Of a stretch of 64,000 nucleotides of DNA, positions 1 to 64,000 are shown piece after piece (positions within the stretch are counted from its first letter, which is position 1; each line of letters begins with the position of its first letter). The translations under genes were made by a program, and so were the position numbers. The stretch lies in sequence record MW598459; one strand, written 5' to 3'. Below the pieces are notes generated by a model that was not told the origin of the DNA, made no database searches, and saw nothing but the letters and a program-made list of their open reading frames with translations. Origin of the DNA: Escherichia phage vB_EcoM_RZ.

Positions 1-2
1 CT

Positions 3-941
<939 letters not shown>

Positions 942-970
942 AAGTAAAGCAAACTATTAGAGGACTCAAA

Positions 971-2950
971 ATGGCTTTATTATCTCCGGGCATTGAGCTC
1001 AAAGAAACAACGGTCCAAAGCACTGTTGTTCGTAACGCGACGGGTCGTGCGGCGCTGGTTGGTAAATTCCAGTGGGGCCCAGCTTTCCAGGTAACTCAGA
1101 TTACAAACGAAGTTGAACTTGTTGATTTGTTTGGTGGTCCGAATAATGAAACAGCAGATTACTTTATGAGTGGGATGAACTTCCTGCAATATGGTAATGA
1201 CCTCCGTACTGTACGTGTTGTTAACCGTGACGAAGCTAAAAACGCATCCCCGATTGCTGGCAATATTGAAACTACCATTGTAACTGCTGGTACAAACTAT
1301 GCTGTCGGTGATGTTATTCAGGTTAAACACAACCAGACTGTTGTTGAACCAGCTGGCCGTGTGACCAAGGTCGATGTTGATGGTAAAATTCTGGCAATCT
1401 TTATTCCTACCAATAAGATTATTGCATTTGCTAAAACTATTAATCAGTATCCTAATTTGGGCAGTGCATGGACTGCAGAAGTTACGACCACTTCTTCCGG
1501 TGTATCTGGTACCATCACTGTCGGGAAAATTGTTACCGATTCTGGCATTCTGTTGACTGAAGCAGAAAACAGTGAAGAAGCAATTACTTCTCTGGAATTC
1601 CAGGCATCATTGGCAAAATATGCAATGCCGGGTGTTGTTGCTCTTTATCCTGGTGAAATTGGTTCGACTCTTGAAGTTGAAATCGTATCCAAAGCTGAAT
1701 TTGAAAAAGGCGCAACTGCAAATCTGGATATTTTCCCCGGTGGTGGTTCCCGCGCTTCTATAGCTCGTGCAGTGTTTAACTATGGTCCTCAGACCGAAAA
1801 CCAATATGCAATTATCGTTCGCCGCGATGGTGCAATCGTCGAAAACGTTGTTTTGTCTACTAAGCAGGGCGAAAAAGATGTTTATGGTAATAACATTTAC
1901 CTGGATGACTACTTTGCAAAAGGTACTTCCAACTACATCTATGCAACATCTCGCAACTGGCCTGTAGGCTTCAGTGGTATCATCAATCTGTCTGGTGGTA
2001 TTTCTGCAAACGATAAGATTACCGCTGGTGATTTGATGCAAGGTTGGGACCTGTTCGCTGACCGTGAAGCTCTGCATATCAACCTGCTTATCGCTGGTGC
2101 TTGTGCTGGTGAAGGTGATGCGACCGCTTCCACTGTTCAGAAGCACGTAGTTTCTATTGCTGACGAACGTCAGGATTGCTTGGCATTCATTTCCCCGCCG
2201 AAAGGTCTGTTGGTTAACGTTCCTCTGACCCGTGCAGTGGATAACCTGATTGACTGGCGTACAGGTGCTGGTGCATTTGATACTGATAACATGAATATCA
2301 GCACGACTTATGCAGCGATTGATGGCAACTATAAATATCAGTATGATAAATATAACGACGTTAACCGTTGGGTTCCTCTGGCAGCTGATATGGCTGGACT
2401 GTGTGCTCGTACTGATGATGTTTCTCAGCCTTGGATGTCTCCGGCAGGTTATAATCGTGGTCAGATTCTGAACGTTCTGAAATTGGCTGTTGAACCACGT
2501 CAGACCCAACGTGACCGCATGTATCAGGAAGCTATCAACCCGGTTGTTGGTTTCGCAGGTGGTGATGGTTTTGTTCTGTATGGTGATAAGACTGCAACTA
2601 AAGTTCCATCTCCGATGGACCATATCAACGTTCGCCGTCTTACGAATATGCTGAAGAAAAATATCGGTGACGCATCCAAATATAAACTGTTTGAGCTTAA
2701 CGATAACTTCACTCGTGCATCATTCCGTATGGAAACTTCTCAATACTTGGATGGTATTCGTGCGCTCGGTGGCATTTATGAAGGTCGTGTGGTTTGTGAT
2801 ACTACTAACAACACCCCGGCGGTTATTGACCGAAATGAGTTTGTTGCTAGCATTTATTATAAACCTGCCCGCAGTATTAACTATATACAGCTTAATTTCG
2901 TTGCCACTAGCACTGGTGCTGATTTCGATGAGCTGATTGGGCCACAATAA
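971..2950 (+). CDS. 18: Tail sheath protein gp18
   Basis: 659 aa, same length as T4 gp18; N-terminus MALLSPGIELKETTVQS matches T4 gp18; position after gene 17. Confidence 0.95.
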   Translation: MALLSPGIELKETTVQSTVVRNATGRAALVGKFQWGPAFQVTQITNEVELVDLFGGPNNETADYFMSGMNFLQYGNDLRTVRVVNRDEAKNASPIAGNIETTIVTAGTNYAVGDVIQVKHNQTVVEPAGRVTKVDVDGKILAIFIPTNKIIAFAKTINQYPNLGSAWTAEVTTTSSGVSGTITVGKIVTDSGILLTEAENSEEAITSLEFQASLAKYAMPGVVALYPGEIGSTLEVEIVSKAEFEKGATANLDIFPGGGSRASIARAVFNYGPQTENQYAIIVRRDGAIVENVVLSTKQGEKDVYGNNIYLDDYFAKGTSNYIYATSRNWPVGFSGIINLSGGISANDKITAGDLMQGWDLFADREALHINLLIAGACAGEGDATASTVQKHVVSIADERQDCLAFISPPKGLLVNVPLTRAVDNLIDWRTGAGAFDTDNMNISTTYAAIDGNYKYQYDKYNDVNRWVPLAADMAGLCARTDDVSQPWMSPAGYNRGQILNVLKLAVEPRQTQRDRMYQEAINPVVGFAGGDGFVLYGDKTATKVPSPMDHINVRRLTNMLKKNIGDASKYKLFELNDNFTRASFRMETSQYLDGIRALGGIYEGRVVCDTTNNTPAVIDRNEFVASIYYKPARSINYIQLNFVATSTGADFDELIGPQ

Positions 2951-2992
2951 GACTTTACTTCTGATTTAACTTGGGTTATAATGCGCGTATAA

Positions 2993-3000
2993 TATAAATA
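2993..3000 (+). promoter_or_regulatory. T4-type late promoter TATAAATA upstream of the HNH gene
   Basis: Exact TATAAATA 18 nt upstream of the GTG start at 3018. Confidence 0.5.
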
Positions 3001-3017
3001 CGCGCAAGGATTTACAA

Positions 3018-3623
3018 GTGATTATTTCTAAATTTGTTGAAGTTAAAATACGAAATCATGCAAAATGGTGGAGTGAATACTTAGGTAAAACTCTAACATA
3101 CCATGATGTAATTTCTGTTCCAGTTGAACAAATGCCAGATAATAGTAATAAAAAGATTGAGTGTTCCTGTGATGAATGTGGGGTACATTTTGAGCGCGGC
3201 ATTCAGCTGCTTCGTCGTGTTGATAAACATTTATGTAAAGCATGTTCAAGAAAAGATATTGGACAAAAGAATGTTATTGCGCAAGGTGGTGTACCAAGAC
3301 CATGGCAACGCGGTGAAAAACATCATAGCTGGAAGGGTAATAAGCGCGAATTCTATTTGTATGCTCAACGCGTTCATGCATTGACAAGAGCAAAACATCT
3401 AAAGAATATTTGGTCAACATGGGAAAATGCAGATAAGATAGGAAAATGTGGAGAAGATGGTGCATATCAACTTGACCACAAAGTTTCTATTGCATATGGA
3501 TTTTATAATCACATACCAGAGACTGTTATCGCTTCGCTCAACAATTTAGAAATAGTCACTTGGGAATCTAATAGGTCCAAAGGAAAATCAAATAGTATTG
3601 ACTTATGGGATATATTATCCTGA
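3018..3623 (+). CDS. Free-standing HNH homing endonuclease (GTG start) inserted between genes 18 and 19
   Basis: 201 aa ORF; N-terminal CxxC...CxxC zinc-finger-like motif (ECSCDECG...LCKACS); GEKHHSWKG motif; C-terminal HNH-like motif (QLDHKVSIAYGFYNHIPETVIASLNNLEIVTWESNRSKG); AAGGA ribosome-binding site before the GTG; T4 has no gene at this position. Confidence 0.7.
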   Translation: MIISKFVEVKIRNHAKWWSEYLGKTLTYHDVISVPVEQMPDNSNKKIECSCDECGVHFERGIQLLRRVDKHLCKACSRKDIGQKNVIAQGGVPRPWQRGEKHHSWKGNKREFYLYAQRVHALTRAKHLKNIWSTWENADKIGKCGEDGAYQLDHKVSIAYGFYNHIPETVIASLNNLEIVTWESNRSKGKSNSIDLWDILS

Positions 3624-3647
3624 CAGTAAATGTAATTAAGCAGTAAA

Positions 3648-3700
3648 CCGTAGAACCATTATACAATGCTATAAATAAAAGCATATCATCGGTTCTACGG
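3648..3700. repeat. Inverted repeat with 10 bp arms (CCGTAGAACC / GGTTCTACGG) enclosing a 33 nt loop that carries promoter-like elements
   Basis: Arms at 3648-3657 and 3691-3700 are perfect reverse complements; the loop contains TATAAATA on the plus strand (3670-3677) and TATAAT plus a TGCTTTT box on the minus strand. Confidence 0.55.
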
Positions 3701-3758
3701 ACTCCTCAGAGCTCCTCCAGCGACCTAAATACATTTATTGATGAATCATATTACCTAG

Positions 3759-3766
3759 TATAAATA
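3759..3766 (+). promoter_or_regulatory. T4-type late promoter TATAAATA upstream of gene 19
   Basis: Exact TATAAATA about 50 nt upstream of the gp19 ATG at 3819. Confidence 0.6.
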
Positions 3767-3818
3767 CATGCATCAGGGACGCGTTCGCGCGACCTGTGTC
3801 TATAAAGAGGATTCCTTA

Positions 3819-4310
3819 ATGGAGTTGACCGATATCACACGCGCTTTCGAATCCGGCGACTTTGCTCGCCCTAACCTGTTCGAAGTCGAAATCCCATTCC
3901 TGGGTAAAAACTTTGCTTTCCATTGTAAAGCAGCCCCGATGCCTGCTGGCATTGTAGAAAAAGTTCCTGTTGGTTACATGAACCGTAAAATCAACGTTGC
4001 GGGCGACCGTACATTTGATGACTGGACTATTACGATTTATAACGACGATGCTCATAAAGTTCGTCAAGCAATTGTTGATTGGCAAAATCTGTGTCACGGT
4101 ATGACTAACGAAATCACCGGTGCAGCTCCTGCTGATTATAAGAAAACCGCTACTGTCCGCCAGTTCCATCGTGATGGCAAGACCGTTACGAAAGAAGTTG
4201 TTATTACCGGCATGTGGCCAACCAACGTTGGGGAAGTCCAGATGGATTGGGACTCCAATAACGAAATTGAAACGTTCGAAGCGACGTTCGCAATTGACTG
4301 GTGGGAATAA
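3819..4310 (+). CDS. 19: Tail tube protein gp19
   Basis: Translation from the internal ATG (MELTDITRAFESGDFARPNLFEVEIPF...) matches T4 gp19; AAAGAGGA ribosome-binding site 8 nt upstream; the upstream in-frame ATG at 3768 lies inside the promoter region. Confidence 0.9.
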   Translation: MELTDITRAFESGDFARPNLFEVEIPFLGKNFAFHCKAAPMPAGIVEKVPVGYMNRKINVAGDRTFDDWTITIYNDDAHKVRQAIVDWQNLCHGMTNEITGAAPADYKKTATVRQFHRDGKTVTKEVVITGMWPTNVGEVQMDWDSNNEIETFEATFAIDWWE

Positions 4311-4311
4311 G

Positions 4312-4319
4312 TATAAATA
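4312..4319 (+). promoter_or_regulatory. T4-type late promoter TATAAATA upstream of gene 20
   Basis: Exact TATAAATA immediately after the gp19 stop. Confidence 0.55.
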
Positions 4320-4327
4320 AAGTTATT

Positions 4328-4345
4328 ATGAGGCTTCGGCCTCAT
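4328..4345 (+). other. Stem-loop (ATGAGGC-UUCG-GCCUCAT) between genes 19 and 20
   Basis: 7 bp stem with UUCG tetraloop; not followed by a T-run, so more likely an RNA stabiliser or attenuator than a strong terminator. Confidence 0.45.
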
Positions 4346-4367
4346 TTCCCAAACTTCGGAGACTCTA

Positions 4368-5942
4368 ATGGCAGGTTTTAATACAATACTAAATTTTCTT
4401 AAGCCTTGGGCTAAAGAAGATGAACAAGAATATAAGCAACAAGAAAAAAATAATTTAGAGTCAATGACCGGGCCGAAGTTTGATGATGGGGCTCGCGAAA
4501 TTGAGTCACAAGAACAAAACGTCCCGTATAATGCATTGATGCAACAGATGTTCGGGAGCAATGAACCTGAAGTAAAAAATACCAGGGAATTAATTGACAC
4601 CTACCGCAACTTACTAAATAATTATGAAGTTGATAACGCAGTGCAAGAAATTGTGTCTGATGCTATCGTTTTTGAAGACGGTAAAGATGTTGTAGCTCTT
4701 AACCTTGATGCTACCGAATTTAGTCAGAAAATTAAAGACCGAATCCTCGAAGAATTTTCGGAAGTCAATAACCTCCTTAATTTCGAGCGCAAAGGTTCTG
4801 ACCACTTTAAACGTTGGTATGTGGATTCTCGAATTTTCTTCCACAAAATTATCAACCCATCAAAACTTAAAGATGGAGTTCAAGAACTTCGTCGCCTTGA
4901 CCCAAGACAAATCCAGTTCATCCGTGAAATCGTTACACGCATGGAAAACGGTACAAAAATTGTCGACGGTTACAGAGAATATTTTGTATACGATACTGGC
5001 CATGAAAGTTATTGTGCCGATGGTCGTATATATGAAGCAGGTACTAAAATAAAAATTCCTCGTGCGGCGATTGTATATGCGCATTCTGGATTACTTGATT
5101 GCTGCGGCAAGAATATCATCGGATACTTGCAACGAGCAATTAAACCTGCAAACCAATTAAAACTATTAGAAGATGCTTTAGTCATTTATCGTATAACTCG
5201 TGCTCCAGACCGCCGAGTCTTTTATATCGATACCGGGAATATGCCGTCCCGTAAAGCAGCAGCACACATGCAACATATTATGAACACGATGAAAAACCGT
5301 GTCGTATATGATGCAACTACGGGTAAAATCAAAAACCAACAGCACAACATGTCAATGACGGAAGACTATTGGTTGCAACGTCGTGATGGTAAAGCAGTCA
5401 CTGAAGTTGATACACTCCCGGGTGCACAAGGCATGTCGGATATGGACGATGTTCGCTGGTTTAAGAACAACCTATATCAGGCTCTCCGAATTCCATTATC
5501 TCGTATCCCTAATGACCAAAACAGTGGTGTTATGTTTGATGCGGGCGCGACAATTACTCGCGATGAATTGAATTTCTCTAAATGGATTCGACAGCTACAG
5601 AATAAATTTGAAGAAGTTTTCCTCGACCCACTTAAAACCAACCTTATCCTGAAAAAAATTATTTCAGAAGAGGAATGGGAAAAGGAACTAAATAATATTA
5701 AAGTTACGTTCAACCGTGATAGCTATTTCACTGAAATGAAAGATGCAGAAATCATGGAACGCAGAATCAATATGCTAACGATGGCTGAACCGTTTATCGG
5801 TAAATATATTTCGCATCAAACGGCTATGAAGGATTTCCTCCAGATGTCTGATGAAGAAATTAATCAAGAAGCTAAGCAAATTGAATTGGAGTCCAAAGAG
5901 GCTCGTTTCCAAAACCCTGAAGAAGAAGAAGAGGATTTCTAA
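4368..5942 (+). CDS. 20: Portal vertex protein gp20
   Basis: 524 aa, same length as T4 gp20, with extensive identity (e.g. ...[34 protein letters not shown]...); GGAG ribosome-binding site. Confidence 0.95.
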
Positions 5943-6202
5943 TGGATGATTTATTTGAAGCCATTAAATCAAACGACCTCGTAGCCGTTCGCAAATATTT
6001 TGCTGAAAACATTGGCCCAGTATGCGGTAGTTTGATTGAAGAACGTAAGATTGAAATTGCACGTTCCATCATGATTGAAGGCGAAGAGCCTAAAGATGAT
6101 GAAGATGAAGACAAGGACGACGGTAAAGCAGAAAAGAAAGACAAAAAAGAATCTGATGACGCTGACGAAGGCGACGATGATGAAGATGAGGACGATGAAT
6201 AA
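5942..6202 (+). CDS. 67: Prohead core protein gp67
   Basis: 86 aa with acidic D/E-rich C-terminus; TAATG overlap with gp20; T4 gene order 20-67-68-21. Confidence 0.8.
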
Positions 6203-6630
6203 TGTTTATTATCCCTGATGATTACGAATTAACTCTTGAAAACATCGAAAGTGTTTCCGAAGAAGCTCAGGGACAATTTGATTCATTATCTGAAGCCTTA
6301 GAAAAAGACGATATAAATATTATTGTAGAAAACATGTTTGCAGCCGGTGAATACGAAAAAGCAACGGTTATCGGCGCTCTGAATGAAGGTGTTCAGCTTA
6401 ACGAATTTATCGTTAAACATGTATCGTCTCGCGGTGAGTTAACCCGCACAAAAGACCGAGCTACTCGTAAGCGTAATGCTTTCCAAACAACTGGTCTTTC
6501 TAAAGCTAAACGTCGTCAAATTGCCCGTCTGGCTACTAAAACGAAAAGAGCAAACCCATCTACGCAAATCAGAGCAGAGCGCAAGCGCAAAAAAGCTCGA
6601 GCTAAGCGTAAAGCATTCGGACTTGATTAA
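6202..6630 (+). CDS. 68: Prohead core protein gp68
   Basis: 142 aa with basic C-terminal tail; position between 67 and 21 as in T4. Confidence 0.75.
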
Positions 6631-7268
6631 TGGAACAGAAACCAGAGTTACTAATCGAACACTGGGGTCAACCGGGCGAAATTAAAGATGGTGTACCGAT
6701 GTTGGAATCTCATGATGGTTCCAGCAGCGGTTTAAAGCCAGGACTTTATATTGAAGGTATTTTCCTACAAGCTGAAGTTGTTAACCGTAATAAACGACTT
6801 TATCCTAAACATATTTTGGAAAAAGCCGTTGCGGACTATATCGCCGAACAGGTTGAAACCAAGCAGTCTCTTGGAGAATTAAACCATCCACCTCGTGCAA
6901 ACGTTGACCCTATGCAGGCGGCAATTATTATCGAGGAAATGTGGTGGAAAGGGAATGATGTATATGGCCGCGCTCGTATTATCGAAGGCGACCATGGCCC
7001 AGGTGATAAACTTGCTGCGAATATAAGAGCAGGTTGGATTCCTGGTGTATCTAGTCGTGGACTTGGTTCCCTGACTAAATCAGCAAAAGGTTATAGCATC
7101 GTTAATGAAGGTTTTAAATTGACGGTTGGAGTAGACGCAGTATGGGGGCCAAGTGCTCCGGACGCTTGGGTCAAACCAAAGCAGATTACAGAATCACAAA
7201 CGGCTGTTGCCGATACCAGTGCCGATGACGCCTTTATGGCTCTCGCAGAGGCTTTAAAGGCGTTATAA
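6630..7268 (+). CDS. 21: Prohead core scaffold protease gp21
   Basis: 212 aa, same length as T4 gp21; near-identical core (GQPGEI.DGVPMLESHDG...ELNHPPRANVDPMQAAIIIE.MWWKGNDVYGRAR). Confidence 0.95.
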   Translation: MEQKPELLIEHWGQPGEIKDGVPMLESHDGSSSGLKPGLYIEGIFLQAEVVNRNKRLYPKHILEKAVADYIAEQVETKQSLGELNHPPRANVDPMQAAIIIEEMWWKGNDVYGRARIIEGDHGPGDKLAANIRAGWIPGVSSRGLGSLTKSAKGYSIVNEGFKLTVGVDAVWGPSAPDAWVKPKQITESQTAVADTSADDAFMALAEALKAL

Positions 7269-7271
7269 ATA
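7264..7271 (+). promoter_or_regulatory. T4-type late promoter TATAAATA upstream of gene 22
   Basis: Exact TATAAATA right after the gp21 stop. Confidence 0.55.
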
Positions 7272-7300
7272 AATGTATATCTTAACAACAGGACTACAAA

Positions 7301-8119
7301 ATGCTTAAAGAACAACTCATTGCCGAAGCTCAGAATATCGATGCTTCCGTTGCTCTCGATAGTATTTTCGAATCAGTTAATTTGTCCCCGGAAGCGAAAG
7401 CTACCTTCGGCACTGTATTCGAAGCTACCGTCAAGCAACACGCCATCAAACTGGCAGAATCTCACATTCACGCCATCGCTGAAAAAGCTGAAGAAGAAGT
7501 CGAAAAGAATAAAGAAGAATCCGACGAAAAAGCAGAGAAAAAACTGAAAGAATCTGCAGCTAAATTCCTGGACCACGTTGCTAAAGAATGGCTTGCTGAA
7601 AATAAACTGGCTGTCGACCGTGGCATTAAAGCTGACCTGTTCGAATCCATGTTCACCGGCATGAAAGAACTGTTCGTTGAGCACAACGTTGTTGTTCCGG
7701 AAGAATCTGTCGATGTTGTCGCAGAAATGCAGGAAGAACTGGCTGAACAGAAAGAAGAAACCGCTAGCCTGTTCGAAGAAGTTTCTAAGCGTGATGCTTA
7801 TATCAATTATGTCCAACGTGAAGTTGCGTTGACTGAAGCAACTAAAGACCTGACTGAATCTCAGAAAGAAAAAGTTGGTTCTCTGGTAGAAGGCATGGAA
7901 TACTCTGATGCATTCGGTACCAAAATTGGCGCTATCGTTGAAATGGTTAAAGGACAGGTAGAACCCACCGACAAACCAATCACCGAAGCCGCTATAAATA
8001 AAAATGTAGACGATGCTGCGGCACTGAATTACATTTCAGAAGCAGTTGAAGAAAAAGGCGCCAAGCCTACCCTGTCCTTCGCGGACTTGTCTGCTCTCGC
8101 AGCATCACGAATTTCTTAA
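7301..8119 (+). CDS. 22: Prohead scaffolding core protein gp22
   Basis: 272 aa, acidic and coiled-coil-like (E/K/A-rich); position between 21 and 23. Confidence 0.85.
   Translation: MLKEQLIAEAQNIDASVALDSIFESVNLSPEAKATFGTVFEATVKQHAIKLAESHIHAIAEKAEEEVEKNKEESDEKAEKKLKESAAKFLDHVAKEWLAENKLAVDRGIKADLFESMFTGMKELFVEHNVVVPEESVDVVAEMQEELAEQKEETASLFEEVSKRDAYINYVQREVALTEATKDLTESQKEKVGSLVEGMEYSDAFGTKIGAIVEMVKGQVEPTDKPITEAAINKNVDDAAALNYISEAVEEKGAKPTLSFADLSALAASRIS
7993..8000 (+). promoter_or_regulatory. T4-type late promoter TATAAATA inside the 3' end of gene 22, upstream of gene 23
   Basis: Exact TATAAATA about 140 nt upstream of the gp23 ATG; T4 likewise has a gene 23 late promoter within gene 22. Confidence 0.55.
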
Positions 8120-8140
8120 TTTAATAAGGTTATACAACAC

Positions 8141-9700
8141 ATGAAAAAGAATGCATTAGTTCAAAAATGGTCCGCTCTGCTGGAAAACGAAGCTCTTCCG
8201 GAAATCGTTGGTGCTTCTAAACAAGCTATCATCGCTAAAATCTTTGAAAACCAGGAACAAGATATTCTGACCGCTCCTGAATACCGTGACGAAAAAATCT
8301 CCGAAGCATTTGGTTCTTTCCTGACCGAAGCTGAAATCGGTGGTGACCATGGTTATGATGCTACCAATATTGCTGCTGGCCAGACCTCTGGTGCAGTAAC
8401 TCAGATTGGGCCGGCAGTTATGGGTATGGTTCGTCGTGCTATCCCGCATCTGATTGCGTTTGATATTTGTGGCGTACAGCCTCTGAACAACCCGACTGGC
8501 CAGGTATTTGCACTGCGTGCAGTATACGGTAAAGACCCTGTCGCTGCTGGTGCTAAAGAAGCTTTCCATCCGATGTATGCTCCGAACGCTATGTTCTCTG
8601 GTCAGGGCGCTGCTCAGACTTTTGAAGCACTGGCTGCAAGCAAAGTTCTGGAAGTTGGTAAAATTTATTCTCACTTCTTCGAAGCAACCGGTTCTGCACA
8701 CTTCCAGGCTGTTGAAGCTGTAACTGTTGATGCTGCTGCTACCGATGCTGCTAAACTTGACGCTGCTGTTACCGCTCTGGTTGAAGCTGGTCAGCTGGCT
8801 GAACTGGCTGAAGGTATGGCTACCTCCATCGCCGAACTGCAAGAAGGTTTTAACGGTTCCCAGGATAACCCGTGGAACGAAATGGGCTTCCGCATCGACA
8901 AACAAGTTATCGAAGCTAAATCCCGTCAGCTGAAAGCAAGCTACTCCATCGAACTGGCACAGGACCTCCGCGCTGTTCACGGTATGGATGCTGATGCCGA
9001 ATTGAGTGGTATTCTGGCTACCGAAATTATGCTGGAAATCAACCGCGAAGTTATCGATTGGATTAACTACTCCGCACAGGTTGGTAAATCTGGTATGACC
9101 AACACCGTTGGCGCTAAAGCTGGTGTGTTTGACTTCCAGGACCCGATTGATATCCGTGGTGCTCGTTGGGCTGGTGAAAGCTTCAAAGCTTTACTGTTCC
9201 AGATTGATAAAGAAGCCGCTGAAATCGCTCGTCAGACCGGTCGTGGTGCAGGTAACTTCATCATCGCTTCCCGTAACGTAGTTAACGTGCTGGCTGCTGT
9301 TGATACTTCTGTTAGTTATGCTGCTCAGGGTCTGGGTAAAGGTTTCAACGTTGACACCACTAAAGCTGTGTTCGCTGGTGTACTTGGTGGTAAATACCGC
9401 GTATACATCGACCAGTATGCTCGTGCAGATTACTTCACCATCGGTTACAAAGGCGCTAACGAAATGGATGCTGGTATCTACTACGCACCATATGTTGCAC
9501 TGACCCCGCTGCGTGGTTCTGACCCGAAAAACTTCCAGCCGGTTATGGGCTTCAAAACCCGTTACGGTATCGGTATCAACCCGTTTGCTGACCCTGCTGC
9601 TCAGGCTCCGACCAAGCGCATTCAGAACGGCATGCCGGACATCGTTAACAGCCTTGGCTTGAACGGTTACTTCCGCCGCGTATATGTTAAAGGAATTTAA
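8141..9700 (+). CDS. 23: Major capsid protein gp23
   Basis: 519 aa (T4 gp23 is 521 aa); strong match to remembered T4 gp23 throughout. Confidence 0.97.
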   Translation: MKKNALVQKWSALLENEALPEIVGASKQAIIAKIFENQEQDILTAPEYRDEKISEAFGSFLTEAEIGGDHGYDATNIAAGQTSGAVTQIGPAVMGMVRRAIPHLIAFDICGVQPLNNPTGQVFALRAVYGKDPVAAGAKEAFHPMYAPNAMFSGQGAAQTFEALAASKVLEVGKIYSHFFEATGSAHFQAVEAVTVDAAATDAAKLDAAVTALVEAGQLAELAEGMATSIAELQEGFNGSQDNPWNEMGFRIDKQVIEAKSRQLKASYSIELAQDLRAVHGMDADAELSGILATEIMLEINREVIDWINYSAQVGKSGMTNTVGAKAGVFDFQDPIDIRGARWAGESFKALLFQIDKEAAEIARQTGRGAGNFIIASRNVVNVLAAVDTSVSYAAQGLGKGFNVDTTKAVFAGVLGGKYRVYIDQYARADYFTIGYKGANEMDAGIYYAPYVALTPLRGSDPKNFQPVMGFKTRYGIGINPFADPAAQAPTKRIQNGMPDIVNSLGLNGYFRRVYVKGI

Positions 9701-9720
9701 TCCTAGATTAAATTAAATAG

Positions 9721-9751
9721 AAAGGGACCCTTGAGGTCCCTTTCTTGTTTT
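9721..9751. terminator. Bidirectional intrinsic terminator (GGGACC-loop-GGTCCC flanked by A- and T-runs)
   Basis: 6 bp GC stem at 9724-9729 / 9735-9740, followed by TTTCTTGTTTT; A-run upstream allows function on the minus strand too. Confidence 0.7.
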
Positions 9752-10032
9752 CATACCATACCATTTAAATGAACTTCTACCCGGCGCTTGATAAGGTCTC
9801 TGAAGTTAACATTGTTTTCTTGAAGTTTCAACCAGTTACCATTTTTATCTTTAGTGTGAGTAGAATAATTACCATTCCACCAGAAATCAGTGTCATATGC
9901 TAAGTTTTCATATTTTTTAACTAGTTTGTTCAGAGCATTACCATTAACACCATTTGGGTATTTGTTGACCAAGGCAATAACTTCAATTTCCAGATTTTTA
10001 AAGGTGTTCAGAAGGAAAGTTGCTTTGTTCAT
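9751..10032 (-). CDS. Hypothetical early protein (93 aa) embedded between genes 23 and 24
   Basis: Minus-strand ORF with its own early promoter and conserved leader (CTGGAG...ATG); T4 carries segD at this position instead. Confidence 0.5.
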   Translation of the reverse strand: MNKATFLLNTFKNLEIEVIALVNKYPNGVNGNALNKLVKKYENLAYDTDFWWNGNYSTHTKDKNGNWLKLQENNVNFRDLIKRRVEVHLNGMV

Positions 10033-10073
10033 TTTTAAACTCCAGGTTTTGTTTGTTAACTCAGTATGGAATC

Positions 10074-10103
10074 ATTATGTCTTATCTTAATCTGGTTGTA
10101 AAC
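10074..10103 (-). promoter_or_regulatory. Early-type promoter (GTTTACA -35, CATAAT -10) with conserved leader
   Basis: Minus strand reads GTTTACA, then a 17-18 nt spacer, then CATAAT; followed by the ACTGAGTTA(A/C)CA leader and CTGGAG ribosome-binding site shared with cassettes at 31988 and 48868. Confidence 0.55.
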
Positions 10104-10109
10104 AACTTT

Positions 10110-10117
10110 TATAAATA
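10110..10117 (+). promoter_or_regulatory. T4-type late promoter TATAAATA upstream of gene 24
   Basis: Exact TATAAATA about 25 nt upstream of the gp24 ATG. Confidence 0.55.
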
Positions 10118-10142
10118 AAGTATATCACAAAAGGAAATAGCA

Positions 10143-11423
10143 ATGGCTAAAATTAACGAACTCTTAAAAGAGTCGACCACGACCACAAGTTCTTCGATTG
10201 GTCGACCGAATCTAGTAGCTTTAACCAGAGCTACGACTAAACTGATTTACACCGATTTAGTAGCACAACAGCGCACATCCCAGCCACTGGCGGCATTATA
10301 CGGTCTTAAATACCTGACTCAGCAAGATGAATTATCTTTCCAGACTGGTGCAACCTATTCCGGTGCAGTATCAGCAAAAGACCGTGCGACCATTCCGGTT
10401 TTTGTTGCTGGCACAGTTTATGCTAAAGACGATTTGTTCCAGTTTGAAAATGTAGTTTATAAAGCGCTGGTAGCAACTCCATTTGCTGGAGCAACGGGCG
10501 ATGAGTATGACCAGCTTCAAGAAGCGATGGTTAAATTGACCATCCGTATTATGTCCGAAGCTGCAATCACCGAACGTTTTGAAGGACCACAGGAAGTCGA
10601 AATTGCCGAAGCTAAATTTTTGGTTAACAAATGGAATGCTCCGGTTAAATCTCGTAAGCTGAAAAGCACTGTTACAGTGGAACTGGCCCAGGACCTGGAA
10701 GCAAATGGTTTTGACGCTCCAAACTTCCTGGAAGACCTGTTAGCTACCGAAATGGCTGATGAAATTAACAAAGATATCCTGCAATCCCTGGTAACAGTTT
10801 CCAAGCGTTATAAAGTTGCTGGGCTCTGTGATGATGGCCTGATTGACCTGTCTTATACTAACTCTCCGGAAGCTTCACGCAAGTTGTACGAAATCATGTG
10901 TGAGATGGTCTCCCATATTCAGCGGGCAACTTCTTACACCGCAACATACGTTGTTGCTTCTACGCGTGTAGCTGCAGTTTTGGCTGGTTCTGGTTGGTTG
11001 AAGCATCGTCCACAAGATGAGAAATATCTCTCCGATAATGCGTATGGTTTCTTGGATAATGGTCTACCGCTTTATTGCGATACGAACACTCCATTTGATT
11101 ATGTGACTGTTGGTGTTAAAGAAGATTTCGGTGGGAAAGAGATGGTGGGTTCACTGTTTTATGCACCTTATACCGAAGGTCTTGACCTGGAAGACCCTGA
11201 ACATGTTGGTTCGTTCAAAGTTGTCGTTGACCCAGAAAGTTTGCAGCCGTCTATTGCATTAATGGTTCGTTATGCGTTAGCAGCTAACCCTTATACAGTG
11301 ACTGCTGATGATAAACAAGCTCGTATTATTGATGCAACAAATATGGATTTGATGGCAGGACGTTCAGATATGTCTGTACTGCTTGGTGTGAAACTTCCTA
11401 AAGTTCTGACTGAAATAAATTAA
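10143..11423 (+). CDS. 24: Capsid vertex protein gp24
   Basis: 426 aa (T4 gp24 is 427 aa); gp23-like paralogue at the expected position. Confidence 0.93.
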   Translation: MAKINELLKESTTTTSSSIGRPNLVALTRATTKLIYTDLVAQQRTSQPLAALYGLKYLTQQDELSFQTGATYSGAVSAKDRATIPVFVAGTVYAKDDLFQFENVVYKALVATPFAGATGDEYDQLQEAMVKLTIRIMSEAAITERFEGPQEVEIAEAKFLVNKWNAPVKSRKLKSTVTVELAQDLEANGFDAPNFLEDLLATEMADEINKDILQSLVTVSKRYKVAGLCDDGLIDLSYTNSPEASRKLYEIMCEMVSHIQRATSYTATYVVASTRVAAVLAGSGWLKHRPQDEKYLSDNAYGFLDNGLPLYCDTNTPFDYVTVGVKEDFGGKEMVGSLFYAPYTEGLDLEDPEHVGSFKVVVDPESLQPSIALMVRYALAANPYTVTADDKQARIIDATNMDLMAGRSDMSVLLGVKLPKVLTEIN

Positions 11424-11455
11424 AAAGGGACCTTCGGGTCCCTTTATTTTTATTC
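11422..11455. terminator. Bidirectional intrinsic terminator (GGGACC-UUCG-GGUCCC)
   Basis: GC stem with UUCG tetraloop, A-run before and TTTATTTTTATT after; sits between convergent genes 24 and rnlB. Confidence 0.75.
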
Positions 11456-12457
11456 ACTAACTAATGCAATCCAAACATGTCTTAATGTTTCTCTTACATT
11501 TGCGATGAGTTGCTTTTTAACTTCAACAGGATTTTCCGTCAGGGACAATTCAAGACCTTCGCGCCCCGCTTCTTCCAGAATATCTTGGACTGTTAACCCC
11601 ATTACTTTTCCAAAATCCTTCGGTGTTACTTCCCCAATTTTACTGATAACATTGTTGATACGGTTAACAGTCACATAATCAGTGAAATTCCACAGTAAAT
11701 CCATATCATTTTGGCTCAGAACCACTGCAGCCTTAATAGGCTTATCAGACTTTTTCTTTTCACTGAATTTAGAGTTCTTACATTTAATCGCTACACGCTC
11801 GCCGTTAGGTAACCATGCAGGAACATCAGGTTTTAATACAAATCCTTCAGCAGTGAATACTTTACCTTCCACCTTTGCATCAAAATCAGTGGTATTTGCT
11901 GTAGTCAAACCTGCGTTATCCACTGTAAAATTGTAATCAGGGACAACAGAATCCAGGTCATTAGGGAGCTTAATTAATTCTTCAAAACTACCTGTAGCCA
12001 GGCGCGGCGCAACCTTAAACTTATGGATAATACAGAATGCTTCCATCAGGGTGTCAGTCAGGACGGATTCAAAACCATCTTCTTTAGTAACGCGGATATC
12101 AAATACATAAAAATCTTTATCACCGTAATCCACATTCTTCTGGATACCTGCCCCGGCAAACTCACCATAAATCTGGTATGCCTGGTAATTAATATCCTGC
12201 AAAAGTTTCTGCACAGATTTAATAGAATCTGCATAGTTCTTTAATACAATTTCATAACCATAGAAATCTTCTGCAGGCAGGATAGGTCCAGTGCGTTTCG
12301 CACATGTTACATTGTCTTGTTCAATGATTAATGAAAAGTTGGTACCATGAATCTTCTCGCGAGCTACCCATTCACCGCTGGTGAAGCCTTGCAGGCGAAT
12401 CTTTTCAATGAACTTGTTGTTATAGTGATTTTCAAGGCTGTTGTATTTCTTAAACAT
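11450..12457 (-). CDS. rnlB: RNA ligase 2 (RnlB)
   Basis: 335 aa; near-identical to remembered T4 Rnl2 (MFKKY.SLENHYN.KFIEK...[25 protein letters not shown]...); contains the ligase KxHG lysine motif. Confidence 0.92.
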
Positions 12458-12555
12458 AATCTCTCACTTTTGATGTTATAAATATCATTATAAATTAGAC
12501 CCACTATACTTTCTTTCTCTGAAAGGAATTAATAGTCGCAAAGGGGTCTAGAACC

Positions 12556-12584
12556 ATTATACCACAATTTTATTTGAAGCAAAA
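12556..12584 (-). promoter_or_regulatory. Middle promoter with MotA box (TGCTTCA, 13 nt spacer, TATAAT) upstream of rnlB
   Basis: Minus strand reads ttTGCTTCAaataaaattgtggTATAATgg. Confidence 0.55.
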
Positions 12585-12587
12585 AGG

Positions 12588-12851
12588 TCAGAATTTTACA
12601 TACAGCATTGGCTTGGCTTCTTGCCAATCATAATTCCAGGTAAATGATGTAAATTTTTCTGCTCGCAGAAATTCAGATATCTTTGCGCGGTTTCCTTCTT
12701 CATACTCTTTTTCAGAAACTGCCATATTAACAGCATCTTTGCCATTTTCAGCGGCGGCAATAGCCACTTTGCGGAATATAGCAATAAAGTCATTTGCAAC
12801 TTTATCTTGTGACTCTTTGGCCATTTGACGTAGTTCTTCTGCGAATGTCAT
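12588..12851 (-). CDS. Hypothetical protein (87 aa), T4 24.2/24.3 position
   Basis: ORF in the gap between rnlB and hoc; ATGA-type overlap with the upstream gene. Confidence 0.5.
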   Translation of the reverse strand: MTFAEELRQMAKESQDKVANDFIAIFRKVAIAAAENGKDAVNMAVSEKEYEEGNRAKISEFLRAEKFTSFTWNYDWQEAKPMLYVKF

Positions 12852-13051
12852 TTCTTCACCTTTTTGTTATTCAAACGTTTACGATAAACAATCTTTTCTT
12901 TCGCTTTAAATTTAGCTTTAGCTTGTTCTACATCAACCCAGGCCTTTGCCATCTCTTTAGCAGTCCCGCCTAATACCTTGGCAATTTCAATAAATGTCAT
13001 ACCAGATTCATGCAGAAAATGTACTTTAACCTTATCCATAATGATTCTCAT
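12848..13051 (-). CDS. Hypothetical small protein (67 aa) with a possible helix-turn-helix
   Basis: Segment SGMTFIEIAKVLGGTAKEMAKAW resembles a helix-turn-helix; basic C-terminus. Confidence 0.45.
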   Translation of the reverse strand: MRIIMDKVKVHFLHESGMTFIEIAKVLGGTAKEMAKAWVDVEQAKAKFKAKEKIVYRKRLNNKKVKK

Positions 13052-13140
13052 GTTGAGTTAGTGAAGCTATCTTAACATGGAATTTTTAACTTGTAAACAG
13101 GGTTTTTATGCCAGGCAACGTTTGTACAGTACCATAAAAA

Positions 13141-13166
13141 CAAAGGGACCCGAAGGTCCCTTTTTA
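13141..13166. terminator. Bidirectional intrinsic terminator (GGGACC-CGAA-GGTCCC)
   Basis: GC stem with tetraloop, A-run upstream and T-run downstream, immediately after the hoc stop on the minus strand. Confidence 0.7.
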
Positions 13167-13167
13167 A

Positions 13168-14016
13168 TTAATAAACGTAATCGTATATAATACCAGCTTC
13201 TAAAGCGGTGCGATGAATAATTCGACCATTACGAGATTCTTGTACATCAACCTCTGGATAGTCGGTAATCATTTTTTGAAGGGTATATCGGTGCAAATAA
13301 TACGGGCTATCTGGAGCATCAGTTTTCCAGTCTTGCCCAGCAAGAGTCATTTTCTGAATTTCGTCCATAACCCACCAACCACACCAGATATAAGCTGAAT
13401 TACGAACTGGCAGCGGATGAACGTAAGGTAGTTCGCCCTCTGGTTCAGGAGCTACTTTAGCCGTGACTGTTACATTACCAGTTTTTGTAACGGTTACAGG
13501 GTTATAATCAGTAGCAGATACAACAACAGAAACTTCAATTACCTGGGAACCTTCGGTGCTTGTATCGATTGCTAGAGTATCCGTGGTGTCAACTACAGGA
13601 GAACCGTCTTTCTTCCATGAATAGGCAAAAGTAGCACCAGCAGGCGCGCCAACTACATCTGCTTTAAATGAAGCTAGGGTGTCTTCCGGAACATTAATCG
13701 AAGCTGGAGTTAATGTCACAGAAACACCAGACATTGTTTTATTCTGGATAGTTAAAGTTGTTTCGGCTTCAGCTGTTTCTGGTTCGCCGTCCGCTGGTGT
13801 AGTTGTTGCAACAACTTTAATAGTCTTACTGTCTGCTGGACCAACAGCAACATAATCCATTGCAGCAGTCACAGAAGATTGAGGAACGCCATCAACGGTC
13901 CAGACAAATGATTCGGTACCTTCAGCTGCAGCACCGGAACCGGTCGCAGTGAAATTGGTTGTTGCTCCAATAACGGCCGTAGCCGTCAAAGGAGCAATAG
14001 TTACGGTATAAGCCAT
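13168..14016 (-). CDS. hoc: Hoc outer capsid protein (shorter than T4 Hoc)
   Basis: 282 aa; C-terminal capsid-binding region matches T4 Hoc (YNPVTVTKTGNVTVTAKVAPEPEGELPYVHPLP...SAYIWCGWWVMDEIQKMT...); fewer Ig-like repeats than the 376 aa T4 protein. Confidence 0.85.
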   Translation of the reverse strand: MAYTVTIAPLTATAVIGATTNFTATGSGAAAEGTESFVWTVDGVPQSSVTAAMDYVAVGPADSKTIKVVATTTPADGEPETAEAETTLTIQNKTMSGVSVTLTPASINVPEDTLASFKADVVGAPAGATFAYSWKKDGSPVVDTTDTLAIDTSTEGSQVIEVSVVVSATDYNPVTVTKTGNVTVTAKVAPEPEGELPYVHPLPVRNSAYIWCGWWVMDEIQKMTLAGQDWKTDAPDSPYYLHRYTLQKMITDYPEVDVQESRNGRIIHRTALEAGIIYDYVY

Positions 14017-14025
14017 AATAAACCC

Positions 14026-14691
14026 TTATTTTAAAGTGACAAAAGATGAGTTACGAGTTTCTCGTACTAGAACAGACCCATTACGATTGATGTAATAAAT
14101 CAAACTGAATAGAGTTTGGTGTGCGGTGGGATGTGGGAAAGCAGTTGGACGTTCTTTCCAATCTGGAGTCTCGGCAATCCACTGATAAATCCACCATGGA
14201 ACAGTGCAGAATCCAGGGTTCTTACCAATAAGCATTAAATTCGGGCTAAAGTTTTTTGGCAGAGCAAATACGGGTTTTTCAGATTCGATAACCTTAGCAA
14301 CAGCAGCTTCGAACCTTTCTTCGACAAAAGGAATATCTTCTTCAACCACAACAACTGGTTCTTCGATTTCAACAACTTCAACCTTTGCTTCGGTTGGAGC
14401 ATCAAATAAGAGTTTAGCTTCTTCTTTAGCTGACTCATCGCCATCAAATTTAGCACCTGACAATTCATCATCGGCATCGATAAGGTCAGTGATGCTCAGG
14501 CCTTCATTATCATCAGGCATAGGCATGTCAGCAAATGCTTTAAGTCCTGCTTCCAGGTCAGCCAACATATTATCAAAGGTTTTTGTTTTCTTAACATCAA
14601 CACCAAGTGATGCTGCATATTCGGCTAATTTTTCTTTGGCTTCTTTTTTCTCGAGGACACGAATTTCCTCAATGTAGTTCTTGTCAATCAT
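14026..14691 (-). CDS. inh: Putative Inh (inhibitor of prohead protease)
   Basis: 221 aa acidic protein at the T4 inh position between hoc and uvsW; assignment by synteny and size rather than by motif. Confidence 0.55.
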   Translation of the reverse strand: MIDKNYIEEIRVLEKKEAKEKLAEYAASLGVDVKKTKTFDNMLADLEAGLKAFADMPMPDDNEGLSITDLIDADDELSGAKFDGDESAKEEAKLLFDAPTEAKVEVVEIEEPVVVVEEDIPFVEERFEAAVAKVIESEKPVFALPKNFSPNLMLIGKNPGFCTVPWWIYQWIAETPDWKERPTAFPHPTAHQTLFSLIYYINRNGSVLVRETRNSSFVTLK

Positions 14692-14709
14692 GATGAACCT
14701 CGGTTAGTG

Positions 14710-14717
14710 TATAAATA
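14710..14717 (+). promoter_or_regulatory. T4-type late promoter TATAAATA upstream of uvsW
   Basis: Exact TATAAATA about 30 nt upstream of the uvsW ATG at 14746. Confidence 0.5.
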
Positions 14718-14745
14718 TAGATATATTTATTACCTTGGAATCATC

Positions 14746-16245
14746 ATGGATATTAAAATCAACTTTCTAAATTTTAGTCACGTGCATGTTGAATGTGAAG
14801 ATGGAATCTTCTACGAACTCCGTGATTACTTCAGCTTCGAAGCTGAAAACTATCGCTTCAATCCAAAGTTCAAGCAGGGAGTTTGGGACGGACGAATCCG
14901 CCTCCTGGATTACAACCGTAAATTACCATACGGTTTGGTTAATCAAATTAAAAAGTTCGCTGACCAGTTTGGCTATTCATTCTGGATTGACCCACAAATC
15001 ACCGAGAAAGAAGAAATCTCTCGCGAAGAATTCAACAAATGGGTCGAGTCAAAAGAAATCTATTCAGGCAATACCAAGATAACGCCCCATTGGTATCAAT
15101 CTGACGCCGTATATGATGGTCTGGTCAACAGAAGAAAGATTCTGAACTTACCTACGTCTGCAGGTAAAAGCCTCATCCAGGCGCTTCTGGCGCGATATTA
15201 TCTCGAGAACTATGAAGGCAAGGTGCTTATCCTTGTTCCTACAACTGCGCTTGTTGACCAGATGATTAATGACTTTGTTGATTATCGGCTTTTCCCTCGT
15301 GCAGCTTGTCTGGGTATTCGTTCTGGGACTAAACGCGATTCTGATGCGATGATTTATGTATCGACTTATCAGACGGCTGTAAAACAACCTAAAGAATGGT
15401 TTGAACAGTTTGGCCAGTTTATGAATGACGAATGCCACATGGCTACAGGTAAATCGATTTCGACGGTTATCGAAGGCCTTACGAATTGCATGTTTAAATT
15501 TGGTCTGTCAGGTTCACTCCGTGATGGCAAAGCCAACCTTATGCAATATATGGGTCTGTTTGGTGATATCTTTAAACCAGTATCAACATCTAAATTAATG
15601 GAAGATGGCCAGGTTACTGACCTTAAAATAAATAGTATTTTCCTTCGTTACCCTGATGAATTCACCGTTAAAATGAAAGGTAAAACTTATCAGGATGAAA
15701 TCAAGGTAATTACAAAAGCTACACGCAGAAATAAATGGGTAACAAACCTTGCCCTCAAGCTTTCTAAAAAAGATGAAAACGTCTTTTTGATGTTTAAGAA
15801 TATCGAGCACGGTAAATCGATGTTTGAAATGATTAAGGAAGCTGGTCATGAAAAAGTGTATTATGTTTCTGGGGAAGTCGATACCGAAACTCGTAATGCT
15901 CTGAAGGTCATGGCAGAGAATGGAAAGGGAATTATTGTTGTAGCTTCATATGGTGTATTCTCGACGGGGATTTCCGTTAAAAACCTCCATCATATTATTT
16001 TCGCTCACCCAGTCAAGTCAAAGGTAATTGTACTCCAGACAATTGGTCGTGTGCTTCGAAAACATGAATCCAAATCGACCGCAAACGTGTGGGACATTGT
16101 GGATGATATGGGGGTCAAACCCAAATCAGCAAACGCTAAAAAGAAATATGTTCATATTAACTTTGCGCTTAAACATGCACTAGAACGTATTCAGCGGTAT
16201 GCAGACGAAAAATTCAATTATGTAATTAAACAGGTGGAAATATAA
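14746..16245 (+). CDS. uvsW: UvsW DNA/RNA helicase
   Basis: Translation from the ATG at 14746 (MDIKINFLNFSHVHVECEDG...) matches the T4 UvsW N-terminus; helicase motifs present (LNLPTSAGKS Walker A, DECH box); the GTG at 14707 in the ORF track lies inside the promoter. Confidence 0.92.
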   Translation: MDIKINFLNFSHVHVECEDGIFYELRDYFSFEAENYRFNPKFKQGVWDGRIRLLDYNRKLPYGLVNQIKKFADQFGYSFWIDPQITEKEEISREEFNKWVESKEIYSGNTKITPHWYQSDAVYDGLVNRRKILNLPTSAGKSLIQALLARYYLENYEGKVLILVPTTALVDQMINDFVDYRLFPRAACLGIRSGTKRDSDAMIYVSTYQTAVKQPKEWFEQFGQFMNDECHMATGKSISTVIEGLTNCMFKFGLSGSLRDGKANLMQYMGLFGDIFKPVSTSKLMEDGQVTDLKINSIFLRYPDEFTVKMKGKTYQDEIKVITKATRRNKWVTNLALKLSKKDENVFLMFKNIEHGKSMFEMIKEAGHEKVYYVSGEVDTETRNALKVMAENGKGIIVVASYGVFSTGISVKNLHHIIFAHPVKSKVIVLQTIGRVLRKHESKSTANVWDIVDDMGVKPKSANAKKKYVHINFALKHALERIQRYADEKFNYVIKQVEI

Positions 16246-16472
16246 TGAAATCCTTCGAAGAAATTATGTACGAAGCATCAATTGAAGGCTTTATGGCTAA
16301 GATTGGTTCCTGTCAGACCATGGACGGTCTGAAGGAGTTGGAAGGCTATTATAAGAAACGCAGCAAAGAAGCTGAACTGAAAGATTCCGATGATATCAGT
16401 GTTCGCGATGCTCTTGCCGGTAAACGCGCCGAGCTTGAGGATATGGACGACGAAGAAGACGAAGATTTCTAA
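16245..16472 (+). CDS. uvsW.1: UvsW.1 small acidic protein
   Basis: 75 aa; overlaps the uvsW stop (ATAATG); acidic C-terminus (DMDDEEDEDF); T4 has a 76 aa UvsW.1 here. Confidence 0.75.
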   Translation: MKSFEEIMYEASIEGFMAKIGSCQTMDGLKELEGYYKKRSKEAELKDSDDISVRDALAGKRAELEDMDDEEDEDF

Positions 16473-16529
16473 ATAAAAAGGCCCCAACCAAAAGGAAGGG
16501 GCAAAACCAAAAATGGTTAACAACACTAG

Positions 16530-16697
16530 CTAAATTAAAAGTTGGGTCTCGTTCAGTTGCTCTTCTGTATTTTCCGTAACTGGCAAACTCTGAACATAAT
16601 TATAACAGGCGCCCGGATGCACCGGACCTTGGTCTGTATCCACAACCAATGCAGAATCGATTGGAGTTTTACAGACAACACAAATCTTATCTGACAT
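16530..16697 (-). CDS. Small Cys-containing protein (55 aa), uvsY.-2 position; possible zinc ribbon
   Basis: Below the 60 aa ORF-track cutoff; hand-translated MSDKICVVCKTPIDSALVVDTDQGPVHPGACYNYVQSLPVTENTEEQLNETQLLI; strong GAGGAG ribosome-binding site; CxxC...HxxxC spacing. Confidence 0.55.
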   Translation of the reverse strand: MSDKICVVCKTPIDSALVVDTDQGPVHPGACYNYVQSLPVTENTEEQLNETQLLI

Positions 16698-16725
16698 GAT
16701 TGTCTCCTCAGTTAAACTTACATAT

Positions 16726-16836
16726 CTATTTAGTGCTCTTCATAATAGCAGCACGAGCTTTCATCTCATTAACAATTTCGGTTATTCGGTTTGCAGAGAT
16801 AACCATCTCGTCGAGAATCTTACTAATATTTTTCAT
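16726..16836 (-). CDS. Candidate micro-ORF (36 aa) directly after uvsY.-1
   Basis: Hand-translated MKNISKILDEMVISANRITEIVNEMKARAAIMKSTK; the ATG abuts the upstream stop (TAAATG) with AAGGAA ribosome-binding site 8 nt upstream. Confidence 0.3.
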   Translation of the reverse strand: MKNISKILDEMVISANRITEIVNEMKARAAIMKSTK

Positions 16837-17070
16837 TTAATTTTCCTTAAAGTATCTCATACCGGTATCTATTCCCATATTGTGAGAATAGAACGCATCA
16901 TCGATGTATCCTGCAAATTTACCTTTAACATAGATAACATCTTCACCACAAGGGTGGTCAGCGCAGATACGAATATCTGCACGATTCAATTTCCATTCCT
17001 TCATCATATACTTAATTTCTTCTTCGAACTCTTCGTCTTGGTTAAACGCATCGTCGATAGAATATCGCAT
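16837..17070 (-). CDS. Hypothetical protein (77 aa), uvsY.-1 position
   Basis: ORF directly downstream of uvsY with 1 nt start/stop overlap; Cys/His-containing. Confidence 0.55.
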   Translation of the reverse strand: MRYSIDDAFNQDEEFEEEIKYMMKEWKLNRADIRICADHPCGEDVIYVKGKFAGYIDDAFYSHNMGIDTGMRYFKEN

Positions 17071-17504
17071 TACTTGCCCGCCTCAAATTGTCTTATTTCT
17101 AACATATGTTTAAGTGCGAAACTTCGTGACTTAACACCATCTAATGCAGCGCTACAGAAGTCCTGGAGCAGTGTCCAATACTGAATTGACGTATCAATCT
17201 TCAGTACGCTTGAATCTGCGGCCATGACTGTTTTCAATTCTGACTTCTCGTACACATCCATGCATACTTCTTCCCCTGGGTCACCCCTTCCTGTATAATG
17301 GTCTAGTCGTTTTTTCAGTGCAGTTTTCTTCTGAATCTCAAGACGCATTATTTCTTTCTTGCAGTTGGTATACAATCTCAACCATTTGCTATGCAACAAA
17401 ACGTTGTTTTGTGTTTCATATTGAAGTTGTGTACCATCAATTTTTAAATCTGCATCTAACTCATCCTGAAAGACTTCTAACTTATATTCAATCTCTGTTT
17501 TCAT
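17070..17504 (-). CDS. uvsY: UvsY recombination mediator
   Basis: Translation from the ATG at 17504 matches T4 UvsY (…LQYE..NNV.L.SKWL……RGD…DVYEKSE.KTV..AD..VLK.DTS.QYW..L.DFCS.ALD..KSR.FA.KH…FEAGK); the upstream ATG at 17534 sits inside the promoter -10. Confidence 0.85.
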   Translation of the reverse strand: MKTEIEYKLEVFQDELDADLKIDGTQLQYETQNNVLLHSKWLRLYTNCKKEIMRLEIQKKTALKKRLDHYTGRGDPGEEVCMDVYEKSELKTVMAADSSVLKIDTSIQYWTLLQDFCSAALDGVKSRSFALKHMLEIRQFEAGK

Positions 17505-17532
17505 AATGTATCCAATGTAAGGGTCTAGAACC

Positions 17533-17560
17533 ATTATACAGCCATAAAATTAAAGCATTA
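17533..17560 (-). promoter_or_regulatory. Middle promoter with MotA box (TGCTTTA, 12 nt spacer, TATAAT) upstream of uvsY
   Basis: Minus strand reads aaTGCTTTAattttatggctgTATAATgg; T4 uvsY is likewise transcribed from a middle promoter. Confidence 0.6.
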
Positions 17561-17947
17561 ACCGTTTTGACTTAGCTGAATCCTGATTTGTTCGAGGGTA
17601 TCAGGGTCATCAACAATGCTGAACTGAACTGTTACGATAATGGAGTTATCATCATACATAGGGACAACTGCCACCTGTAGATTGCTTATCCTTGGTTCGA
17701 AGTTCCGCACCGCGGAGACGATGTTGCGTTTAATGGTATCTGTGATTAATGGAGTGATATTCTCGAAAAGCTGATTACTTATATCACATCCAAATTCAGG
17801 CATAAAAGGCCTTGACCCTTTTCTTGTGGTGATTATTCCCAAAAGACTGTTCTTAACAGACCTTGCACCAGTTACTTTAGCAACGTCTTTATCCCAACTT
17901 GTAGATAAGTCGGGAGACACATCGCTATACATTTTGTTTATATTCAT
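17558..17947 (-). CDS. 25: Baseplate wedge protein gp25
   Basis: 129 aa; strong match to T4 gp25 (SLLGIITTRKGSRPF.PEFGCD.S.QLFEN.TPL). Confidence 0.9.
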   Translation of the reverse strand: MNINKMYSDVSPDLSTSWDKDVAKVTGARSVKNSLLGIITTRKGSRPFMPEFGCDISNQLFENITPLITDTIKRNIVSAVRNFEPRISNLQVAVVPMYDDNSIIVTVQFSIVDDPDTLEQIRIQLSQNG

Positions 17948-18604
17948 TTACATAAACTTAAAGAATTCTTTAAGCCCCTTAATTACATGGACAGAATGTG
18001 CTCCGCACTCGCAAGAGATAGGAATAGCCATTTGGACCTGTGGCTTGAGAAGTTCTTCTGTTAGTGCATTTATATCATCGAGGGTAATTGCATTGTACAG
18101 GTCCTCGATTTCAGCTTCATTTAAGTCATCAACAACGATGCGCTCACCGCCTTCCGTGATAATATATTCGATACAACAAGCAATCATTTTTCCTTTATCA
18201 CCATCTTCAAACAGTCCAGGATAACGGAATTTAATTTTAAACGCCCCGAAATCACGAATAACTTCAGACTCATCCACGATGCTTGCGCGACTTATAGTCA
18301 CAGGAATATCTTGTTCCTTTCCGCACTCACATACCCATGTATGCTCGACGTTAACAGCTCCGAGACTATTTGCCCAGAGATTAATAAGAAGCAGCTCGGC
18401 TTCCTGTTTGTTTAACCCTTTAGCATCAGTGCATTTATTAAGCAGTTCAATTATTGCAGGTTCCATACGCTTTTCTAATTTTGCCTGAAGCAAATCTTTG
18501 TATTCGCGCAAGGTAAAAGCCCTACAATTTATAGTTTTATTTTTAATTTGGACAATAAATTCATAAGTCATAATTTGCTCCTTTACTGTATTTATAAATA
18601 TCAA
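17948..18604 (-). CDS. 26: Baseplate hub protein gp26
   Basis: 218 aa ORF immediately upstream of gene 25 on the same strand, divergent from gene 51 as in T4. Confidence 0.8.
   Translation of the reverse strand: MIFINTVKEQIMTYEFIVQIKNKTINCRAFTLREYKDLLQAKLEKRMEPAIIELLNKCTDAKGLNKQEAELLLINLWANSLGAVNVEHTWVCECGKEQDIPVTISRASIVDESEVIRDFGAFKIKFRYPGLFEDGDKGKMIACCIEYIITEGGERIVVDDLNEAEIEDLYNAITLDDINALTEELLKPQVQMAIPISCECGAHSVHVIKGLKEFFKFM
18589..18600. promoter_or_regulatory. Palindromic bidirectional late promoter (TATTTATAAATA) between divergent genes 26 and 51
   Basis: The 12-mer is its own reverse complement and contains TATAAATA on both strands (plus 18593-18600, minus 18589-18596). Confidence 0.55.
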
Positions 18605-18624
18605 TAAAGATAAAAGGGGATTCT

Positions 18625-19377
18625 ATGGCCAATATCGTAAGATGTGAAATGCCAGACGGAGTTCATCGTTTCAAACCGTTTACAGTCGCTGATTACCGTG
18701 ATTTACTGCTTGTGCGAAACGACATGAACAACAAACCCGTCGAAGAACAAAAACAATTATTAGACGAACTGTTGGAAGATTATTTTGGAGAGTATCCAAA
18801 AGCATGGAGGCCTTACATATTTCTGAAGGTATTCACTTCCTCTATCGGTAAGACAAAAGTCCCGGTAGCGTTTGAATGTCAAAAATGTAAAAAGACAAAG
18901 CAGACTTTGTTTAACCTGAATCAGGGTCCATTAGTAAATCCAACGATGGAAACCGCCGGGATAAAAATACAATTTAAGTTCCCTGAAGTGGAATATAAAG
19001 ATAAGTCAGAGCTTGTCTTGAATACCATCCAGACTGTCGAAGACTCGGAACAAAAATACAATTGGGAAGACCTTCCTGAAGAAACAAAGATGCAGGTTAT
19101 CGATGCAATTGATATAGAGAGCCTCGAAGCACTCCTTAAGAAAATGCATTCGGTTTATATTCCATTTACATATGGCTGTTGTGAAAAGCACAAAACCGAA
19201 TACACTGACCTGCTTGACGTCTTTAAGCTTATCCTTAACCCGGATGAAGTCTTTGTATTTTATCAAATTAACCACTTGCTGGTAAAGAATCAATATTCGC
19301 TGGATAGCATCATGCATATGATTCCTATTGAACGAGGTATTGCTTTATCACTAGTTGAGAAGGACTTGAAAAAATGA
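18625..19377 (+). CDS. 51: Baseplate hub assembly catalyst gp51
   Basis: 250 aa (T4 gp51 is 249 aa); Cys-rich; position and orientation match T4. Confidence 0.8.
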
Positions 19378-20543
19378 CAGTTAAATCTATGCAGCGCGAA
19401 GGCTTTCCTAATATCAGCATCCGCCTTTACGAAGATTATGATGCATGGCTTGAGCACCGTTTTGTGGAACTAGCTGCTACCTTTACAACGTTAACCATGC
19501 GCGATTCCCTTTACGGAAGAAATGAAGGTCTCTTGCAATTCTATGATACGAAAAACCTACATACAAAAATGAATGGTGAACAGGTTATTCAGATTTCCGT
19601 TAAGAATGCCAACTCTGACCGAACCCAATCTAGAATATATGGAAGTAAACACTTTGCCGTTTCCGTGGATTCAAAGGGTGATAACATAATTACAATTCAG
19701 TTGGCTCCTATTCACGAAATTGAAGACTTGAAATTTAGTCGTATGTTTTACCCGAGCGTACAGGAAACATTAGTCGAAATGGCCGGGGTAATTTATCAAG
19801 ATAGACCATTACTTTCCCCACCAATAAACGGCATAAACGTTTATGCTCCTAACGTTCCATGGTGTGATTCGATGCACCAATATATGGAATTCATAAGGGA
19901 AGTTGGCCTGTCGGTAGAAACTGATAAATTTGTTTTTGTATGGGAAGATATTGATGGGATAAGTATCCAGGATTATGAATGGTTAACATCACAAGAGCCA
20001 ATTAATTTTGTGGTGGGGGAACCTCGATTGGTTGGGCAATTTGTACAAAACCTGACTACTCCTTTAGCCTTCGATTTTGAATGGTTAACAAAGGCAAACC
20101 AACACACAAGAAAACCATACGAAAACGCAACTGTGTATGCGCATTCATTCCTTGATAAGAACGCAACCAGAATAACTTTTGGGGAAGGACAAAACAGTAT
20201 TCTGGTATCTCGTTCCGGTGGCTATGCAGATTACACATACCGAAATGGTTTCGAGGAAGCACAACGATTGATAACTATGTCACAATACGACGGTTACGCG
20301 CATTGCAAAACATACGGGAACTTTGAACTGACCCCGGGTGATAAGATAAATTTCTTTGACCCTAAGAACCAATTCAAATATGATTTTTACGTAGACGAAG
20401 TTATTCATGAAGTGAGTAACAATACATCAATTACAAACCTCTATATGTTTACCAATGGTAAGCCTATCGAAGTTGAAGAACCACCGAAGGTTAAAAATGA
20501 ACTTAAAACTGATTCTGCCGACGAAGAAAATACAGCTGGGTGA
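19374..20543 (+). CDS. 27: Baseplate hub protein gp27
   Basis: 389 aa (T4 gp27 is 391 aa); ATGA overlap with gene 51. Confidence 0.88.
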
Positions 20544-21015
20544 TAAAGAGATTCATGTTCCTAAGCTTGGTCTCAAGCATCACAATCTGATTAAAAACGA
20601 ACCTAACCCATACGCTGCATTAAGAAAGATTATGCAATCGATATTCCCTAATCTTACAGCAGCCGAATCCGACTTTGTATCTTTACATCTCCTGGAATTC
20701 AATGGTAAGCTAAAAGACAAACGCGAGATTAATGGATTTACATATAAGCTGGATGATGTTTATATCTGTCAGCGCCTTGAATTTTCTTATCAAGGGAAGA
20801 CATTTAAATTCCGCTCCAATAAACCGTATGAAGAATTCGGACCAGTTGACAATCTCCTGGAGACCCTTTATCTCGGGGAAGATGTTCCAGACTTTCTGGA
20901 TATGCCTGCTTTTGTTGCTAAGTGGGCAGACGATATCACAAGCACATTAGCAATCCCGGGCCCGAATGGTCCTGTTAAGGGGTTACTGAAAATAATGGAA
21001 CTCCTAAATGAATAA
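20497..21015 (+). CDS. 28: Baseplate hub distal subunit gp28
   Basis: Start taken at the ATG at 20497 (GAAGG ribosome-binding site), giving 172 aa (T4 gp28 is 177 aa); the upstream in-frame ATG at 20455 is an alternative start. Confidence 0.75.
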
Positions 21016-22753
21016 GAACTCCGAACAAACGAGCTTCAGACGCGGTGGACCGAATAAAAAGCTTATTGAAGAATTAGCACCACAAAGGAGGGCGGAAGCC
21101 CTCTCTGCCGAACAGAATGACGAACTATCGAATCTGAATACAACTCTTACAAATACTCAGGCCGCAACCGAACTTGTGTCGGAAGCTATTGAGGATAAGG
21201 GTAATCAGATTATCGAGAATATCCAAACCAATAATGGAGTCCTCCAGGATATCAGTGCTGGGGTCGAACTGACGGCCGAAGCCACCGAGAAGACTCAACA
21301 AGGGATTAAAAACCTCACGGATATTCTCTCGGATAAACTCGACAAACTCAGTGCAATGATAAGCGGTAAACTAGGCGTCACGTCTCCTGTGGCTGGTTCT
21401 GAAAGCCTTAAACCTGTGGAGGATGCATTACCAGAGCCTGAAGAGAATAAGCCCACGGCGAGCGTTCCAGAGCTCATACCGCCAGAAGAACAAAAGCCAG
21501 ACGCAGACTTCATTCCAGAACCAGAACAGCCAAAAACCGATGCAGAAGGTAAAGAGACTAATACCTGGTCACTTGGTGATAAGCTTGATACCCTTTCGAA
21601 GATAACCGAAAAAGGATTTAAGGCATCGGTTTCTGTTGCTGACCGAATCTCCGGGATGCTGTTCAAATATACAATTACGGCAGCAGCCGAAGCAGCCAAG
21701 CTTATTGGTGGATTATTGTTGTTGGTATTCGGTATCGATGCGATACGAGTTTACTTCCAATATTTCATGAAGCAATTCGAAAAAGGATGGGCCGAATTTA
21801 ATGACAAGTTCAAAGAATGGGGACCGTTACTCGAAGGACTAATGACTTGGGCTAAGAATGCTGAAGCGATGTTTAGTGAAAGGAACTGGTTGGGATTAGC
21901 TGAAGCTATTATCCGTGGGATGGTTAACTTAACGAAGAACATGGCTCAACTTCTTATGCTTGGGATTTCGAAACTGATTTCAGCTATCTTAAACAAAATC
22001 CCTGGGATGGGTGATTTAGCAGATAATGTGGAAGCCTCGGCTTTGATGTCTTATCAGCAAAATACAGGGGCAACTCTGGATGATGAAGACCAAACCAAGA
22101 TAGCAAAATATCATGACAAACGTTCGGCCGAAGCAATGGAAGCTGCAGAGAAGATGAATAAGAAGTATAAGGATAAACCTGAACTAATTAATCAAGCCGA
22201 AAAATATGGTAACCTTACCAAGGAACAAGCTGACCAGCTTCGCGCGGGTGGTATTGACACAAGCTTCAGAGACCTTCCAGAAGAAGAACGTCTGGACTAT
22301 TTCAAGAAGCGTGACAAAGCGCAGGCTGATATTATTCGTTTGACCCAAACTGCTGACAACCTAATGAAGCCAGATGCGACCGATAAAAAGAATGCGCTGG
22401 AAATGAGAGCTAACATTGAAAAACAATTAGCTGACCCTGCTATGGCAAAAGGTGGAGCTCCGAAAGACTTGAATATACGTGCTCTCCTGGAAAAACTTGA
22501 TAAGTCTCTTGAGAAGTTCAAAGATGAACCGAAGGTTAAACCGCCAGACATTAAGACTTCTCCGGATGCGCAACAAGCCGCGAAGGTTGATGAAGGCATG
22601 AAGGCCAAAGAAAATAAATACAAGGATGCACCGGCCCAGGCCCAAATTAACACAGTCAATAATATTCAGAAGACTTCCAGGACGCAATACAATATGCCTC
22701 CCCAAAGTTCAACCCCTGCCCCTGGCATGAGACAGGCTACGAGAATTAACTAA
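21008..22753 (+). CDS. 29: Baseplate hub and tail length determinator gp29
   Basis: 581 aa (T4 gp29 is 590 aa); position between 28 and 48. Confidence 0.85.
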   Translation: MNKNSEQTSFRRGGPNKKLIEELAPQRRAEALSAEQNDELSNLNTTLTNTQAATELVSEAIEDKGNQIIENIQTNNGVLQDISAGVELTAEATEKTQQGIKNLTDILSDKLDKLSAMISGKLGVTSPVAGSESLKPVEDALPEPEENKPTASVPELIPPEEQKPDADFIPEPEQPKTDAEGKETNTWSLGDKLDTLSKITEKGFKASVSVADRISGMLFKYTITAAAEAAKLIGGLLLLVFGIDAIRVYFQYFMKQFEKGWAEFNDKFKEWGPLLEGLMTWAKNAEAMFSERNWLGLAEAIIRGMVNLTKNMAQLLMLGISKLISAILNKIPGMGDLADNVEASALMSYQQNTGATLDDEDQTKIAKYHDKRSAEAMEAAEKMNKKYKDKPELINQAEKYGNLTKEQADQLRAGGIDTSFRDLPEEERLDYFKKRDKAQADIIRLTQTADNLMKPDATDKKNALEMRANIEKQLADPAMAKGGAPKDLNIRALLEKLDKSLEKFKDEPKVKPPDIKTSPDAQQAAKVDEGMKAKENKYKDAPAQAQINTVNNIQKTSRTQYNMPPQSSTPAPGMRQATRIN

Positions 22754-22761
22754 GGAATAAC

Positions 22762-23856
22762 ATGAAAGTAAAAGAACTCGATATTGATATTGCGGGTTTG
22801 TTTAACGGAGGTTCTAAGACCTCTGCGGGGCAGTCAAAAGCTGCCCCGACTCAAGCTACTATTGTGGCGCAATATCCAGCAGAACGAGCTTCCGGTAATG
22901 ATTCTTCAGATGATATGCGAGTTAATGACCTTTATAAAAATGGTCTGTTATTCACGGCATACAATTTCAGTTCAAGAACATCTCCGGAATTACGCTCAGA
23001 TAGGTCAAGCCAATTGACTTCATTAAAGAACGTTTCAAATGGTGCTTCATTTAACCCGGTTAAAAGTTTAACATCTTTTGCTAAATCGAAATTAACCGGC
23101 GCAGGCTCAACGGGTAAAAGTTTTGATTCAAACGCTGTTGCAAATATCCTATTGCCTCGTTCGAAGTCTGATGTAGAATCCGTGTCGCATCGATTCAATG
23201 ATGTTGGTGAATCTCTTATTACGAAAGGGGGCGGCTCAGCCACCGGTATTCTTAGTAACATCGCATCGACTGCAGTTTTTGGCGCACTCGAATCAGTTAC
23301 AAACGGTGTAATGGCCGACCACGGTGAACAGATTTATACAACCGCACGAAGCATGTATGCTGGCCCGGATAACAGGACAAAAGTTTATACCTGGGAAATG
23401 ACTCCACGTTCGGCCCAGGACTTAATCCAGATAGTGAAGATATACGAGATTTTTAACTATTACTCCTATGGGGAAACAGGTAAAAGTTCGTTTGCTTCCG
23501 AGTTGAAAGATAAAATCGACACATGGTATAAATCTACCTTCAAAAAAGAAGCAATTGATAACTTTGATGGTAAGTTACTCGGTGAAGAGATAACAAGCTT
23601 CCTAACGAACGTTCTGGTGGTCTCTAACCCTACTATCTGGTATATCCGCAACTTCGGTGATACAAGCTCGTACGATGGTCGTGGGGAGCTATTTGGGCCA
23701 TGTCAGATTCAGAGCATAAGATTTGATAAATCTCCGGATGGTCATTTCGGCGGATTAGCTATTGCTCCTAACCTGCCATCGACTTTTGTACTTGAAATCA
23801 CTTTCCGTGAAATCATTACGCTTAACCGTGGCTCGTTATATGCGGAGGGTTTCTAA
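22762..23856 (+). CDS. 48: Baseplate tail tube cap gp48
   Basis: 364 aa, same length as T4 gp48; synteny. Confidence 0.85.
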   Translation: MKVKELDIDIAGLFNGGSKTSAGQSKAAPTQATIVAQYPAERASGNDSSDDMRVNDLYKNGLLFTAYNFSSRTSPELRSDRSSQLTSLKNVSNGASFNPVKSLTSFAKSKLTGAGSTGKSFDSNAVANILLPRSKSDVESVSHRFNDVGESLITKGGGSATGILSNIASTAVFGALESVTNGVMADHGEQIYTTARSMYAGPDNRTKVYTWEMTPRSAQDLIQIVKIYEIFNYYSYGETGKSSFASELKDKIDTWYKSTFKKEAIDNFDGKLLGEEITSFLTNVLVVSNPTIWYIRNFGDTSSYDGRGELFGPCQIQSIRFDKSPDGHFGGLAIAPNLPSTFVLEITFREIITLNRGSLYAEGF

Positions 23857-24815
23857 TGTTTACTTTACAAGAATTCCAAACGCAGGCGATTAATATCGAC
23901 TTACAAAGGAATAACCTTTTTAGTGTGGTCTTCGCGACCACACCTTCCTCCAAATCTCAGAATCTTCTGGACCAGTTTGGTGGCGCATTATTCAGCAACC
24001 TTCCTGTTAACTCAGATTGGTTTGGTTTAACGCAAGGCGACTTAACTCAAGGGATAACAACTCTTGTTACTGCTGGGACACAAAAGCTTATTCGCAAATC
24101 AGGGATAAGCAAATATCTTATCGGGGCAATGAGTAACCGTGTTGTGCAATCATTATTGGGGGAATTCGAGGTTGGTACTTACCTGCTTGATTTCTTTAAT
24201 ATGGCCTATCCAACGGCTGGTCTATTGGTCCACTCTGTTAAGCTTCCGGATAACACGTTGAACTACGAAATGGACCTCAACCATAACGCACCAAATATCA
24301 AGATAACAGGAAGAGAATATTCTCCATTGGTATTGAGCTTTAGAATGGATTCAGAGGCAGGGAACTACAGAGCATTTAACGATTGGGTCAACTCTGTACA
24401 GGACCCAGTTACCCAGCTAAGGGCTTTGCCTGAAGACGTTGAAGCTGATATTCAGGTTAACCTTCACTCACGAAATGGTTTGCCCCATACGGTTGTTATG
24501 TTAACTGGTTGTGTTCCTGTAAGTGTATCAGCGCCTGAATTGAGTTATGAAGGGGATAATCAGATAGCTACATTTGATGTGACTTTTGCTTATCGCGTTA
24601 TGTCAACTGGTGCGGTGGGAAGAGCTGCTGCATTGGAATGGTTAGAAGATAAGGTTATTAAGGGTGTATCCGGTATTAGTTCAGATAACAACTTGAACGC
24701 AGAAGTTGCCAAATTGAGCCGCTTGTCTGGTGCCCAATCTGGATTAACAAGTCTGTACAATACGTTCACTGGTTCTGGGAGAACAGTCTCTGGTGGAAGT
24801 CAACGTATATTATAA
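23856..24815 (+). CDS. 54: Baseplate tail tube initiator gp54
   Basis: 319 aa (T4 gp54 is 320 aa); gp19-like tube-fold protein; synteny. Confidence 0.85.
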   Translation: MFTLQEFQTQAINIDLQRNNLFSVVFATTPSSKSQNLLDQFGGALFSNLPVNSDWFGLTQGDLTQGITTLVTAGTQKLIRKSGISKYLIGAMSNRVVQSLLGEFEVGTYLLDFFNMAYPTAGLLVHSVKLPDNTLNYEMDLNHNAPNIKITGREYSPLVLSFRMDSEAGNYRAFNDWVNSVQDPVTQLRALPEDVEADIQVNLHSRNGLPHTVVMLTGCVPVSVSAPELSYEGDNQIATFDVTFAYRVMSTGAVGRAAALEWLEDKVIKGVSGISSDNNLNAEVAKLSRLSGAQSGLTSLYNTFTGSGRTVSGGSQRIL

Positions 24816-24848
24816 AAAGAAAGGGACCCGAAGGTCCCTTTTTATTTG
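24816..24848. terminator. Bidirectional intrinsic terminator (GGGACC-CGAA-GGTCCC)
   Basis: GC stem with tetraloop flanked by A- and T-runs between convergent gene 54 and the alt.-1-like gene. Confidence 0.75.
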
Positions 24849-25132
24849 CGGAATGAAATGAAACCTGCTGCAGTCATTACAGCTTCTTTCTTAGCAAAGA
24901 CTGTAATTGCAATTGGTGCTTCAGATTCAAGTTGTCCAGTTACTACACCATTAAAAATATTTTCTGTTTGTTCAGAATTTACAAAGTTTTCAACAGGGCG
25001 AAGGTCAAACTTCTTATCTTCACCAAATACACGGCGCAATTCATTACCCACCGCGCTGTCAAACTCTTCTGAAGCCGGGATAACATTCTCAACTACCAGT
25101 TCCTGACCATTAAAGCGAAAAGATGATTTCAT
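24842..25132 (-). CDS. Hypothetical protein (96 aa), alt.-1 position
   Basis: Start taken at the ATG at 25132 preceded by GAGGAAAACAAA; the longer ORF-track start at 25165 falls inside the promoter -10. Confidence 0.5.
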   Translation of the reverse strand: MKSSFRFNGQELVVENVIPASEEFDSAVGNELRRVFGEDKKFDLRPVENFVNSEQTENIFNGVVTGQLESEAPIAITVFAKKEAVMTAAGFISFRK

Positions 25133-25163
25133 TTTGTTTTCCTCATGTGCAATTGATATGAAC

Positions 25164-25193
25164 ATTGTATCGCACTTCCTTGTGCTTGTAAAC
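25164..25193 (-). promoter_or_regulatory. Early-type promoter (GTTTACA, 17 nt spacer, TACAAT) with conserved CATGAGGAAAACAAA-ATG leader
   Basis: Minus strand reads GTTTACAagcacaaggaagtgcgaTACAAT; the same leader precedes the gene at 35663. Confidence 0.55.
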
Positions 25194-25195
25194 CC

Positions 25196-27256
25196 CTACG
25201 AAAGGAATTTAGGAGGAATAGCTTCCAAATTAATACAACTAGCAAGAATACCAAGACCTTGATTGACTTTCTTCGTTACCCCAGAGGATGCAAACGATGC
25301 AAAGTCAACAGATTCTACTGGCTCTTCTGTTTCCTCGCCCTGATAAACGACAAGCTCACCAGTTTCCATCAACACATCACCATCATAGATAACTGCATTT
25401 TCATCCAGTTGGTCCGTAGTCTGGATATCAGCTTCCAGCATTTTGACGTTCGCGTTTCCTTGATACGAAGCATCAGTAATTTTGGTAATCTTAACTACAG
25501 TCCCACGAGGAAGAATAACTTCCTGCTCGGACGGGTTGCTTGACAATTCCCCAGGAACAATTACGTTAATTAAGTCCGCCCCAGAAATTTTCCAACCAAC
25601 ATGCATCATTACGTGGTCGCGGCGTGCATCCGGCATATCTGGTAAAACAATTTCGTCATCAGCCTGGAAAGATGTCCCATCACGATAGTCCTGATGAACT
25701 GCAGCCATAGCAACGTTCGCCACCCAGCCACCAAAGATAATCGGTTTAAACGACGTTGATACATAGTTCCTGAAATAAAATAATTTAGATTTCTTAATTT
25801 TATCAAATGTAGGAACGTTTAAATATTGACCACGCCAAAGAGTTGTATTAGGCGGCAACTTATGTCCAATTTCAAAGGCCGAATCCAATTCCTTAATTGT
25901 TTCGACAACTCTGTCTAGATTTAGGAATTCAGCTTCTTCTTCATAATATTTGCCCATCAAATAATTATTAATATCGACATAGTTTGCTCCACAATAATCT
26001 GCAATTGCTTCTCGCTGACCATAATGGAAACGGTTGTCAGTATACCCTGCTGTGAAATTAAGAGTATTTTCTGATGCTTCTTCGGCAAAGTCTTTAACTG
26101 CAACACGAATGGCGCTTGTGTATTCTTTTTCCCAGAGCGAGGCTGCATAAGTGGCTGCATCCAGGTTAGGAGGAGCATCATTCATTTTTCTTTCGATAAA
26201 TGCGGCTTTGCGAAGGTTAAGAATCTCTGCACATGATTCGGCAAAAATCTGCATCTGCTTCATACTGCCAACAGGAGCACGTTTAAGTTCACGATGCATA
26301 CGGTTAAAAATTGGGTCAGAGTCTTCAACACGAATTTCTTCTTTCCAAACACCATTTGCTCGCATAGCCTCATCTGCTGCGCGCATACGAGCCATAGTAT
26401 TCGTTTCGGAAGGTCGAACAAAAATTTCCAGTTCTTCATAATCATCGATAAGTTCTGCCGTAGCCGGTCGACTAAACTTAGCAGCTTCTGCATCAATTTC
26501 GTCCCAACCGTCTGGTACGGAATCACTTGGAGCGTACTGGGCTTGCGCAATAGCTCGGCGACTGATTTTAGTTTTCTGGGCAACAGCAGCATCGGTCTTT
26601 TTGTTTGCTGCGTCAATCAGAACTTCGGCTGCGATTTCTTGTTTGGAGACTTGTGCGCCTGTATCTTTATTAGTGAATACATCGCCGACTTTAGTTTCAA
26701 CTTTTTGATATTTCTCAGGGACCGGTGGCATACCATCAACCGAAAGCAGGTCAACACCCTTTTTGTACATAATTACATAAGCGTTCTTTTTACCGAGGCC
26801 AGAAGCATTCGGAAGAACATGATAACGCCCGCTGGTTTTCATTTGAATCAGTCGATTCATAATACGAATAACAGCTTGGTCTTGTCCTTTCATCTTTTTG
26901 GATGGGAAACGGAACAAGACTACATCAGGTTTGCCTAGTTTAATGCTTTCCCAGACTGTAACAAAAATCAGGTTAATTGCATCAAGAGGTTTTTCACCTA
27001 GACCACCCTTCAGAGGAACAGCATGGCCATGTGAAGTCCCGGAGAGCAGGAATACCTCGGCAATTGCATCACCGCGTTTATACTGTTTAACTGTTTCTTT
27101 GCCCGTGAATTGCATCAAACGTGCCATAAGAGAATTGGTCCCAGGAACACCGAATTGCCAAACCTGTGGGACCTTGTATTTTGGATTCATATTAATGACA
27201 GGATAACCGAAGGCTTCGATATATTTGTCAAAGAGTTCATTTAATTGTTCAGACAT
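25196..27256 (-). CDS. alt: Alt ADP-ribosyltransferase
   Basis: 686 aa (T4 Alt is 682 aa); C-terminal ADP-ribosyltransferase signature (YVSTSF... SEQEVILPRG, i.e. STS and ExE motifs); position matches T4. Confidence 0.85.
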   Translation of the reverse strand: MSEQLNELFDKYIEAFGYPVINMNPKYKVPQVWQFGVPGTNSLMARLMQFTGKETVKQYKRGDAIAEVFLLSGTSHGHAVPLKGGLGEKPLDAINLIFVTVWESIKLGKPDVVLFRFPSKKMKGQDQAVIRIMNRLIQMKTSGRYHVLPNASGLGKKNAYVIMYKKGVDLLSVDGMPPVPEKYQKVETKVGDVFTNKDTGAQVSKQEIAAEVLIDAANKKTDAAVAQKTKISRRAIAQAQYAPSDSVPDGWDEIDAEAAKFSRPATAELIDDYEELEIFVRPSETNTMARMRAADEAMRANGVWKEEIRVEDSDPIFNRMHRELKRAPVGSMKQMQIFAESCAEILNLRKAAFIERKMNDAPPNLDAATYAASLWEKEYTSAIRVAVKDFAEEASENTLNFTAGYTDNRFHYGQREAIADYCGANYVDINNYLMGKYYEEEAEFLNLDRVVETIKELDSAFEIGHKLPPNTTLWRGQYLNVPTFDKIKKSKLFYFRNYVSTSFKPIIFGGWVANVAMAAVHQDYRDGTSFQADDEIVLPDMPDARRDHVMMHVGWKISGADLINVIVPGELSSNPSEQEVILPRGTVVKITKITDASYQGNANVKMLEADIQTTDQLDENAVIYDGDVLMETGELVVYQGEETEEPVESVDFASFASSGVTKKVNQGLGILASCINLEAIPPKFLS

Positions 27257-27282
27257 AATAGGTTCCTTATAAAATATGATGT

Positions 27283-27290
27283 ATTTATAC
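27283..27290 (-). promoter_or_regulatory. T4-type late promoter TATAAATA upstream of alt
   Basis: Exact TATAAATA on the minus strand about 25 nt upstream of the alt ATG; Alt is a packaged late protein in T4. Confidence 0.5.
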
Positions 27291-27291
27291 T

Positions 27292-27320
27292 AAAAAAGGG
27301 CCGAAGCCCTTTTGTTATTT
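27292..27320 (-). terminator. Intrinsic terminator (GGGC-CGAA-GCCC plus T-run) after DNA ligase
   Basis: GC stem with tetraloop followed on the minus strand by TTTTTTAG. Confidence 0.65.
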
Positions 27321-28853
27321 TAACCCGGTCTTTGACCAGTCGCCAAATACATCTTCGAATGTGTCTGCATGGTCTTTATCGAAACGGAACCCTTTGATAA
27401 TCGGCAGGAACAATGCAACCGTATTATCTTTACGAGTTTCGGAAGTCAACCAACCATTACATTCACAGTCAGCAATCATTCCAACCAATTCACCTTTACG
27501 AGCTTTAACCATTAAGGCTTCACGGTCCATTTCATGACGCTCATCAATCGGAATAGAAACCCATTTTTTGGTTTTCTTATCTTTAACTTGAGTTGTGTCT
27601 TTAAAACCAGAACCACAGTTATTTCTAATCTTACCACAAGAAGAACGAAGCACAACACCGCCAATCTTATTCGGGTCTTTATCGTGCTCGTAATATTCAA
27701 TGATTTCCATTGCAATGTCAATTACTTCTTTGAACTTATACAGGTTCTTTGAGCGCTTGTTTTCCCAAATCGATGCCATGTTCTTAAGGATAATACCTTC
27801 AAGACCTTCATCCACATATTTCTTATAGATAACCTTCGCTTCATCGAGATTGTTAACAACATGGTTTTCAATCAGAATCATGCGGTCGAAACCATGTAGC
27901 ACCACGTTATCTGCAATCATCTTTTCCAGAACAGCAAAACGCACATCATATTTCAACGGATTGAGAATCTTAACATCAGAATAGACTTCAATCAGTGGAA
28001 CATAATCCCAAACCTGGAATTTCATGCAAGAAGCTTCTGTTGCAGAAATAGTTCCTTTCAATGATTTGTTTGCCAGACCATTTGAAAAGGTTCTTGATTC
28101 CGCAGTTTCTTGTACAGGGGCAATCTCATCTGAATCGTCAAAAAGGAAGCCCAAACCGTCATTCTGGGGAGCTATTTTCTGTTCATGATATACTAACTCA
28201 CCGTCAATCAAAACGCCCTCAGGATGTCTCTCACGCGCTTCACGGGTAGCTTCAATCAATTCCTTTTTAAGGAGGTCAAGCTTGAGGTATTCGTTGCCAG
28301 CTCGGGATAACAATCGAACATCATCCAACTCATCGCCACGAACTTCTGCAAAACACCGAGCGCCGTCGGCTTTCAATTGCGCAAAGGCCGGGAACTTAAT
28401 GTTCTTGGCAATACCAGCTTCATCATAGGAAGAAGCGAGCATCTGCGGTTGTTCAGGAATTAAACCTTTCCAAACCTTATTTGCAATTGATACGGATGCC
28501 CCGCATTCCAGGTCACGCATCATCACACGGCGAAGAACTTCAACATCTGCTTTTTTACCATCAGCAATATAGCCAGATAATTCCTCGATTGCAGCATTAC
28601 CTGTTAATTTACGAGAGGCTAATGTAAATTCGATAAAGTCAAGCATATCATCAATATTCAACATGCCAAAGCTTTGAGACGTTGTACCAGGTTTAGGCCA
28701 TTTCTTAATATAGAACTGGATGCCTTTGGAATATGTCAAACGATACACACGTTTGAGGGTTTCATTGTCAGAATACGATTCCAGAATAGCTTGTTTCTCT
28801 TTAGTGGAATCGGTTGCAGCAATTTCATTTAAAATATCTAAAATCATAATCAC
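27315..28853 (-). CDS. 30: ATP-dependent DNA ligase gp30
   Basis: 512 aa; extensive identity to remembered T4 DNA ligase including the adenylation motif KADGAR. Confidence 0.95.
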   Translation of the reverse strand: MIMILDILNEIAATDSTKEKQAILESYSDNETLKRVYRLTYSKGIQFYIKKWPKPGTTSQSFGMLNIDDMLDFIEFTLASRKLTGNAAIEELSGYIADGKKADVEVLRRVMMRDLECGASVSIANKVWKGLIPEQPQMLASSYDEAGIAKNIKFPAFAQLKADGARCFAEVRGDELDDVRLLSRAGNEYLKLDLLKKELIEATREARERHPEGVLIDGELVYHEQKIAPQNDGLGFLFDDSDEIAPVQETAESRTFSNGLANKSLKGTISATEASCMKFQVWDYVPLIEVYSDVKILNPLKYDVRFAVLEKMIADNVVLHGFDRMILIENHVVNNLDEAKVIYKKYVDEGLEGIILKNMASIWENKRSKNLYKFKEVIDIAMEIIEYYEHDKDPNKIGGVVLRSSCGKIRNNCGSGFKDTTQVKDKKTKKWVSIPIDERHEMDREALMVKARKGELVGMIADCECNGWLTSETRKDNTVALFLPIIKGFRFDKDHADTFEDVFGDWSKTGLK

Positions 28854-28856
28854 CTC

Positions 28857-29138
28857 TTAGTCGTTGGCTCTATTATATGCCACATCTTCCAAAAGCAAAT
28901 CCAGGCGTTTGTGATAAGTGAACACAAATTTAGTCGACCCATCCGGTTTCATTTTAGTCATGAAGTGAACATAGATAAATCCTTGCTCAACGCATTCACG
29001 CCAAACGGGGTTATCTTTAGCCGGATTAATATCAAACGAGTAATTATGATTCACATGACGAATAAACTGGTTAACATGACCGTAATCCATCGTGGTAGTT
29101 GGACCACGGTCAGAAATAGTATGAACGACAAACATCAA
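28857..29138 (-). CDS. Hypothetical protein (93 aa), 30.1 position
   Basis: ORF with ATGA overlap to the upstream gene. Confidence 0.5.
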   Translation of the reverse strand: MMFVVHTISDRGPTTTMDYGHVNQFIRHVNHNYSFDINPAKDNPVWRECVEQGFIYVHFMTKMKPDGSTKFVFTYHKRLDLLLEDVAYNRAND

Positions 29139-29959
29139 TTACCCCCTTGGCCACCGGTCGGTTGATTGTACCAGTATTCAATACCAGTACCTACACGCTG
29201 GCCATATTGATATGGATATGCTGGATTATATCCAGGAGTCCACGGTTGACCAGGCTGCCAGCCTTGCTGCATTTGTTGTTGAAGGCGTCGAGTTTCACGA
29301 AACAGCTCTTCCAGTTTACGGAGTTCATCTGGAGTGAATTCTGGTTTGACCGGTTCATCTTTGTGTTTCAGTTTAAGCTGTCCAGCAACATCGTCCCAAT
29401 TAAAAACTTTGGAAGCTGTTTTAGGAATAGCATCACGTTCGCCGCGGGCCATCCAATAAACCGGAACCTCAAGAATTTCACTCGCATGGTCGCAATGGTG
29501 TGCAAGGTCATCAATATAACAAATGACATTATATTTGTTTTTTGCCTTCTGAAACAAATCCTCTTTAGAGGCTGTATGACCACACATCATCACTTCTTTA
29601 AACGCTCCAGGGAACAAAGCATTCAGGTTAAATTGACGATTCAAGCGTGCGTCAATGGAATCACCCAGGGCTGTAACAGCCACAAAATCATATTGCTCTT
29701 TGAGGTTATTAATAACCCTTAATGCATCCGCATAAGGAGACAAATAGCGAATAAAGTCTGAACAGTTATATTTTTCAATTAACTGCGCGCCTAACTCTTC
29801 ATCACAATTGAAAAGTTTACCAGGGGTCACAAATTTTTCATCCTGAATCATCTTAAGGATATGTTCCAGGGGTAAATTATATTTTTGGGCGAAATAAGGT
29901 AAGCCAGACTGCCATGACAAACATACGCCATCAATATCTGTTAAAATAACGGGTTTCAT
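29135..29959 (-). CDS. HAD-like hydrolase-fold protein with Q/P/Y/G-rich C-terminal tail
   Basis: 274 aa; N-terminal LTDIDGV (HAD motif I, DxDG), later VTALG and YIDDL motifs; last ~50 residues are low complexity (QQQMQQGWQPGQPWTPGYNPAYPYQYGQ...GGQGGN). Confidence 0.5.
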   Translation of the reverse strand: MKPVILTDIDGVCLSWQSGLPYFAQKYNLPLEHILKMIQDEKFVTPGKLFNCDEELGAQLIEKYNCSDFIRYLSPYADALRVINNLKEQYDFVAVTALGDSIDARLNRQFNLNALFPGAFKEVMMCGHTASKEDLFQKAKNKYNVICYIDDLAHHCDHASEILEVPVYWMARGERDAIPKTASKVFNWDDVAGQLKLKHKDEPVKPEFTPDELRKLEELFRETRRLQQQMQQGWQPGQPWTPGYNPAYPYQYGQRVGTGIEYWYNQPTGGQGGN

Positions 29960-30423
29960 AATGCATCTCTCAATTGGTTAAGTATGTCAATAAATTCTTG
30001 TTCAGTCAATATTGTATCATGAACAGTAAGGTGGCTCGCCATCGAATGCTTTAAAACTTTGCCTTTTGTAGCTTGTAATGCGTCGCGGAATCCTTTGTTT
30101 TGGAGCGCTGCTTCAAAATATGCATTTGTATACAACTCTTTCCATGCTGCAGAGTATCTTGAAAAGGGAATTCCAAGCCAGAAAAGCGTCCCACGGTCCG
30201 CAGCTCTTGCATAAGCTCTTCCACTTTGCTGGGCGGCCAATCCGGACATCCCAAATATACGTTTTTGTTGTTCATGATTTCTCACCTTGCACCCTTGTAG
30301 GAAACCTTCGAGACCTCCAAACTGGATACCCTCCATAACAAAAGGCCATTTGGCAAAGTTACTTAATGCACATGATGGCCACGGGAAATTGCTTCTTATT
30401 TCTAACTCAGACATCTTTGACAC
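29956..30423 (-). CDS. NADAR/YbiA-like domain protein
   Basis: 155 aa; LSNFAKWPF...G..F...E....Q..K pattern resembles the N-terminal motif of E. coli YbiA (FSNFAAWPI...EHYFQAQKF), plus similar downstream helices. Confidence 0.55.
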   Translation of the reverse strand: MSKMSELEIRSNFPWPSCALSNFAKWPFVMEGIQFGGLEGFLQGCKVRNHEQQKRIFGMSGLAAQQSGRAYARAADRGTLFWLGIPFSRYSAAWKELYTNAYFEAALQNKGFRDALQATKGKVLKHSMASHLTVHDTILTEQEFIDILNQLRDAL

Positions 30424-30619
30424 TGATAATATCTACATCAGCCCAATGACCATAACCAGGTAGACGGTCTTTAATAGATAATCCGCCGTCAGATTTCAGC
30501 ATTTTAATTGTTTTAGTATATGGTTCAATATTTCGGGCCCATGGACTTACGTCAGTCACGCGATAAGTAACTTCAACCATTTCTGTTCCCAAAATTTTCT
30601 GAATCAGTTTCTTAAACAC
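30407..30619 (-). CDS. Hypothetical protein (70 aa)
   Basis: Tightly packed early-region ORF on the coding strand. Confidence 0.45.
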   Translation of the reverse strand: MFKKLIQKILGTEMVEVTYRVTDVSPWARNIEPYTKTIKMLKSDGGLSIKDRLPGYGHWADVDIISVKDV

Positions 30620-30620
30620 A

Positions 30621-30815
30621 TTATCCTCGCTTTAAACATTTGATTACAGACAACTCACCACCCATGCGAACGTCTTCAGTTCCATCAACCCACAAGACTG
30701 CATATGCTTCTTTAATTTGGGTATTGCCTAATTTAAACGCAGGCAGGACCTTTGAAATCATTCCAGGAATACCCACACCTTTTAACTGAACAGTTTGTGA
30801 TAAGAATAATTTCAT
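30621..30815 (-). CDS. Hypothetical protein (64 aa)
   Basis: Tightly packed early-region ORF on the coding strand. Confidence 0.45.
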   Translation of the reverse strand: MKLFLSQTVQLKGVGIPGMISKVLPAFKLGNTQIKEAYAVLWVDGTEDVRMGGELSVIKCLKRG

Positions 30816-31102
30816 TAGAACCTCATCTGGAAACCGTGTGATTTAACATTACCGCCATTAATATCAGATGAATTAATTTCACGTGCTGCAATTGGGGCAA
30901 TATCAATGTCGCGTCTAAGCTTGGTGATTGCCAGAGTATCGCGTCCATTAACAGTCCGGAATTCTAGTGGGCAAACTACATCAACATAGTTCTTAATGGA
31001 ATCACGTGTTGGTTCACACCCAGCAGGAACATTAGGGCCTTTTTTAGAGAAAACAACTTCACAGAAATTTTTACGTGTATCAAAGTAAGTAGTCATAAAC
31101 AT
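30815..31102 (-). CDS. Hypothetical protein (95 aa)
   Basis: ORF with 1 nt stop/start overlap to the downstream gene. Confidence 0.5.
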   Translation of the reverse strand: MFMTTYFDTRKNFCEVVFSKKGPNVPAGCEPTRDSIKNYVDVVCPLEFRTVNGRDTLAITKLRRDIDIAPIAAREINSSDINGGNVKSHGFQMRF

Positions 31103-31140
31103 AGTATTTTACTCAAGGGGGCTTTCGCCCCCATTTAAGA

Positions 31141-31506
31141 TTAGATATCAAATTCATTAAGAACTACATCAAAGATTGCTTCCAGGTGTTCAGGTTTTGC
31201 TTTGTTGCTCAGGATATGACGAATCCAAGTTTTAACCAGAAGCTTGCGATTAACACCATTCCAGCAAGGATGAGTCCCTAAATCACGCTCACGGAAATCA
31301 TCATCTAATGCGATTTTGAATACCGAACCTTCCATCGTGATTGAAAGAGTGATACCATTTTCAAATCGCATATAAACGTAGTTAGGAGTCATATACTGTT
31401 CAATTTCACACACTGAACCGTTTTGATGTTTCCACAAGCAAATAACTTCAGAAGAACCTGGGATGCAGTTAGAAACATATTTGCGTTCAAAGTTGATGTA
31501 GTTCAT
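31141..31506 (-). CDS. Hypothetical protein (121 aa)
   Basis: ORF preceded by the conserved CTGGAGAATAAA-ATG leader. Confidence 0.5.
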   Translation of the reverse strand: MNYINFERKYVSNCIPGSSEVICLWKHQNGSVCEIEQYMTPNYVYMRFENGITLSITMEGSVFKIALDDDFRERDLGTHPCWNGVNRKLLVKTWIRHILSNKAKPEHLEAIFDVVLNEFDI

Positions 31507-31577
31507 TTTATTCTCCAGTTGTTTTCATTTGTTGGTACAGGTCTATAATATCATAACCTGTACCAAAGTAAACTGTT

Positions 31578-31946
31578 TTATGCGACTTTAATCCAATTAT
31601 CTAAATTTAATTCACCCTTAGCTTTCATTTTTTCAATCAGAAGGTCTGCAGTGGTGCGACCATTTTGATACCATGTAACATCTTCAGAATAACCAGTTTC
31701 TTCATCTTCATAGGTCTTACAACGAATCTTACCAATAATCAAAGTTTTCAGTTCGTAGGTATCACCAGTAAAAAAGTTTGTTACCATAATTTTCCAAGAG
31801 AAGTCATCAGAAGGACCTTCTGGAGTCATGCAACCTACAAATTCAAACTGCTCTTTATACAAGTGCCATTGCATCTCTTTAGTTTCGATTGCTTTGTAGC
31901 CGTCGTGGTCTTTACCTTTGATGTATGAGTTAAGATTGATTTTCAT
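31578..31946 (-). CDS. Hypothetical protein (122 aa)
   Basis: ORF preceded by the shared promoter-leader cassette. Confidence 0.5.
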   Translation of the reverse strand: MKINLNSYIKGKDHDGYKAIETKEMQWHLYKEQFEFVGCMTPEGPSDDFSWKIMVTNFFTGDTYELKTLIIGKIRCKTYEDEETGYSEDVTWYQNGRTTADLLIEKMKAKGELNLDNWIKVA

Positions 31947-31987
31947 TTTATGCTCCAGTGTTTTATTGTGTAACTCAGTATGAAATC

Positions 31988-32017
31988 ATTATGCACTGGA
32001 CCAACCCTGTTGTAAAC
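31988..32017 (-). promoter_or_regulatory. Early-type promoter (GTTTACA, 17 nt spacer, CATAAT) with conserved leader
   Basis: Near-identical to the cassettes at 10074-10103 and 48868-48897, including the CATACTGAGTTACACAA leader. Confidence 0.55.
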
Positions 32018-32029
32018 CCCTTTATGGAA

Positions 32030-32057
32030 AATAAAAAAGGGACTCCGAAGAGTCCCT
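32030..32057 (-). terminator. Intrinsic terminator (GGGACTC-CGAA-GAGTCCC plus T-run)
   Basis: 7 bp GC stem with tetraloop followed on the minus strand by TTTTTTATTTT; directly after the 53 aa gene. Confidence 0.7.
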
Positions 32058-32061
32058 GAAC

Positions 32062-32223
32062 TTATGCTTTCGGCTTACCAAAGCAAGCTGCATCGGCGCG
32101 CAATACCGCACGAGCACGAGCCTGAAGTTTATCAGTCACCTGATTGATTCGCTTGTTGGACGCACGCTTGTAACCAGCGCGTTTGGAGGAGCCATCAACA
32201 ACTTTAACTTCTTTCTTAGCCAT
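32062..32223 (-). CDS. Small highly basic protein (53 aa)
   Basis: Below the ORF-track cutoff; hand-translated MAKKEVKVVDGSSKRAGYKRASNKRINQVTDKLQARARAVLRADAACFGKPKA; flanked by a strong terminator. Confidence 0.5.
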   Translation of the reverse strand: MAKKEVKVVDGSSKRAGYKRASNKRINQVTDKLQARARAVLRADAACFGKPKA

Positions 32224-32621
32224 ATTAAATTCTCTTTAAAATAGAATGCAGGACTTATTGGCATTGCCTGCGCAAGCCCTCGAAGGGAACATTAGGTTTC
32301 GGATATTTAACGACAGGATAACCATAAACCTCGTCATCATACCTTATAGCTCTTATCTGTTGCACACCGTTAGCTTAAAGGTTCCGGGTTCGATTTCTCG
32401 AGGATAAGATATATACTGATGGATATATAGGCCTTGAGGCGTACTCCCGATTGGCCATCACCTCGGGGTAGCATGCACTTGCCGCTATAAGAATAACATT
32501 CAAGAGGTACACCGTAAAACTGCCGGGGTCTTAAAACTATAATGATTCGCAAATCATTAATCAGACGGTTCGACGGCTCCTCGATTTTCTAGCCGCACTA
32601 AGGTAGCGAATCACCTACAGC
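32224..32621. other. GC-rich ORF-free island (~400 bp), candidate structured non-coding RNA or decayed insertion
   Basis: No ORF of 60 aa or more with a credible start on either strand; a 100 nt stretch (32431-32530) counts 54% GC against an AT-rich genome; contains local hairpins (TAATGATT-CGCA-AATCATTA at 32539-32558; CCCT-CGA-AGGG near 32277-32287). Confidence 0.4.
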
Positions 32622-32876
32622 TTACTTCAGGGTTACGACAAAATGGCGAACAGCTTTACGGGCAGCAGATGCCAGCGGCTTAGCAAATTTCAGTTCATCT
32701 TTTGCTTCGAGCACTGCGCGAAGGTCGGTTTGAACCGGGTTAAGATGTTTGAAATACTGCAGAATTTCCAGTGCTTCGGCTTCAACATCAATAGATGCGC
32801 CGTAGTTTTCGTGACCGTTATTCCATGCAGTGCGTTGCAGTTCGAGAGCGTGTTGTAATTGTTTGTTTAAAGACAT
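32622..32876 (-). CDS. rIII: Putative rIII lysis-inhibition accessory protein
   Basis: 84 aa from the ATG at 32876 with GAGG ribosome-binding site; position immediately downstream of gene 31 as in T4; the TTG start at 32945 in the ORF track is less likely. Confidence 0.6.
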   Translation of the reverse strand: MSLNKQLQHALELQRTAWNNGHENYGASIDVEAEALEILQYFKHLNPVQTDLRAVLEAKDELKFAKPLASAARKAVRHFVVTLK

Positions 32877-33030
32877 TTTAGAAGCCTCAATATGAAGTGA
32901 ATATTTGGTGGACACGTTCTTCTGAATTTCACTTCCTTTCGGCAAGTCTCTCAGTTGTAGTCCACCGTTTAGGATTGGCTAACCCCATACACCAGCAAAG
33001 CTCTGTATGACATCAACCAATCCATATTAT

Positions 33031-33038
33031 TATTTATA
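33031..33038 (-). promoter_or_regulatory. T4-type late promoter TATAAATA upstream of rIII
   Basis: Exact TATAAATA on the minus strand between gene 31 and rIII. Confidence 0.45.
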
Positions 33039-33047
33039 ACGCTAATT

Positions 33048-33395
33048 TTACTTATAAAGACAAGGAACAGCTTTATAATGACAAGTCACAAATTTCTGCT
33101 TAACTTCTTTAGCCTGCTTAAGTCCCAGTGCAACCAGAGGATGTGGAACGTTTGCAATCTTGCCAACCGGAAGAGGAGTCAAATCACCTACTTCGCAGAA
33201 TCCTTCAGGAACATCCGGACCAACCGAAAATACTTCACACATCTCCGGGATTTCACCCTGATGGAGTTTTCCGATAACGATACCTGATGCCGTAGTTTCT
33301 TCATCACCAGCTTGCTTTGGCTCAGAAACCAAAATAATATATTCACCTACTGCTTTAATTGGTAATTCCATATTTAATCCATGTTGTTTGGTCAT
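33048..33395 (-). CDS. 31: Co-chaperonin gp31 (GroES-like)
   Basis: 115 aa; near-identical to T4 gp31 (LPI.AVGEY.ILVSEP.QAGDEE.T.SG...[20 protein letters not shown]...[30 protein letters not shown]). Confidence 0.92.
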
Positions 33396-33426
33396 GTATT
33401 AATAATAGCATGCATTGTTTGAAGCA

Positions 33427-33726
33427 TTAAAGGACGAGCAGAGTCTCGGTCTGCAGTCCATTCACGGAAATCAATTTATTGAAACAGAATGAACGCCATT
33501 CATTAAGCTTGGTATCAAATACCCGGATATAGCTAACTGGTTCTTTATTGGCTTCTGGTCCAGGGGCCTGGATTTCTTTATACGGTAGCAGGTCCAGGTC
33601 GCGAGTACAAGTCATACGACGGATGCTACCATCTGCTTTTTCAAACAGAACTTCGTGAAAACCAACAGACAAAATAGTCTTGACTTTTTCACGGAGACGA
33701 ATTGTTTCTTGTTCAGTTAAAATCAT
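33427..33726 (-). CDS. Hypothetical protein (99 aa), 31.1 position
   Basis: ORF between cd and gene 31. Confidence 0.5.
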   Translation of the reverse strand: MILTEQETIRLREKVKTILSVGFHEVLFEKADGSIRRMTCTRDLDLLPYKEIQAPGPEANKEPVSYIRVFDTKLNEWRSFCFNKLISVNGLQTETLLVL

Positions 33727-33728
33727 AA

Positions 33729-33962
33729 TTATTCCAGAATAGTTTTGATAGTGGTTGCATTACGCTCTTTTAGAGCTCTTAATAGGCTATGGCAATTATC
33801 AAGAATAGGCACCGTTTTATATTTCATTTCGGGGCGAACCCACTCGGATTTATAGTACGATTTCCAACGAGAGAAAAAGTATTTTTTATATTCTACTGAA
33901 TAGGCTACCAGGTTTTCACCTTTTGAGTTCAGACCTGAAAACTTAACTAGACGAAATTTCAT
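33729..33962 (-). CDS. Hypothetical protein (77 aa), 31.2 position
   Basis: ORF immediately downstream of cd with overlapping stop/start. Confidence 0.5.
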   Translation of the reverse strand: MKFRLVKFSGLNSKGENLVAYSVEYKKYFFSRWKSYYKSEWVRPEMKYKTVPILDNCHSLLRALKERNATTIKTILE

Positions 33963-34543
33963 TATTCACCACAAAATTCGTTAATGTTTTCCCAGTTCAA
34001 TTTGTCTAGACTACGCTTAGGCACATTGAACACCTCAATTCCCGCGTTCTTCAGGATATCATCCCAACCAGGAATATTCTTATCATACGTTTCACAGTAA
34101 ACCAATTTCTTGATTCCTGATTGAGAAATTGCCTTTGCACAATCAGGACAAGGAGAAAGCGTCACATACATAGTAGCGCCTTCAATTGACGAACCCATTC
34201 TGGCTGCGAACAGAATCGCATTAAGCTCAGCATGAATTTCGTTGTTCTTTGACCATGCAGAATGTTCTTCGCGATGAGCTTTCGCCAATACAAAACGGTC
34301 AACCTGACTGAATCTCACGCATTCTGGCTTATGACCAGGGATGAGAACAGGTTTAGGTTTATTCAGTAACCAACCTTGCTCTTCCGCATGCTCGCAACAG
34401 TTAACCCCACCTGCAGGGGAACCATTATACCCTGTAGAAATAATGCGGCCATTCTTTTCAATAACAGCTCCCACTTTCCAGGAGCAACATTTGGATTCTT
34501 GAGATACAAGGTATGCGATTTGCAGAACAGTAGTTGGTTTCAT
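33962..34543 (-). CDS. cd: dCMP deaminase
   Basis: 193 aa, same length as T4 Cd; zinc-binding deaminase motifs HAE (CEHAEEQ) and PCxxC (SPCPDCAK). Confidence 0.92.
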   Translation of the reverse strand: MKPTTVLQIAYLVSQESKCCSWKVGAVIEKNGRIISTGYNGSPAGGVNCCEHAEEQGWLLNKPKPVLIPGHKPECVRFSQVDRFVLAKAHREEHSAWSKNNEIHAELNAILFAARMGSSIEGATMYVTLSPCPDCAKAISQSGIKKLVYCETYDKNIPGWDDILKNAGIEVFNVPKRSLDKLNWENINEFCGE

Positions 34544-34879
34544 TTACATCACCACGAGATAATTGGTTTTAATAGTTTCAACACGATATAATTCATGTCG
34601 CAATTTAGTAATGCTCTTAACATGTGTTGTAATTATACTATCACCGTCGCTGAAGCGTTTTTTCTTATCGCCAAAAATCACCCCAAACATTCGCTCACCA
34701 ATTTCTACAGGAGCTTCTGTGATAACAACCGCATCATAATTACTTGGGTGAATACTTTTAAACAGAGCATCATTCACAAGCGTTACTTTGATAAATGCAG
34801 CTGTCTCCGGGTCCAACTTACGATGGTCACCCAAATCATTTTTAAGTGCTTCCTGAAAAATATCCATTAAATTCATCAT
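34544..34879 (-). CDS. Hypothetical protein (111 aa)
   Basis: ORF in the cd-pseT interval. Confidence 0.5.
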   Translation of the reverse strand: MMNLMDIFQEALKNDLGDHRKLDPETAAFIKVTLVNDALFKSIHPSNYDAVVITEAPVEIGERMFGVIFGDKKKRFSDGDSIITTHVKSITKLRHELYRVETIKTNYLVVM

Positions 34880-35121
34880 TGAATATACACTCGCTGCGCT
34901 TCAACCAGACCGTCAGAACCCAATTTCAGTTGGGTCAACTGGTCACCACCTTTTAGAGTAATTTTCGGATTAATGACAATCATAAAACTGCGTGCAGATT
35001 CCTGAATAACTTGCAAAGTCGCAGCAGGGAATCGCTGTGATACGCGGTTAATCATCTCTTGAGCAAATGCCTTCACTTTTTCGTGGAACTCTTCAACAGT
35101 AATTGGGGTTTCGCTAAGCAT
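34876..35121 (-). CDS. Hypothetical protein (81 aa)
   Basis: ORF in the cd-pseT interval with ATGA overlap. Confidence 0.5.
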   Translation of the reverse strand: MLSETPITVEEFHEKVKAFAQEMINRVSQRFPAATLQVIQESARSFMIVINPKITLKGGDQLTQLKLGSDGLVEAQRVYIQ

Positions 35122-35663
35122 CAGATTGTCTCCTGTTTTACTTGTTTAACGATAGAAGCTTTTGTGATATCACCTTTGATAATATAACAATCTTCTGCAG
35201 TACCGCGGTTTAACAGGCGCTCTGCTTCGTCTTCCGCATATTCTTTTGACACATGACGAGAGTTAATCTCAATCTTGCCATTTTTAACCACAAGCAATTT
35301 CCAAACTGATGCAAGTTTTACTGGCACAGGTTCAACTTCTGGCTTAACACCAACTTCTGCCTGGATGAAATAATCAAATTCATCAGACAATGGACCAGCA
35401 GAAACAAACATTGCCCCATGATGCCTGTTCTGTGTGCCAGATATTTTTGGCAAATCCACAAAATCATTTTCATCAATCAAACGAATCTCACAAACTTTTT
35501 TACCGCCGCTGATGTCATCGGATAAAATCTTAACTTCAAACGGAGTCATACCGATGTATCCAGCAATTTGGTAATTGGCTGCCCAGCCTCCGGCAATAAA
35601 CTGTTTTTTGGCATTTTCAGATACAAATTTGTAAAACTTACCTTCTTCAAAGAAATCGCTCAT
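35121..35663 (-). CDS. Hypothetical protein (180 aa), member of a three-gene paralogue family
   Basis: N-terminus EGKFYKFVSENAKKQFIAGGW resembles the genes at 49160-49528 and 49878-50240; GAGGA ribosome-binding site. Confidence 0.55.
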   Translation of the reverse strand: MSDFFEEGKFYKFVSENAKKQFIAGGWAANYQIAGYIGMTPFEVKILSDDISGGKKVCEIRLIDENDFVDLPKISGTQNRHHGAMFVSAGPLSDEFDYFIQAEVGVKPEVEPVPVKLASVWKLLVVKNGKIEINSRHVSKEYAEDEAERLLNRGTAEDCYIIKGDITKASIVKQVKQETI

Positions 35664-35692
35664 TTTGTTTTCCTCATGTGTTGATGAAATTC

Positions 35693-35721
35693 ATTATACA
35701 CCATCCATGGTGAAAGTAAAC
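35693..35721 (-). promoter_or_regulatory. Early-type promoter (GTTTAC, 17 nt spacer, TATAAT)
   Basis: Minus strand reads GTTTACtttcaccatggatggtgTATAAT, followed by the CATGAGGAAAACAAA-ATG leader. Confidence 0.6.
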
Positions 35722-35723
35722 AC

Positions 35724-36002
35724 TTAAATTGCTTCGACAACTACCGTTTGTTTCTGGAAGTCCATTTTGCATGAAATAGCCAAAATATGGTTATCAATTT
35801 TAAATGGAACAATTGCAAATGCTGCACCAGGCGTGAGTTGAACAGTGATTGCATCAACTGCATCCGGGAACATGATTTCCAGAATAGCAGACAAACGACC
35901 GTGCACTTTTAGTTCAGTCGACACGTCGACGCTTTCGTATAGATAATCAGATACAATCTGACTAAAAAGTACTTTAACAATTTCAGAATATGTAGGAAAC
36001 AT
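35724..36002 (-). CDS. Hypothetical protein (92 aa)
   Basis: ORF downstream of a MotA-box middle promoter. Confidence 0.5.
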   Translation of the reverse strand: MFPTYSEIVKVLFSQIVSDYLYESVDVSTELKVHGRLSAILEIMFPDAVDAITVQLTPGAAFAIVPFKIDNHILAISCKMDFQKQTVVVEAI

Positions 36003-36048
36003 TTCTTTTCTCGCTTAGTTATTGGGGTATCCAAAGGACCTAGACCCC

Positions 36049-36076
36049 ATTATACCATAAAATTTTTAAAGCGTTA
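36049..36076 (-). promoter_or_regulatory. Middle-type promoter (CGCTTTA box, 12 nt spacer, TATAAT)
   Basis: Minus strand reads cGCTTTAaaaattttatggTATAATgg; one mismatch to the MotA-box core TGCTT. Confidence 0.45.
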
Positions 36077-36289
36077 ATGGACGGTATGCACCTTGACATT
36101 AACGATAAATCGGTCAATGACTTCAGTCAGCGGAACGAATTCAACATAATATTCGCCCTTGTACCGTTCGTTGATGTCATTACGCAGTGCAGCCAGGTTA
36201 TTGATAAGAGCAGGAGACATATTCTGACCTACCAGTTTCTGAAGCTCTTTATAAGCTTCTTCTTCAACTTCATGGTGTTTGTTATACAT
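36074..36289 (-). CDS. Hypothetical protein (71 aa; the alternative upstream ATG at 36358 would give 94 aa)
   Basis: The ATG at 36289 has a GGAAG ribosome-binding site and overlaps the upstream stop by 8 nt; the longer version would overlap the upstream gene by 77 nt. Confidence 0.4.
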   Translation of the reverse strand: MYNKHHEVEEEAYKELQKLVGQNMSPALINNLAALRNDINERYKGEYYVEFVPLTEVIDRFIVNVKVHTVH

Positions 36290-36479
36290 AATGTTCTTCC
36301 AAGAAGGCCAAGAGTTCTGGAGCGGATTTAAAGATACCGCCATCGACCTTGTCTTCATCTTTATAGTCCATTACATCCAGGCCAATACGTCCATCAGTTA
36401 AAGGCCATACGCTGAAAAAGTATTCGTAACGTTTTTCAATCTCTTCGATTGTGCGAAAAATTTTTTCAATGTTATTCAT
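36282..36479 (-). CDS. Hypothetical protein (65 aa)
   Basis: ORF in the pseT upstream cluster. Confidence 0.45.
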   Translation of the reverse strand: MNNIEKIFRTIEEIEKRYEYFFSVWPLTDGRIGLDVMDYKDEDKVDGGIFKSAPELLAFLEEHYV

Positions 36480-36671
36480 AAGTTTTCCATGGTAATTGGA
36501 TTCGAGTTTGTTTTACAGTAAGCTCGACCTCGGGATTCAATTTTTTCAATCGGAGACATTCTTCCCAGGCGTCTGATTCGTTACTGAACGTATAGAAACG
36601 GCCGTCAATAACTACAATCTTTTTCTGATTGGTAATATTAACAATGGCCCAGGTATCGCAATAATAGCCCA

Positions 36672-36672
<1 letters not shown>
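36472..36672 (-). CDS. Hypothetical protein (66 aa)
   Basis: ORF immediately downstream of pseT with 1 nt overlap. Confidence 0.45.
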
Positions 36673-37890
<1,218 letters not shown>

Positions 37891-37894
<4 letters not shown>

Positions 37895-38373
37895 ACACCA
37901 AGCTCCTTATAAAGTTCTTCGCGGCAAGTTTTAAGGATTTTACCAGTTTCATAAGCTGCACTTTCAGAAACATCACCAAGTGCAGCGGCAGATTGCATTT
38001 GACCATGGCGTTTAGCTGCATATTCAAAACTTTTTACTAGCTCACGAATACGTTCTTTTTCATTGTACTCTTCAATGAATTCAGGGTATTCCCAAACTGG
38101 GCGCATCATACGATACCACTGTTGGATGGTAATATAATTACTTCCATCCAGATTAATAATTTGCGAAGGCTTAATAGCGCCCGGAGCATAAAAAGTTACC
38201 TGTCTTACTACATCAATACCGTCCACCATAGCCCAAGCAAAATCGAAAGTTGCCTTCTTTTCAATTGGTGTACTTGCACAGGACCCTAATTTTAAGAGCT
38301 TTTGTAATGCAGGGGATTTAACACCTGAAATGTATTCAGGCTTAGCCACAAAACTGTTATCACGTAATGTCAT
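37891..38373 (-). CDS. Hypothetical protein (160 aa), pseT.1 position
   Basis: Start taken at the ATG at 38373 with strong GAGGA ribosome-binding site; the longer ORF-track version begins with TTG inside the promoter region. Confidence 0.5.
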
Positions 38374-38409
38374 AATATTTTCCTCAAATATTTTATAATC
38401 CGTGGGAGC

Positions 38410-38439
38410 ATTATACTCTGCTCCCATAAGTTTGTACAC
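38410..38439 (-). promoter_or_regulatory. Early-type promoter (GTGTACA, 17 nt spacer, TATAAT) with the -10 in a hairpin loop
   Basis: Minus strand reads GTGTACAaacttatgggagcagagTATAATgctccc; GGGAGCA / TGCTCCC inverted repeat flanks the -10. Confidence 0.5.
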
Positions 38440-38542
38440 TACTTTCCAAAAAGACCTTGGACACATAAAGTGGCCGCAATTCCAAAACAAAAACAGAATG
38501 CACCAAATCTAACAATATCCCAACCAAGGCTACAGGTCTCAA

Positions 38543-38833
38543 TCATTTACAACGTTCCTCTTTTAGTTCAGAACGATAATAACATAACATACCTTTTTGG
38601 TCATGTACATATCTTTTTACATCATTCATCCAAATCCTGAATTCTTGCGATGCTTCAAAAGGCATACCAACCCAGGCTTGACCCTCAATTACCTTAACTT
38701 CCCATTGCTGTTTGTAATCAGCCAATGCAACAGGCCAATTAGGATGAACTTGGATTGTGGGCTCCACAACGGGCTTCTGGGCACATGAAACGAGTCCAAT
38801 AGCCAAACATACTGCCATGATAGATTTCATCAT
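38543..38833 (-). CDS. Outer-membrane spanin (o-spanin lipoprotein), pseT.2 position
   Basis: 96 aa; N-terminal signal peptide with lipobox-like LVSC (MMKSIMAVCLAIGLVSCAQ); lies downstream of an i-spanin-like gene, as for T4 pseT.3/pseT.2. Confidence 0.65.
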   Translation of the reverse strand: MMKSIMAVCLAIGLVSCAQKPVVEPTIQVHPNWPVALADYKQQWEVKVIEGQAWVGMPFEASQEFRIWMNDVKRYVHDQKGMLCYYRSELKEERCK

Positions 38834-39183
38834 TTGGTGAGCTCCTGAAAGTCCTGGGCGAACTTATCAAAAGACTGATTAATCTGTTTTTCAACTAATT
38901 TAGGCTTCGCAGCCACAACCTTAGTACGTTTTGCATCTGCACGAAGTTTATCATTTTCCTTCTGTAGGTGTTCAACATATTCCTGACGCTGTTGGTCAAG
39001 GAGATTAATTTGATTAACCTGGTCTTTTATTGATTGCAGATTTTTCGCATTATCTTCTGCGACTTTGGTGACTTCCGCCACCGCTGTCTTGAGATTATCC
39101 ACTTTTGCTTTTAGATAGAAACCACTACCAGCAGTTACTACCAGGGCGAGCATAAGCCCTGCAGTGAGATTACTTATTTGCAT
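38830..39183 (-). CDS. Inner-membrane spanin (i-spanin), pseT.3 position
   Basis: 117 aa; N-terminal transmembrane helix (LTAGLMLALVVTAGSGFYL) followed by a coiled-coil-like K/E/Q-rich region; ATGA overlap with the o-spanin gene. Confidence 0.65.
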   Translation of the reverse strand: MQISNLTAGLMLALVVTAGSGFYLKAKVDNLKTAVAEVTKVAEDNAKNLQSIKDQVNQINLLDQQRQEYVEHLQKENDKLRADAKRTKVVAAKPKLVEKQINQSFDKFAQDFQELTK

Positions 39184-39677
39184 AACTTGATGATTACCTC
39201 AACAATATCATCCTGGGATAAACCATTCAGGAGGATGTGATTTGTACTGTCAGATGCTGAAATGCGGAACTGATTACCAACTTCATCCGCCATATCATCC
39301 TGGGTTAACACTGGGTGTTTAATTCCCAGGCGGTGTTGAAGTGTCAGGGGTTCAACCACAACATAACAAACACATCCATTGATATGCACATTAGGTTGGG
39401 TCTGATTGATGAACACTTCTGCATCATATTTAACCAAATGGTTCTTTAAGAAGTCAACCATTTCAGGAACAGATTCATGCAGTGCTTCTTTCCGCTCTTC
39501 TGATTTTTTATCGCGATATTCTTTTTGTTTCGCCTTCAACTTTTTGTTAGAGGCGAGTTTTTTCCGCAGGTCAGTCATAAGACCAATTTTCTTGGTCCCT
39601 TTATAGACATAAATTCCGTCATGACGGTCACCATATTCATTGACAATCATTTCATTTGAAATCAGTTGCATATCCAT
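39174..39677 (-). CDS. alc: Putative Alc (inhibitor of host transcription on cytosine-containing DNA)
   Basis: 167 aa from the ATG at 39677 (GAGGA ribosome-binding site), same length as T4 Alc; position between pseT.3 and gene 63 as in T4; assignment by size and synteny. Confidence 0.6.
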   Translation of the reverse strand: MDMQLISNEMIVNEYGDRHDGIYVYKGTKKIGLMTDLRKKLASNKKLKAKQKEYRDKKSEERKEALHESVPEMVDFLKNHLVKYDAEVFINQTQPNVHINGCVCYVVVEPLTLQHRLGIKHPVLTQDDMADEVGNQFRISASDSTNHILLNGLSQDDIVEVIIKLCK

Positions 39678-39924
39678 AATATTTTCCTCATTAGTAGCGG
39701 TTATAACCCCGGGGACCAAAAGAGTTGGCACCCAGGCGCTCATCTTTCTTTTTGGCTCTTGCTCTAAACCCGGAATCACCTGTTTGAGCTTTCAGTTCTT
39801 TTAACAATTTGGCCTTTAGGTCAGTAATGAAACCAATCCGGCGGTCTCCCTTATAGACATAGATTCCATCATTTCTGTCACCATATGCCTTTGTAACTCT
39901 GTCATTTGTAATTAAGTTTAACAT
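39569..39924. repeat. Direct repeat (~105 bp, period 250 bp) duplicating the alc 5' coding region
   Basis: Copy 1 at 39569-39677 and copy 2 at 39819-39924 share blocks such as GGTCAGT.AT.A.ACCAAT and CCTTATAGACATA.ATTCC.TCAT...GTCACCATAT; the encoded peptides share ...YGDR.DGIYVYKG...IG..TDL.AKL.K.LKA. Confidence 0.6.
39691..39924 (-). CDS. Hypothetical protein (77 aa) paralogous to the Alc N-terminus
   Basis: Start at the ATG at 39924 downstream of an early promoter; MLNLITNDRVTKAYGDRNDGIYVYKGDRRIGFITDLKAKLLKELKAQ aligns with Alc residues 1-50. Confidence 0.5.
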   Translation of the reverse strand: MLNLITNDRVTKAYGDRNDGIYVYKGDRRIGFITDLKAKLLKELKAQTGDSGFRARAKKKDERLGANSFGPRGYNRY

Positions 39925-39955
39925 GTTTTGGTCCTCATCAGTAGTTGATGGAACC

Positions 39956-39985
39956 ATTATGTATAGAAAGAAGGGGCTTGTACAC
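39956..39985 (-). promoter_or_regulatory. Early-type promoter (GTGTACA, 17 nt spacer, CATAAT) with the -35 in a hairpin loop
   Basis: Minus strand reads aaggGGTGTACAAGcccctt...CATAAT; AAGGGG / CCCCTT stem at 39971-39990; conserved GGTTCCATCAACTACTGATGAGGA leader follows. Confidence 0.5.
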
Positions 39986-39994
39986 CCCTTTTTA

Positions 39995-41131
39995 TTATTC
40001 AGGAAGGATTACTTCCGCCTGGTAGTCTAACGGAATGTAAAGTTTATGATTTTTAAGGAAAACTTTATTGATTTGAGCAATCGTTTGTTCAGTTTCCTGT
40101 GGGCGTTGATAGGTGTTCATTAATACGGAGAACAATCCCGGATATGGTTTACATAACTCTTGACCTTTAATCGCAAACTCGCGACGGTCTTTTCCTGCTA
40201 ACTGTTTTTGTGCATCAAGCAACAGTCCAAGAGTGTTGGACAGATAATCCAGATGTGTTGCAGTAAAGGCAGTAACTTTTTCACGAGCATAAGTATCGCC
40301 AGTAAACATGGCAATAACATCATCCGCGCCGCCAGCAACAACAACTTCAAACAGTCGCTCATTATTATTAATGGAGTCTTTAGTATGATGCAGAGCACAA
40401 TACCATTCTGTTTTCATCTTGAACTTCTGACCGTTAGCCATCTCATAGACGAAGCCTTCAATCTCTTTCATACCGCGAACATTCTCAATGGTTGCCGGGT
40501 CATATGCTTCAACCAGGAAAGGACGAAGCGCTGCATCTTTGAACAGCTCCTGATAAGGAATATATTCACCAGTTTCATTATGACGAACGTTCAGTAAAAT
40601 CAGGTCACGTTCCTGGTAAGGCAAAACAATGCGGTTGGTCGGTGCAACATATTCCATGTTGCATGTATAACCAGCTTCAGTGATTTCAGTCACACGAGCC
40701 CTGAATGCACTGCGATGTTCTTGTTTAAACACCTGCAAGGATTCAGCTGCTTGGGAGCTTTTGATTGACCCTTTGGATTTAAAGGCGATATTGGTCTGGT
40801 CCATATAAGTGGAAACCAAACTACCATCAGCTTTTGCAGTAACCAGGACAACTTCATCAAGGTTAAGGTCCATGGTCATTGGATTCTCACCCAGATTAAA
40901 GAATTTTTCCATAGGACGAGCAGCAATGCGAACTGGACCATTGTCATCCATTTCAAACATAATGCCACGGCACTCCAGCGCATCATCAAGAAGCCAATCA
41001 CTATAGGAAGCATAGTTATAGCTAAAGATGCGGAACTTAGTTTCAAATGGAGAAACAAAATCCGTATAGAAAAACTTACCTTTATCGGATTCGGCACAAA
41101 GCTTCATTAAGTTATCATATAATTCAATCAT
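39995..41131 (-). CDS. rnlA: RNA ligase 1 (RnlA, gene 63)
   Basis: 378 aa (T4 Rnl1 is 374 aa); strong match (YRIFSYNYASYSDWLL.DALECRGIMFEMD...VRIA.RPMEKFFNL.ENP.TM...DGSLVSTY). Confidence 0.92.
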   Translation of the reverse strand: MIELYDNLMKLCAESDKGKFFYTDFVSPFETKFRIFSYNYASYSDWLLDDALECRGIMFEMDDNGPVRIAARPMEKFFNLGENPMTMDLNLDEVVLVTAKADGSLVSTYMDQTNIAFKSKGSIKSSQAAESLQVFKQEHRSAFRARVTEITEAGYTCNMEYVAPTNRIVLPYQERDLILLNVRHNETGEYIPYQELFKDAALRPFLVEAYDPATIENVRGMKEIEGFVYEMANGQKFKMKTEWYCALHHTKDSINNNERLFEVVVAGGADDVIAMFTGDTYAREKVTAFTATHLDYLSNTLGLLLDAQKQLAGKDRREFAIKGQELCKPYPGLFSVLMNTYQRPQETEQTIAQINKVFLKNHKLYIPLDYQAEVILPE

Positions 41132-41544
41132 TTCTTCACCTTATGTTGGTAATTCCACGGGGGATTAAAAAGCTTGATGAACATCGGCTCTTCCAGAGAC
41201 ATCGTTTCGACTGACATTGTGCCAAGTTCATTGGTCATTGACAGATTGAAACATTGTCGTGCATAGAATACCACCTTTTTGCCTTCTTGTAAAGCTTCAT
41301 GTATCATCCGGGATTTGTTTGAATCACTCGTCTGTTCGATTCGGTTAATTGCAGTCCGGTAATAGTTGATACGCTTCTTAAGGTTGTTCGTCTTACCAAT
41401 ATACACTAGTTCATCATCAACTGAAATAGCATAGATAACATTTTTCTTGTTTGCGAGAGTAAGGATAGGGATTTTATCATCGACTAACTCTAACTCCGCG
41501 TATTTTATAAAACTGTATTCGTCAGCGATTTGTTTCATAGACAA
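41128..41544 (-). CDS. denA: Endonuclease II (DenA), GIY-YIG family
   Basis: 138 aa (T4 EndoII is 136 aa); near-identical (EYSFIKY.ELEL...NVIYAI...DELVYIGKT.NL.KRINYYRTAINR...FYARQCFNLSMTNELGTM...FIKLFNPPWN.QHK). Confidence 0.9.
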   Translation of the reverse strand: MSMKQIADEYSFIKYAELELVDDKIPILTLANKKNVIYAISVDDELVYIGKTNNLKKRINYYRTAINRIEQTSDSNKSRMIHEALQEGKKVVFYARQCFNLSMTNELGTMSVETMSLEEPMFIKLFNPPWNYQHKVKK

Positions 41545-41566
41545 AAAGGGCCGAAGCCCTTTCCTT
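41541..41566 (-). terminator. Intrinsic terminator (GGGC-CGAA-GCCC plus T-run) after nrdB
   Basis: GC stem with tetraloop followed on the minus strand by TTTTTGT. Confidence 0.6.
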
Positions 41567-42743
41567 ATAGATATTTACGGAAACCAGCAAGAACGTTCTC
41601 ATCGACGTCATTGTCAATCTGGGCTACCAGGTAAGCAGACAACTCAACTTCTTGTGGTGCTGATTGCACATTATCAGAGTTAAGATATTCGCGAATCCAT
41701 GGAATCGGGTGCTTAGTAGATTCTAACACGATTTCACACGGGAGACCGCATTGCTTCATACGAGAAACCGTCAGGTAATCGATGAACCGGTTAAGAATCT
41801 CGACGCTCAGCCCAGGGAGTCCACCATCTTTAAACAGATGCACGGCCCATTCTTTTTCCTGGCGATTAACTTCCATGAAAATGGCTGCGGCTTCTGCTTC
41901 ACATTCGTGAGCGATTTTAACCCATTCGTCACCGTCAACACCAGTCTGCAGCTGACGAAGAATATATTGGGTCCCCTTAAGGTGGAGCTGTTCATCACGG
42001 GCGATGAACTTCATTATCTTCGCATTGCCTTCCATGATTTCCATGTTCTTATGGAAGTTGAAAGTGCAAGCAAAAGATACATAAAAACGAATAGCTTCCA
42101 GGGCATTAATGACATGCAGACAGAGATAAAGAGACTTCATCAATGCTCGTTTGGCGATAGCTTCTTGTTTGATAGCTCGTTCCAAACGTTCGTCCGCTTC
42201 GGGAGTTTCTTTGGCCAGTTCAACAAAAGCAATCTGGTTTTGCCATTGACGAGTTTTATTCAGAACATCATCATAGTAATGGCCAATGGATTCTGCACGC
42301 TTCATGATTGCATCATCTAACAGGATTTCGTCGAATACCTTCGCCGGGTCCGTATAGAGATTTCGCATGATGTGCGTATAAGAACGAGAGTGAATTGTCT
42401 CGCTGAATGTCCAGGTCTGAATCCATGTATCAAGACTTGGGTCAGAAACTAATGCGGCTAATGCTGCAGCTGGAGCACGACCCTGGATACTATCCAGAAG
42501 TGATTGGTATTTCAGGTTGTTGGTAAAAATATTTTGTTGATGTTCAGGAAGCTTATTAAATTGAGCTCCGTCCATCATCAGGTTTACTTCCTCTGGACGC
42601 CAGAAGAATGATAATTGCTTTTCTGTTAATTCTTCGAAAACTTTATGACGCTGGATATCATAACGGGCAATCCCCAATCCTGAACCGAAGAACATTGGCT
42701 CGGCTAAAACATCCACCGGAGTGGTATTAAAAACTGTACTCAT
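41565..42743 (-). CDS. nrdB: Ribonucleotide reductase beta (small) subunit NrdB, intron-less
   Basis: 392 aa continuous ORF (T4 NrdB is 388 aa after splicing); di-iron class Ia features; T4 nrdB carries a group I intron, absent here. Confidence 0.93.
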   Translation of the reverse strand: MSTVFNTTPVDVLAEPMFFGSGLGIARYDIQRHKVFEELTEKQLSFFWRPEEVNLMMDGAQFNKLPEHQQNIFTNNLKYQSLLDSIQGRAPAAALAALVSDPSLDTWIQTWTFSETIHSRSYTHIMRNLYTDPAKVFDEILLDDAIMKRAESIGHYYDDVLNKTRQWQNQIAFVELAKETPEADERLERAIKQEAIAKRALMKSLYLCLHVINALEAIRFYVSFACTFNFHKNMEIMEGNAKIMKFIARDEQLHLKGTQYILRQLQTGVDGDEWVKIAHECEAEAAAIFMEVNRQEKEWAVHLFKDGGLPGLSVEILNRFIDYLTVSRMKQCGLPCEIVLESTKHPIPWIREYLNSDNVQSAPQEVELSAYLVAQIDNDVDENVLAGFRKYL

Positions 42744-43468
42744 TTATTAACCTTTATCCTTCCTCTGACCCATCCATCGGGGATAATTTCAGAGGATTCA
42801 ATTAATTTATTTGTAAACCCGTCATTAATACAGATTTTACCACGGGCACCTTTATATTGTCGTGGAGTTATTTTATCAAATGTGGGTTGAAGCGAATATG
42901 ACCATCTAAATCCATAGGCATATTGAAATTTTCCACTCGCACAATACTTGATGTTTGATGCGTTTCCATTTACGGACCGAGCTGCTTCTTGCAATGACCT
43001 AAATTTTTCAACAAATTCACCATCAAGAGTAAATTGATAAATTTCTGTAGATGGAACAGCTAACTTATTCTTTTCACTTACAATTTGCTTAGATTCTTCA
43101 CTGTGATGCTTACCCAACATACCACGGGGATGTGGGTTATTTTTCCAGTGTTCCTTAAAGAATTCAGAATTTGCTTTGGCAAATAGCTTTCGATGGAAAC
43201 TATACAAGTTATTATTAATACGATTTCCAGCTTTATCCGTTGCCATTAAAGTTAGGGCCGAGACCAATCCAAAATGACCGGGATTTATTTTGCATAAAAG
43301 CAAATGAGCAATAAAATGTTCTCGAGCTGTTAACTCGACAAGGTTTGTTCTTTCATCAGTACCGCCCATACATCTTGGGATAATATGATGAATCTCTTTA
43401 TATTCGGTTAAAGGTTCCCGGGTTTTACCCCGGGATATTAAATTATTATAAATGTTTTGATAATTCAT
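42740..43468 (-). CDS. mobE: Free-standing HNH homing endonuclease between nrdA and nrdB (MobE-like)
   Basis: 242 aa; HNH motif EIHHIIPRCMGGTDERTNLVELTAREHFIAH; same intergenic position as T4 mobE; TAATG overlap with nrdA and ATGA overlap with nrdB. Confidence 0.8.
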   Translation of the reverse strand: MNYQNIYNNLISRGKTREPLTEYKEIHHIIPRCMGGTDERTNLVELTAREHFIAHLLLCKINPGHFGLVSALTLMATDKAGNRINNNLYSFHRKLFAKANSEFFKEHWKNNPHPRGMLGKHHSEESKQIVSEKNKLAVPSTEIYQFTLDGEFVEKFRSLQEAARSVNGNASNIKYCASGKFQYAYGFRWSYSLQPTFDKITPRQYKGARGKICINDGFTNKLIESSEIIPDGWVRGRIKVNK

Positions 43469-45723
43469 TACAGTTTACATGCCGAGCAATCATCAGCTTT
43501 TGGCATTTCCAATTCATAATCGTCAGTTCCCGAGCCATCACGAGTATTGTGATAGTAAAAATTCTTGATTCCGTAGTACCAACCATACATCAAGTCGTCA
43601 AGCATAACTGACATCGGAACTTTTCCTTTCGGATAATTCTGCGGGTCATAATATGTGTTTGCTGATGCTGACTGACAAATCCATTTCAACATAATCGCAA
43701 CTTGGGTCAGATAAGGTTTGTTACCTTGCTTAGCTAACACCCATGCGTAATCGTACAATCCTTTATTGTGCTCAATATTGGGCACGACTTGATTAAAGGA
43801 ACCCTCTTTTGACTCTTTAATAGAGACTGGTCCACGCGGAGGTTCGATACCGTTTGTACTGTTAGAAACTTGGGAAGATGACTCACAAGGCATAAGTGCT
43901 GATAATGTGCTATTACGGATGCCATGTTCAACCAGGTCTTCCCGCAACTGCGCCCAGTCACAAACGTAGTTTGGAGCTGCGATTTGGTCAATCTTTTTAT
44001 TGTACCAGTCGATAGGTAATTCGCCTCGAGCCCAACGAGTGTCTGAATAATATTCGCAAGGTCCTTTTTCTTTGGCGAGCTTGATTGATGCTCGGATAAG
44101 GCCATATTGTAATCTCTCGAACAGTTCATGTGTTAAATCGTTTGCATCAGCATAGGAAGCGAAATTGCTTGCCAACCATGCAGCATAGTTAGTAACCCCA
44201 ACACCCAGGTTGCGCCGTTTTTTGGCTTTCAGAGCTTCTTTAACCGGATAACCCTGGTAGTCCAACAGATTATCAAGAGCACGAACTTGTACTTCGGCCA
44301 GCTCGTTAATTTTATCTTGGTCCTGCCAGTCAAAACTATCCAGAACAAATGCAGACAATGTGCACAATCCGATTTCAGCATCTTCGCTGTTCACATCAGT
44401 AGTCGGGATTGCAATTTCGCAGCAAAGGTTTGATTGACGAATCGGAGCCTTATCACGGATGAACGGAGTGTAGTCATTCACGTTATCGACGAACTGCGGA
44501 TAAACCCTGGCTGTACCGGAACGTTCGGTCATGAATAATTCAAATACATCTTTTGCTTTGATGCGTTTCTTACGAACCGTCGGGTCTTTTTCTAAAGCTT
44601 CATATAACTCGCGGAATTTATCTGGGTTATCAAAATATGAATAATACAATTCCCCGCCAGCTTCGTGTGGACTAAACAGGGTGATGTAATCATTCTTAGC
44701 CAGTCGTTCCATCATCAGGTTATTCAGCTGGACACCATAGTCCATATGTCTGATGCGGTTTTCTTCAACGCCCTTGTTGTTCTTCAGAACGAGTAAATTT
44801 TCAACTTCCAAATGCCAAATAGGATAATAAGCAGTAGCAGCGCCGCCACGGATTCCACCTTGTGAACATGATTTAACAGCTGTTTGGAAATGTTTCCAGA
44901 ACGGAATAACACCAGTATGCTTGACTTCGCCCATACCGATTTTAGAACCTTCAGCACGAATCATGCCAACGTTGATACCGATACCTGCACGCTTACTGAT
45001 ATATTCGATGATTGAATTAGCAGTTTTATTAATTGACTTCAGGGAGTCCGCCGCTTCGATAACCACACATGAACTGAACTGCCTGGTAGGTGTTCTGGCG
45101 CCCGCCATGATAGGTGTGGGCAACGAAACCTGTCGGGTGGATACTGCATCATAAAAACGGCAAACGTGCTTCAGACGGTCCGTTGGTTCATCCTGGTGCA
45201 GTGCCATGCCAATGGCCATGATAGCGAACTGTGGAGTCTCATAGATTTTCCCAGTGGTTTTATCTTTAACCAGGTATTTCTCTTTAAGCTGCATTGCGCC
45301 TGCATAAGTCAGGTCAAAATCGCGTTCGTGCTTAATACGAGATTCCAGGTAAGTAATCTCTTCAGCGGAATAGCTTGACAACAGCTCCGGGTCATATTTA
45401 CCTTCATTAACACAATAAGAAATCTGGTCAATAAAAGAACGTGGCTCAAATTGTCCATAAACATCTTTACGCAGAGCAAACATCGTAGCCTTCGCTGCAA
45501 CGTATTGGTAATCTGGTTCTTCAACCGAGATAAGCCCAGCAGATACTTTGATGATAACCGTCTGAATATCGCGAGTAGTCATACCATCGCGCAGATGTGG
45601 TTTAATTGTTTCGTATAATTCGTATGGGTCGATATTAGTTCCTTCACATGACCAGGAAAGAACTTTAATAATTTTTTGGCCATCAAAATCTTGAGATACA
45701 CCACTACTTTTTTGTACTTGCAT
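43468..45723 (-). CDS. nrdA: Ribonucleotide reductase alpha (large) subunit NrdA
   Basis: 751 aa (T4 NrdA is 754 aa); N-terminal ATP-cone-like region and active-site cysteine context (NLCCEI). Confidence 0.95.
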   Translation of the reverse strand: MQVQKSSGVSQDFDGQKIIKVLSWSCEGTNIDPYELYETIKPHLRDGMTTRDIQTVIIKVSAGLISVEEPDYQYVAAKATMFALRKDVYGQFEPRSFIDQISYCVNEGKYDPELLSSYSAEEITYLESRIKHERDFDLTYAGAMQLKEKYLVKDKTTGKIYETPQFAIMAIGMALHQDEPTDRLKHVCRFYDAVSTRQVSLPTPIMAGARTPTRQFSSCVVIEAADSLKSINKTANSIIEYISKRAGIGINVGMIRAEGSKIGMGEVKHTGVIPFWKHFQTAVKSCSQGGIRGGAATAYYPIWHLEVENLLVLKNNKGVEENRIRHMDYGVQLNNLMMERLAKNDYITLFSPHEAGGELYYSYFDNPDKFRELYEALEKDPTVRKKRIKAKDVFELFMTERSGTARVYPQFVDNVNDYTPFIRDKAPIRQSNLCCEIAIPTTDVNSEDAEIGLCTLSAFVLDSFDWQDQDKINELAEVQVRALDNLLDYQGYPVKEALKAKKRRNLGVGVTNYAAWLASNFASYADANDLTHELFERLQYGLIRASIKLAKEKGPCEYYSDTRWARGELPIDWYNKKIDQIAAPNYVCDWAQLREDLVEHGIRNSTLSALMPCESSSQVSNSTNGIEPPRGPVSIKESKEGSFNQVVPNIEHNKGLYDYAWVLAKQGNKPYLTQVAIMLKWICQSASANTYYDPQNYPKGKVPMSVMLDDLMYGWYYGIKNFYYHNTRDGSGTDDYELEMPKADDCSACKL

Positions 45724-45756
45724 GTTTTCCTCTATAGTTCAAAAGGGTTGGGAACC

Positions 45757-46002
45757 TTAAATTGTCTCTGGTAGTTCCGAAGTCATTTCATCATTATATT
45801 CTTCTTCTGACTGGACAGTGATGTCAAAATATGACTGGACGTCACCGGCTGAATCATGACAGTAGACACGTTCATGTCTTTTGGCCAGAAATTTGATTCC
45901 GTCAATAGTGATATAAGAATTTGGGGCAGGTAAATCCTGTTCGGTAAATTGTGGCATTTCAAAAATGACTTCGCCTGACTGGCGTTTAAATCGTAAATTC
46001 AT
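45757..46002 (-). CDS. Hypothetical protein (81 aa)
   Basis: ORF in the td-nrdA interval. Confidence 0.5.
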   Translation of the reverse strand: MNLRFKRQSGEVIFEMPQFTEQDLPAPNSYITIDGIKFLAKRHERVYCHDSAGDVQSYFDITVQSEEEYNDEMTSELPETI

Positions 46003-46061
46003 AATTTCCTCTCATTAAATTTTAAATAATTATATCACGGTGTCCTGGAGCGGAATCGTAT

Positions 46062-46361
46062 TTATGTACCCAAATCCTCGAGCGAAAAGGTGTCTTTGAA
46101 AAGTTTGTTAACGACCAGAGCGATAATATCACCATGACATGACTTCGGTTTGCATGTGCAGGCTAATCGCATTCCGCGGAGAGTTTCAAGGTGTTCTCTT
46201 TTGATTTCACCCGATTTAATCTTTGCTATGAAATATTCTTTAAAGTTTTTTATGTTTTCTTCTCGGGTACCATCTTTATATGGGTTTCCCCACATGGTAC
46301 CCCGTTGAATATTCACATCAAAGTCGGATTGATATTTGTTAACAACCCGACAGGCTTTCAT
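46062..46361 (-). CDS. Hypothetical protein (99 aa), possibly DUF4326-like
   Basis: Motifs GNPYK...R and L.CTCKPKSCHGDII recalled as typical of a phage family found near nrd genes; recollection only, not searched. Confidence 0.45.
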   Translation of the reverse strand: MKACRVVNKYQSDFDVNIQRGTMWGNPYKDGTREENIKNFKEYFIAKIKSGEIKREHLETLRGMRLACTCKPKSCHGDIIALVVNKLFKDTFSLEDLGT

Positions 46362-46423
46362 AATAGGAAGTTAAGCCCGACCATTACGGCCAGAAATAAA
46401 ATACCGGCAATTTGAATTTTCAT
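46358..46423 (-). CDS. Candidate hydrophobic micro-protein (21 aa), translationally coupled on both sides
   Basis: Hand-translated MKIQIAGILFLAVMVGLNFLL; its ATG overlaps the upstream stop (TAATG) and its TGA overlaps the downstream ATG (ATGA). Confidence 0.35.
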   Translation of the reverse strand: MKIQIAGILFLAVMVGLNFLL

Positions 46424-46619
46424 TATACCTCGACAATAAACCAGATAGACCGATTGAAATCATCATATTCATACGATTTAATCACACGCATAACATAAAG
46501 TTCTTTGTTCTGGACAAAAATCGTTGTTTTCTCTTTAGGCAGTTCATCGAGACTTATGTTCATTTTTTCAAACAGCACCTCATTGGTGCCGTATCTATTG
46601 TTTACTATACGAATATTCA

Positions 46620-46620
<1 letters not shown>
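46423..46620 (-). CDS. Hypothetical protein (65 aa)
   Basis: ORF immediately downstream of td with 1 nt overlap. Confidence 0.45.
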
Positions 46621-48395
<1,775 letters not shown>

Positions 48396-48396
<1 letters not shown>

Positions 48397-48587
48397 TATA
48401 TTTTCCTCAAATATTTTTTAACCATATAATATTGAAATTCAAACATTTTGGAATCAATTACCCAAATCTGACGTTTAGGACACTCATTCAAACGCACCGC
48501 GGAACATCCAGAGGAAAGGAATGAATACTGTTCCTTTTCTGTTTCAGAAAGACATGTTCTTAAAAAGCGGAAAAATAAATCATGCAT
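48396..48587 (-). CDS. Hypothetical small protein (63 aa)
   Basis: Start taken at the ATG at 48587, overlapping the stop of the upstream 82 aa gene by 8 nt; the 139 aa ORF-track version would run out of frame across that gene. Confidence 0.35.
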
Positions 48588-48828
48588 TTTTATTTGCCTT
48601 AACGACTTTCCAGTCAGCTTTAAATTGGTCAACATCAGAGTGGTGAATCCAGAAACCAGATGAGCTACCATCTTCATAAAGAGGACAACCATCACACTCA
48701 TCTTTCCAACCCATTGCACACAAAGTTTCTTCAGCTTTTTCCAGAGCTTCTGGATTGTTACCCTGGATTGTGAAATACCATTTACCTTTAACTTCTGAAT
48801 CTTTGATGCTCTCACGTTGTAATTTCAT
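48580..48828 (-). CDS. Hypothetical protein (82 aa)
   Basis: Preceded by the shared early promoter-leader cassette with CTGGAGAATAAA-ATG; Cys-containing (CAMGW...ECDGC). Confidence 0.5.
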   Translation of the reverse strand: MKLQRESIKDSEVKGKWYFTIQGNNPEALEKAEETLCAMGWKDECDGCPLYEDGSSSGFWIHHSDVDQFKADWKVVKANKNA

Positions 48829-48867
48829 TTTATTCTCCAGTTTTGTTGTGTAACTCAGTATGGGACC

Positions 48868-48897
48868 ATTATGTCATAGCCCCATTTGGTTGTACAC
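48868..48897 (-). promoter_or_regulatory. Early-type promoter (GTGTACA, 17 nt spacer, CATAAT) with conserved leader
   Basis: Near-identical to the cassettes at 10074 and 31988 through the ribosome-binding site. Confidence 0.55.
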
Positions 48898-48903
48898 TAC
48901 TTT

Positions 48904-49170
48904 TTAAATTTTATCAAGCCATTTTCCAAGTTTAGTCATTTCCTTGGTGGCCTTTTCCATACTTCTGAACTTAATTAATAAAGGATGAACATCCATACCC
49001 ATCACCAGATTGGTTGCAAGACTGTGCTCACCAACAAGCCATAATGAGTATGTTTGAACATCCAGACCATAATTTCTGTCTTTATGAACTCGTACACCCA
49101 TTACTTCAAACTGTTCGCTTGCTTTTTCTACTGCATCCAGGAAATCATCTTTAGTCATGTTAGACCCCAA
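48904..49170 (-). CDS. Hypothetical protein (88 aa)
   Basis: ORF in the frd-32 interval. Confidence 0.5.
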   Translation of the reverse strand: MGSNMTKDDFLDAVEKASEQFEVMGVRVHKDRNYGLDVQTYSLWLVGEHSLATNLVMGMDVHPLLIKFRSMEKATKEMTKLGKWLDKI

Positions 49171-49528
49171 AAGTTGCTTTAATCAGTGCAATGACTTCTG
49201 CTGCATTTTTGTGATTGACTTGCACATGAATGGTTTGGGTATCAACATCAGGAGCATCACCATCAACTTCCAGGAAGTGACGGAATTCCCATTCACCAAG
49301 TTCAAAGTACTCATCAGAATCACCCATACTATTCAGGATGGTGCCATCTTTCATTTCAACTTTTTCAACAAAATAATCGCCATCAATAAAGCACATGTCC
49401 AGGACTTTGAAGGAACTACCATGTTGTTCCATCAACTTAATCATACGCGAATTGTCATCAGGACTACCAGCGATGAATTGTTTTTTGGCAGCAGGGTCTA
49501 ATACGTAAAATTTACCAGTTTCCATCAT
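49160..49528 (-). CDS. Hypothetical protein (122 aa), paralogue family member
   Basis: Shares GKFY...KKQFIAG and D(S/D)(D/E)YFEL(G/S)E(W/E)EF blocks with the genes at 49878-50240 and 35121-35663. Confidence 0.55.
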   Translation of the reverse strand: MMETGKFYVLDPAAKKQFIAGSPDDNSRMIKLMEQHGSSFKVLDMCFIDGDYFVEKVEMKDGTILNSMGDSDEYFELGEWEFRHFLEVDGDAPDVDTQTIHVQVNHKNAAEVIALIKATFGV

Positions 49529-49587
49529 TTTAATTTCCTCATATTCAATTGAGGGAACATATTATCATGTTCCAGTTGGTTTGTATA

Positions 49588-49815
49588 CTAAGCTTGAATC
49601 AAGCCCATATAAAATTCAGCATCTTCCGGGTGCATCCCTTCGCAATATTCATTTTGCATAAAGCGGGTAAGGTCTTTGAGAGGACCTTGAACTTCAATTT
49701 GAATACTAAAGAATTGGGTATCTTTAATGTAAGTCATACACAAAGAAGGATACCGATTACGAATAACTTCGTAAGTGTATTCAAAATCAACGATATCAAT
49801 ATTAACCTTGGCCAT
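49588..49815 (-). CDS. Hypothetical protein (75 aa)
   Basis: ORF preceded by a GAGGAAAATAAA-ATG leader. Confidence 0.5.
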
Positions 49816-49877
49816 TTTATTTTCCTCATGTAGTTGATGGGTCTATAATAACATAATCATAGACCCGTTGTAAACTG

Positions 49878-50240
49878 CTATTTGAAAGCTTTTTGTAGAA
49901 GTTCAATGATTTGGTCGACGTTATTAGCATCTACAACACAATTAATAGAAACCGCCCCCGAAGGTGTTTTTGTATAATTGGAGTATTCACGGAAGCAATA
50001 AAACTCTTCTTCGCTAAGTTCAAAATAATCATCACCCATGCCATCATCATTATAGATTGCACCATTAGCACAAATGATTTCGGTTACATAATCATAGCCG
50101 TCTGCACTTGATATTGATTTAACTTCAAACCAACCGCCATTTTCTTGGATGATGTCGACCATACTAGCATTCGATGAACTAATATCAATGAAAGATTTAA
50201 TACGATGTGGATTGAACTCATATTTTTTGCCGATTTCCAT
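49878..50240 (-). CDS. Hypothetical protein (120 aa), paralogue family member
   Basis: Paralogue of the gene at 49160-49528 (GKKYEFNP...; DDGMGDDYFELSEEEF). Confidence 0.55.
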   Translation of the reverse strand: MEIGKKYEFNPHRIKSFIDISSSNASMVDIIQENGGWFEVKSISSADGYDYVTEIICANGAIYNDDGMGDDYFELSEEEFYCFREYSNYTKTPSGAVSINCVVDANNVDQIIELLQKAFK

Positions 50241-50278
50241 TTTTATTTCCTCAGTTGTTATCAGTAGTTGATGGAATC

Positions 50279-50308
50279 ATTATGCCTTAGCTCAAAGGAC
50301 TTGTACAC
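50279..50308 (-). promoter_or_regulatory. Early-type promoter (GTGTACA, 17 nt spacer, CATAAT)
   Basis: Minus strand reads GTGTACAagtcctttgagctaaggCATAAT, followed by the CCATCAACTACTGATAACAACTGAGGA leader. Confidence 0.5.
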
Positions 50309-50320
50309 TACTTTTTGAAA

Positions 50321-50347
50321 ATAAAAAGGGGACCCGAAGGTCCCCTT
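50321..50347 (-). terminator. Intrinsic terminator (GGGGACC-CGAA-GGTCCCC plus T-run) after gene 32
   Basis: 7 bp GC stem with tetraloop followed on the minus strand by TTTTTATTTTC; the gene 32 stop is at 50351. Confidence 0.75.
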
Positions 50348-50350
50348 ATA

Positions 50351-51262
50351 TTAAAGGCCAGCCAGCAGGTCATCAAGACCATCATCGGAAGGCTCTGGAG
50401 TGCTTGGGGCAGTCGCAGTGCGTTCAGACTTAGCAGGTTTGCTGGAAGTGAAGTCTTCCATATCTTTATCGAAATCGTCCAGGTCAGCACCCAGTTTATC
50501 GGCTTGTGCAGCAGCTTTAGAAGCAGCGCCACCGAGAGCAGCTGTGCCCATTACTTTAGAGAATTTCTTCTGATTCTCTTCAAGAGATTTAAATACCAGC
50601 AATTCATTCAGGTCAGACATGTCGTCCCAAAGTTTTTTCTGGAATGCTTCATCATTGATACCGGCGATTTCAGACTGGTTCATGAATTTGGAATCATCGT
50701 AGTTTTTATAACCGGAAACCAGTTTAGATTTCAGTACGAAGTTTGCACCATCAAACGGACAAGTTACATCAACAGCTTCTTCGCCCATGTCAACATCAAC
50801 TTCAACCATCTGGTTGATTTTGTCCATGATTTTCTTACCAAAGCGATATTTGAATACTTGGCCTTCGTTAGACGGAACAGCAGGGTCTTTAATGACCAGG
50901 ATGTTAGCCCAGTAAGAAGTATTACGCTTCAGTTTACGATATTCAGATTCGTTTGTATTGTACAGGTCATTCTTATTCATGTACGCACACACAGGGCAGT
51001 TTTCATAATCGCCGTGAGTAGAAGTACAGTTTTCAATATACCATTGACCAGCATTTTTAAAGCCGTGGTTAACGAGCTTGATGAATGGAGATGGATTTTC
51101 TTCATTCTTAGAAGGCAGGAAACGAATAACCGCAGAGCCGACGCCATCAGTATCTTTCAGTTTCCATTCTTTTTTATCGTCAGAAGAGAAACCAGCGCCA
51201 CCTTTCAGAGCGTTAAGGGAAGCAGCCAGGTCAGCAGGGTTTTTACGTTTAAACATAGACAT
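50351..51262 (-). CDS. 32: Single-stranded DNA-binding protein gp32
   Basis: 303 aa (T4 gp32 is 301 aa); strong match (VIRFLPSKN...HGFK..G.WYIE.C.STHGDY..PV.C.Y..KNDLYNT...[34 protein letters not shown]); acidic C-terminus. Confidence 0.95.
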
Positions 51263-51311
51263 ATGATTTTCCTTAGATTATTTGATTTTTAGCAGTTGTT
51301 TTGATTACGTA

Positions 51312-51950
51312 TTAATTATACTTCAAAGTGATTGAAGCGATAAACTTTTGAAATTCAGAATCAAGATGGGGATTCCATCCTAATTTGAATTTATTTATAA
51401 TGGAAATACCGGTCGTGTGTGTACACGGTAAACCAGTTTCTCTTGCCATAATAACTGGACCAAGTCTGGAAGTTCTATGCGGTCCTATATACCAGTCATA
51501 ATATATTCCAGCATTTAACCAAACTAAATGAGCACCTTTAGCTATTGTATTAGGATGTTCCCAAGGCAATAAACCTTTAAGGTGAGAATTTAATTTCATA
51601 TTTATTTTATGTGATTCTGATTTTGGTTTACCTTTTAATGAAGACTTAAAGGTTCCACGAGCACTCGCCTTATTGAAAAACAATGGCGATTTAACCACAT
51701 TATAGTGTTGATGGTAAAACTCTTCTTCTGACAACACATCGTCACACACATGCAGAATTTTAACGGTTGGTTTTTCAGACAATGCCTCAATAAAACGAGA
51801 TTGTTTGCATGAAGACCAGTATTCTTTATTATGTGAATCAATTATAACACCATTTTCAAAAGCACAATTATGCTTTGACCCAATGTAAAAATAAGGAGGC
51901 GTTTTATTTTTCAGACGAGTTTCAAATGTAAACCAATATACAACATTCAA
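51312..51950 (-). CDS. GIY-YIG homing endonuclease-like protein (Seg-like), TTG start
   Basis: 212 aa; N-terminal VVYWFTFETRLKNKTPPYFYIGSKHN resembles a GIY-(10-11 aa)-YIG motif; no in-frame ATG upstream of the motif, so a TTG start overlapping the gp59 stop (TTGA) is required; T4 has segG at this position. Confidence 0.6.
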   Translation of the reverse strand: MNVVYWFTFETRLKNKTPPYFYIGSKHNCAFENGVIIDSHNKEYWSSCKQSRFIEALSEKPTVKILHVCDDVLSEEEFYHQHYNVVKSPLFFNKASARGTFKSSLKGKPKSESHKINMKLNSHLKGLLPWEHPNTIAKGAHLVWLNAGIYYDWYIGPHRTSRLGPVIMARETGLPCTHTTGISIINKFKLGWNPHLDSEFQKFIASITLKYN

Positions 51951-52600
51951 AACTTACACCCTTTAACAGTCTCGATGAACAATTTACGGGCTTCAAGAGA
52001 ATCGATATTTAAGATTTTCTTATAAGCATTTAGTTTAGTTGAATACTTTTCCCAAACCAAGTCGTTAGTCTGTTCATCATGTTGGTCTATTATACCTAAA
52101 AATGAATCAAGCAAACAAAACGTTTCAAATGAAATAACATTCGATTGGAGAAGTTTGAAAATATAACTTGTATTCACTTTAGTATTATACTCGAAAATCT
52201 CTTGGAGCGATTTGACTTCGACTTTCTTACTGAAGTAATAGATGTTCTTTATATCATCTTCGTATACTTGTCTAATTCTTTTAAGTCGGCCAATGTATTC
52301 TCTATAAAATATCAGAGCATCGGCATCACTTATATCGCCTATCCATGCATCCTGGTTCGCAACCAGGTTTGACATGAATATTAACGTTAATTCTTTAAGA
52401 GTGTACTTATCGCTAAGCTTTTCGAAAAAATACTTATCGCGACGTTTTTGATAAGCACTATCGGAGATTCGCATGGTCCAGTTATATTTGATAATATCAT
52501 AACGACCCGAAAAATGCTGTTTGATGGATAAGTACAGTTGGTATACTGATTTACCATTTATATATCGGTTGTTATTTGGAGGCATGCGAATCGTAATCAT
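51947..52600 (-). CDS. 59: Helicase loader gp59
   Basis: 217 aa, same length as T4 gp59; near-identical (DGKSVY.LYL.IKQH..G.YD.IKYNW.MR.SD.AYQKRRDKYFF.KLS.KY.LKEL.LIF.SNLVANQDAWIGDISDADAL.FYREYIGRLK). Confidence 0.93.
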   Translation of the reverse strand: MITIRMPPNNNRYINGKSVYQLYLSIKQHFSGRYDIIKYNWTMRISDSAYQKRRDKYFFEKLSDKYTLKELTLIFMSNLVANQDAWIGDISDADALIFYREYIGRLKRIRQVYEDDIKNIYYFSKKVEVKSLQEIFEYNTKVNTSYIFKLLQSNVISFETFCLLDSFLGIIDQHDEQTNDLVWEKYSTKLNAYKKILNIDSLEARKLFIETVKGCKF

Positions 52601-52917
52601 AACAAAAAGTCCAGCGTATTAGTTTTCTGTGTACGAGACATACTCGGGCGAAGCAAGTTATCATCATATGCTTCATTCATAATCTTATCGACGATTCCCG
52701 CAGGGATATATCGCGCAAAATTACCTTCAGGAATTCCACGTTCTTCCAACCAGGCAGTCGCAGCTTCCAGATAAGACATTTCAGTTGTCTCGACCATGGC
52801 TTCAATATCAAGCCCGTTTTGCTGCTTACTAATCGCCCCGGAAGGCGATTCAGTTTTCTGTGTATCAAAATTAACTAAAGAGGACATCATAGAGCTCCAC
52901 AGCTTCGGTTTTTTCAT
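52597..52917 (-). CDS. 33: Late transcription accessory protein gp33
   Basis: C-terminus ...RYIP.G...KI.NEAY.DNL.RP......K...LDFL matches remembered T4 gp33; start is ambiguous (ATG at 52917 gives 106 aa; ATG at 52890 with GGAG ribosome-binding site gives 97 aa). Confidence 0.7.
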   Translation of the reverse strand: MKKPKLWSSMMSSLVNFDTQKTESPSGAISKQQNGLDIEAMVETTEMSYLEAATAWLEERGIPEGNFARYIPAGIVDKIMNEAYDDNLLRPSMSRTQKTNTLDFLL

Positions 52918-53140
52918 CTTCAAAACGCTCACGAGTGCCTTTATGATACAGGCCGAGCTGTGTATTGAACATCTTACCGTCAACGCCTAATTCGGTTTTT
53001 GCCTTGTCTTTAAGGTCTTTAATTTCGTCTGCATATGCTTCCATTTTTAATTTGGTATCGGAAGCAGCTTTAATCAGCTTGGCTAGTTCAGCACCATGAG
53101 TATCAGGACAAAATTCAACTTTCACTTTTTTCTCTTTCAT
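52871..53140 (-). CDS. dsbA: dsDNA-binding late transcription enhancer DsbA
   Basis: 89 aa, same length as T4 DsbA; position between rnh and gene 33. Confidence 0.75.
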   Translation of the reverse strand: MKEKKVKVEFCPDTHGAELAKLIKAASDTKLKMEAYADEIKDLKDKAKTELGVDGKMFNTQLGLYHKGTRERFEDEKTEAVELYDVLFS

Positions 53141-53148
53141 AATATACC

Positions 53149-54093
53149 TTAATAAAATTCAGCAATATTTGCAGTTAGTTTAGACAGACCAGACTTAACA
53201 AAGTAAGGATAAACTTTACTTTTGGCTGGGATAACGTAGTTATTATATCGTTCTAATATTGAAGCGGATATTTCCGTTGGGATAAAGTCCATATCAATCA
53301 ACAATTGGTTTTCACAGAATCTATTATATTGCTCTTCTGTTAAAAGCGTTTTCAAAACGTCATGGTCGTAATAGTTGAGTGCAATTTGTTCAAGCTCAGC
53401 TGCACGGGTTGGCGGAGTACGTTCACCTTCTTCATGAGTGTAATAAAAATCACCACGAACCTTGATGCTCGACACGTTATCTTTTTTGTCGCCTTTAACA
53501 ACCTTTGTCACGCAATCCATAAGGGCATCGCCTGATTTAGTTTTGACATATTTTTTCTGCATCGGGGACCATTGTTTCACCCCAGGGAATTTATGCAACT
53601 GGGTAAAGTCACCATCCGAAGAAACAACCATAACCGGATGTCCGAGACTGGTGAGCAACTTCGTTAATACTGCAATATGGTCGTCTGCCTCGACTTTATC
53701 AATATTCATCACGATGTAAGGCATGTATTTTTCCATTTCATCGATGATGATGTGCATGGCAGCATGTAGACCTTCCCAATCGAATTGAGACTCTTCACGA
53801 GCCTTTGCACGGTTTTTCTTATAATAATAAGATTTAGTCCGGCGCCAATAGCCATTCTTCGAGTTATCAACACAAATAATTGGAATTGTATAACCAAGCT
53901 TTTTGAACTGTACGATATTTTTTCGGATAGAGTTCAGAACCAAGTGTCTGGTCATTGCAGTTGTTACTTTCGGAAAGCCTGCGTCTTTGCCGAATTCCTG
54001 AAAGGCTGCAGCCATGATGAGCTGACTAAAATCGAGTAACTGAAAACCTTCTTTTTGACGGTCTTCTTCAGGGAGTAAAAAATCTAAATTCAT
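53149..54093 (-). CDS. rnh: RNase H (5'-3' exonuclease / flap endonuclease)
   Basis: 314 aa (T4 RNase H is 305 aa); strong match (GYW.RR...YYYKKNR.KAREES..DWEG...MPYIVM.IDK.EADDHIAVL...SSDGDFTQLHK.P.VKQWSPM.KK). Confidence 0.92.
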   Translation of the reverse strand: MNLDFLLPEEDRQKEGFQLLDFSQLIMAAAFQEFGKDAGFPKVTTAMTRHLVLNSIRKNIVQFKKLGYTIPIICVDNSKNGYWRRTKSYYYKKNRAKAREESQFDWEGLHAAMHIIIDEMEKYMPYIVMNIDKVEADDHIAVLTKLLTSLGHPVMVVSSDGDFTQLHKFPGVKQWSPMQKKYVKTKSGDALMDCVTKVVKGDKKDNVSSIKVRGDFYYTHEEGERTPPTRAAELEQIALNYYDHDVLKTLLTEEQYNRFCENQLLIDMDFIPTEISASILERYNNYVIPAKSKVYPYFVKSGLSKLTANIAEFY

Positions 54094-54124
54094 ATGAACC
54101 TCTGTTCAATTAGTTGACTCGATT

Positions 54125-54151
54125 ATATTAGCATAAAATTTTTAAAGCAAT
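54125..54151 (-). promoter_or_regulatory. Middle promoter with MotA box (TGCTTTA, 12 nt spacer, TAATAT) upstream of rnh
   Basis: Minus strand reads tTGCTTTAaaaattttatgcTAATAT. Confidence 0.5.
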
Positions 54152-54158
54152 ATAAATA
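54151..54158 (+). promoter_or_regulatory. T4-type late promoter TATAAATA upstream of gene 34
   Basis: Exact TATAAATA about 30 nt upstream of the gp34 ATG; the divergent rnh middle promoter shares the same intergenic region. Confidence 0.6.
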
Positions 54159-54188
54159 CACATATACCAATCAATAAGGATAAAGCAC

Positions 54189-57100
54189 ATGGCCGATATT
54201 TTAAAACCAGCATTCAGAGCAACATCCGGTCTCGATGCTGCTGGTGAGAAAGTCATTAATGTCGCAAAAGCTGATTACTCAGTTTTATCAGACGGCGTTA
54301 ACGTAGGTTTCTTTATAGAAGAAAACACAATTCAACAATATGATGCGACGCGCGGATACAAAAAGAACTTTGCGGTTATTAATGATAACCGTATTTGGGT
54401 TGCTCAACGTGATATTCCGGCACCAGCTGGAGCATTTACCCCTCAGTATTGGTTAGCAACTCGTACTGACCCTAAATGGGAAACTGTTGCATCTCCAACT
54501 CGTCAGCTTAGCTCCGGGGAATTTATCGCAGTCGACTCAGCTGCAAGCTTTACCACATTTACATTGCCTCCGAACCCGACTGATGGTGATACCATCGTTA
54601 TTAAAGATATCGGCGGTAATACCGGTTATAATGAAATTAAAGTTCAATCGAGCAATGTGCCTGGTCAAGGTAACCAAAAGATTGTTCGCTTTGGTAATCA
54701 GTATTCAGAAGTTTTAATTACCAAACCATTCTCTTATAACATGCTTATCTTTTCAAACCGCTTATGGCAATTTTGGGAAGCAGGTAACGAAGAACGTGGT
54801 ATCAGAGTAGAACCGTCGACCGGACGTTTCCATGCACAAGCTGGCGACTTTATTATGCGTCGTTATACAACTGGTGCACCGATTACTTTCATTCTTCCTA
54901 AGTATGCAAACCAGGGTGATATTGTCAAATCTGTTGATATCGATGGTATGGGACCAACGTTCCACCTGATGGTTGAAACCTTTGACACTAGTTCCAGTCT
55001 TGATAAAGCTGGTCAGCATCAAATGGAATTCCGTACCACAGGTGATGGTTTCTTCGTTTATGATGCTGCCGAAAAACTCTGGCATGTTTGGGACGGTGAT
55101 TTTAAAACTCGTCTGCGCGTTATTCGTGACAGCGTTAAACTTTTACCAAACGAAAGCGTCATTGTATTTGGCGAAGATAACTCAACTCCGGCAACGATTA
55201 ATATCGATTTACCGACTGATGTTTTACAAGGTGACATTGTTAAAATTGCATTGAACTATCTCCGTAAATCGCAGACTGTTAATATAAGAGCTGCTGTTGG
55301 CGATAAGATTGCATCTGACATTAAATTGCTGCAATTCCCTAAACGTTCCGAGTATCCACCAGATACAACTTGGGTGTTGGTTGATTCATTGACCTTTAAT
55401 GGCAACATCAGTTATACTCCGGTTATTGAATTATCATATGCAGAAGATACAGTGTCTGGAACAAGTTATTGGGTTGTCGCTCAGAACGTCCCGACTGTCG
55501 AACGAGTTGACTCATTAAATGATTCCACGCGCGCACGTCTTGGTGTTATTGCTCTGGCAAACCAGACTCAGGCAAACGTTGACCATGAAAATAACCCAGA
55601 GAAAGAACTTGCAATTACCCCTCAGACTTTGGCCAACCGTGTTGCTAAAGAGAACCAACGAGGTATTGCCAGAATCGCAACGACTGCTCAAGTAAATCAG
55701 AACAGCGATTTTGCATTTGTTGATGATGTAATTATTTCTCCGAAAAAACTCAATGAACGTACGGCAACAGAAACGAGACGTGGGCTCGCAGAACTCGCCA
55801 CACAGCAAGAAACCGATGCAGGTGTAGATGATACCACAATTATCACTCCGAAGAAACTACAAGCGCGCCAGGGCTCAGAATCGCTATCTGGTATTGTAAC
55901 TTACGTTTCAACAACCGGTGCAACTCCTGCTGCTTCGCGTGAATTAAATGGTACAAACGTTTATAATAAAAATACGGTTAATCTGGTTGTTTCTCCGAAA
56001 GCTCTTGACCAGTACAAAGCTACTTACACCCAACAAGGTGCGGTTATTCTTGCGGTTGAAAGTGAAGTAATTGCTGGTACTTCTCAATCTGGATGGGCAA
56101 ACGCAGTCGTTACTCCAGAAATGTTACATCGCAAAACTGCTCTTGATTCCCGTATCGGTTTAATCGAGATTGCAACTCAAGTGGAAACAGATGCAGGAAC
56201 CGATTATACCAGAGCTGTGACTCCTAAAACGTTAAATGACCGTAAAGCATCAGAAACGTTAACCGGCATAGCCGAGATTGCTACGCAATCAGAATTTGAT
56301 ACTGGAACTGATGATACTCGTATCTCAACTCCATTAAAAATTAAAAATAGATTTAATAATACTGCTCGTACTTCTGTTAATGCATTAAGTGGTTTAGTAG
56401 AAACAGGGACGCTCTGGGACCATTATAGCCTGAATATTCTTGAAGCAAATGAGACTCAGCGTGGTACAGCAAGATTAGCAACTCAGGGTGAAGTCAATAC
56501 CGGCACTGACGATAAAACAATCGTTACTCCGCTTAAATTGATGTCGAAAAAAGCCACTGAAAATGCCGAAGGTATTGTTCGCATCGCGACAAACGCAGAA
56601 GCAACAGCAGGCACATCAAAAGTCTTGGCCATCAGTCCGTCAGCGCTGAAATATATTGCACAAACGGAAACAACCTGGGAAGCATCTGAAACCCTACGTG
56701 GATTTGTTCGTTTATCTTCTGGTACAGCTACTTCGGCTGCAACTACAACGACTGGTGCAGGATTTACATATGCAAATGGTGTGTATACTCCGGACCCAAG
56801 TAAACTGGTTAGCTATTCAAAATCTGGTTATGCAGTTTCACCTTACGAATTAAACCGCGTATTGCAAAACTTCTTACCGATAAATGCGATGGCTGTTAAT
56901 GCTGAAAAACTGGATAACCTTGATTCGACCCAGTTTATTCGTCGTGATATTGCTCAGACTGTTGAAGGTGTGTTAACTCTTACTAAACAGACAAATATAT
57001 CTGCTCCGGTTGTATCGACGAGCACTGCAGTGTTTACTGATGTAACGGCTGGCACTTCGACGTTCGGAACTGTGAACGTTGTTAACGGAACTAACAAGTG

Positions 57101-58145
57101 GAAAATCACCGCTCCTTCCACCGGAACGACAATGACTATTGGCGATACGACTAACGTATTGACATTAAACACCGCCTCGGGTAATGCTGCTGTACTGAAC
57201 AACCTTAGCGCCGGAAATGATGTTCAAGCCAAAAATAATTACGTTCTAAATGGTCGTACTATCGCAACCACAACGGGTGAAGCTTCTGGTGCAACTCTGG
57301 CTCTGGGTGATAACTCGCAGAATTTAGTGCTTAAAACTCTTGATGCTGGTAATATCATAGCAAATGGTGGCGGTGCATTTAAAGTCCTGACCGAGAAAAA
57401 CGCTGTTGAGATTGTAGATAGAAACTTTGTTAACCAAGGCGGTGATACAATGTCTGGTGTGCTCCATGTGAATGCTCCGGTCCGTGTATTCGGTACGAAA
57501 CCAAGTCTTATCGCACAAGCTCCGACTGCAGATACTGTTGGCTTCTGGTCTGTCGATATCAATGATGAACCGACTTATAGTCAGTTCCCTGGTTATTGGA
57601 CAATGAAGTTAAAACGTCAGGTAAACATTGATACAGTTCAAACTAAACCTGCTGGGGTAACTGATGAAGTTTGGAATGCTTCTGGTTGGTTAACTGAAAA
57701 TGGAACTTTCGCCTCGCCTGTTATTCGTTATCGTAATGACGATGGTACACTCGGTGATGAAGTATTAGGTAGCTCTGGCCAAAAACTGCGCGGAACCTGG
57801 TTTGACTATTCGGTTCGTGATAAACAAATTAAATATCCTGGTACATTAACTCAGTTTGGTAATACGCTGGATTCATGCTATCAAGATTGGGTTTGTTATC
57901 CAACTGGATTGAACGGTGGTACTATTCGTTATACTCGTACATGGCAGAAAAATAAATCTGCATGGACGACTTTCGCAATGGTTTACACCGCGGATAACCC
58001 TCCGTCTGCAGAGGATGTTGGTGCATTACCGGCCGACAACACAACAATGGGGAACTTAACCATTCTCGATTGGTTGCGTATCGGTAACGTGCGCATCATC
58101 CCAGACCCGACCACTAAATCCGTTAAGTTTGAATGGGTTGAATAA
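54189..58145 (+). CDS. 34: Long tail fibre proximal subunit gp34
   Basis: 1318 aa (T4 gp34 is 1289 aa); repetitive beta-rich fibre sequence; position after rnh. Confidence 0.9.
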   Translation: MADILKPAFRATSGLDAAGEKVINVAKADYSVLSDGVNVGFFIEENTIQQYDATRGYKKNFAVINDNRIWVAQRDIPAPAGAFTPQYWLATRTDPKWETVASPTRQLSSGEFIAVDSAASFTTFTLPPNPTDGDTIVIKDIGGNTGYNEIKVQSSNVPGQGNQKIVRFGNQYSEVLITKPFSYNMLIFSNRLWQFWEAGNEERGIRVEPSTGRFHAQAGDFIMRRYTTGAPITFILPKYANQGDIVKSVDIDGMGPTFHLMVETFDTSSSLDKAGQHQMEFRTTGDGFFVYDAAEKLWHVWDGDFKTRLRVIRDSVKLLPNESVIVFGEDNSTPATINIDLPTDVLQGDIVKIALNYLRKSQTVNIRAAVGDKIASDIKLLQFPKRSEYPPDTTWVLVDSLTFNGNISYTPVIELSYAEDTVSGTSYWVVAQNVPTVERVDSLNDSTRARLGVIALANQTQANVDHENNPEKELAITPQTLANRVAKENQRGIARIATTAQVNQNSDFAFVDDVIISPKKLNERTATETRRGLAELATQQETDAGVDDTTIITPKKLQARQGSESLSGIVTYVSTTGATPAASRELNGTNVYNKNTVNLVVSPKALDQYKATYTQQGAVILAVESEVIAGTSQSGWANAVVTPEMLHRKTALDSRIGLIEIATQVETDAGTDYTRAVTPKTLNDRKASETLTGIAEIATQSEFDTGTDDTRISTPLKIKNRFNNTARTSVNALSGLVETGTLWDHYSLNILEANETQRGTARLATQGEVNTGTDDKTIVTPLKLMSKKATENAEGIVRIATNAEATAGTSKVLAISPSALKYIAQTETTWEASETLRGFVRLSSGTATSAATTTTGAGFTYANGVYTPDPSKLVSYSKSGYAVSPYELNRVLQNFLPINAMAVNAEKLDNLDSTQFIRRDIAQTVEGVLTLTKQTNISAPVVSTSTAVFTDVTAGTSTFGTVNVVNGTNKWKITAPSTGTTMTIGDTTNVLTLNTASGNAAVLNNLSAGNDVQAKNNYVLNGRTIATTTGEASGATLALGDNSQNLVLKTLDAGNIIANGGGAFKVLTEKNAVEIVDRNFVNQGGDTMSGVLHVNAPVRVFGTKPSLIAQAPTADTVGFWSVDINDEPTYSQFPGYWTMKLKRQVNIDTVQTKPAGVTDEVWNASGWLTENGTFASPVIRYRNDDGTLGDEVLGSSGQKLRGTWFDYSVRDKQIKYPGTLTQFGNTLDSCYQDWVCYPTGLNGGTIRYTRTWQKNKSAWTTFAMVYTADNPPSAEDVGALPADNTTMGNLTILDWLRIGNVRIIPDPTTKSVKFEWVE

Positions 58146-58153
58146 GAGGTAAT

Positions 58154-59284
58154 ATGGAAAAATTTATGGCAGAGTTTGGACAAGGATACGTCCAAACGCC
58201 AGTTATATCAGAAAATAATGCCGTTAAATTTAAAATGAGTATAGCAGGGAGCTGTACTCTTTCCACGGTGAAATCGTATATCAAATTTCAGGATGAACAA
58301 ATCGGACCAACTACTTTTGGCAATGGTTTGACTCTATTAGAAATTGATACAACTACGAATAAAATTGTTAACACGAAAAACTATTCATTGACCAGCACAC
58401 ACGATGTAATCAGTCAGGCATTAATCACCTTTGTGGAATCTGTTCCAGCTGGAAGATTGATTGCTTTTATTTCTTCTGGGAAATTAAATGCTTCACAGAC
58501 ATTAATTGACTGGTTTCGTAAATGCGGTTCAAGAGCATTCCCCGAGAAATGGTTGATTGATAAAGTTGATACATCGTACTCGGCTTTTTACATAACCGGC
58601 CGGAACGTAATTGTTTCGGAGCATGTTAAGTATAATGACGGAATGTTAGTTGAGGATGTTTCAACTCCGCTTGAAGTCATTTATGATACCTTTAGTGATA
58701 TAGGAGCAACAGGCTATCCTGTGCGCATAACGGAAGACGAGAGCACGTATTCATCAACAGGTGATGGAACATCAACCGCGATTAGAAGGTTCCCCACAGA
58801 GGACCTAGTGACTCCTATGAGCACATATAACCTTTTACCTTTGGATGTGCTTTACCTGAAGTTTCAGATGTCATTTGACGCTGAACTGAAAGCCGCCGGG
58901 ACTGTAAGGACTTCGGTTCGATTCTTTAAAAGTCCTAGCACTTCTCCAATATCAAATACAAACATCGATATTGCAGCGAACGTTCCAGCTGGTGCATGGG
59001 CAAGTTTCGAAAGATATGTCGAGATTCCAGCGGGAGCCGATGGCTTTACAGTAGTAACATCAAGGACTGTAGCTGTGGGAACTGGGTCAATACGTAATAT
59101 TGTTATTGGTGAGATAACCAGAGGTGACTCGGCATTCAAACCAGCTGAATTTGGTGTCAACGGCATAAGGATGTCATATGCAAACGATGCAACAAATACA
59201 GGCAATACAATTGTAACATTACCAGATGCACAAGCTCCGAGAGCCGGCAAGATATACGCAGCCGAACTACGAGAAAAACAATAG
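58154..59284 (+). CDS. 35: Long tail fibre hinge connector gp35
   Basis: 376 aa (T4 gp35 is 372 aa); synteny 34-35-36-37. Confidence 0.85.
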   Translation: MEKFMAEFGQGYVQTPVISENNAVKFKMSIAGSCTLSTVKSYIKFQDEQIGPTTFGNGLTLLEIDTTTNKIVNTKNYSLTSTHDVISQALITFVESVPAGRLIAFISSGKLNASQTLIDWFRKCGSRAFPEKWLIDKVDTSYSAFYITGRNVIVSEHVKYNDGMLVEDVSTPLEVIYDTFSDIGATGYPVRITEDESTYSSTGDGTSTAIRRFPTEDLVTPMSTYNLLPLDVLYLKFQMSFDAELKAAGTVRTSVRFFKSPSTSPISNTNIDIAANVPAGAWASFERYVEIPAGADGFTVVTSRTVAVGTGSIRNIVIGEITRGDSAFKPAEFGVNGIRMSYANDATNTGNTIVTLPDAQAPRAGKIYAAELREKQ

Positions 59285-59306
59285 GACTCTTCGGAGTCCT
59301 TTTTTC
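59284..59306 (+). terminator. Intrinsic terminator (GGACTC-UUCG-GAGUCC plus T-run) after gene 35
   Basis: 6 bp stem with UUCG tetraloop followed by TTTTTT. Confidence 0.7.
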
Positions 59307-59308
59307 GT

Positions 59309-59316
59309 TATAAATA
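59309..59316 (+). promoter_or_regulatory. T4-type late promoter TATAAATA upstream of gene 36
   Basis: Exact TATAAATA directly after the terminator and about 35 nt upstream of the gp36 ATG. Confidence 0.6.
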
Positions 59317-59351
59317 CAAAATATCATATGCCGGTTGAAGAGGACTTATAA

Positions 59352-59999
59352 ATGGCAGATTTAAAACTAGGCTCAACAGCTGGAGGTTCGGTCCTCTGGC
59401 ACCAGGGTAATTTCCCATTAACACCAGTCAGTAATGACTTATATTTCAAAACTTATAAAATTTATTCCGAATATAACAAGCCACAAGCAGTCGATAACGA
59501 TTTCGTTTCTAAAGCTCTTGGCGGTAATTATAAAGCAAACGTATATTTCGAACAAGGCCTGACATTTAACGATTCAAATGGTTACGGGATTAAGTTGGGA
59601 GCGAGAACAGGTGGTGCACCATTTACTGCATCTTTCCGTATTAAAGGGCCGTTTGGATTTGAGACTGAAACGGGAACACCATTCGTTATTTTTGACCCTG
59701 ACACTACGACGGGAGTAAAACGTCTTATTGTTATGGGTGATACGTTAGCTCGACAGATTTATGATGAAACAGGGCGTGTATTTTCTCCAGGGAATACTCC
59801 GTCAAAAGCTCAAGTTGGTCTTGGTAATGTAACTAACCAGCAACAGGTGGAACTAAATAATAGTACATTGCAAACAATGACAGGTAACTTGTCAGCACCT
59901 AATTTCTTCTCTAGGAACCCAGCATCAGACCCGGCTCACGTGCCCCGTTTTGACCAAATCGTTCTTAAAGACTCCGTACAAGATTTTGGATATTATTAA
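59352..59999 (+). CDS. 36: Long tail fibre distal connector gp36
   Basis: 215 aa (T4 gp36 is 221 aa); synteny. Confidence 0.85.
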   Translation: MADLKLGSTAGGSVLWHQGNFPLTPVSNDLYFKTYKIYSEYNKPQAVDNDFVSKALGGNYKANVYFEQGLTFNDSNGYGIKLGARTGGAPFTASFRIKGPFGFETETGTPFVIFDPDTTTGVKRLIVMGDTLARQIYDETGRVFSPGNTPSKAQVGLGNVTNQQQVELNNSTLQTMTGNLSAPNFFSRNPASDPAHVPRFDQIVLKDSVQDFGYY

Positions 60000-60007
60000 G
60001 AGGCATT

Positions 60008-63000
60008 ATGGCTACTTTAAAACAAATACAATTTAAAAGAAGTAAGGTTGCCGGCGTTCGTCCGGCGCCAACAGTTCTTGCTGAAGGTGAACTGGCTATC
60101 AACCTGAAAGACCGCTTACTTTTTACTAAAGATGACACCGGCGCCATCATCGACCTTGGCTTTGCTAAAGGTGGTAATATTGACGGTAACGTTATTCATA
60201 AAGGAAATTACAATCAAACCGGCGCCTATACTATAGCCGGAGATATTTCACAAACGTCTGGACATTTTACTACTACTGGTAATATAACAGCAAATGGTGA
60301 TATTACTGCAAAAGCCCGTTTAATGACAGATAACGGTGAAGTTCTTGTACGAGGTACAGGAACCACTCATGTTCGATTCCAGGATTTGGCTGATGCTCGC
60401 GAAAGAGGTATAATTTATTCTCAAAACCGTACTGGGGATACCAAGCAAATCTTGAACGTTCGTGTCCAGGATTATACTAATTCAACATCTAATATTTTTG
60501 CATTCAACGGTGACGGTTTATTTTATGCTCCATCTATTTCCGGTGGAACATCAATAAAATCTCCGGTAATTTATACTAATACCGTTGATACCGGTAATAA
60601 ATCAGCTCTTGATTATGATATATCTTCATTGGCAAATAATAATCCTGCAAGTTCAAGTGCAACATCTATTAACTATCTTAGAATAAGTAGACATGCTGTC
60701 GATGGAATTAGGTATCGTGAACTTAATAATGTAAATGGTATTTCATGGCATTCTATTTCTACAGCCGGAACAGCTAAGTATCTTTGGTCATTTAATGCAG
60801 ATGGAGATGTCAAAACATCAAATTCTCTTTCCGTTGGCCTACCTGGGGATAGCTCAGGATACTCAACATTAGGTCCGTCTGCTATCGCACTTGGCGACAA
60901 TAACACAGGTTTGAAATGGAGACAAGACGGCCAGTTCCATATAGTTAATAATGGAGCTTATACTTTACTTACAACTCCGACTGAAGTTACAAGCCTTAAA
61001 CAGTTAGTTGCGGGTTATTCAACCAACGGTTCTGATTTAATTCTCCCTACAGCCCAAAACTATCCATTAGTTATTGTTAATACTACTAATGATAAAAACG
61101 GCTTCGGTGACGGTCAAACTCTTTTAGGATATCACCAAAGCGGCAAATATCACCATTATTTTCGTGGCAAAGGTGTAACAAACGTTAACACCGATGGTGG
61201 GTTGTTGGTTACTCCTGGTAACGTTGAAGTCCGTGGTGGTTCGGTTAATATTGATGGTCTCAGTAATGCTTCGACAGTGCTTTTTAAAGGAAATACAACA
61301 GGAAGTAGTTCAGTTGATAATATAGAGCTCAAAGTTTGGGGTGACACTTTTAATACGGTAGATGGTTCTCGTAAAAACGTAATGGAAACATCTGATGCTA
61401 CCGGCTGGATGCATTATATTCAACGAACTACAGCAGGTAAAGTCGAATCCTATTTAAATGGTACCATGAATGTAATTGAAGGATTGACTGTCAATCAAGA
61501 TACATCCTTAAAACGCAATCTGTATGTTTCCAATGAAATTAAAGTTCGCGCTGCTAGTGGTCTTCGTATTTGGAACGATAAGTACGGTGTTATTTTTCGA
61601 AATTCGGAAGACCAGCTGCATATTATCCCGACCAATGTTAATGCCGGCGAAAGTGGCGGATTAGGCCCATTACGCCCATTAAGTATTACGTTAGACACTG
61701 GTCAAGTTAAAATCCCTAATTTAGCGGCTGACCAAGTTTCTTTTATTGCTAACAGCGTATTAGAATTCCCTGCTGGTAATGGTGCATCTTATGCCAACCA
61801 GAATACGACTAAAGCTCCGTTGTATCAAACACTTGGTGCAGCAACCCAAGCATTCTATCCAATTACCAAGCAGAAAAATACAGTTTCTAATGTAACTATT
61901 ACTCAAGGTATGGACCGCGCTACAAGCGAATACCGAATTGTTGCTCAAGGCGATTTGCTTGGTGATGGTGATGCTACAGGATTAAAATATTGGCGCTTTA
62001 CCAAAGAAGGTAACTTCATGGCTCAGAACCGCTTATATGCCGGTACAGCTTATATGAATACCGATGGTAATATTGCAGGTTCTATTTGGAAAAAGTATAG
62101 CGGTGCTACTAACCTTGATGCAGCAGTGAATACTCGTGTCGGTAAAAGTGGTGACACAATGACCGGGCGTTTAACTCTTAATGCAAACTCGGATGCTATT
62201 GTTATTAACAGTGCTGCAACCGAATCTGGTTATATGAAAGGACAAAAAGCTGGTATTGATAACTGGTATGTAGGTAACGGCGGTGCCGATAATGCTGTAT
62301 CAATTTATAGTTTTCAAACTAATTCAGGCGTAAATATTAATGCAGACGGCGATATTGCTTTAAACCCACAAGGTTCAGCCACTTTTAATTTTAATAGGGA
62401 CCGTCTTTTTATTAATGGCTCTGTCTGGGCATCCCACCAGGCTGGCGATTGGGGAAACCAATGGAAGCAAGAAGCACCGGTATTTGTTGATTTTGGTAAT
62501 GTTGGTAATGATAGTTATTATCCGATTATCAAAGGAAAATCTGGTATTACTAACGAAGGATTCATATCAGGTGTAGATTTCGGTATGCGTCGTATCACTA
62601 ATAACTGGGCGCAAGGTATTATTCGTGTAGGTAACCAGGAAAACGGTTCTGACCCACAAGCTATCTATGAATTCCACCACAATGGAGTTCTGTATGTTCC
62701 TAACATGGTTAAAACTGGAGCAAGATTATCAGCTGGTGGTGGTGACCCTGTATGGACCGGTCCGTGTCTTGTTATTGGTGATAATGATACAGGATTAGTT
62801 CATGGTGGTGACGGCCGAATCAATATGGTTGCAAATGGTGCACATATTGCATCTTGGTCTAGCTCTTACCATATCCATGAAGGTCTTTGGGATACTCATG
62901 GTGCTTTGTGGACTGAAACAGGAAGAGCTATTATTTCTTTTGGTCATTTAGTCCAACAAAGTGATGCCTATTCTACATATGTTCGAGATGTTTATGTCCG

Positions 63001-63337
63001 TTCTGATATTCGTGTTAAAAAAGACCTTGTTAAATTTGAAAATGCTTCTCAGAAGCTTTCTAAAATTAACGGTTACACTTATATGCAGAAACGTGGCCTG
63101 GATGAAGAAGGTAATCAGAAATGGGAACCTAACGCTGGTTTAATTGCTCAAGAAGTTCAATCTATTTTACCTGAATTGGTTGAAGGCGACCCTGATGGCG
63201 AAGCTTTACTTCGTTTGAACTATAACGGTGTAATTGGTTTAAATACAGCTGCAATCAATGAGCATACTGCAGAAATTGCAGAACTTAAGTCAGAGATTGA
63301 AGAACTTAAAGCATTAATTAAATCATTGTTAAAATAA
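60008..63337 (+). CDS. 37: Long tail fibre distal subunit gp37 with a C-terminal intramolecular-chaperone-like domain
   Basis: 1109 aa; N-terminal part gp37-like; the last ~120 aa contain an SDIRVKKDL motif followed by a coiled-coil ([22 protein letters not shown]), resembling auto-cleaving chaperone domains of other phage fibres. Confidence 0.88.
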
Positions 63338-63342
63338 TAAGA

Positions 63343-63358
63343 GGGGCTTCGGCCCCTT
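63343..63358 (+). other. Stem-loop (GGGGC-UUCG-GCCCC) between genes 37 and 38
   Basis: GC stem with UUCG tetraloop, no clear T-run; overlaps the GGAGG ribosome-binding site of gene 38. Confidence 0.4.
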
Positions 63359-63368
63359 GGAGGTTTAT

Positions 63369-64000
63369 ATGGCAGTTCAAGGACCGTGGGTAGGGTGGTC
63401 TGCAGTAGTTAATACTGGACAAAATTGGATGGGCGGCGCCGCCCAGCGATTGAGAATGGGTATTCCGTTTTGGATGAGTAATATGAACGGTCGGTCTGTT
63501 GAAGTAATTCACACACTTGGAGCAGACCATAACTTTAATGGGCAATGGTTTAGGGACCGCTGTTTTGAAGCAGGTGCTGCCCCTATTGTGTTTAATATCA
63601 CAGGTGATTTAGTATCTTATACTAAAGATGTTCCATTGTTCTTTATGTATGGTGATACTCCTAATGAATATGTTACTTTGAATATTCATGGTGGGGTTCA
63701 TATGTGGGGACGTGGTGGTAATGGTGGGACCCGTGTTTGGATAGCAGGTACAAATGGTGGTGATGTAATTCAAAACGACATTGGAGGCAGACTCCGTATC
63801 TGGAACTATGGCGTTATAGCTTCAGGTGGTGGCGGTGGTGCCGGATGTGCTTCAAATAACTCTTGGCTTGCAGCTGGTACTGCCGGTGGCGGCGGCGGTA
63901 GACCATATGGATTAGGTGGTGCTAATGGTGCCGTAAACCCAGGTGGCAACGCTAGTTATACAGGCCCTGGTGGCGGCGGTAGCTTTGGCGGTCAGTGGGG
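63369..64000 (+). CDS. 38: T2-type gp38 receptor-recognising adhesin with glycine-rich motifs (3' end outside the window)
   Basis: Open frame from the ATG at 63369 to the window edge; N-terminus matches remembered T2-type gp38 (...[59 protein letters not shown]); poly-Gly stretches (GGGGGAG, GGGGG) follow. Confidence 0.8.

Follow-up and report, generated by a model that had tools for sequence, protein, structure and literature searches.

The small gene alcB, which in the window (the whole stretch of DNA analysed, 64,000 nt long) directly precedes alc, the phage gene for silencing host transcription, appears to be a real gene descended from an ancient duplication, whose product would dock through its head on the partner of the Alc head and in this way tune Alc. 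We give this reading a probability of roughly 0.55. The window comes from a Gaprivervirus, an SP18/VR7-like relative of T4 with 99% identity to phage DK-13. The gene itself is already known, having been catalogued as SP18 "alcb" (SP18_gp241), VR7ORF243c (VR7_gp243) and PHROG 17715, with protein identities of 96-100%, and the SP18 note on alcb already reads "similar to N-terminal region of bacteriophage JS98 Alc". Its database names, "inhibitor of host transcription" or "hypothetical protein", were given by homology only. As a genome feature alcB is ordinary, an annotated small gene from a partial tandem duplication; what this analysis adds is the evidence for selection, the orthologues in distant lineages, the motif in the tail, the history of the promoter and a model of the domains. 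Literature searches on VR7, SP18 and alc returned nothing relevant on the second copy and no transcript, protein or interaction data for AlcB.

Table 1 Coordinates of the features at the alcB-alc locus of the window
Feature	Position	Strand	Description	Basis
alcB	39691..39924	-	77 codons and TAA stop; Alc head module (residues 1-53) and basic tail (54-77)	ORF list
alc	39174..39677	-	167 codons; transcription-termination factor Alc	Pfam ALC, 166 bits over 1-176/177
rnlA (RNA ligase 1)	39995..41131	-	upstream neighbour anchoring synteny	ORF list; SP18 and DK-13 annotation
Upstream repeat unit	39736..39955	-	alcB leader with Shine-Dalgarno and alcB codons 1-63	repeat search, DNA alignments, BLASTP
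Downstream repeat unit	39492..39708	-	alc leader (also the last alcB codons) and alc codons 1-62	repeat search, DNA alignments, BLASTP
AlcB tail coding region	39694..39765	-	residues 54-77, ...FRARAKKKDERLGANSFGPRGYNRY; no Alc counterpart, predicted disordered	
Promoter-like element	39956..39984	-	TGTACA-17 nt-CATAAT; positional homologue of the T4-type early alc promoter	
Terminator-like hairpin	39971..39990	-	AAGGGGTGTACAAGCCCCTT; directly 3' of the rnlA stop	scan
Leader RNA hairpin	39921..39962	-	predicted to pair the alcB Shine-Dalgarno (GAGG, 39933-39936) and start codon with an upstream arm	RNA fold
alc Shine-Dalgarno	39684..39690	-	TGAGGAA, directly after the alcB TAA	read from sequence

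Duplication, distribution and selection of alcB

The initial annotation had described two direct repeats of ~105 bp lying ~250 bp apart and encoding related N-terminal peptides, and had read them as a tandem duplication of part of alc, its 5' region, with the 167-aa Alc gene beginning in one copy and a separate 77-aa ORF formed by the other. A repeat search found the repeats where it had placed them, matching 39598-39662 with 39848-39912 (65 nt, 75% identity) and 39568-39587 with 39818-39837 (85% identity), both at a spacing of 250, and it added a pair that had been missed, 39685-39708 with 39932-39955 (75%, spacing 247). The members of this additional pair lie ahead of the two start codons, in the ribosome-binding leaders, and since the leaders are also similar, the repeated unit comprises a leader and about 62 codons. 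Pairwise alignments at both levels agreed with this picture: BLASTP of AlcB against the Alc product gave 31 identical residues in 64 (E 7e-17), blastn aligned 96 nt of the two 250-nt units at 73% (E 5e-11), and the global alignment score of these units stood 9.6 sd above 500 shuffles. Profile-profile comparison of the AlcB family with the Alc family (hhalign, 21 Alc proteins) gave a probability of 99.5% (E 1.7e-22), with AlcB 2-57 aligned on Alc 3-58. The similarity is not one of low complexity: it runs through a predicted helix and a beta-hairpin into the beginning of a second helix. Adjacent direct copies, similar at the DNA level and with the non-coding leader included, indicated that the locus was indeed shaped by a partial tandem duplication.

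The gene lies immediately downstream of rnlA and upstream of pseT.3, the genomic position of the ALC family. An 88-aa version of the ORF (start 39957, the DK-13 annotation) was rejected because its start is not conserved: in the SP18 clade a TAA interrupts the frame two codons ahead of the ATG at 39924. Counting copies in relatives revealed two in Gaprivervirus and in two uncultured lineages and a single one elsewhere: two alc copies were present in about 34 of 795 phage records, all 32 full-length Gaprivervirus records retain both, contigs with Alc at ≤63% identity were single-copy and the arrangement rnlA-promoter-alc with one copy was found in T4, Jiaodavirus, Mosigvirus, Karamvirus, Dhakavirus, Bragavirus and Winklervirus. 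The uncultured lineages (L020 and L021/L022, three metagenomic contigs) encode diverged AlcB orthologues of 48% identity, with the same rnlA-alcB-alc gene order and the same tail motif, and an alignment of the three lineages retained 28 invariant columns at this overall identity. The RnlA proteins of these lineages are 53-55% identical to that of the window and the PseT.3 proteins 44%. Because the duplication is older than the split of lineages with RnlA only 53-55% identical, these comparisons indicate that it is ancient and preceded the divergence of Gaprivervirus and the uncultured lineages; the earlier suggestion of a recombination product did not survive, the duplication being neither recent nor a loose product of recombination.

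A neighbour-joining tree of the head (48 residues), built in order to date the duplication, left the AlcB sequences ungrouped (identities 34-69%), and the orthology of AlcB therefore rests on synteny and the common tail. Scans of the IMG/VR and JGI metagenomes yielded no new AlcB lineage, returning only Gaprivervirus-type copies and Alc heads, and a word-indexed protein search with AlcB found nothing beyond its own two clusters. Two repeat proteins of ~1,400 aa (P0008 and P0009) that had been picked up with the head profile (E 2e-5 and 2e-4) were set aside as artefacts; each of their repeats scored only 2-9 bits, and the total is a sum over near-identical tandem units.

The predicted product (8.8 kDa, strongly basic with a pI of 10.1) matched PHROG 17715 end to end (positions 1-77 of 77, E 9.1e-54), and the same family matched the diverged P0007 at E 4.9e-20. 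The Pfam ALC profile (PF17527) recognised AlcB at 40.3 bits (cut-off 25, E 3.4e-10) over positions 3-62 of 177, and AlcB does not have the full-length architecture of that family, which consists of a head, a long helix and a C-terminal alpha/beta domain (about 165 aa). The ORF is intact in all 13 genomes compared, where its variable sites fall on the three codon positions as 5/2/17 and dN/dS is 0.125. These tests indicated that alcB is kept by purifying selection and is a real small protein gene rather than a relic.

Promoter, leader and translation signals

The "own early promoter" that had been attributed to the 77-aa ORF corresponds instead to the ancestral early-type promoter of alc, with its position after the rnlA stop found in all ten lineages. 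The geometry T[GT]TAC[AT], 16-17 nt, -10 hexamer recurs right after the rnlA stop in ten of ten, preceding alc in the seven single-copy genera and alcB in the three two-copy lineages. The element in the window matches at 9 of 12 positions, which makes it the weakest of the ten and not above chance in the scan alone, and 4 of the 71 intergenic columns differ across 13 genomes. The terminator-like hairpin (7 pairs, 4 of them G-C, followed by a C/T-rich tail) is conserved in 13 genomes and holds the -35-like hexamer in its loop; overlapping the weak promoter of the window, it could change expression.

Folding of the leader RNA predicted the hairpin listed in Table 1 at -13.2 kcal/mol (z -2.9), which ranks last among six leaders folded, and its upstream arm overlaps the -10 hexamer. 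Stronger leader hairpins were predicted for alcB of L020 and L021 (z -5.8 and -6.5) and for alc of T4, Mineola and CHI14 (z between -5.3 and -6.6), and the arm sequences of these equivalents differ among lineages.

The spacer from the alcB stop to the alc start is 13 nt long and invariant in 13 genomes, and measures 10-13 nt across all lineages; in L020 and L021 the TGA stop of alcB is itself part of the alc Shine-Dalgarno motif. A scan between alcB and alc found no promoter-like and no terminator-like site, and inspection of alcB by eye found no MotA-box (TGCTT) and no late-promoter (TATAAATA) sequence. A separate alc promoter inside alcB was considered and rejected, the scan having returned no sigma-70-like site on that strand. 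Given the 13-nt gap and the alc Shine-Dalgarno right at the alcB stop, the pair looks bicistronic, and we infer that alcB and alc are most likely co-transcribed on one early mRNA.

AlcB domains and readings of its function

Structure prediction of the shared domain (AF2) yielded an AlcB model made of the Alc head and half of the long helix, with the Alc-like head at a pLDDT of about 90, a helix at residues 33-53 and a low-confidence tail. In the head, a short helix is followed by the beta-hairpin DGIYVYKG..IGF and then by some 20 residues of the next helix. The invariant residues of the Alc family, I6, G16, D20, G21, I22 and G32, recur in AlcB as I5, G15, D19, G20, I21 and G31, and the near-invariant D36 and L37 as D35 and L36. 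The tail is probably disordered (pLDDT of about 50 in the model), carries a net charge of about +5 and four aromatic residues, and is rich in Gly, Pro, Asn and Ser. At its C-terminal end the three lineages have in common the motif RxGxNSFGP...N[KR][FY], and G65, N67, S68, F69, G70, P71 and N75 are invariant across their alignment. Eight of the 16 tail columns hold one residue in four sequences, five of these eight being encoded by more than one codon; within the genus, seven of the eight variable sites in codons 63-77 are third positions, with zero amino-acid changes. In one metagenomic variant, P0002, the alcB tail is frameshifted.

Alc of the window is 56% identical to T4 Alc and was modelled at a pLDDT of 92.2, with a helix at residues 8-15, a hairpin at 23-33, a helix of 47 residues at 34-80 and a C-domain at 87-166. 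For the C-domain model, the DNA-binding C-domain of MotA was a top structural match by two methods, at modest scores. This likeness makes it plausible, at the level of the models, that labour in Alc is divided between a head that docks and a C-domain that faces DNA. Sequence searches of solved structures, one with Alc and one with the AlcB profile, returned nothing below E 0.49, and no solved Alc structure was found. T4 Alc, for which alone this activity is established, makes E. coli RNA polymerase terminate on cytosine DNA and spares modified templates; genetic suppressors map to dispensable region I of the beta subunit, and a 2010 review described the mechanism as unknown (PMC2988021).

An ancient partial tandem duplication of the alc leader and roughly the first 60 codons left the upstream copy with the ancestral early-type promoter and the predicted Shine-Dalgarno-occluding leader hairpin, and the full-length alc, with a Shine-Dalgarno of its own, lies 13 nt behind the alcB stop on what would be one early bicistronic mRNA. 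Lacking the rest of the Alc long helix and the MotA-like C-domain, and bearing instead a conserved Gly/Pro/Asn-rich, basic and aromatic tail, AlcB may dock by its head on the partner of the Alc head, be this the host RNA polymerase or Alc, and bring no Alc C-domain with it. Docked in this way, it would tune Alc-dependent termination on cytosine templates, most likely by restraining or redirecting it. The tail would provide a second contact, possibly with nucleic acid. That AlcB has its partner in common with the Alc head, and in which direction Alc would be affected, are both inferred. The role of regulator or decoy of Alc, suggested in the initial annotation, would still be the most plausible one for AlcB.

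A function of AlcB unrelated to Alc, in which the head is a scaffold and the tail binds RNA, single-stranded DNA or a host protein, is possible since the tail is conserved yet has no recognisable partner motif, and we consider it unlikely while granting it some weight. The tail is the defining novelty of the family, conserved at the protein level over three lineages; its charge, its four aromatics and its composition would suit such a role, as would its predicted disorder, which many binding peptides have. However, every invariant residue of the Alc head has been kept though about half of the protein has changed, which argues that the head still does its Alc job, and alcB never occurs apart from alc, to which it is locked by overlapping translation signals.

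It is improbable, in our judgement, that alcB serves mainly as an upstream reading frame, which by delivering ribosomes to the alc start or unmasking it would set the level of Alc, the peptide being secondary. Consistent with such a role, the alc Shine-Dalgarno follows or includes the alcB stop in all lineages, at a spacer of 10-13 nt, and the leader hairpin that would control translation now stands before alcB and not before alc. But an ORF needed for coupling requires no particular sequence, whereas all 77 codons are under purifying selection (dN/dS 0.125), and the head invariants and a tail motif of 14 residues have been kept at 48% identity with synonymous codon changes.

Hardly any weight remains for the 77-aa ORF as a decaying, functionless leftover of the duplication or of a recombination accident. 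The copy is truncated, its tail is frameshifted in P0002 and most T4-like phages are without alcB; against this, the ORF is intact in 13 of 13 genomes and in three metagenomic contigs of two other lineages, its variation shows the third-position bias and low dN/dS given above, and 28 columns are invariant at 48% identity. The selection tests refute this reading as far as sequence analysis can.

The comparison of the shared peptide to a compressed GIY-YIG motif failed at the sequence, profile and fold levels, and the derived idea that it is a degenerate half GIY-YIG domain, with AlcB and the Alc head as nuclease-derived DNA-binding modules, can practically be dismissed, even though these phages commonly carry GIY-YIG genes, DenA is encoded two genes upstream and there is a likeness at the motif level (GIY...IG, then a basic helix). 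GIY-YIG profiles matched neither Alc nor AlcB at E≤1, while in the same search DenA matched PF01541 at 7.2e-6, and hhalign comparisons with the DenA family gave 0.14% and 0.25%. Seven residues separate the motifs in the head (GIY-VYKGxxx-IG) versus 10-11 in GIY-YIG, the shared module ends ahead of any equivalent of the catalytic Glu and does not present the catalytic Arg and Glu, and the models do not have the GIY-YIG alpha/beta fold.

The proposal that AlcB tunes Alc has a possible bearing on DNA modification. Gaprivervirus has been reported to have no dCMP hydroxymethylase (PMC8056088, PMC12115623), and a tblastn search of the genome most similar to the window found no gene for this enzyme (best E 0.32). 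The genus retains alc, denA, denB and dCTPase. AlcB occurs only in this clade, which is without the hydroxymethylcytosine pathway but has the anti-cytosine genes; its confinement there makes it a candidate piece in avoiding shutoff of the phage's own transcription. Going further, AlcB might let the lineage keep an active Alc without hydroxymethylcytosine, as a natural anti-Alc or specificity factor, which we hold to be doubtful: it could compete at the docking site of Alc, so that transcription can proceed on the DNA of the phage itself, whether differently modified or unmodified, or it could shift the choice of templates on which Alc acts. If this were true, AlcB would be a ready-made tool for dissecting the mechanism of Alc. 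As a natural, selected head-only paralogue, it splits Alc into modules without engineering, and if it binds RNA polymerase or Alc and alters termination, the head would be the docking module and the MotA-like C-domain the DNA-facing one.

Comparison with known systems

T4 Alc (Pfam PF17527, PHROG 1253) stops late transcription from phage DNA carrying ordinary cytosine. AlcB shares with it the locus between rnlA and pseT.3, the promoter and leader architecture and the predicted head fold. It differs in ending half-way along the long helix, without the C-terminal alpha/beta domain (about 100 of the 167 residues), and in adding a conserved basic tail, so that AlcB has a pI of 10.1 whereas Alc of the window is near neutral at 6.65.

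MotA of T4 is built from a sigma-binding N-domain, a linker and a C-terminal "double-wing" DNA-binding domain. The model of Alc is laid out in two modules in a comparable way and matches MotA in the C-domain, but the two proteins have no sequence similarity (12-14% identity) and unrelated heads, and the likeness bears on AlcB indirectly.

In T4 genes such as e, soc and 49, the ribosome-binding site is occluded by a hairpin which only read-through transcripts can form. The alcB leader resembles these cases in its predicted fold, in which the Shine-Dalgarno is paired with an arm that overlaps the proximal promoter; transcripts from that promoter should therefore be without the arm. Of the six leader hairpins folded, that of the window is the weakest (z -2.9), and for alc and alcB the occlusion is a prediction from RNA folding.

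Dominant-negative microproteins are truncated paralogues that carry an interaction domain without the effector, as Id does against bHLH proteins and LITTLE ZIPPER against HD-ZIPIII. The analogy would be one of mechanism and not of family, and AlcB has in addition a conserved tail that simple competitors do not need. Like these microproteins, AlcB is a short paralogue that has kept one conserved module, is missing the other domain and is predicted to be expressed together with its full-length relative.

Duplication of the alc 5' region

The window matched phages of the genus Gaprivervirus (the SP18/VR7 group of T4 relatives), and the best match of the region was Escherichia phage DK-13, 99.1% identical over 1 kb, with DK-13 positions 15054-78392 aligning to the whole window. 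The genes around the short ORF, all on the minus strand, follow the order nrdB, denA, rnlA, the 77-codon ORF (alcB), alc, pseT.3 and pseT.2, with denA overlapping the rnlA start by 4 nt.

The initial annotation had described a partial tandem duplication of the alc 5' region, and we found the direct repeats at the positions it claimed (75-85% identity, spacing 250), one copy being the start of the 167-aa Alc and the other a separate 77-aa ORF. Pairwise alignment placed the similarity of the two copies far above chance: the two 250-nt units matched at E 5e-11 (blastn) with a global alignment score 9.6 sd above shuffles, AlcB and Alc shared 31 of 64 residues (BLASTP, E 7e-17), and profile-profile comparison of the two families aligned AlcB 2-57 to Alc 3-58 with 99.5% probability (E 1.7e-22). 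A third repeat pair, absent from the initial list, lies 5' of both start codons and holds both Shine-Dalgarno sequences (CTACTGATGAGGA and CTACTAATGAGGA); the duplicated unit was therefore the leader plus ~62 codons. We put the probability that alcB arose by an ancient partial tandem duplication at about 0.9. The observation was thus correct and statistically solid, and its interpretation was right in part, the promoter reading being corrected and the motif reading rejected in the later sections.

Features of the alcB region, with positions in the window unless another sequence is named
Feature	Positions	Strand	Details
denA (endonuclease II), upstream of rnlA	41128-41544	minus	Pfam GIY-YIG match, E 7e-6
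rnlA	41131-39995	minus	
alcB	39924-39691	minus	77 codons
alc	39677-39174	minus	
Repeat pair 1	39598-39662 / 39848-39912		65 nt, 75% identity, spacing 250
Repeat pair 2	39568-39587 / 39818-39837		85% identity, spacing 250
Repeat pair 3	39685-39708 / 39932-39955		spacing 247
Sigma-70-type site, TGTACA-17 nt-CATAAT	39984-39956		9/12
Terminator-like hairpin	39971-39990		AAGGGGTGTACAAGCCCCTT, then CTTTCT
Leader hairpin, window	39921-39962		before alcB, -13.2 kcal/mol, z -2.9
Leader hairpin, contig L020	1000-1050		before short gene, -21.8 kcal/mol, z -5.8
Leader hairpin, contig L021	4712-4762		before short gene, -20.7 kcal/mol, z -6.5
Leader hairpin, locus L013 (one of T4, Mineola and CHI14, energies below)	545-603		
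Leader hairpin, locus L014 (one of T4, Mineola and CHI14, energies below)	545-606		
Leader hairpin, locus L019 (one of T4, Mineola and CHI14, energies below)	545-606		
Leader hairpin, T4			before alc, -24.4 kcal/mol, z -6.3
Leader hairpin, Mineola			before alc, -22.6 kcal/mol, z -5.3
Leader hairpin, CHI14			before alc, -25.4 kcal/mol, z -6.6
uvsX-imm slot, DK-13	112736-113389 (L032 12736-13389)		167-aa and 42-aa ORFs
266-aa ORF, contig L021	1133-1933		between nrdA and nrdB

Conservation and age of alcB

As a find, alcB is ordinary: annotators and PHROGs had both picked out this genuine, conserved gene earlier from its homology. In SP18 (GQ981382 as deposited) the pair is named alca and alcb, the latter with the note 'similar to N-terminal region of bacteriophage JS98 Alc'; VR7 calls it VR7ORF243c, its RefSeq label is 'inhibitor of host transcription', and the separate 77-position PHROGs family phrog_17715 matches the window AlcB end to end (E 9e-54). 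Our literature search found no paper discussing it.

Comparing the window with 12 further Gaprivervirus genomes (93-99% DNA identity) revealed alcB intact at 77 codons in all 13, with 5/2/17 variable sites at codon positions 1/2/3 and a dN/dS of 0.125, against 0.113 in alc and 0.074 at the 3' end of rnlA. Its last 15 codons, which have no counterpart in Alc, contained eight variable sites, seven at third positions, and zero amino-acid changes. We are therefore highly confident that alcB is a real gene. Since the SP18 clade carries an in-frame TAA two codons 5' of the ATG at 39924, this ATG is the conserved start, and the 88-codon version annotated in DK-13 was rejected.

Synonymous divergence within the genus was mosaic (window 39174-40310 against 12 loci): 0.31 for the rnlA 3' end, 0.08 for alcB codons 1-62, 0.30 for the alcB tail, 0.36 for alc codons 1-62 and 0.06 for alc codons 63-167. 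The alc head occurred as two haplotypes (NEYGDR...TKKIGLM and DVYGDR...SKNVGFL) with an almost invariant C-domain, a sequence pattern that suggests either intragenic recombination or that the C-terminal part was recently swept through the genus.

A profile of the shared module, searched exhaustively against 1.84 billion representative proteins, returned only 9 matches. Among them, the 78-aa metagenomic protein P0007 was 47% identical to the window AlcB over 76 ungapped residues, tail included (E 2e-26). Its contig L020 carries rnlA, a 56-bp spacer, the short gene, a 10-bp spacer and a 167-aa alc, and contigs L021 and L022 represent a third lineage with the same arrangement. Identities between window and L021 proteins were 83% for NrdB and DenA, 76% for Alc, 53% for RnlA, 50% for PseT.2, 48% for AlcB and 44% for PseT.3, so that AlcB has diverged about as much as its faster-evolving neighbours. 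This sequence comparison dates alcB to before the genus. Of the aligned columns, 28 were invariant in all three lineages, including G65, N67, S68, F69, G70, P71 and N75 of the tail; 8 of 16 tail columns held the same residue in four sequences, and 5 of these 8 used more than one codon, which places tail conservation at the protein level.

As for copy number in related phages, both copies were kept in 32 of 32 full-length Gaprivervirus records (~27 distinct phages) and in all three contigs, and the short gene was not found in seven other genera examined or in contigs whose Alc was ≤63% identical. Only ~34 of 795 phage records matching AlcB matched at two places, and scans of IMG/VR and JGI metagenomes yielded no new lineage. 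Two other metagenomic proteins were altered: P0002 (75 aa) is a Gaprivervirus AlcB with frameshifted sequence replacing the tail after residue 55, and P0003 (63 aa), a T4-type Alc, loses its reading frame after residue 48, which would fit either an alc mutant or a misassembly. L021 also carries a 266-aa ORF with no Pfam match where DK-13 has a homing endonuclease, possibly another mobile-element insertion.

Promoter and leader

The initial annotation had given the short ORF its own early promoter. Sigma-70-type sites in the region were no more numerous than in shuffles. Comparison across lineages nonetheless supported the window site. In T4, Mineola, CHI14, LF82-31, CC31, phage 005 and SJ_PmiM, the rnlA stop is followed at once by a -35 of the TTTACA type and, after a spacer of 16-17 nt, by a -10 hexamer, all ahead of alc; the window, L020 and L021 have the same element in the same place, but before the short gene. 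The L021 copy (GGTTTACAAGT...) is nearly the same as that of T4 (GTTTACAAGT...), and among the ten compared the window has the least well preserved copy. Thus alcB sits behind the ancestral alc promoter and no promoter was gained. Directly after the rnlA stop lies a terminator-like hairpin with the -35-like hexamer in its loop, kept in 13 Gaprivervirus genomes and not in the corresponding T4, L020 and L021 spacers.

The alc start follows the alcB stop by 13 nt in the window (invariant in 13 genomes) and by 10 nt in the other lineages, and its Shine-Dalgarno TGAGGAA directly follows or includes that stop. A scan found no promoter-like or terminator-like site between the two genes, and judging from sequence they probably form one bicistronic early transcript.

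In all six lineages folded, the leader paired the Shine-Dalgarno sequence with an upstream arm overlapping the promoter -10 or spacer, and the pairing was kept while the arm sequences varied; where two copies exist, it is the short gene that carries this control region. RNA initiated at the proximal promoter would be missing most of the 5' arm, so the hairpin is expected only in transcripts reading through from rnlA, where it would silence translation of alc or alcB. T4 uses such hairpin occlusion of the Shine-Dalgarno sequence to keep genes untranslated on transcripts that start further upstream, and the predicted leader hairpin would follow the same logic.

Architecture and possible role of AlcB

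An AF2 model of Alc from a 21-sequence alignment (pLDDT 92.2) comprised helix 8-15, a beta-hairpin (23-26 and 29-33), a 47-residue helix (34-80) and a C-terminal alpha/beta domain (87-166). Modelling of AlcB gave the same head at pLDDT ~90 (helix 7-14, hairpin 22-32), then a 20-residue helix (33-53) and a tail (54-77) at pLDDT ~50. The Alc-head invariants I6, G16, D20, G21, I22 and G32 and the nearly invariant D36 and L37 correspond to AlcB I5, G15, D19, G20, I21, G31, D35 and L36. AlcB is basic (pI 10.1 versus 6.65 for Alc), its tail having a net charge of ~+5 and four aromatic residues and being rich in Gly, Pro, Asn and Ser.

The shared peptide had been likened to a compressed GIY-YIG motif, a resemblance that proved superficial and was rejected: neither protein had a Pfam GIY-YIG match at E ≤ 1 in a search where DenA, the positive control, matched PF01541; hhalign against the DenA alignment gave 0.25% and 0.14% probability; and GIYVYKG...IG has 7 residues between motifs instead of the usual 10-11.

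AlcB is a selected small protein that kept the Alc head, lost the C-domain, conserved a basic tail and stayed locked in position to alc, from which we infer that its head binds the partner of the Alc head; we give this shared partner an even chance. The head would bind RNA polymerase or Alc but deliver no C-domain, and AlcB would modulate Alc, with restraint or retargeting the likeliest outcome; antagonism as the net effect is a tentative and rather doubtful proposal. Alternatively, the tail may carry an independent function. Neither an ORF serving only translational coupling nor a functionless remnant agrees well with the signs of selection.

Two papers report that Gaprivervirus has retained alc, denA, denB and dCTPase without the enzyme making hydroxymethyl-dCMP, and propose a modification of as yet unspecified kind (PMC8056088; PMC12115623). 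In DK-13, alc, denA, denB, dCTPase-like and dNMP kinase genes were all present, and tblastn of the whole genome found no homologue of T4 gp42 (gene 42, dCMP hydroxymethylase; best E 0.32). The DK-13 uvsX-imm slot holds a lipoprotein-like ORF of 167 aa (MKKLAIAAVMLLSGC signal) and a membrane ORF of 42 aa; T4 has beta-gt and gene 42 there. The alc gene was defined by mutations permitting late transcription on cytosine-containing T4 DNA; given this definition and the clade-specific head-only paralogue, AlcB is a candidate means by which an active Alc could coexist with a genome lacking hydroxymethylcytosine, a correlation in one clade.

The mechanism of Alc has been described as unknown, with suppressor mutations in beta dispensable region I of RNA polymerase (PMC2988021), and we found no solved structure related to it by sequence. 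AlcB offers an unstudied natural dissection of Alc, which, at modest structural-match scores, may resemble MotA in its build, pairing a small module for docking with a domain that faces DNA.

What the first reader, a model, noticed from the sequence alone, without database searches (positions are those of the whole stretch)
46358..46423. 21 aa hydrophobic micro-ORF translationally coupled to both neighbours
MKIQIAGILFLAVMVGLNFLL would form a single transmembrane helix. Its ATG overlaps the stop of the upstream 65 aa gene (TAATG) and its stop overlaps the ATG of the downstream 99 aa gene (ATGA). That precise fit in a compact operon argues it is translated despite being far below usual ORF cutoffs.
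Basis: seen in the sequence. Interest (0 to 1): 0.45.

Follow-up and report, generated by a model that had tools for sequence, protein, structure and literature searches.

The report
Unannotated 21-codon membrane-peptide gene after td
A 21-codon open reading frame in the nucleotide-synthesis operon of a T4-like E. coli phage is a real, conserved but never-annotated gene for a very small, very hydrophobic peptide that probably sits in the host inner membrane; what it does there is unknown.

Summary
On the minus strand, 46423..46358 encodes MKIQIAGILFLAVMVGLNFLL. Its ATG overlaps the stop of the 65-aa gene (TAATG) and its stop overlaps the ATG of the 99-aa gene (ATGA). The window is a Gaprivervirus (T4-like), gene order frd-td-65aa-microORF-nrdA.1-nrdA.2-nrdA.

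The double overlap alone is weak evidence; comparison makes the case. tblastn finds the frame full-length in 80 Gaprivervirus/Dhakavirus records, always after td. All 22 fetched copies are exactly 21 codons, without indels or stops, and it is the only frame open in all. Between genera dN/dS is 0.09 in this frame against 0.5 and 2.0 in the others. Its constraint lies between td's and nrdA.1's. The ORF survives when the 65-aa gene, nrdA.1 or both are absent. Gelderlandvirus carries a 25-36-codon homologue in the same slot.

RNA-structure and Rfam tests are negative. No Pfam, PHROGs, NCBIfam or PADLOC family matches, and the peptide is absent from a 15-billion-protein collection.

Best reading: a translated, translationally coupled small membrane peptide whose sequence is itself selected, which also relays ribosomes to nrdA.1. 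It is a new member of a known kind, the small hydrophobic membrane proteins. Target and function are unknown.

The parts
46358..46423 (-). Micro-ORF: 21 codons plus TGA stop, encoding MKIQIAGILFLAVMVGLNFLL
   Evidence: Conserved at 21 codons in all 22 fetched genomes. dN/dS 0.088 in this frame. Hydrophobic core at residues 5-21.
46421..46425 (-). TAATG: stop of the 65-aa gene overlapping the micro-ORF ATG by 1 nt
   Evidence: Where the 65-aa gene is absent (VR7, TH54, SP18), the same motif joins td directly to the micro-ORF.
46427..46431 (-). Shine-Dalgarno-like GAGGT, 3 nt upstream of the micro-ORF ATG; it lies in the last codons (E-V) of the 65-aa gene
   Evidence: Read from the sequence. 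It is absent in the td-coupled contexts, where only weak G-rich runs precede the ATG.
46358..46361 (-). ATGA: micro-ORF stop (TGA) overlapping the nrdA.1-like ATG by 4 nt; no SD-like sequence precedes this ATG (cttaacttcctatt)
   Evidence: In Dhakavirus the junction is TAATG instead.
46423..46620 (-). Upstream 65-aa gene, a paralogue of nrdA.2 (phrog_2458); a dispensable cassette flanked by ggtMtaATGaaWattc repeats
   Evidence: Absent in TH54, PSD2001, VR7 and SP18.
46062..46361 (-). Downstream 99-aa gene, T4 NrdA.1-like, DUF4326
   Evidence: PF14216, E = 2e-21. Absent in VR7, SP18, CJ20, VR5 and IME08 although the micro-ORF is retained.
46620..47480 (-). td (thymidylate synthase), the gene the micro-ORF follows in every lineage, either directly or after one inserted gene

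Best explanation
The micro-ORF is a genuine protein-coding gene, not annotated in any record examined. It sits in the early/middle nucleotide-metabolism operon (frd-td-...-nrdA) of Gaprivervirus, Dhakavirus and, in a slightly longer form, Gelderlandvirus phages.

Proposed mechanism:
1. Ribosomes finishing the upstream cistron re-initiate at the overlapping ATG. The upstream cistron is td, or an inserted nrdA.2-like gene as in this window. In this window a GAGGT 3 nt upstream helps.
2. They make a 21-residue peptide consisting of Met-Lys followed by a 17-residue hydrophobic segment that ends at the C-terminus.
3. The peptide is too short to emerge from the ribosome before release, so it inserts post-translationally into the host inner membrane. 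The likely topology is N-in/C-out, as a single minimal helix.
4. In the membrane it acts through helix-helix contacts, either self-association or binding to a host or phage membrane protein. The invariant residues are I5, F10, L11, L17, N18 and L21, with a small G or S at position 16.
5. Where nrdA.1 follows, ribosomes terminating on the micro-ORF re-initiate on nrdA.1, whose start has no Shine-Dalgarno of its own here. The micro-ORF therefore also relays translation.

Shown: the ORF, its overlaps, its conservation, purifying selection on the amino-acid sequence, and its persistence in changing contexts. Inferred: translation, membrane insertion, topology, mode of action and the relay role. 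The molecular target is unknown.
For: Frame and length: 21 codons in all 22 fetched genomes, comprising 20 distinct nucleotide sequences and 15 peptide variants, with no indels or stops. It is the only one of six frames open in all. tblastn finds it full-length in 80 phage records, all immediately downstream of td or of one inserted gene.

Selection: between-genus dN/dS is 0.088 in frame, against 0.50 and 1.97 in the other two frames. Variable sites fall 12/3/15 on codon positions 1/2/3. Random placement of the observed substitutions gives as few amino-acid changes in only 1-5% of trials, and an open frame that stays as hydrophobic in 0.6-3%. Uncorrected pN/pS is 0.21, between the td tail (0.41) and nrdA.1 (0.07), and synonymous sites are as saturated as in those genes.

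Independence from neighbours: the ORF is retained as td-micro-nrdA in VR7, VR25, SP18, CJ20, VR5, IME08 and EscoB01. It is retained as td-micro-nrdA.1 in TH54, PSD2001, JS98, Bp7 and ESCO10, and as td-65aa-micro-nrdA.1 in the window, P479 and others. The overlap motifs differ by context (TAATG or ATGA at the start; ATGA, TAATG or a plain TAA at the end), yet the ORF is always stop-start coupled upstream.

Third genus: in Gelderlandvirus STP4-a and STML-198 a 25-codon version is coupled to td by ATGA. In S16 and CGG4-1 a 36-codon version is coupled by ATGA to an inserted 75-aa gene. All end ...SLNLFL-stop. Leave-out profile searches rank the two groups as each other's top hits among 22,214 ORF segments.

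Contrast with non-coding DNA: the adjacent spacer has several indels and rewritten sequence.

Hydrophobicity: summed insertion energy is -1.4 to -4.6 kcal/mol for most variants, and the ORF is an extreme outlier among same-size ORFs in the window.

Precedent: IbsC, at 19 aa, is almost entirely transmembrane helix, and small membrane proteins insert post-translationally via SRP with SecYEG or YidC (PMC12648545).
Against: There is no direct evidence of translation or membrane localisation: no ribosome profiling, proteomics or tagging data are available for these phages. The between-genus comparisons are not independent, since they mostly sample one deep branch plus shallow variation, and 63 nt is a small sample. 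The simulation P values are only about 0.01-0.05 per pair. A 17-residue hydrophobic stretch containing two Gly and one Asn is at the short end for a membrane span. CJ20 carries G16R in the middle of the segment, raising its insertion energy to about 0; this may be a sequencing error or tolerated variation. In td-coupled contexts there is no good Shine-Dalgarno, so expression may be low. Homology with the Gelderlandvirus peptide is marginal on sequence alone (E = 0.003-0.37) and leans on synteny. The family is absent from T4 itself and from other T4-like genera, so whatever it does is not essential to the T4 lifestyle.
Confidence: 0.72

Rival explanations
1. Pure translational relay. The ORF exists only to carry ribosomes from td (or the 65-aa gene) to nrdA.1 by successive termination and re-initiation, and the peptide is an irrelevant by-product.
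For: Both ends overlap neighbouring cistrons. The nrdA.1 start has no Shine-Dalgarno in this window. In other genera nrdA.1 is likewise always stop-start coupled to whatever ORF precedes it (L013, L014).
Against: The ORF is retained, at the same length and sequence, in at least seven genomes where nrdA.1 is deleted. There it ends in a plain TAA followed by a spacer of about 65 nt with a hairpin before nrdA. A relay needs only an open frame, yet the amino-acid sequence is under purifying selection (dN/dS 0.09) and hydrophobicity is maintained. Direct overlap of td with nrdA.1 would be simpler.
Confidence: 0.1
2. The peptide is real but acts as an Ibs/TisB-like membrane-depolarising toxin or viroporin, an oligomeric pore, and not as a modulator of a specific membrane protein.
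For: Its size and composition resemble IbsC, a 19-aa toxin that is almost all transmembrane helix and depolarises the membrane (PMC12648545). The invariant Asn18 with a small residue at position 16 could drive helix oligomerisation; this point rests on my own knowledge of polar residues in transmembrane helices.
Against: There is no sequence match to any curated toxin or small-protein family. No conserved antisense RNA arrangement was found: the one opposite-strand promoter-like site, 46336-46364, is within chance expectation, and its sequence lies within nrdA.1, which is deleted in genomes that keep the micro-ORF. Early depolarisation of the host would seem costly to a phage that needs an energised cell for about 25 min. 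Nothing tested here distinguishes a pore from a partner-binding peptide.
Confidence: 0.12
3. A conserved non-coding element (structured RNA, promoter or protein-binding site, or recombination site) that happens to be open in one frame.
For: The first 14 nt (ATGAAAATTCAAAT) are almost invariant, synonymous sites included. The region lies at a recombination-prone cassette boundary.
Against: The RNA fold is no more stable than shuffled sequence (z = +0.32, 120 of 200 shuffles fold at least as well). There is no Rfam match at E up to 1, and no promoter or terminator consensus on the coding strand inside the ORF. Synonymous sites overall are as saturated as in the neighbouring genes (pS 0.71 against 0.80 and 0.81), and substitutions follow the codon frame. 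The conserved 5' end is what a selected initiation region looks like.
Confidence: 0.03
4. The real gene is the alternative-frame ORF that some depositors annotated across this region: the 'nrdA.1' extended upstream in JS98 and ESCO10, and the 55-aa 'nrdA.1' gp219 of IME08.
For: Those CDS features exist in GenBank and RefSeq records, and that frame is open in the Dhakaviruses.
Against: That frame contains stops in 15 of 22 genomes and has dN/dS of about 2. The extension overlaps td by 40-70 nt. Other depositors start nrdA.1 at the ATG that abuts the micro-ORF stop.
Confidence: 0.02
5. A chance ORF, or a decaying remnant of a longer gene.
For: Doubly-overlapped short ORFs are not rare in this compact genome. 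In S16 the ORF carries an 11-residue N-terminal extension that looks like a fragment of another gene family.
Against: The ORF is the same 21 codons in all 22 fetched genomes of two genera, and tblastn covers the full frame in 80 records. It has the same C-terminus in a third genus. No degraded copy was seen, and there is purifying selection.
Confidence: 0.01

Closest known systems
Bacterial small membrane proteins of 50 aa or fewer (e.g. YohP, 27 aa; YkgR)
   Same: A single hydrophobic helix with only a few flanking residues, routinely missed by annotation pipelines, and too short for co-translational targeting, so inserted post-translationally (PMC12648545).
   Different: This peptide is phage-encoded, shorter at 21 aa with no C-terminal tail, and embedded by overlapping stop/start codons in a nucleotide-metabolism operon. 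There is no sequence similarity.
IbsC and other type I toxins (19-35 aa hydrophobic peptides)
   Same: Length and near-total hydrophobicity. IbsC is 19 aa and almost entirely transmembrane helix (PMC12648545).
   Different: No match to curated models. No cognate antisense RNA gene was detected. It is expressed as part of a polycistronic phage operon, not as a repressed stand-alone toxin.
Small phage-encoded transmembrane peptides that target host membrane enzymes (e.g. the single-gene lysis peptides of ssRNA phages) or serve as coat proteins (Pf3 coat, 44 aa, YidC-inserted). These examples are from my own knowledge and were not tested here.
   Same: A phage gene that encodes little more than one transmembrane helix.
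   Different: Those are late or structural functions in unrelated phages and are 35-90 aa long. This one is in an early/middle metabolic operon of T4-like phages and has no detectable homology to them.
Stop-start overlap coupling (ATGA / TAATG) in compact phage operons
   Same: The same motifs link frd-td-65aa-micro-nrdA.1 here. Termination and re-initiation is the established reading of such overlaps.
   Different: Here an entire selected gene of 63 nt sits between two such junctions, and the junction type changes with context while the gene stays constant.
T4 td-nrdA interval (td, nrdA.2, nrdA.1, nrdA)
   Same: The same gene families flank the site: nrdA.2/DUF5496 and nrdA.1/DUF4326.
   Different: T4 has no micro-ORF. 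Its td is followed after 20 nt by nrdA.2, which overlaps nrdA.1 by 47 nt.

Membership tests
Small single-helix membrane proteins (general class) | Length of 50 aa or fewer with one hydrophobic segment long enough to span the bilayer | tested here: met
   The peptide is 21 aa. Residues 5-21 give a summed insertion energy of -1.56 kcal/mol, and other variants give -1.4 to -4.6. Only 2 of 281 same-size ORFs in the window reach 0 or below (scale values from memory). Seventeen residues is at the short end.
Small single-helix membrane proteins (general class) | The ORF is translated | not testable with these tools
   Only indirect support: dN/dS of 0.09 in frame, stop-start coupling and a GAGGT upstream. 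No ribosome profiling or proteomics data are available.
Small single-helix membrane proteins (general class) | The product localises to the membrane | not testable with these tools
   Inferred from hydrophobicity only.
Small single-helix membrane proteins (general class) | Evolutionary conservation as a coding sequence | tested here: met
   tblastn covers the full frame in 80 records. All 22 fetched copies are 21 codons without indels or stops. The codon-position pattern, dN/dS and simulation support coding. A third genus carries a homologue in the same slot.
Ibs / type I toxin-antitoxin toxins | Sequence match to a curated toxin family model | tested here: not met
   No NCBIfam, Pfam, PHROGs or PADLOC hit at E up to 1-10, apart from insignificant compositional matches at E = 0.11 and 0.74.
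Ibs / type I toxin-antitoxin toxins | A cognate antisense RNA gene overlapping the toxin mRNA | tested here: not met
   One opposite-strand promoter-like site lies at 46336-46364, but the number of sites in the region equals the shuffle expectation (5 found, 4.0 +/- 2.0 expected). Its sequence lies within nrdA.1, which is deleted in genomes that retain the micro-ORF. There is no Rfam sRNA hit.
Ibs / type I toxin-antitoxin toxins | Toxicity or membrane depolarisation on expression | not testable with these tools
   Needs an experiment.
Regulatory leader peptide / attenuator uORF | Alternative RNA structures coupled to translation of the short ORF | tested here: not met
   The fold z-score is +0.32. 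In genomes with a downstream hairpin, the hairpin starts 16 nt after the stop and there is no alternative pairing with the ORF. There is no Rfam leader family.
Regulatory leader peptide / attenuator uORF | The peptide sequence is unimportant apart from regulatory codons | tested here: not met
   The whole peptide is under purifying selection and six residues are invariant across three genera.
C-terminal extension of Td by -1 frameshifting (membrane-anchored Td) | A slippery heptamer in the td frame within the stretch where the micro-ORF frame is open upstream | tested here: not met
   No X XXY YYZ motif occurs in the last 12 td codons (sequence read). In this window and in S16 the upstream gene is not td at all.

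The most novel reading that the evidence does not exclude
This 21-residue membrane peptide is a functional component of the phage's deoxynucleotide-supply module, and its place there is not accidental. For example, it might bind and block or re-tune a host inner-membrane protein that affects thymidine or nucleotide pools or energy supply. Alternatively, it might nucleate the dNTP-synthesising enzymes at the membrane through oligomers held by the invariant Asn. Its persistent position directly after td in three genera, through repeated gain and loss of every neighbouring gene, would then reflect a need for co-expression with Td. It would be among the smallest conserved functional genes known in T4-like phages.
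Probability: 0.12. Interest if true: 0.7.

Novelty: new member of a known kind. Interest (0 to 1): 0.45.

Why it matters
T4-like phages are among the most intensively annotated viruses. Yet this gene is missing as a CDS of its own from every annotated record fetched here, none of the 80 tblastn-positive records lists a plausible separate CDS for it, and it is absent from a 15-billion-protein collection, simply because it is below gene-caller length cut-offs. In several records the space is filled by an incorrect alternative-frame ORF. The case shows that comparative codon-level tests can rescue genes of about 20 codons. It adds a candidate host-membrane effector to the early programme of three phage genera, some of which are used in phage therapy and biocontrol collections. 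It also gives a clean natural experiment in which a mini-gene is retained while every neighbouring cassette is swapped. If the peptide has a specific membrane target, it would be a minimal, easily synthesised probe or inhibitor for that target.

Tried and rejected
1. The DNA pattern ATGAAAATTCAAATYGCYGG in IMG/VR gave two extra contigs (L030, L033). These are chance matches to the start of an unrelated long protein and were discarded.
2. tblastn with the Gelderlandvirus peptide returned nothing, not even itself. BLAST's low-complexity filter masked the query, so the result is uninformative.
3. The search for homologous proteins refuses queries under 40 aa. Structure prediction needs at least 30 aa and the look-up of encoding contigs needs at least 30 aa, so none of the three could be applied to the 21-aa peptide.
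5. A td-alignment scan spread to thymidylate synthases in general. It was useful only as a background set for the profile search.
6. Peptide-alignment scans of metagenome and viral contigs found only the same phage groups.
7. RNA-structure, Rfam, promoter and terminator explanations were tested and found negative.
8. A -1 frameshift fusion to Td was rejected because there is no slippery site and the upstream gene varies.
9. The first dN/dS calibration run was invalid (off-by-one slice and an indel) and was redone.
10. The candidate 27-aa doubly-overlapped ORF at 52597-52680 was an artefact, an internal ATG of a 128-aa ORF.
11. Literature searches found no paper on this interval or peptide.

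Full report
**1. The observation**

The ORF lies on the minus strand, from 46423 to 46358 including its stop, and translates to MKIQIAGILFLAVMVGLNFLL. The pentamer TAATG at 46425..46421 is both the stop of the 65-aa ORF (46620..46423) and the micro-ORF start. The tetramer ATGA at 46361..46358 is both the start of the 99-aa ORF (46361..46062) and the micro-ORF stop.

Upstream, frd/td overlap by ATGA and td/65-aa by TAATG. Five cistrons are therefore chained by overlapping stop and start codons.

**2. Where we are**

The window is a T4-like Escherichia phage of the genus Gaprivervirus, 98% identical to P479, TH41 and UPEC01. On the minus strand the order is:
- frd (48058-47477)
- td (47480-46620)
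- a 65-aa gene
- the micro-ORF
- a 99-aa DUF4326 protein, annotated by others as T4 NrdA.1-like
- an 81-aa DUF5496 protein, NrdA.2-like
- nrdA (45723-43468)

The 65-aa gene hits the same PHROG as the 81-aa gene (phrog_2458), so it is an nrdA.2 paralogue. None of the annotated records fetched calls the micro-ORF as a CDS of its own; a 61-nt gap is left there.

**3. Is the double overlap itself remarkable?**

Not very. A crude scan of the window for ATG-ORFs of 8-45 codons that overlap both an upstream stop and a downstream start found three. One was an internal ATG of a 128-aa ORF and one is an 11-codon ORF.

The hydrophobicity is remarkable. Among 281 ATG-ORFs of 18-25 codons in the window, only 2 have a 17-residue summed insertion energy of 0 or below and only 1 reaches -0.9 or below, while the micro-ORF scores -1.56 (scale values from memory).

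**4. Comparative evidence for coding**

*Distribution and integrity*
- tblastn with the peptide finds 80 phage records, all Gaprivervirus or Dhakavirus, all full-length, and all next to td.
- I fetched 22 genomes. All carry exactly 21 codons, with 20 distinct nucleotide sequences and 15 peptide variants, and no indels or stops.
- It is the only one of six frames open in all 22.

*Selection on the amino-acid sequence*
- Variable sites fall 12/3/15 on codon positions 1/2/3. This is the pattern expected when position-2 T, which specifies hydrophobic residues, is protected.
- Between the genera, Nei-Gojobori dN/dS is 0.088 in this frame, against 0.50 and 1.97 in the other two frames.
- Placing the observed number of substitutions at random gives as few amino-acid changes in only 1-5% of trials, and an open frame that stays as hydrophobic in 0.6-3%.
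- Over the same genome pairs, uncorrected pN/pS is 0.21 for the micro-ORF, 0.41 for the last 25 codons of td and 0.07 for nrdA.1.
- Synonymous differences are equally saturated in all three (0.71, 0.80 and 0.81), so no extra nucleotide-level constraint is visible.

*Contrast with non-coding DNA*
- The spacer between the micro-ORF stop and nrdA, in genomes where the ORF stands alone, has several indels and is largely rewritten between genera.

*Caveats*
- The sample is only 63 nt.
- The pairwise comparisons share history and are not independent.

**5. The natural deletion series**

The interval between td and nrdA is a cassette site. Three arrangements occur:
- td-micro-nrdA in VR7, VR25, SP18, CJ20 (Gaprivervirus) and in VR5, IME08, EscoB01 (Dhakavirus)
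- td-micro-nrdA.1-(nrdA.2)-nrdA in TH54, TH57, PSD2001, JS98, dhabil, Bp7 and ESCO10
- td-65aa-micro-nrdA.1-(nrdA.2)-nrdA in the window, P479, VR26, MN01 and others, with VR20 lacking nrdA.2

The micro-ORF is the constant element. Its start always overlaps the stop of whatever precedes it: TAATG in Gaprivervirus and ATGA in Dhakavirus. Its stop overlaps nrdA.1 when that gene is present: ATGA in Gaprivervirus and TAATG in Dhakavirus. When nrdA.1 is absent the stop is a plain TAA. A pure ribosome relay to nrdA.1 cannot explain retention where nrdA.1 is missing.

The 65-aa cassette is flanked by near-identical 16-nt junctions, ggtCtaATGaaTattc and ggtAtaATGaaAattc. The micro-ORF of SP18 starts ATGaatattcaaattg (K2N), a hybrid of the two. 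This suggests excision by recombination between the repeats (inference).

**6. A third genus**

In Salmonella phages of the genus Gelderlandvirus the same slot holds a longer version.
- STP4-a and STML-198 have MTAMNKLTIALIIFLIIIISLNLFL (25 aa), overlapping the td stop by ATGA.
- S16 and CGG4-1 have a different gene (75 aa) inserted after td. There the ORF is 36 codons and starts at an ATG overlapping that gene's stop, again by ATGA.

Aligned, I5, F10, L11, L17, N18 and L21 are invariant across the three genera. Position 16 is G or S, and all end three residues after the Asn.

A profile built without the Gelderlandvirus peptides ranks them as the top four non-members among 22,214 ORF segments (E = 0.003-0.37). 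The reciprocal profile ranks Gaprivervirus and Dhakavirus peptides in the next 25 places before any unrelated segment. Sequence evidence alone is marginal for so short and hydrophobic a peptide. With identical synteny, I consider homology likely.

**7. Limits of the family**

- T4 has no such ORF: its td is followed after 20 nt by nrdA.2.
- In other T4-like genera, DNA homology ends at the td stop.
- A profile search of 130 loci shows a clean gap between members (E of 1.5e-8 or lower) and noise (E of 1.2 or higher).
- Scans of IMG/VR and of metagenome contigs with the peptide alignment returned only the same groups, plus one metagenomic Gaprivervirus contig with the window's arrangement.

**8. 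Rivals at the nucleic-acid level**

- The 106-nt region folds no better than shuffled sequence (z = +0.32).
- There is no Rfam match at E up to 1.
- Promoter- and terminator-like sites in the region are at chance frequency, and none lies on the coding strand inside the ORF.
- The alternative frame that depositors annotated across the region (extended 'nrdA.1' in JS98 and ESCO10, gp219 in IME08) has stops in 15 of 22 genomes and dN/dS of about 2.
- A -1 frameshift fusion to Td is excluded: there is no slippery heptamer, and the upstream gene varies.

**9. What is known**

- No Pfam, PHROGs, NCBIfam or PADLOC model matches; the best scores are insignificant compositional hits.
- None of seven variants is present in a collection of about 15 billion predicted proteins.
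- No paper on this interval was found.
- The closest known things are functional analogues, not relatives: bacterial small membrane proteins and type I toxins. A recent review notes that IbsC is 19 aa and almost entirely transmembrane helix. It also notes that small membrane proteins such as YohP are targeted post-translationally by SRP to SecYEG or YidC (PMC12648545).

**10. Mechanism**

*Shown:* a selected, hydrophobic 21-codon gene that is stop-start coupled upstream in every context.

*Inferred:*
- Ribosomes terminating on td or on the inserted gene re-initiate on it. In this window a GAGGT 3 nt upstream adds a Shine-Dalgarno, whereas the td-coupled contexts have only weak G-rich runs.
- The released peptide, Met-Lys plus 17-19 apolar residues, inserts post-translationally. 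By the positive-inside rule it would sit N-in/C-out. This fits the variable N-terminal extensions in Gelderlandvirus and the strictly fixed C-terminus.
- It acts within the bilayer through the conserved G/S-L-N face, either by self-association or by binding a membrane protein.
- Where nrdA.1 follows, the micro-ORF also passes ribosomes on. The nrdA.1 start has no Shine-Dalgarno here and is stop-start coupled in every genus examined.

The target and the physiological role are unknown. The fixed position after td hints at co-expression with the nucleotide module but proves nothing.

**11. Verdict**

The ORF is a real, unannotated gene family confined to three genera of enterobacterial T4-like phages. 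It is a new member of a known kind, the small hydrophobic membrane proteins. Interest is moderate (0.45): it is a clean example with an attractive natural deletion series and a testable peptide, but the class is known and the function is open.

Noticed in passing
window 46423-46620 (-) and 45757-46002 (-): The 65-aa gene upstream of the micro-ORF and the 81-aa nrdA.2-like gene both match phrog_2458, and the 81-aa gene also matches DUF5496, so the operon carries two nrdA.2 paralogues. The 65-aa copy is flanked by near-identical 16-nt junction repeats (ggtMtaATGaaWattc). SP18's micro-ORF start (ATGaatattcaaattg, K2N) looks like a recombination scar from its excision.
   Followed up: partly
L006 664-1059 (JS98 EpJS98_0225); L038 414-809 (ESCO10_00063); L037 387-554 (IME08_gp219): These deposited 'nrdA.1' or hypothetical CDS features extend in an alternative frame across the micro-ORF and into td. 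That frame has stops in 15 of 22 genomes and dN/dS of about 2, so they are probably mis-annotations. In IME08 the real nrdA.1 is deleted and gp219 is only the alternative-frame ORF.
   Followed up: yes
L005 455-500 (VR7); L039/L040 about 530-575 (Dhakavirus); alignment A1 columns 160-205: Between the micro-ORF stop and nrdA there is a hairpin whose stems differ completely between genera: GGGGTCATG...CATGACCCC followed by TTTT in Gaprivervirus, and GGTTCTA...TAGAACC in Dhakavirus. The loop contains a TATAAG/TATAGA -10-like hexamer. It could be a terminator or a promoter-stem-loop cassette boundary. In the window this hairpin is not present after nrdA.1.
   Followed up: no
window 38439-38546 (-): A 35-codon hydrophobic ORF (MIETCSLGWDIVRFGAFCFCFGIAATLCVQGLFGK) has an ATG that overlaps the stop of a 96-aa lipoprotein-like gene (MMKSIMAVCLAIGLVSC...). 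It is another candidate small membrane protein.
   Followed up: no
window 33392-33427 (-) and 61124-61156 (-): An 11-codon ORF ([11 protein letters not shown]) overlaps both neighbours by stop/start motifs. A 10-codon hydrophobic ORF ([10 protein letters not shown]) overlaps an upstream stop. Neither has been tested.
   Followed up: no
L050 434-544 (S16); L020 3033-3143 (CGG4-1): The 36-codon Gelderlandvirus version begins MITRFVNDTGS. This resembles the N-terminus of the 62-aa gene family found after td in other T4-like phages (MITKFTNALGS in L014-L016), a member of which lies just downstream in S16 (MLIKFTSEYG). It looks like a recombination scar that re-created stop-start coupling to the inserted 75-aa gene.
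   Followed up: partly
L043 451-516 (phage CJ20): The CJ20 copy carries K2Q and G16R, which puts an arginine in the middle of the hydrophobic segment and raises the insertion energy to about 0. It is the only non-conservative variant seen, and could be a sequencing error, a decaying copy or tolerated variation.
   Followed up: no
window 46336-46364 (+): An opposite-strand sigma-70-like site (TTGTTA, 17 nt, CATAAT) would drive transcription antisense to the micro-ORF. The count of such sites in the region equals the shuffle expectation, and the site's sequence lies within nrdA.1, which is deleted in genomes that keep the micro-ORF.
   Followed up: partly
L038 (phage ESCO10, OM386655.1): In this record td and nrdA are both labelled 'thioredoxin', which is evidently an annotation error.
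   Followed up: no

Follow-up and report, generated by a model that had tools for sequence, protein, structure and literature searches.

Anatomy of three cassettes upstream of unrelated genes

The window analyzed here, a stretch of 64,000 nucleotides of Escherichia phage vB_EcoM_RZ (MW598459), belongs to a Gaprivervirus genome of the SP18/VR26-like kind. A promoter-leader module had been predicted from the sequence upstream of three minus-strand open reading frames of 93, 122 and 82 aa, and all three copies were located there. Copy A (48908-48826, minus strand) is a whole cassette before frd.1 (DUF5417; ORF 48580-48828, 82 aa). It begins with an A-tract (48908-48898), followed by a -35 element GTGTACA (48897-48891), a 17-nt spacer, a -10 element CATAAT (48873-48868), the discriminator GGTCCC and a conserved initial transcribed region ATACTGAGTTAC (48861-48850), the first base of which, A 48861, is the predicted start. 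An inverted repeat, AUGGGGCUAU / AUGGUCCCAU (48860-48885, minus strand), encloses the -10. The 3' part consists of an A/C-rich spacer and the ATG (48828-48826), and the Shine-Dalgarno (SD) sequence GGAGAATAAAA (48828-48838, minus strand) ends on the A of that ATG.

Copy C (32017-31944, minus strand) precedes gp30.8 (PF06019; ORF 31578-31946, 122 aa) and contains GTTTACA (32017-32011), CATAAT (31993-31988), a predicted start at A 31981, ATACTGAGTTAC (31981-31970), GGAGCATAAAA (31956-31946) and ATG (31946-31944). Directly 5' of it lies a terminator hairpin, AGGGACTCTTCGGAGTCCCT with a T-run (32028-32057, minus strand). Copy B (10103-10030, minus strand) precedes a 93-aa phrog_6003 gene (ORF 9751-10032) between gp23 and gp24, with GTTTACA at 10103-10097, CATAAT at 10079-10074, a predicted start at A 10067, ATACTGAGTTAA at 10067-10056, GGAGTTTAAAA at 10043-10033 and ATG at 10032-10030. 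The late-promoter box of gp24, TATAAATA (10110-10117, plus strand), is 6 bp from the copy B -35 element; the gp24 late promoter and the putative early promoter of copy B are therefore back-to-back on opposite strands, and the same layout is found in AnYang and MN01.

The downstream proteins are unrelated, as had been claimed: blastp returned self hits only, and the proteins fall into separate Pfam/PHROG families (phrog_6003, gp30.8 and Frd.1). A repeat search nevertheless grouped the three upstream regions into one 65-nt family with 71-80% ungapped identity. All three have AAAAGT/AAAGG tracts upstream, TGTACA or TTTACA separated by 17 nt from CATAAT, and a common 3' end of CTGGAG, 7-8 nt and ATG. 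Within the region from the -10 to the ATG, CATAAT is identical in all three and the following ~21 nt comprise the discriminator plus CCATACTGAGTTA(A/C). Pairwise identity was 63-74% in the -35 block, 35-65% in the spacer and 100% in the -10 hexamer, so the description "near-identical ~75 bp" is overstated for the module, given its divergent spacer. The sequence features of T4-type early promoters (criteria of Nolan et al. 2006, PMC1524935) are present, namely a GTTTAC-type -35, an A-rich -40 to -44 and a C-rich -3 to -1. The existence of a shared module of early promoter, 5' leader and ribosome-binding site before three unrelated small genes was confirmed.

A/T-rich phage intergenic DNA yields many hexamer matches, and in a generic sigma70 scan promoter-like sites around the three copies were no commoner than in shuffled sequence, as would be expected if the resemblance were due to chance or confined to the -35/-10 hexamers of ordinary promoters. 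Alignment by segment, however, showed that the likeness reaches well past the hexamers: the discriminator and initial transcribed region, a block extending to +20, are 76-86% pairwise identical among the three copies, versus 37% when compared with the window's other early promoters. Likewise, the 22-nt leader CATACTGAGTTACACAACAAAA has three matches in the window at ≤3 mismatches, where none is expected (100 shuffles). The leader count and segment identities refute this explanation, to which we assign a negligible probability.

The same scan flagged a second sigma70-like site within all three leaders (48854-48827, 31974-31945 and 10059-10031), each consisting of GTTACA or TTAACA, 16-18 nt, and then TAAAAT or AAAAAT overlapping the ATG. 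Since the start region also resembles the phage -35 (GTTACA compared with GTKTACA) and its CATACT resembles a -10, it might be a second polymerase-recognition element, either a promoter-proximal sigma70 pause site or a tandem promoter. We consider this highly improbable, because initiation there would fall within the open reading frame and leave a transcript unable to express the gene, because the -10-like hexamer is merely the A-rich stretch between SD and ATG, and because sigma70-like sites were no more frequent than in shuffled sequence.

Stem-loops and leader folding

Composite elements of this type are known as PeSLs (promoter-early stem-loops) and have been described in RB49/phi1 (Arbiol et al. 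2010, PMC2839356) and in T4/PST and KVP40/nt-1 (Comeau et al. 2014, PMC4122927). In such an element a sigma70-type early promoter follows an A/T-rich tract and is combined with a stem-loop, and the 3' end is formed by the SD and ATG of the next gene; each genome has many copies. Often the stem-loop is placed between -35 and -10 or overlaps the -10 (PMC2839356, PMC4122927), although the five published subclasses also include positions before the -35 and beyond the -10.

The hairpin around the copy A -10 has a predicted energy of -18.4 kcal/mol (z -3.54; equalled by 1 of 200 shuffles) and corresponds to the subclass overlapping the -10. In copy C the promoter has no hairpin (z +2.45), but the terminator hairpin directly upstream (32057-32038) serves as the stem-loop part of the cassette. 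Copy B differs from PeSLs in that folding against shuffles found no stem-loop (z +0.18), which makes it comparable to the 'degraded/half' PeSLs of PMC4122927, and in its position inside the core structural module. The predicted hairpins containing -35 or -10 elements elsewhere in the window were also recovered, one around the -10 of the cassette at 38439 (-14.9 kcal/mol, z -2.8) and one around the -35 at 39985 (-11.8 kcal/mol, z -2.0). Of the 33 predicted early promoters of SP18, 15 had z < -2, mostly with a hairpin enclosing the -10.

The leaders behave differently from the promoters. Those of the three window copies fold less stably than shuffled sequence (z +1.6, +0.06 and +1.4), and in SP18 the mean z was +1.0 with 12 of 13 leaders above zero. 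From this poor folding relative to shuffled sequence we conclude that the leaders have no conserved structure. This bears on the idea that the leader is a dedicated cis-regulatory RNA, a repressor operator or structured element serving a three-gene regulon, for which the strong conservation from start to SD before unrelated genes would be an argument. In addition to the poor folding, a whole-window Rfam search returned no family at the gathering threshold, the segment that links the initial transcribed region to the SD is constant neither in length nor in sequence across copies and orthologues, and the leader type has 10-13 members per genome (see below) rather than three. We therefore regard a dedicated regulatory RNA as improbable.

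Additional cassettes and leader classes

Further cassettes, all on the minus strand, were found in the window. Those neighboring copy A precede frd.2a, frd.3 and frd.2b. The frd.2a cassette (50238-50353) comprises the gene 32 terminator, the same type of -35/-10 and a class II leader ATCAACTACTGAT; in VR26 an identical promoter is joined to a class I leader, the type found in copies A to C, and drives frd.2b. The frd.3 cassette (49813-49875) has an 11-bp stem, GGGTCTATGAT / GTTATAGACCC (including G-T pairs), that encloses or overlaps the -10 TATTAT (z -3.41), while in the frd.2b cassette (49526-49588) the -10 GATAAT is located atop a hairpin, GGAACATG / TATGTTCC, of 8 pairs with a 4-nt loop. 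A class III cassette (38371-38439) has the hairpin TGGGAGCA / TGCTCCCA around its -10 TATAAT. Class II cassettes occur at 39922-39985, with the -35 in the loop of the hairpin GGGG-TGTACAA-CCCC, at 35661-35721, with the leader ATCAACACATGAGGAAAACAAAATG, and at 25130-25193, before an alt.-3 homologue. The cassette before gp30.7 (31504-31573) has the -10/start type TATTATAGACCTGTACC, a 9-bp hairpin and the 3' end GGAGAATAAAATG. A second leader family, ...CATGAGGAAAA(C/T)AAAATG, had been predicted at four genes; it was found at 25130, 35661 and 49813, and the leader at 50238 (CTGAGGAAATAAAAATG) fits more loosely. The first 12-14 transcribed bases thus sort these early promoters into a small number of discrete classes, one of which is common to T4.

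Copy number and distribution among phages

Each Gaprivervirus record contained 10-12 places matching the 48-mer from -10 to ATG, and SP18 contained 13 class I copies, giving 10-13 copies of this leader type per genome overall. Genes behind the SP18 class I copies lack a 'similar to' note more often than genes genome-wide (5/13 versus 28/286, P = 0.005). The frd-32 region houses copy A and the 30-rIII region copy C, in keeping with the preference of PeSLs for hyperplastic regions of small accessory genes; the exception is copy B, located between gp23 and gp24. The same leader type was found in Morganella phage MP1 (GCATAATGATCCCATACTGAGTTAACAAACAAACGGAG), which belongs to a different Straboviridae genus, and at frd.1 of the Dhakavirus LHE83. 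An IMG/VR scan with the 15-mer CATACTGAGTTACAC returned 100 stretches, with promoter context only for VR20, VR25, VR26 and close relatives; most of the others have the context ...GCAATCTCATACTGAGTTACACCAGT... without promoter features and are unrelated to the cassette. No T4 record was among the 48-mer matches listed. T4 does have -10-spanning hairpins and, at three promoters, an analogous class II region, TACTAT..ATCAACTACTGATAC.

Among the SP18 copies the spacers differ while the stretch from -10 to +12 is invariant. The relationships are also mosaic: the copies at 168210 and 61943 have a common spacer and different leaders, whereas the pairs 130499/67522 and 164365/68568 have common leaders and different spacers. 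For both reasons the family is not the product of a recent duplication. These mosaic combinations, together with chimeric cassettes in sister phages (see below), show exchange between copies, and they raise the question of whether the start region and leader are functionless and merely kept alike by recombination or gene conversion while hitch-hiking with the promoter. The -10/start sequences of the orthologous gp30.8 and gp23/gp24-gene promoters are genus-specific, with GTTACTATAGACYTGTACC in Mosigvirus and Klebsiella phages, TACTATAGACC in Dhakavirus AnYang and CATAATGATTCCATACTGAG in the window phage, which is the within-lineage signature expected from concerted evolution. However, the exchanged tracts would always have to span -10 to +12 and yet spare the adjoining 17-nt spacer. 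Moreover, all orthologues and paralogues seen, those of the Morganella phage and a Dhakavirus included, have the same first 8 nt, ATACTGAG, and the class II region is common to T4 and the window phage although their spacers are unrelated. Extra consensus regions have in addition already been noted in T4 early promoters and are thought to optimize polymerase interaction (Hinton 2010, PMC2988021). Concerted evolution by itself is, in our judgment, an unlikely explanation.

It is possible, although we propose it only tentatively, that the invariant 12-14-nt initial transcribed region AUACUGAGUUA(C/A) is a discrete functional signal and not passive recombination homology. It could be a determinant of promoter escape or of sigma70 pausing, or a tag at the 5' end that some phage or host factor recognizes. 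Many copies also have an inverted repeat in which the spacer base-pairs with the discriminator and the start of the transcript, leaving the -10 in the hairpin loop. If the start region is such a signal, it would mark one co-regulated immediate-early class in Gaprivervirus, at least one Dhakavirus (LHE83) and Morganella phage MP1, distinct from the ATCAACTACTGA class common to T4. The orthologous cassettes compared (window, SP18, VR20, VR26, EAWsc9, MN01 and LHE83) contain too few differences to separate selection from gene conversion.

A putative RegB/S1 site at the 3' end of the cassette

The target of the RegB nuclease and ribosomal protein S1 is an 11-nt single-stranded sequence, located between genes or at the SD of early transcripts, with the consensus GGAGAAUAAAA / GGAGRAYARAA (Durand et al. 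2006, PMC1702504), and the SD sequence of copy A, GGAGAATAAAA, matches it exactly. Copies C (GGAGCAUAAAA) and B (GGAGUUUAAAA) are both off the consensus at positions 5-6; copy C has a C at position 5, which is rare in RegB targets (PMC1702504), while in copy B both positions are U. Two exact matches in the window alone are not significant (8 of 100 shuffles). SP18, which encodes regB (the gene lies outside the window), has 12 consensus sites, each of which is on the early strand and directly adjoins an ATG, compared with 0.3-0.5 expected; the count is thus convincing only at the level of the whole SP18 genome. As in T4 early mRNAs, the site doubles as the SD of early genes at copy A and at the 12 SP18 starts, but it accounts for no more of the cassette than its 3'-terminal 11-13 nt. 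These matches suggest that the 3' end of the cassette is tied to the RegB/S1 shut-off signal.

Gene exchange at the cassettes

We compared gene content around the cassettes among four genomes (the window, SP18, VR26 and EAWsc9). VR26 frd.1, which is 96% identical to the window gene, is driven from a different cassette, and at copy A the homology between the window and VR26 stops at 48838, in the SD, and returns at 48890, in the -35. The cassettes neighboring copy A flank the frd.3 and frd.2a indels. In the window frd.3 is flanked by the 49813-49875 and 49526-49588 cassettes; it is absent from SP18, where the crossover lies within GAGGAAA(A/T)TAAAATG, and in VR26 it has been relocated behind the -35 half of copy A. 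SP18 has an extra gene, 30.6A, inserted at window position 32033-32035, the 5' edge of copy C, between two similar terminator hairpins. Conversely, an extra 161-aa gene of the window relative to SP18 begins exactly at the ATG of the 38371-38439 cassette.

Of 13 rearrangement events, 6 touch a cassette, while cassettes make up 3.8% of the bases. This enrichment is strong against a uniform null (P < 5e-5) and borderline against a gene-boundary null (P ~0.05), and the events in the frd-32 region are not independent of one another. Because of the borderline result, we place the weight on the chimeric junction sequences and not on the statistic. The crossovers between sister phages are each located in one of three blocks: the -35, the -10-to-start and the SD-ATG.

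The copy A cassette has been replaced in VR26 and copy C has an insertion at its 5' side in SP18, but gp30.8 is not variable; it was found in 1034 phage records, and its terminator-promoter arrangement is kept from T4 to Klebsiella phages. No difference in gene content adjoins copy B, which is stable among the four genomes compared. The original prediction further held that copy B places an early gene inside the capsid operon. This needs correcting. Dhakavirus AnYang and all Gaprivervirus genomes checked have the antisense gene too, likewise with an early promoter at that spot, so a recent insertion is rejected and the position between gp23 and gp24 is ancestral.

A model for the cassettes and their relationship to known systems

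We conclude that the three elements are very probably members of a genome-wide family of T4-type early promoter-leader cassettes of the PeSL kind. The proposed cassette is a series of short conserved blocks parted by free sequence: an A-rich upstream tract, the -35 GT(G/T)TACA, a free 17-nt spacer, the -10 CATAAT and a C-rich discriminator, followed by a putative start at the A of CCAT and the near-invariant initial transcribed region. The 3' part would then be an unstructured A/C-rich spacer of variable length leading to the SD GGAG, which is embedded in A-rich sequence and precedes the AUG by 7-8 nt. Host sigma70 RNA polymerase would presumably fire these promoters directly after infection, and the short open leader would allow efficient translation. 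In copy A the single-stranded SD would be a target of RegB and S1, and a cut there would stop translation within minutes; copies B and C are poorer matches to that target. AsiA was also considered as a shut-off factor for the cassette promoters and was dropped, since it contributes little to early shut-off (PMC2988021). Because the same blocks recur before many genes, the cassettes may also act as homology patches, and recombination at them would allow the small genes between them to be exchanged, deleted or relocated.

The cassettes are real and fit the published PeSL kind; they are not a new kind of element. The original assignment to PeSLs agrees with the promoter, the SD and ATG, the repetition and the junctions inside cassettes; as to the stem-loop, copy A has one in the promoter, copy C has a terminator hairpin just upstream and copy B has none. 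PeSLs have the same composite make-up and copy number, and they adjoin indels, replacements and relocated ORFs, with crossovers mapped between the -10 and the ATG (PMC2839356, PMC4122927), as in the chimeric cassettes described here. There are also differences. RB49 PeSLs have near-perfect TTGACA/TATAAT with G-run/C-run stems and those of T4/PST have TTTACW/TAYWAT, whereas copies A to C have GTKTACA/CATAAT, and the invariant initial transcribed region of the latter was not singled out in PMC2839356 or PMC4122927. In RB49/phi1, reporter fusions and inverse PCR on infected cells demonstrated promoter and terminator (attenuator) activity and the formation of mini-circles when neighboring cassettes recombine (PMC2839356).

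With respect to T4 early promoters, from which unmodified host polymerase transcribes right after infection, the -10 there is TA(C/T)TAT preceded by GTG, in contrast to CATAAT in copies A to C. T4 shares with the window phage only the class II region, and the class I start region ATACTGAGTTAC was not found in the T4 stretch examined. These discrete promoter classes offer a concrete handle on the role of the 'extra consensus' of T4-type early promoters. A similar case, according to PMC4122927 (citing Repoila et al. 1994), is the T4 internal-protein locus, at which related phages trade small accessory genes through conserved regulatory sequences on either side; locus and genes are other than those described here. 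Our results extend the PeSL picture to the Gaprivervirus group, in which the class of cassette that drives frd.1 differs from isolate to isolate, and provide a clean example at the sequence level of T4-type phages moving small accessory genes. At gp30.8, the T4 promoter is orthologous to that of the window and has the same terminator-promoter-GGAGAATAAAATG layout.

Three copies of a promoter-leader cassette

By megablast of three sub-regions, the window is closest to the SP18/VR20/VR26/DK-13 group of T4-type coliphages (genus Gaprivervirus), with 92-99% identity and a nearest relative that changes by segment. By SP18 annotation, the gene order starts at gp18 and takes in the capsid genes, the baseplate hub, alt and the stretch from gene 30 to rIII, and then goes on through cd, pseT, nrd, frd and gene 32 to the tail-fibre genes. 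Alt is two genes in SP18 and one in the window. The capsid vertex gene gp24 is single in the window (10143-11423) and SP18 and doubled in tandem in several relatives; the window gene was compared with 11647-12930 in the EAWsc9 stretch (L116), 10450-11733 in that of VR26 (L118) and 2424-3707 in that of MN01 (L115).

All three minus-strand cassettes lie where they had been predicted. Copy A runs from 48897 (-35) to 48826 (ATG) and precedes the ORF 48580-48828, copy C from 32017 to 31944, preceding 31578-31946, and copy B from 10103 to 10030, preceding 9751-10032. A repeat search grouped them as a single 65-nt family of 71-80% identity, and a 22-nt leader matched three times in the window at ≤3 mismatches, where none was expected. 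The products, Frd.1 (DUF5417) for copy A, gp30.8 (PF06019) for copy C and the phrog_6003 protein for copy B, gave no blastp matches to one another, in agreement with the claim that they are unrelated. By segment, all copies have one and the same -10, and identity is 63-74% in the -35 block and 35-65% in the spacer. Since the discriminator and first ~15 transcribed bases share 76-86% identity among the copies and 37% with the window's other early promoters, the similarity is not limited to the hexamers. The original prediction of near-identical 75 bp modules was overstated, with a spacer only 35-65% identical; the second leader family and hairpins that it described were also found in the window.

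Classes of early promoter start region

The copy A 48-mer from -10 to ATG has 10-12 matching places in every Gaprivervirus record; the cassette is a family spread over the genome, with 10-13 copies and not three. When the early-strand promoters of the whole SP18 genome were listed with the -35 and -10 as the sole criteria, their initial transcribed regions proved to be of a small number of discrete kinds: class I, with 13 copies of CCATACTGAGTTAC..., class II, with about 9 copies of CCATCAACTACTGA..., and class III, with 4 copies in which a hairpin TGGGGTCA...TGACCCCA surrounds the -10. One more type, TATAGACC, is found at gp30.7 in the window. The 3' end of class I copies is mostly CTGGAGAATAAAATG. 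SP18 genes lacking a 'similar to' note make up 5 of the 13 behind class I copies, compared with 28 of 286 genome-wide (P = 0.005). Most exact IMG/VR matches (loci L004-L103) to the 15-mer CATACTGAGTTACAC were rejected as cassette copies: they come from environmental viral contigs that are related to one another, and lie in the common context ...GCAATCTCATACTGAGTTACACCAGT... with no promoter features.

The first 12-14 transcribed bases of class I cassettes vary no more than the -10. Gene conversion with mere hitch-hiking does not readily account for the freely varying spacer beside them, nor for their conservation beyond Gaprivervirus, the class I leader being GCATAATGATCCCATACTGAGTTAACAAACAAACGGAG in Morganella phage MP1 (Gualtarvirus) and standing at frd.1 in Dhakavirus LHE83. 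The start region could plausibly act in the interaction with polymerase or in its escape; extra consensus regions are known in T4 early promoters (PMC2988021). In T4, three promoters have the class II region, ATCAACTACTGATAC, following TACTAT, and -10-spanning hairpins also occur.

The class I initial transcribed region resembles the phage's own -35 box, and a generic scan placed a second sigma70-like site in each class I leader (minus strand, 48854-48827, 31974-31945 and 10059-10031), with GTTACA or TTAACA, 16-18 nt, and TAAAAT or AAAAAT overlapping the ATG. We take these sites to result from the A-rich stretch between SD and ATG.

A predicted RegB/S1 target in the 3' block

RegB and ribosomal protein S1 need a single-stranded 11-mer to cleave T4 early mRNAs efficiently (Durand et al., PMC1702504); its consensus, GGAGAAUAAAA (GGAGRAYARAA), usually doubles as the Shine-Dalgarno (SD) sequence (PMC1702504). 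Copy A has the exact consensus at 48838-48828, its last base being the A of the ATG, while copies C (GGAGCAUAAAA) and B (GGAGUUUAAAA) differ from it at positions 5-6; the exact consensus is present at 30.8 in relatives. Taken alone, the two exact matches in the window are not significant. SP18, which encodes regB, has 12 matches against 0.3-0.5 expected, each of them on the early strand and directly next to a start codon. The window leaders are less stably folded than their dinucleotide-shuffled versions (z +1.6, +0.06 and +1.4), as are the SP18 class I leaders (mean z +1.0, 12 of 13 positive); weak folding of this kind is needed both for efficient ribosome binding and for a target that must be single-stranded. 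These comparisons of sequence link the 3' block of the cassette to the RegB/S1 signal as a predicted target site.

Stem-loops

When copy A is folded as the read-through strand, its -10 is enclosed by a hairpin, AUGGGGCUAU/AUGGUCCCAU (-18.4 kcal/mol, z -3.5). Comparable hairpins lie round the -10 or -35 of four further minus-strand cassettes, named by their 5' coordinates 38439, 49875, 49588 and 39985. None of these five hairpins is followed by a T-run. Folding of copies B and C gave no comparable hairpin round the -10 or -35; a terminator hairpin lies directly upstream of copy C. Of the 33 early promoters predicted in SP18, 15 gave z < -2, most of them with a spacer complementary to the discriminator and first transcribed bases. 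The same arrangement is found in promoter-early stem-loop (PeSL) cassettes, whose commonest subclasses have a stem-loop between -35 and -10 or overlapping the -10 (Arbiol et al., PMC2839356).

Rearrangement junctions at cassettes

The window was aligned to SP18, EAWsc9 and VR26 and the junction sequences were inspected. VR26 frd.1, 96% identical to that of the window, sits behind a different cassette, AATGTTTACAACAGGCTATGGTAATGATACTATAGCCTTACCAACTTGAGGAGAATAAAATG, in which homology to the window stops at 48838 (SD) and restarts at 48890 (-35). Also in VR26, the -35 half of copy A continues as the frd.3 cassette (spacer, -10 and leader), and frd.3 itself is placed behind the copy A -35 half, not between frd.2a and frd.2b. 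In SP18, which lacks frd.3, the frd.3 cassette leads directly into frd.2b, with the crossover within GAGGAAA(A/T)TAAAATG. The VR26 promoter downstream of gene 32 shares its spacer with the window promoter at 50308 but has a class I leader and directly drives frd.2b, whereas the window promoter has a class II leader and drives frd.2a. SP18 gene 30.6A, with its own terminator, is inserted at window 32033-32035, between the 30.9 terminator and the 30.8 promoter, and a 161-aa gene of the window that SP18 lacks (37891-38376, minus) begins exactly at the ATG of cassette 38439. Some pairs of SP18 copies have a common spacer and different leaders, others a common leader and different spacers, which requires exchange inside the cassette.

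A cassette was touched in 6 of 13 rearrangement events, although cassettes make up 3.8% of bases (P < 5e-5 under a uniform null, about 0.05 if junctions are restricted to gene boundaries). The remaining events involve homing-endonuclease genes or have no obvious vehicle. An HNH/NUMOD1 homing endonuclease gene (42740-43468, minus), between nrdB and nrdA, is missing from at least one close relative, and a segG-like gene (51312-51950, minus), after gene 32, is present in SP18 and not in EAWsc9 or VR26. The 201-aa ORF between gp18 and gp19 (3018-3623, plus) is also missing from at least one close relative; neither it nor the 161-aa ORF had a Pfam match.

These junction patterns match the published PeSL model, including its crossovers mapped between the -10 and ATG (PMC2839356; PMC4122927). 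The assignment of the window's cassettes to this already known kind of element is supported, with the qualifications that copy B is ancestral and without a stem-loop, that the spacer is not conserved, and that copies number 10-13 per genome. The analysis adds that the 3' block is tied to the RegB/S1 signal, that the initial transcribed regions fall into discrete classes, and that sister phages have explicit chimeric junctions.

An apparently non-coding insert of 183 nt, within 48410-48597 from the frd.1 stop to the next gene, is missing in SP18, EAWsc9 and VR26. The leader TTTGAGGAAAATATAATG, present at 38371-38408, recurs at the 3' end of this insert, which may be the remnant of a lost cassette or gene.

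Ancestry of the promoters

Copy B had been taken to place an early gene inside the capsid operon. Dhakavirus AnYang has an early promoter, of another -10/start type, at the same spot before its gp23/gp24 intergenic gene, which rules out a recent insertion; the copy B gene is an old antisense unit. A bidirectional terminator hairpin (9719-9745) lies between gp23 and this antisense gene, and the late box TATAAATA of gp24 (10110-10117, plus) stands back to back with the copy B -35 (10097-10103, minus), 6 bp apart.

The gene for gp30.8 was found in 1034 phage records. Its layout of terminator, GTTTAC-type promoter, leader and GGAGAATAAAATG is common to T4, Mosigvirus, Moonvirus and a Klebsiella phage; Tegunavirus TG1 keeps the terminator-promoter layout but has the 3' end GGATAATAAAACAATG. 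The -10/start sequences of the gp30.8 promoter differ by lineage: Mosigvirus and the Klebsiella phage have GTTACTATAGACYTGTACC, T4 has GATAGTATTATCTTACAC and the window has CATAATGATTTCATACTGAG. A shared -10/start sequence peculiar to other genera, GTTACTATAGACYTGTACCACC or TACTATAGACC, stands upstream of gp30.8 in Klebsiella phage Roth21 (L111) and Mosigvirus moskry (L109) and SHSML-52-1 (L112), and in AnYang (L114), which suggests that early promoters across the Tevenvirinae evolve in concert within each lineage.

A repeat of another kind lies upstream of gp19 (3648-3702, plus), where an inverted repeat CCGTAGAACC...GGTTCTACGG holds the late box TATAAATA (3670-3677) in its loop. The opposite strand, TGCTTTTATTTATAGCATTGTATAAT, looks like a MotA box and -10, a putative middle promoter directed back at gp18. 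Similar 33-nt repeats occur at 12549-12581, which is the middle promoter of rnlB, and at 17526-17558.

Follow-up and report, generated by a model that had tools for sequence, protein, structure and literature searches.

Two Frd.2 copies and a remote GoF-like paralogue among the early-type genes of Escherichia phage vB_EcoM_RZ

We analyzed a 64,000-nucleotide stretch of the genome of Escherichia phage vB_EcoM_RZ (MW598459), the whole of which is called the window here, and found that three of its genes, designated A, B, and C, all belong to the GoF/MotB.1/Frd.2 family. This is the "LSm-like fold" family, a group of early proteins of the Tevenvirinae that Kim et al. reported in 2025, in a study that treated three T4 genes (PMC12152347). 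Profile-level homology to GoF or Frd.2 was detected in the N-terminal domain of each of the three products. A and B are ordinary, already annotated Frd.2 copies, and C is a superfamily relative and not an FRD2 member. Taken as a whole, the explanation given here is probable; the family identity is its established part, and the mechanism proposed below is only a possible one. Their positions and those of the neighboring genes are as follows.

49160-49528, minus strand: gene A, 122 aa, second Frd.2 paralogue ("frd.2b" type)
49878-50240, minus strand: gene B, 120 aa, T4 Frd.2 orthologue ("frd.2a" type)
49588-49815, minus strand: frd.3 homologue between B and A (Pfam PF05798 Phage_FRD3, E 5e-37), context and not a family member
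50351-51262, minus strand: gene 32, flanking the A/B region
47477-48058, minus strand: frd, flanking the A/B region on the other side
35121-35663, minus strand: gene C, 180 aa, remote member with a predicted GoF-like N-terminal barrel
33962-34543, minus strand: cd (dCMP deaminase), with C upstream of it

By DNA comparison, the nearest relatives of the window are members of Gaprivervirus (Tevenvirinae, T4-like), and the segment from 48900 to 50350 showed 92-97% identity to Escherichia phages TH41, UPEC01, and VR20 and to Shigella phage SP18. The A/B region lies between gene 32 and frd, with the gene order 32, B, frd.3, A, and C leads a tightly coupled run that comprises C, an 81-aa ORF, a 111-aa ORF, and cd. 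A first-pass annotation, made from the letters and a list of ORFs, had placed the three genes at these coordinates and quoted shared motifs for them; the ORFs are there, all on the minus strand, and so are the motifs (ETGKFYVLDPAAKKQFIAG and DSDEYFELGEWEF in A, EIGKKYEFNPHRIKSFIDI and GDDYFELSEEEF in B, and EEGKFYKFVSENAKKQFIAG in C).

Both A and B were recognized by Pfam PF03197 (Bacteriophage FRD2 protein) above its gathering cut-off of 29 bits, with 113.7 bits (E 7e-33) for A and 123 bits (E 8.8e-36) for B, and both are members of phrog_622 (E 9e-34 for A). B showed 78.7% identity to T4 Frd.2 in tblastn and an E value of 1.4e-63 in phmmer with T4 Frd.2, the two proteins being of equal size and lying in the same 32-to-frd neighborhood, and A is a full-length paralogue with 31-36% identity to Frd.2 proteins. 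When aligned with each other, A and B matched over their full length (BLASTP, 121 residues, 32% identity, E 3e-16), and their Smith-Waterman score (z = 21.6) was reached by none of 5000 shuffles. A and B are thereby identified as duplicates of the T4 early gene frd.2 that have diverged, B being its orthologue. The A protein matched a vB_EcoM_RZ protein at 100% identity. The SP18 annotation already lists the pair as frd.2a and frd.2b, A corresponding to frd.2b. T4 has a single frd.2, downstream of frd.3 (32, frd.3, frd.2), whereas the two copies in the window flank frd.3. As for the distribution across T4-like phages, which the first-pass annotation had named as a check, Frd.2-like sequences were found in 886 phage records, with two Frd.2 places in about 80 of them (80-81), and the A-type copy (at least 60% identity) was found in 65. 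The Frd.2 alleles of close phages diverge deeply, falling into identity classes of 79%, 50%, and 35%.

The relationship of C to this pair was detected by pairwise alignment and by profiles. BLASTP aligned A and C over their first 28 residues only (50% identity, E 3e-4); the Smith-Waterman score of the two (z = 5.9) was reached in 0 of 5000 shuffles, and in the set of all 664 window ORFs that are 40 aa or longer, the best non-family match of A was C and vice versa (E ~0.02). B and C did not align significantly (BLASTP E 1.6; Smith-Waterman z = -0.3), and their relationship is transitive only, running via A and the family profiles. The first-pass annotation had let its proposal stand or fall with alignment statistics, and by these statistics the A-B pair is clearly significant, A-C is marginal, and B-C is not significant. 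With hhalign, the C family (22-sequence alignment) matched the Frd.2 family (18 sequences) at 87% (E 3.9e-6, 81 columns), and the addition of four distant C relatives raised this to 94.1% (E 1.3e-7, 97 columns, C 5-125 against A 2-104). These four relatives (P0082-P0085, all phrog_5804) came from an exhaustive search of 1.84 billion representatives, and each of them matched phrog_622 across the whole N-terminal domain (E values of 7.6e-7, 1.3e-7, 1.1e-6, and 1.1e-4, respectively). The 97-column alignment indicated that the similarity therefore spans the entire N-terminal domain and is wider than the N-terminal block noticed earlier, which is itself present. What had been taken for a three-member paralogue family is indeed a set of diverged paralogues, as the profiles revealed, but it is part of the known GoF/MotB.1/Frd.2 family and not a novelty of three members.

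Within this domain, A and C resemble each other most strongly in the helix block, whose sequence, AKKQFIAG, is identical in the two. Recent gene conversion was considered as its source and rejected, since 5 of the 8 codons differ synonymously, and the identity of the block therefore reflects selection. Five residues (Y8, F18, N26, E81, and F85, in A numbering) were invariant in a 12-sequence alignment, and an E-F-x-(Y/H/C)-F-x-E motif preceding the last barrel strand is common to the families. A fourth member was not found in the window when phmmer and hmmsearch were run on its 664 ORFs of at least 40 aa, starting from six seeds and from two profiles of the N-terminal domain, and comparison by hhalign of all 299 ORFs that reach 60 aa with three profiles returned only A, B, and C, the next being a 63-aa plus-strand ORF at 18% probability; the profiles used do not detect MotB.1-type members. 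Both family profiles gave only chance-level matches to the sequences of solved structures, and NCBIfam returned nothing meaningful.

C itself is a member of phrog_5804 (E 7e-70), and its N terminus matched phrog_2980 "goF" at 1.6e-8 and phrog_622 at 8e-4, the latter of which holds both T4 GoF and T4 Frd.2 (supplement of PMC11879866). No Pfam match to C was obtained at E values up to 1, and C falls below the gathering cut-off of PF03197. The best match of T4 GoF (comC-alpha, "mRNA metabolism modulator") among the window ORFs was C, and hhalign matched T4 GoF to the C N-terminal profile at 95.5% (E 1.6e-8), with the first ~45 residues aligning residue-for-residue (FFEEGKFYKF...IGMTPFEV versus KFEVNKWYQF...LGMEPFKI). 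Unlike GoF, C has a larger C-terminal domain and is devoid of the long acidic linker. VR7, a related phage of the same genus, has goF and motB.1 genes of its own, placed as in T4 and outside the region equivalent to the window. C is not a goF orthologue, because the genuine goF sits elsewhere in related genomes such as VR7; counted together, goF, motB.1, frd.2a, frd.2b, and C amount to at least five paralogues in the lineage. C was found in 82 phage-collection records, all named from the Gaprivervirus and Dhakavirus (JS98-like) groups, and T4 lacks it. The exhaustive search of the 1.84 billion representatives with the C-family profile yielded only 10 clusters at an E value of 1e-3 or better, all of them phage-like, and revealed neither bacterial reach nor a functional clue. 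These comparisons mark C as a lineage-restricted remote relative, the N-terminal domain of which is nearer to GoF than to Frd.2.

A link between C and Frd.3 was also considered. T4 Frd.3 matched C residues 95-144 in BLASTP (E 5e-5), which we took as chance, and the link was rejected, as the Frd.3 of the window itself gave no alignment with C and C has no Pfam FRD3 match.

AlphaFold2 models were then compared for A, with a mean pLDDT of 87.7, and for C, with a moderate mean pLDDT of 75 (the five models ranged from 48 to 75). The elements follow the order beta-alpha-alpha-beta-beta-...-alpha-beta in both, that is, strand 1, two helices, a long beta-hairpin, a short helix, and the last strand; the strands of A were placed at residues 7-10, 39-48, 51-59, 64-66, and 85-88, and the fourth strand was left unassigned in C. 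The A model consists of a small beta-barrel (residues ~1-90), a short linker, and a C-terminal strand plus helix, and the C model consists of an N-terminal barrel (~1-105) and a larger beta-beta-alpha-beta C-terminal domain (~118-165). Both models thus present a bent N-terminal antiparallel beta-barrel, a linker, and a separate C-terminal domain. The predicted architecture of the family starts with a small beta-barrel that takes up about 90-105 residues at the N terminus and has an insertion of two helices behind strand 1; next come an acidic or variable linker and a strand-helix module, which is modeled as enlarged to beta-beta-alpha-beta in C.

Searched against viral models with Foldseek, the A model matched VR7 GoF (2.3e-6), T4 MotB.1 (4.4e-4), and the VR26 orthologue of C (1.1e-3), and the C model matched VR7 GoF (3.4e-3) plus about 20 of the same uncharacterized T4-like phage proteins as the A model. 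GoF and Frd.2 appear to align end to end, the C-terminal strand-helix included: the alignment is visually consistent and the Foldseek E value is 2.3e-6, but the hhalign probability is low. The models also bear a fold-level similarity to FeoA, but neither FeoA nor the C-terminal SH3-like domains of DtxR and IdeR have a sequence-level relation to these proteins, whose only Pfam match is FRD2, and the biological setting is unrelated; in addition, GoF was reported to lack the histidine motif that provides metal ligands in the related DNA-binding regulators (Kim et al., PMC12152347). Structure prediction, a check named in the first-pass annotation, thus gave a common element order and Foldseek cross-matches. 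The remark in that annotation that the sequence discloses no function no longer holds in full, since the family is assignable, as is a fold, predicted to be a small SH3/LSm-like barrel, and the genetics of GoF tie one member to mRNA stability.

Several of the proteins matched by Foldseek come from a single genome, for example that of Pectobacterium phage PM2.

The regulatory features around the three genes are listed below.

50326-50347, minus strand: intrinsic terminator immediately following gene 32 (G+C-rich stem of 9 bp, TTCG loop, T run)
50279-50307, minus strand: promoter-like site upstream of B, immediately beyond the terminator of gene 32 (TGTACA, 17-nt spacer, CATAAT), a consensus match only
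49839-49874, minus strand: early-type promoter-like site upstream of frd.3 (TTTACA, 18-nt spacer, TATTAT) with an embedded PeSL-like hairpin
49554-49573, minus strand: hairpin upstream of A (GGAACAT-GATAAT-ATGTTCC) with a -10-like hexamer in the loop
35693-35720, minus strand: early-type promoter-like site upstream of C (G-TTTACT, 16-nt spacer, TATAAT), 10/12 matches

Each of the genes B, frd.3, A, and C is preceded by a promoter-like site of the T4 early type and by a GAGGAAA ribosome-binding site (GAGGAAA-N-ATG in the start region), the promoter-like sites being consensus matches whose regional count is not above the shuffled expectation. The T4 gene frd.2 has been described as early (PMC12152347), and the earlier description of the three as early genes agrees with both observations. 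The strong gene 32 terminator would insulate B from gene 32 transcription. In the promoter region of frd.3, the hairpin is formed by GGGTCTAT, a 12-nt loop, and ATAGACCC, and the spacer of the promoter-like site of C holds the palindrome CACCATGGATGGTG. The hairpins in the promoter-like regions of frd.3, A, and C resemble the PeSL cassettes of T4-type phages (PMC2839356, PMC4122927), with PeSL defined as TTTACW N17 TAYWAT plus a stem-loop (PMC4122927); the one upstream of A is a possible cassette border of the PeSL type.

SP18 has no frd.3 between frd.2a and frd.2b, and compared with it the window contains an extra 287 bp, which correspond to frd.3 plus the upstream region of A itself. The counterpart of the frd.3 promoter of the window probably drives frd.2b directly in SP18. 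The ends of this indel fall exactly within a repeated segment of ribosome-binding site and start, ATGAGGAAA(A/T)TAAAATG, found at 49829-49813 and 49542-49526, and they fit recombination between regulatory cassettes, leading to gene gain, loss, and reordering.

Functional information on the family comes from T4. The gain-of-function mutant GoF(D25Y) alone stabilizes a gene 41 5'UR reporter mRNA, increasing its half-life post-transcriptionally; wild-type GoF and MotB.1 are inactive in the same assay, goF alleles rescue growth on rho mutants, and the genes are dispensable on laboratory hosts (PMC12152347). In our alignments, GoF D25 coincides with the last residue of the helix block common to A and C. 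The net charge of the A and B barrels is -11 to -12 (pI ~4.1-4.3), and that of the C barrel is -6. We tentatively prefer a reading in which A, B, and C are early binding modules for a protein that takes part in the RNA metabolism of host or phage, a mechanism that we regard as possible rather than established. The proteins would be made within the first minutes of infection and would act stoichiometrically as small binding modules, through the side of the barrel where helix alpha-1 and the turn behind it lie; this binding face would be the AKKQFIAG block, aligned with GoF residue D25. Likely targets would be components of host or phage RNA metabolism, in mRNA decay or Rho-dependent termination, and because the Frd.2-type barrels are so acidic, the wild-type partner is more likely to be a protein than an RNA. 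On this reading, the paralogues would share a single binding scaffold and differ in its specificity.

A different and, in our view, doubtful reading takes the acidic barrels for counter-defence or host-takeover decoys, which would act as ligand mimics or obstruct a host protein of defence or of nucleic-acid binding that has no part in mRNA stability, with an arms race behind the expansion of frd.2a, frd.2b, and C. The first-pass annotation had pointed in this direction with its mention of host-interaction or anti-defence factors. The lineage-specific distribution (65 records for the A type, 80-81 with two Frd.2 places, and 82 for C) would suit such an arms race, as would the deep divergence of Frd.2 alleles among close phages, although most of the non-essential early genes of T4 diverge rapidly. 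The strong acidity, the early promoter-like sites, the placement of the genes in shuffled cassettes, and their dispensability on laboratory hosts (PMC12152347) are likewise consistent with decoys, but a literature search found no link of frd.2, goF, or motB.1 to defence or counter-defence. PADLOC returned no matches, which is uninformative here, as its library covers defence systems and not counter-defence proteins. It is unlikely that the GoF, Frd.2, and C barrels are diversifying acidic decoys or adaptors whose alpha-1 face (the AKKQFIAG block, equivalent to the site of GoF D25) contacts a termination or RNA-decay factor of the host, or else a defence that targets RNA, the lineage-specific extra copies (frd.2b and C in Gaprivervirus and Dhakavirus) being arms-race specificity variants. 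If true, the surface used for interaction would be defined, and a family devoted to counter-defence or host takeover would have gone unrecognized.

We consider it quite improbable that the barrel is a Tudor-like domain that binds RNA polymerase, docking on the beta subunit in the manner of the interaction domains of CarD, Mfd, and UvrD/PcrA. Such a domain would modulate elongation or Rho-dependent termination, which was the original "antitermination" idea for goF.

A genuine RNA chaperone of the Hfq/LSm type, in which the barrel oligomerizes into a ring and binds RNA directly, is very unlikely. The likeness to Hfq and Sm/LSm proteins lies in the small, strongly bent five-stranded barrel and in the RNA-related phenotype of one mutant family member: Kim et al. 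list Hfq among the structural neighbors and name the fold "LSm-like", and the phenotype of GoF(D25Y) concerns RNA stability (PMC12152347). Unlike Sm, LSm, and Hfq proteins, however, A is modeled without a helix before strand 1, its helices being inserted after that strand, and no Pfam LSM or Hfq match was found. The negative net charge of the barrels, -11 to -12 for the Frd.2 type and -6 for C, also argues against basic RNA-binding faces of the Sm/Hfq kind, and AlphaFold3 gave no confident homo-oligomers in the hands of Kim et al., in whose RNA assay wild-type GoF and MotB.1 were inactive (PMC12152347). Finally, the notion that C is unrelated to A and B, its N-terminal block being a product of chance or convergence and the family having only two members in the window, draws on the non-significant B-C comparison, the 28-residue span of the A-C alignment, and the missing FRD2 match of C, and it is largely refuted by the profile-profile alignment (97 columns, E 1.3e-7), the independent matches of four distant C relatives to phrog_622 (1e-4 to 1e-7), the reciprocal Foldseek matches, and the identical secondary-structure order.

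The block that is best conserved between the distant paralogues falls on GoF D25Y, the one functional mutation site known in the family, and thereby offers a concrete surface to mutate. This coincidence may be new, as may the charge argument against direct RNA binding and the joining of phrog_5804, the C family confined to Gaprivervirus and Dhakavirus, to the GoF/Frd.2/MotB.1 superfamily. The finding is real but largely ordinary, because the family was already described in 2025 and A and B are annotated Frd.2 copies, and it carries little weight for discovery and modest worth for annotation: phrog_5804, an unannotated family of 180-aa proteins with no Pfam match, can be labeled as GoF-like small-barrel proteins. 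The redundancy of at least five paralogues may explain why single T4 knock-outs show no phenotype.

In the CRISPRi-ART screen, frd.2 was the only T4 "Fit" gene of unknown function, with a marginal score of 0.83 (p 0.027, 4 guides; PMC11879866), and this marginal call is the sole sign that frd.2 matters.

The gene order around frd.3 in the window is not the same as in T4 (locus L003). The T4-type Frd.2 orthologue, B (49878-50240), is placed between gene 32 and frd.3, while the slot downstream of frd.3, which is occupied by frd.2 in T4, is held here by the divergent copy A (49160-49528). Comparison with Shigella phage SP18 revealed that 287 bp encompassing frd.3 and the upstream region of A (window 49526-49829, minus strand; SP18 locus L001, 3127-3191) are present in the window and absent from SP18, in which frd.2b is driven directly by the frd.3 promoter. 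The borders of this indel lie exactly within a repeated RBS/start segment, ATGAGGAAA(A/T)TAAAATG, found at 49829-49813 and 49542-49526. The frd.3-cassette indel looks like a gain or loss via recombination between regulatory repeats.

The following regulatory features were located around these genes and around C (35121-35663), the remote family member with a GoF-like N-terminal barrel.

50326-50347, minus strand: strong intrinsic terminator directly after gene 32, made up of a 9-bp stem with a TTCG loop and a T run
49839-49874, minus strand: early-type promoter-like site with embedded hairpin, upstream of frd.3
49554-49573, minus strand: early-type promoter-like site with embedded hairpin, upstream of A
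35693-35720, minus strand: early-type promoter-like site with embedded hairpin, upstream of C

The hairpin-bearing sites 5′ of frd.3, A and C resemble PeSL (promoter-early stem-loop) cassettes, which reportedly mediate modular shuffling in T4-type phages. Gene 32 is also adjoined by a 212-aa ORF (51312-51950, minus strand), at whose position a SegG homing endonuclease is annotated in SP18 and T4.

The most distant member of the C family, P0082, was found on a metagenomic T4-like contig (L004, 4001-4525), with a 30.8-like gene on one side and a 30.7-like gene on the other, close to DNA ligase, a variable region other than that of C. This placement indicates that the C family is mobile between hyperplastic regions. 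In VR7, a relative of the same genus, MotB.1 is 251 aa long (L006, 4216-4971) versus 119 aa in T4, and its residues 115-157 align weakly to the C-family profile, so that VR7 MotB.1 may comprise two tandem barrels.

C residues 95-144 (window 35232-35381) were locally similar to T4 Frd.3 (L003, 3079-3303), with a BLASTP E value of 5e-5 and a shuffle z of 6.5. The window's own Frd.3 showed no similarity to C, and no Pfam FRD3 match was found in C; the resemblance to T4 Frd.3 is probably due to chance.

A ends in TAA, and a single base separates this stop from the ATG that opens the next ORF downstream (49158 to 48904, phrog_4423; junction 49156-49162, minus strand); the TTG at 49170 that is listed as the start of this ORF is probably wrong. 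At the end of C, the stop codon shares bases with the start ATG of an 81-aa ORF (35119-35123, minus strand). That ORF overlaps a 111-aa one, and the 111-aa ORF abuts cd. A with the phrog_4423 ORF, and C with the 81-aa and 111-aa ORFs, look like translationally coupled runs.
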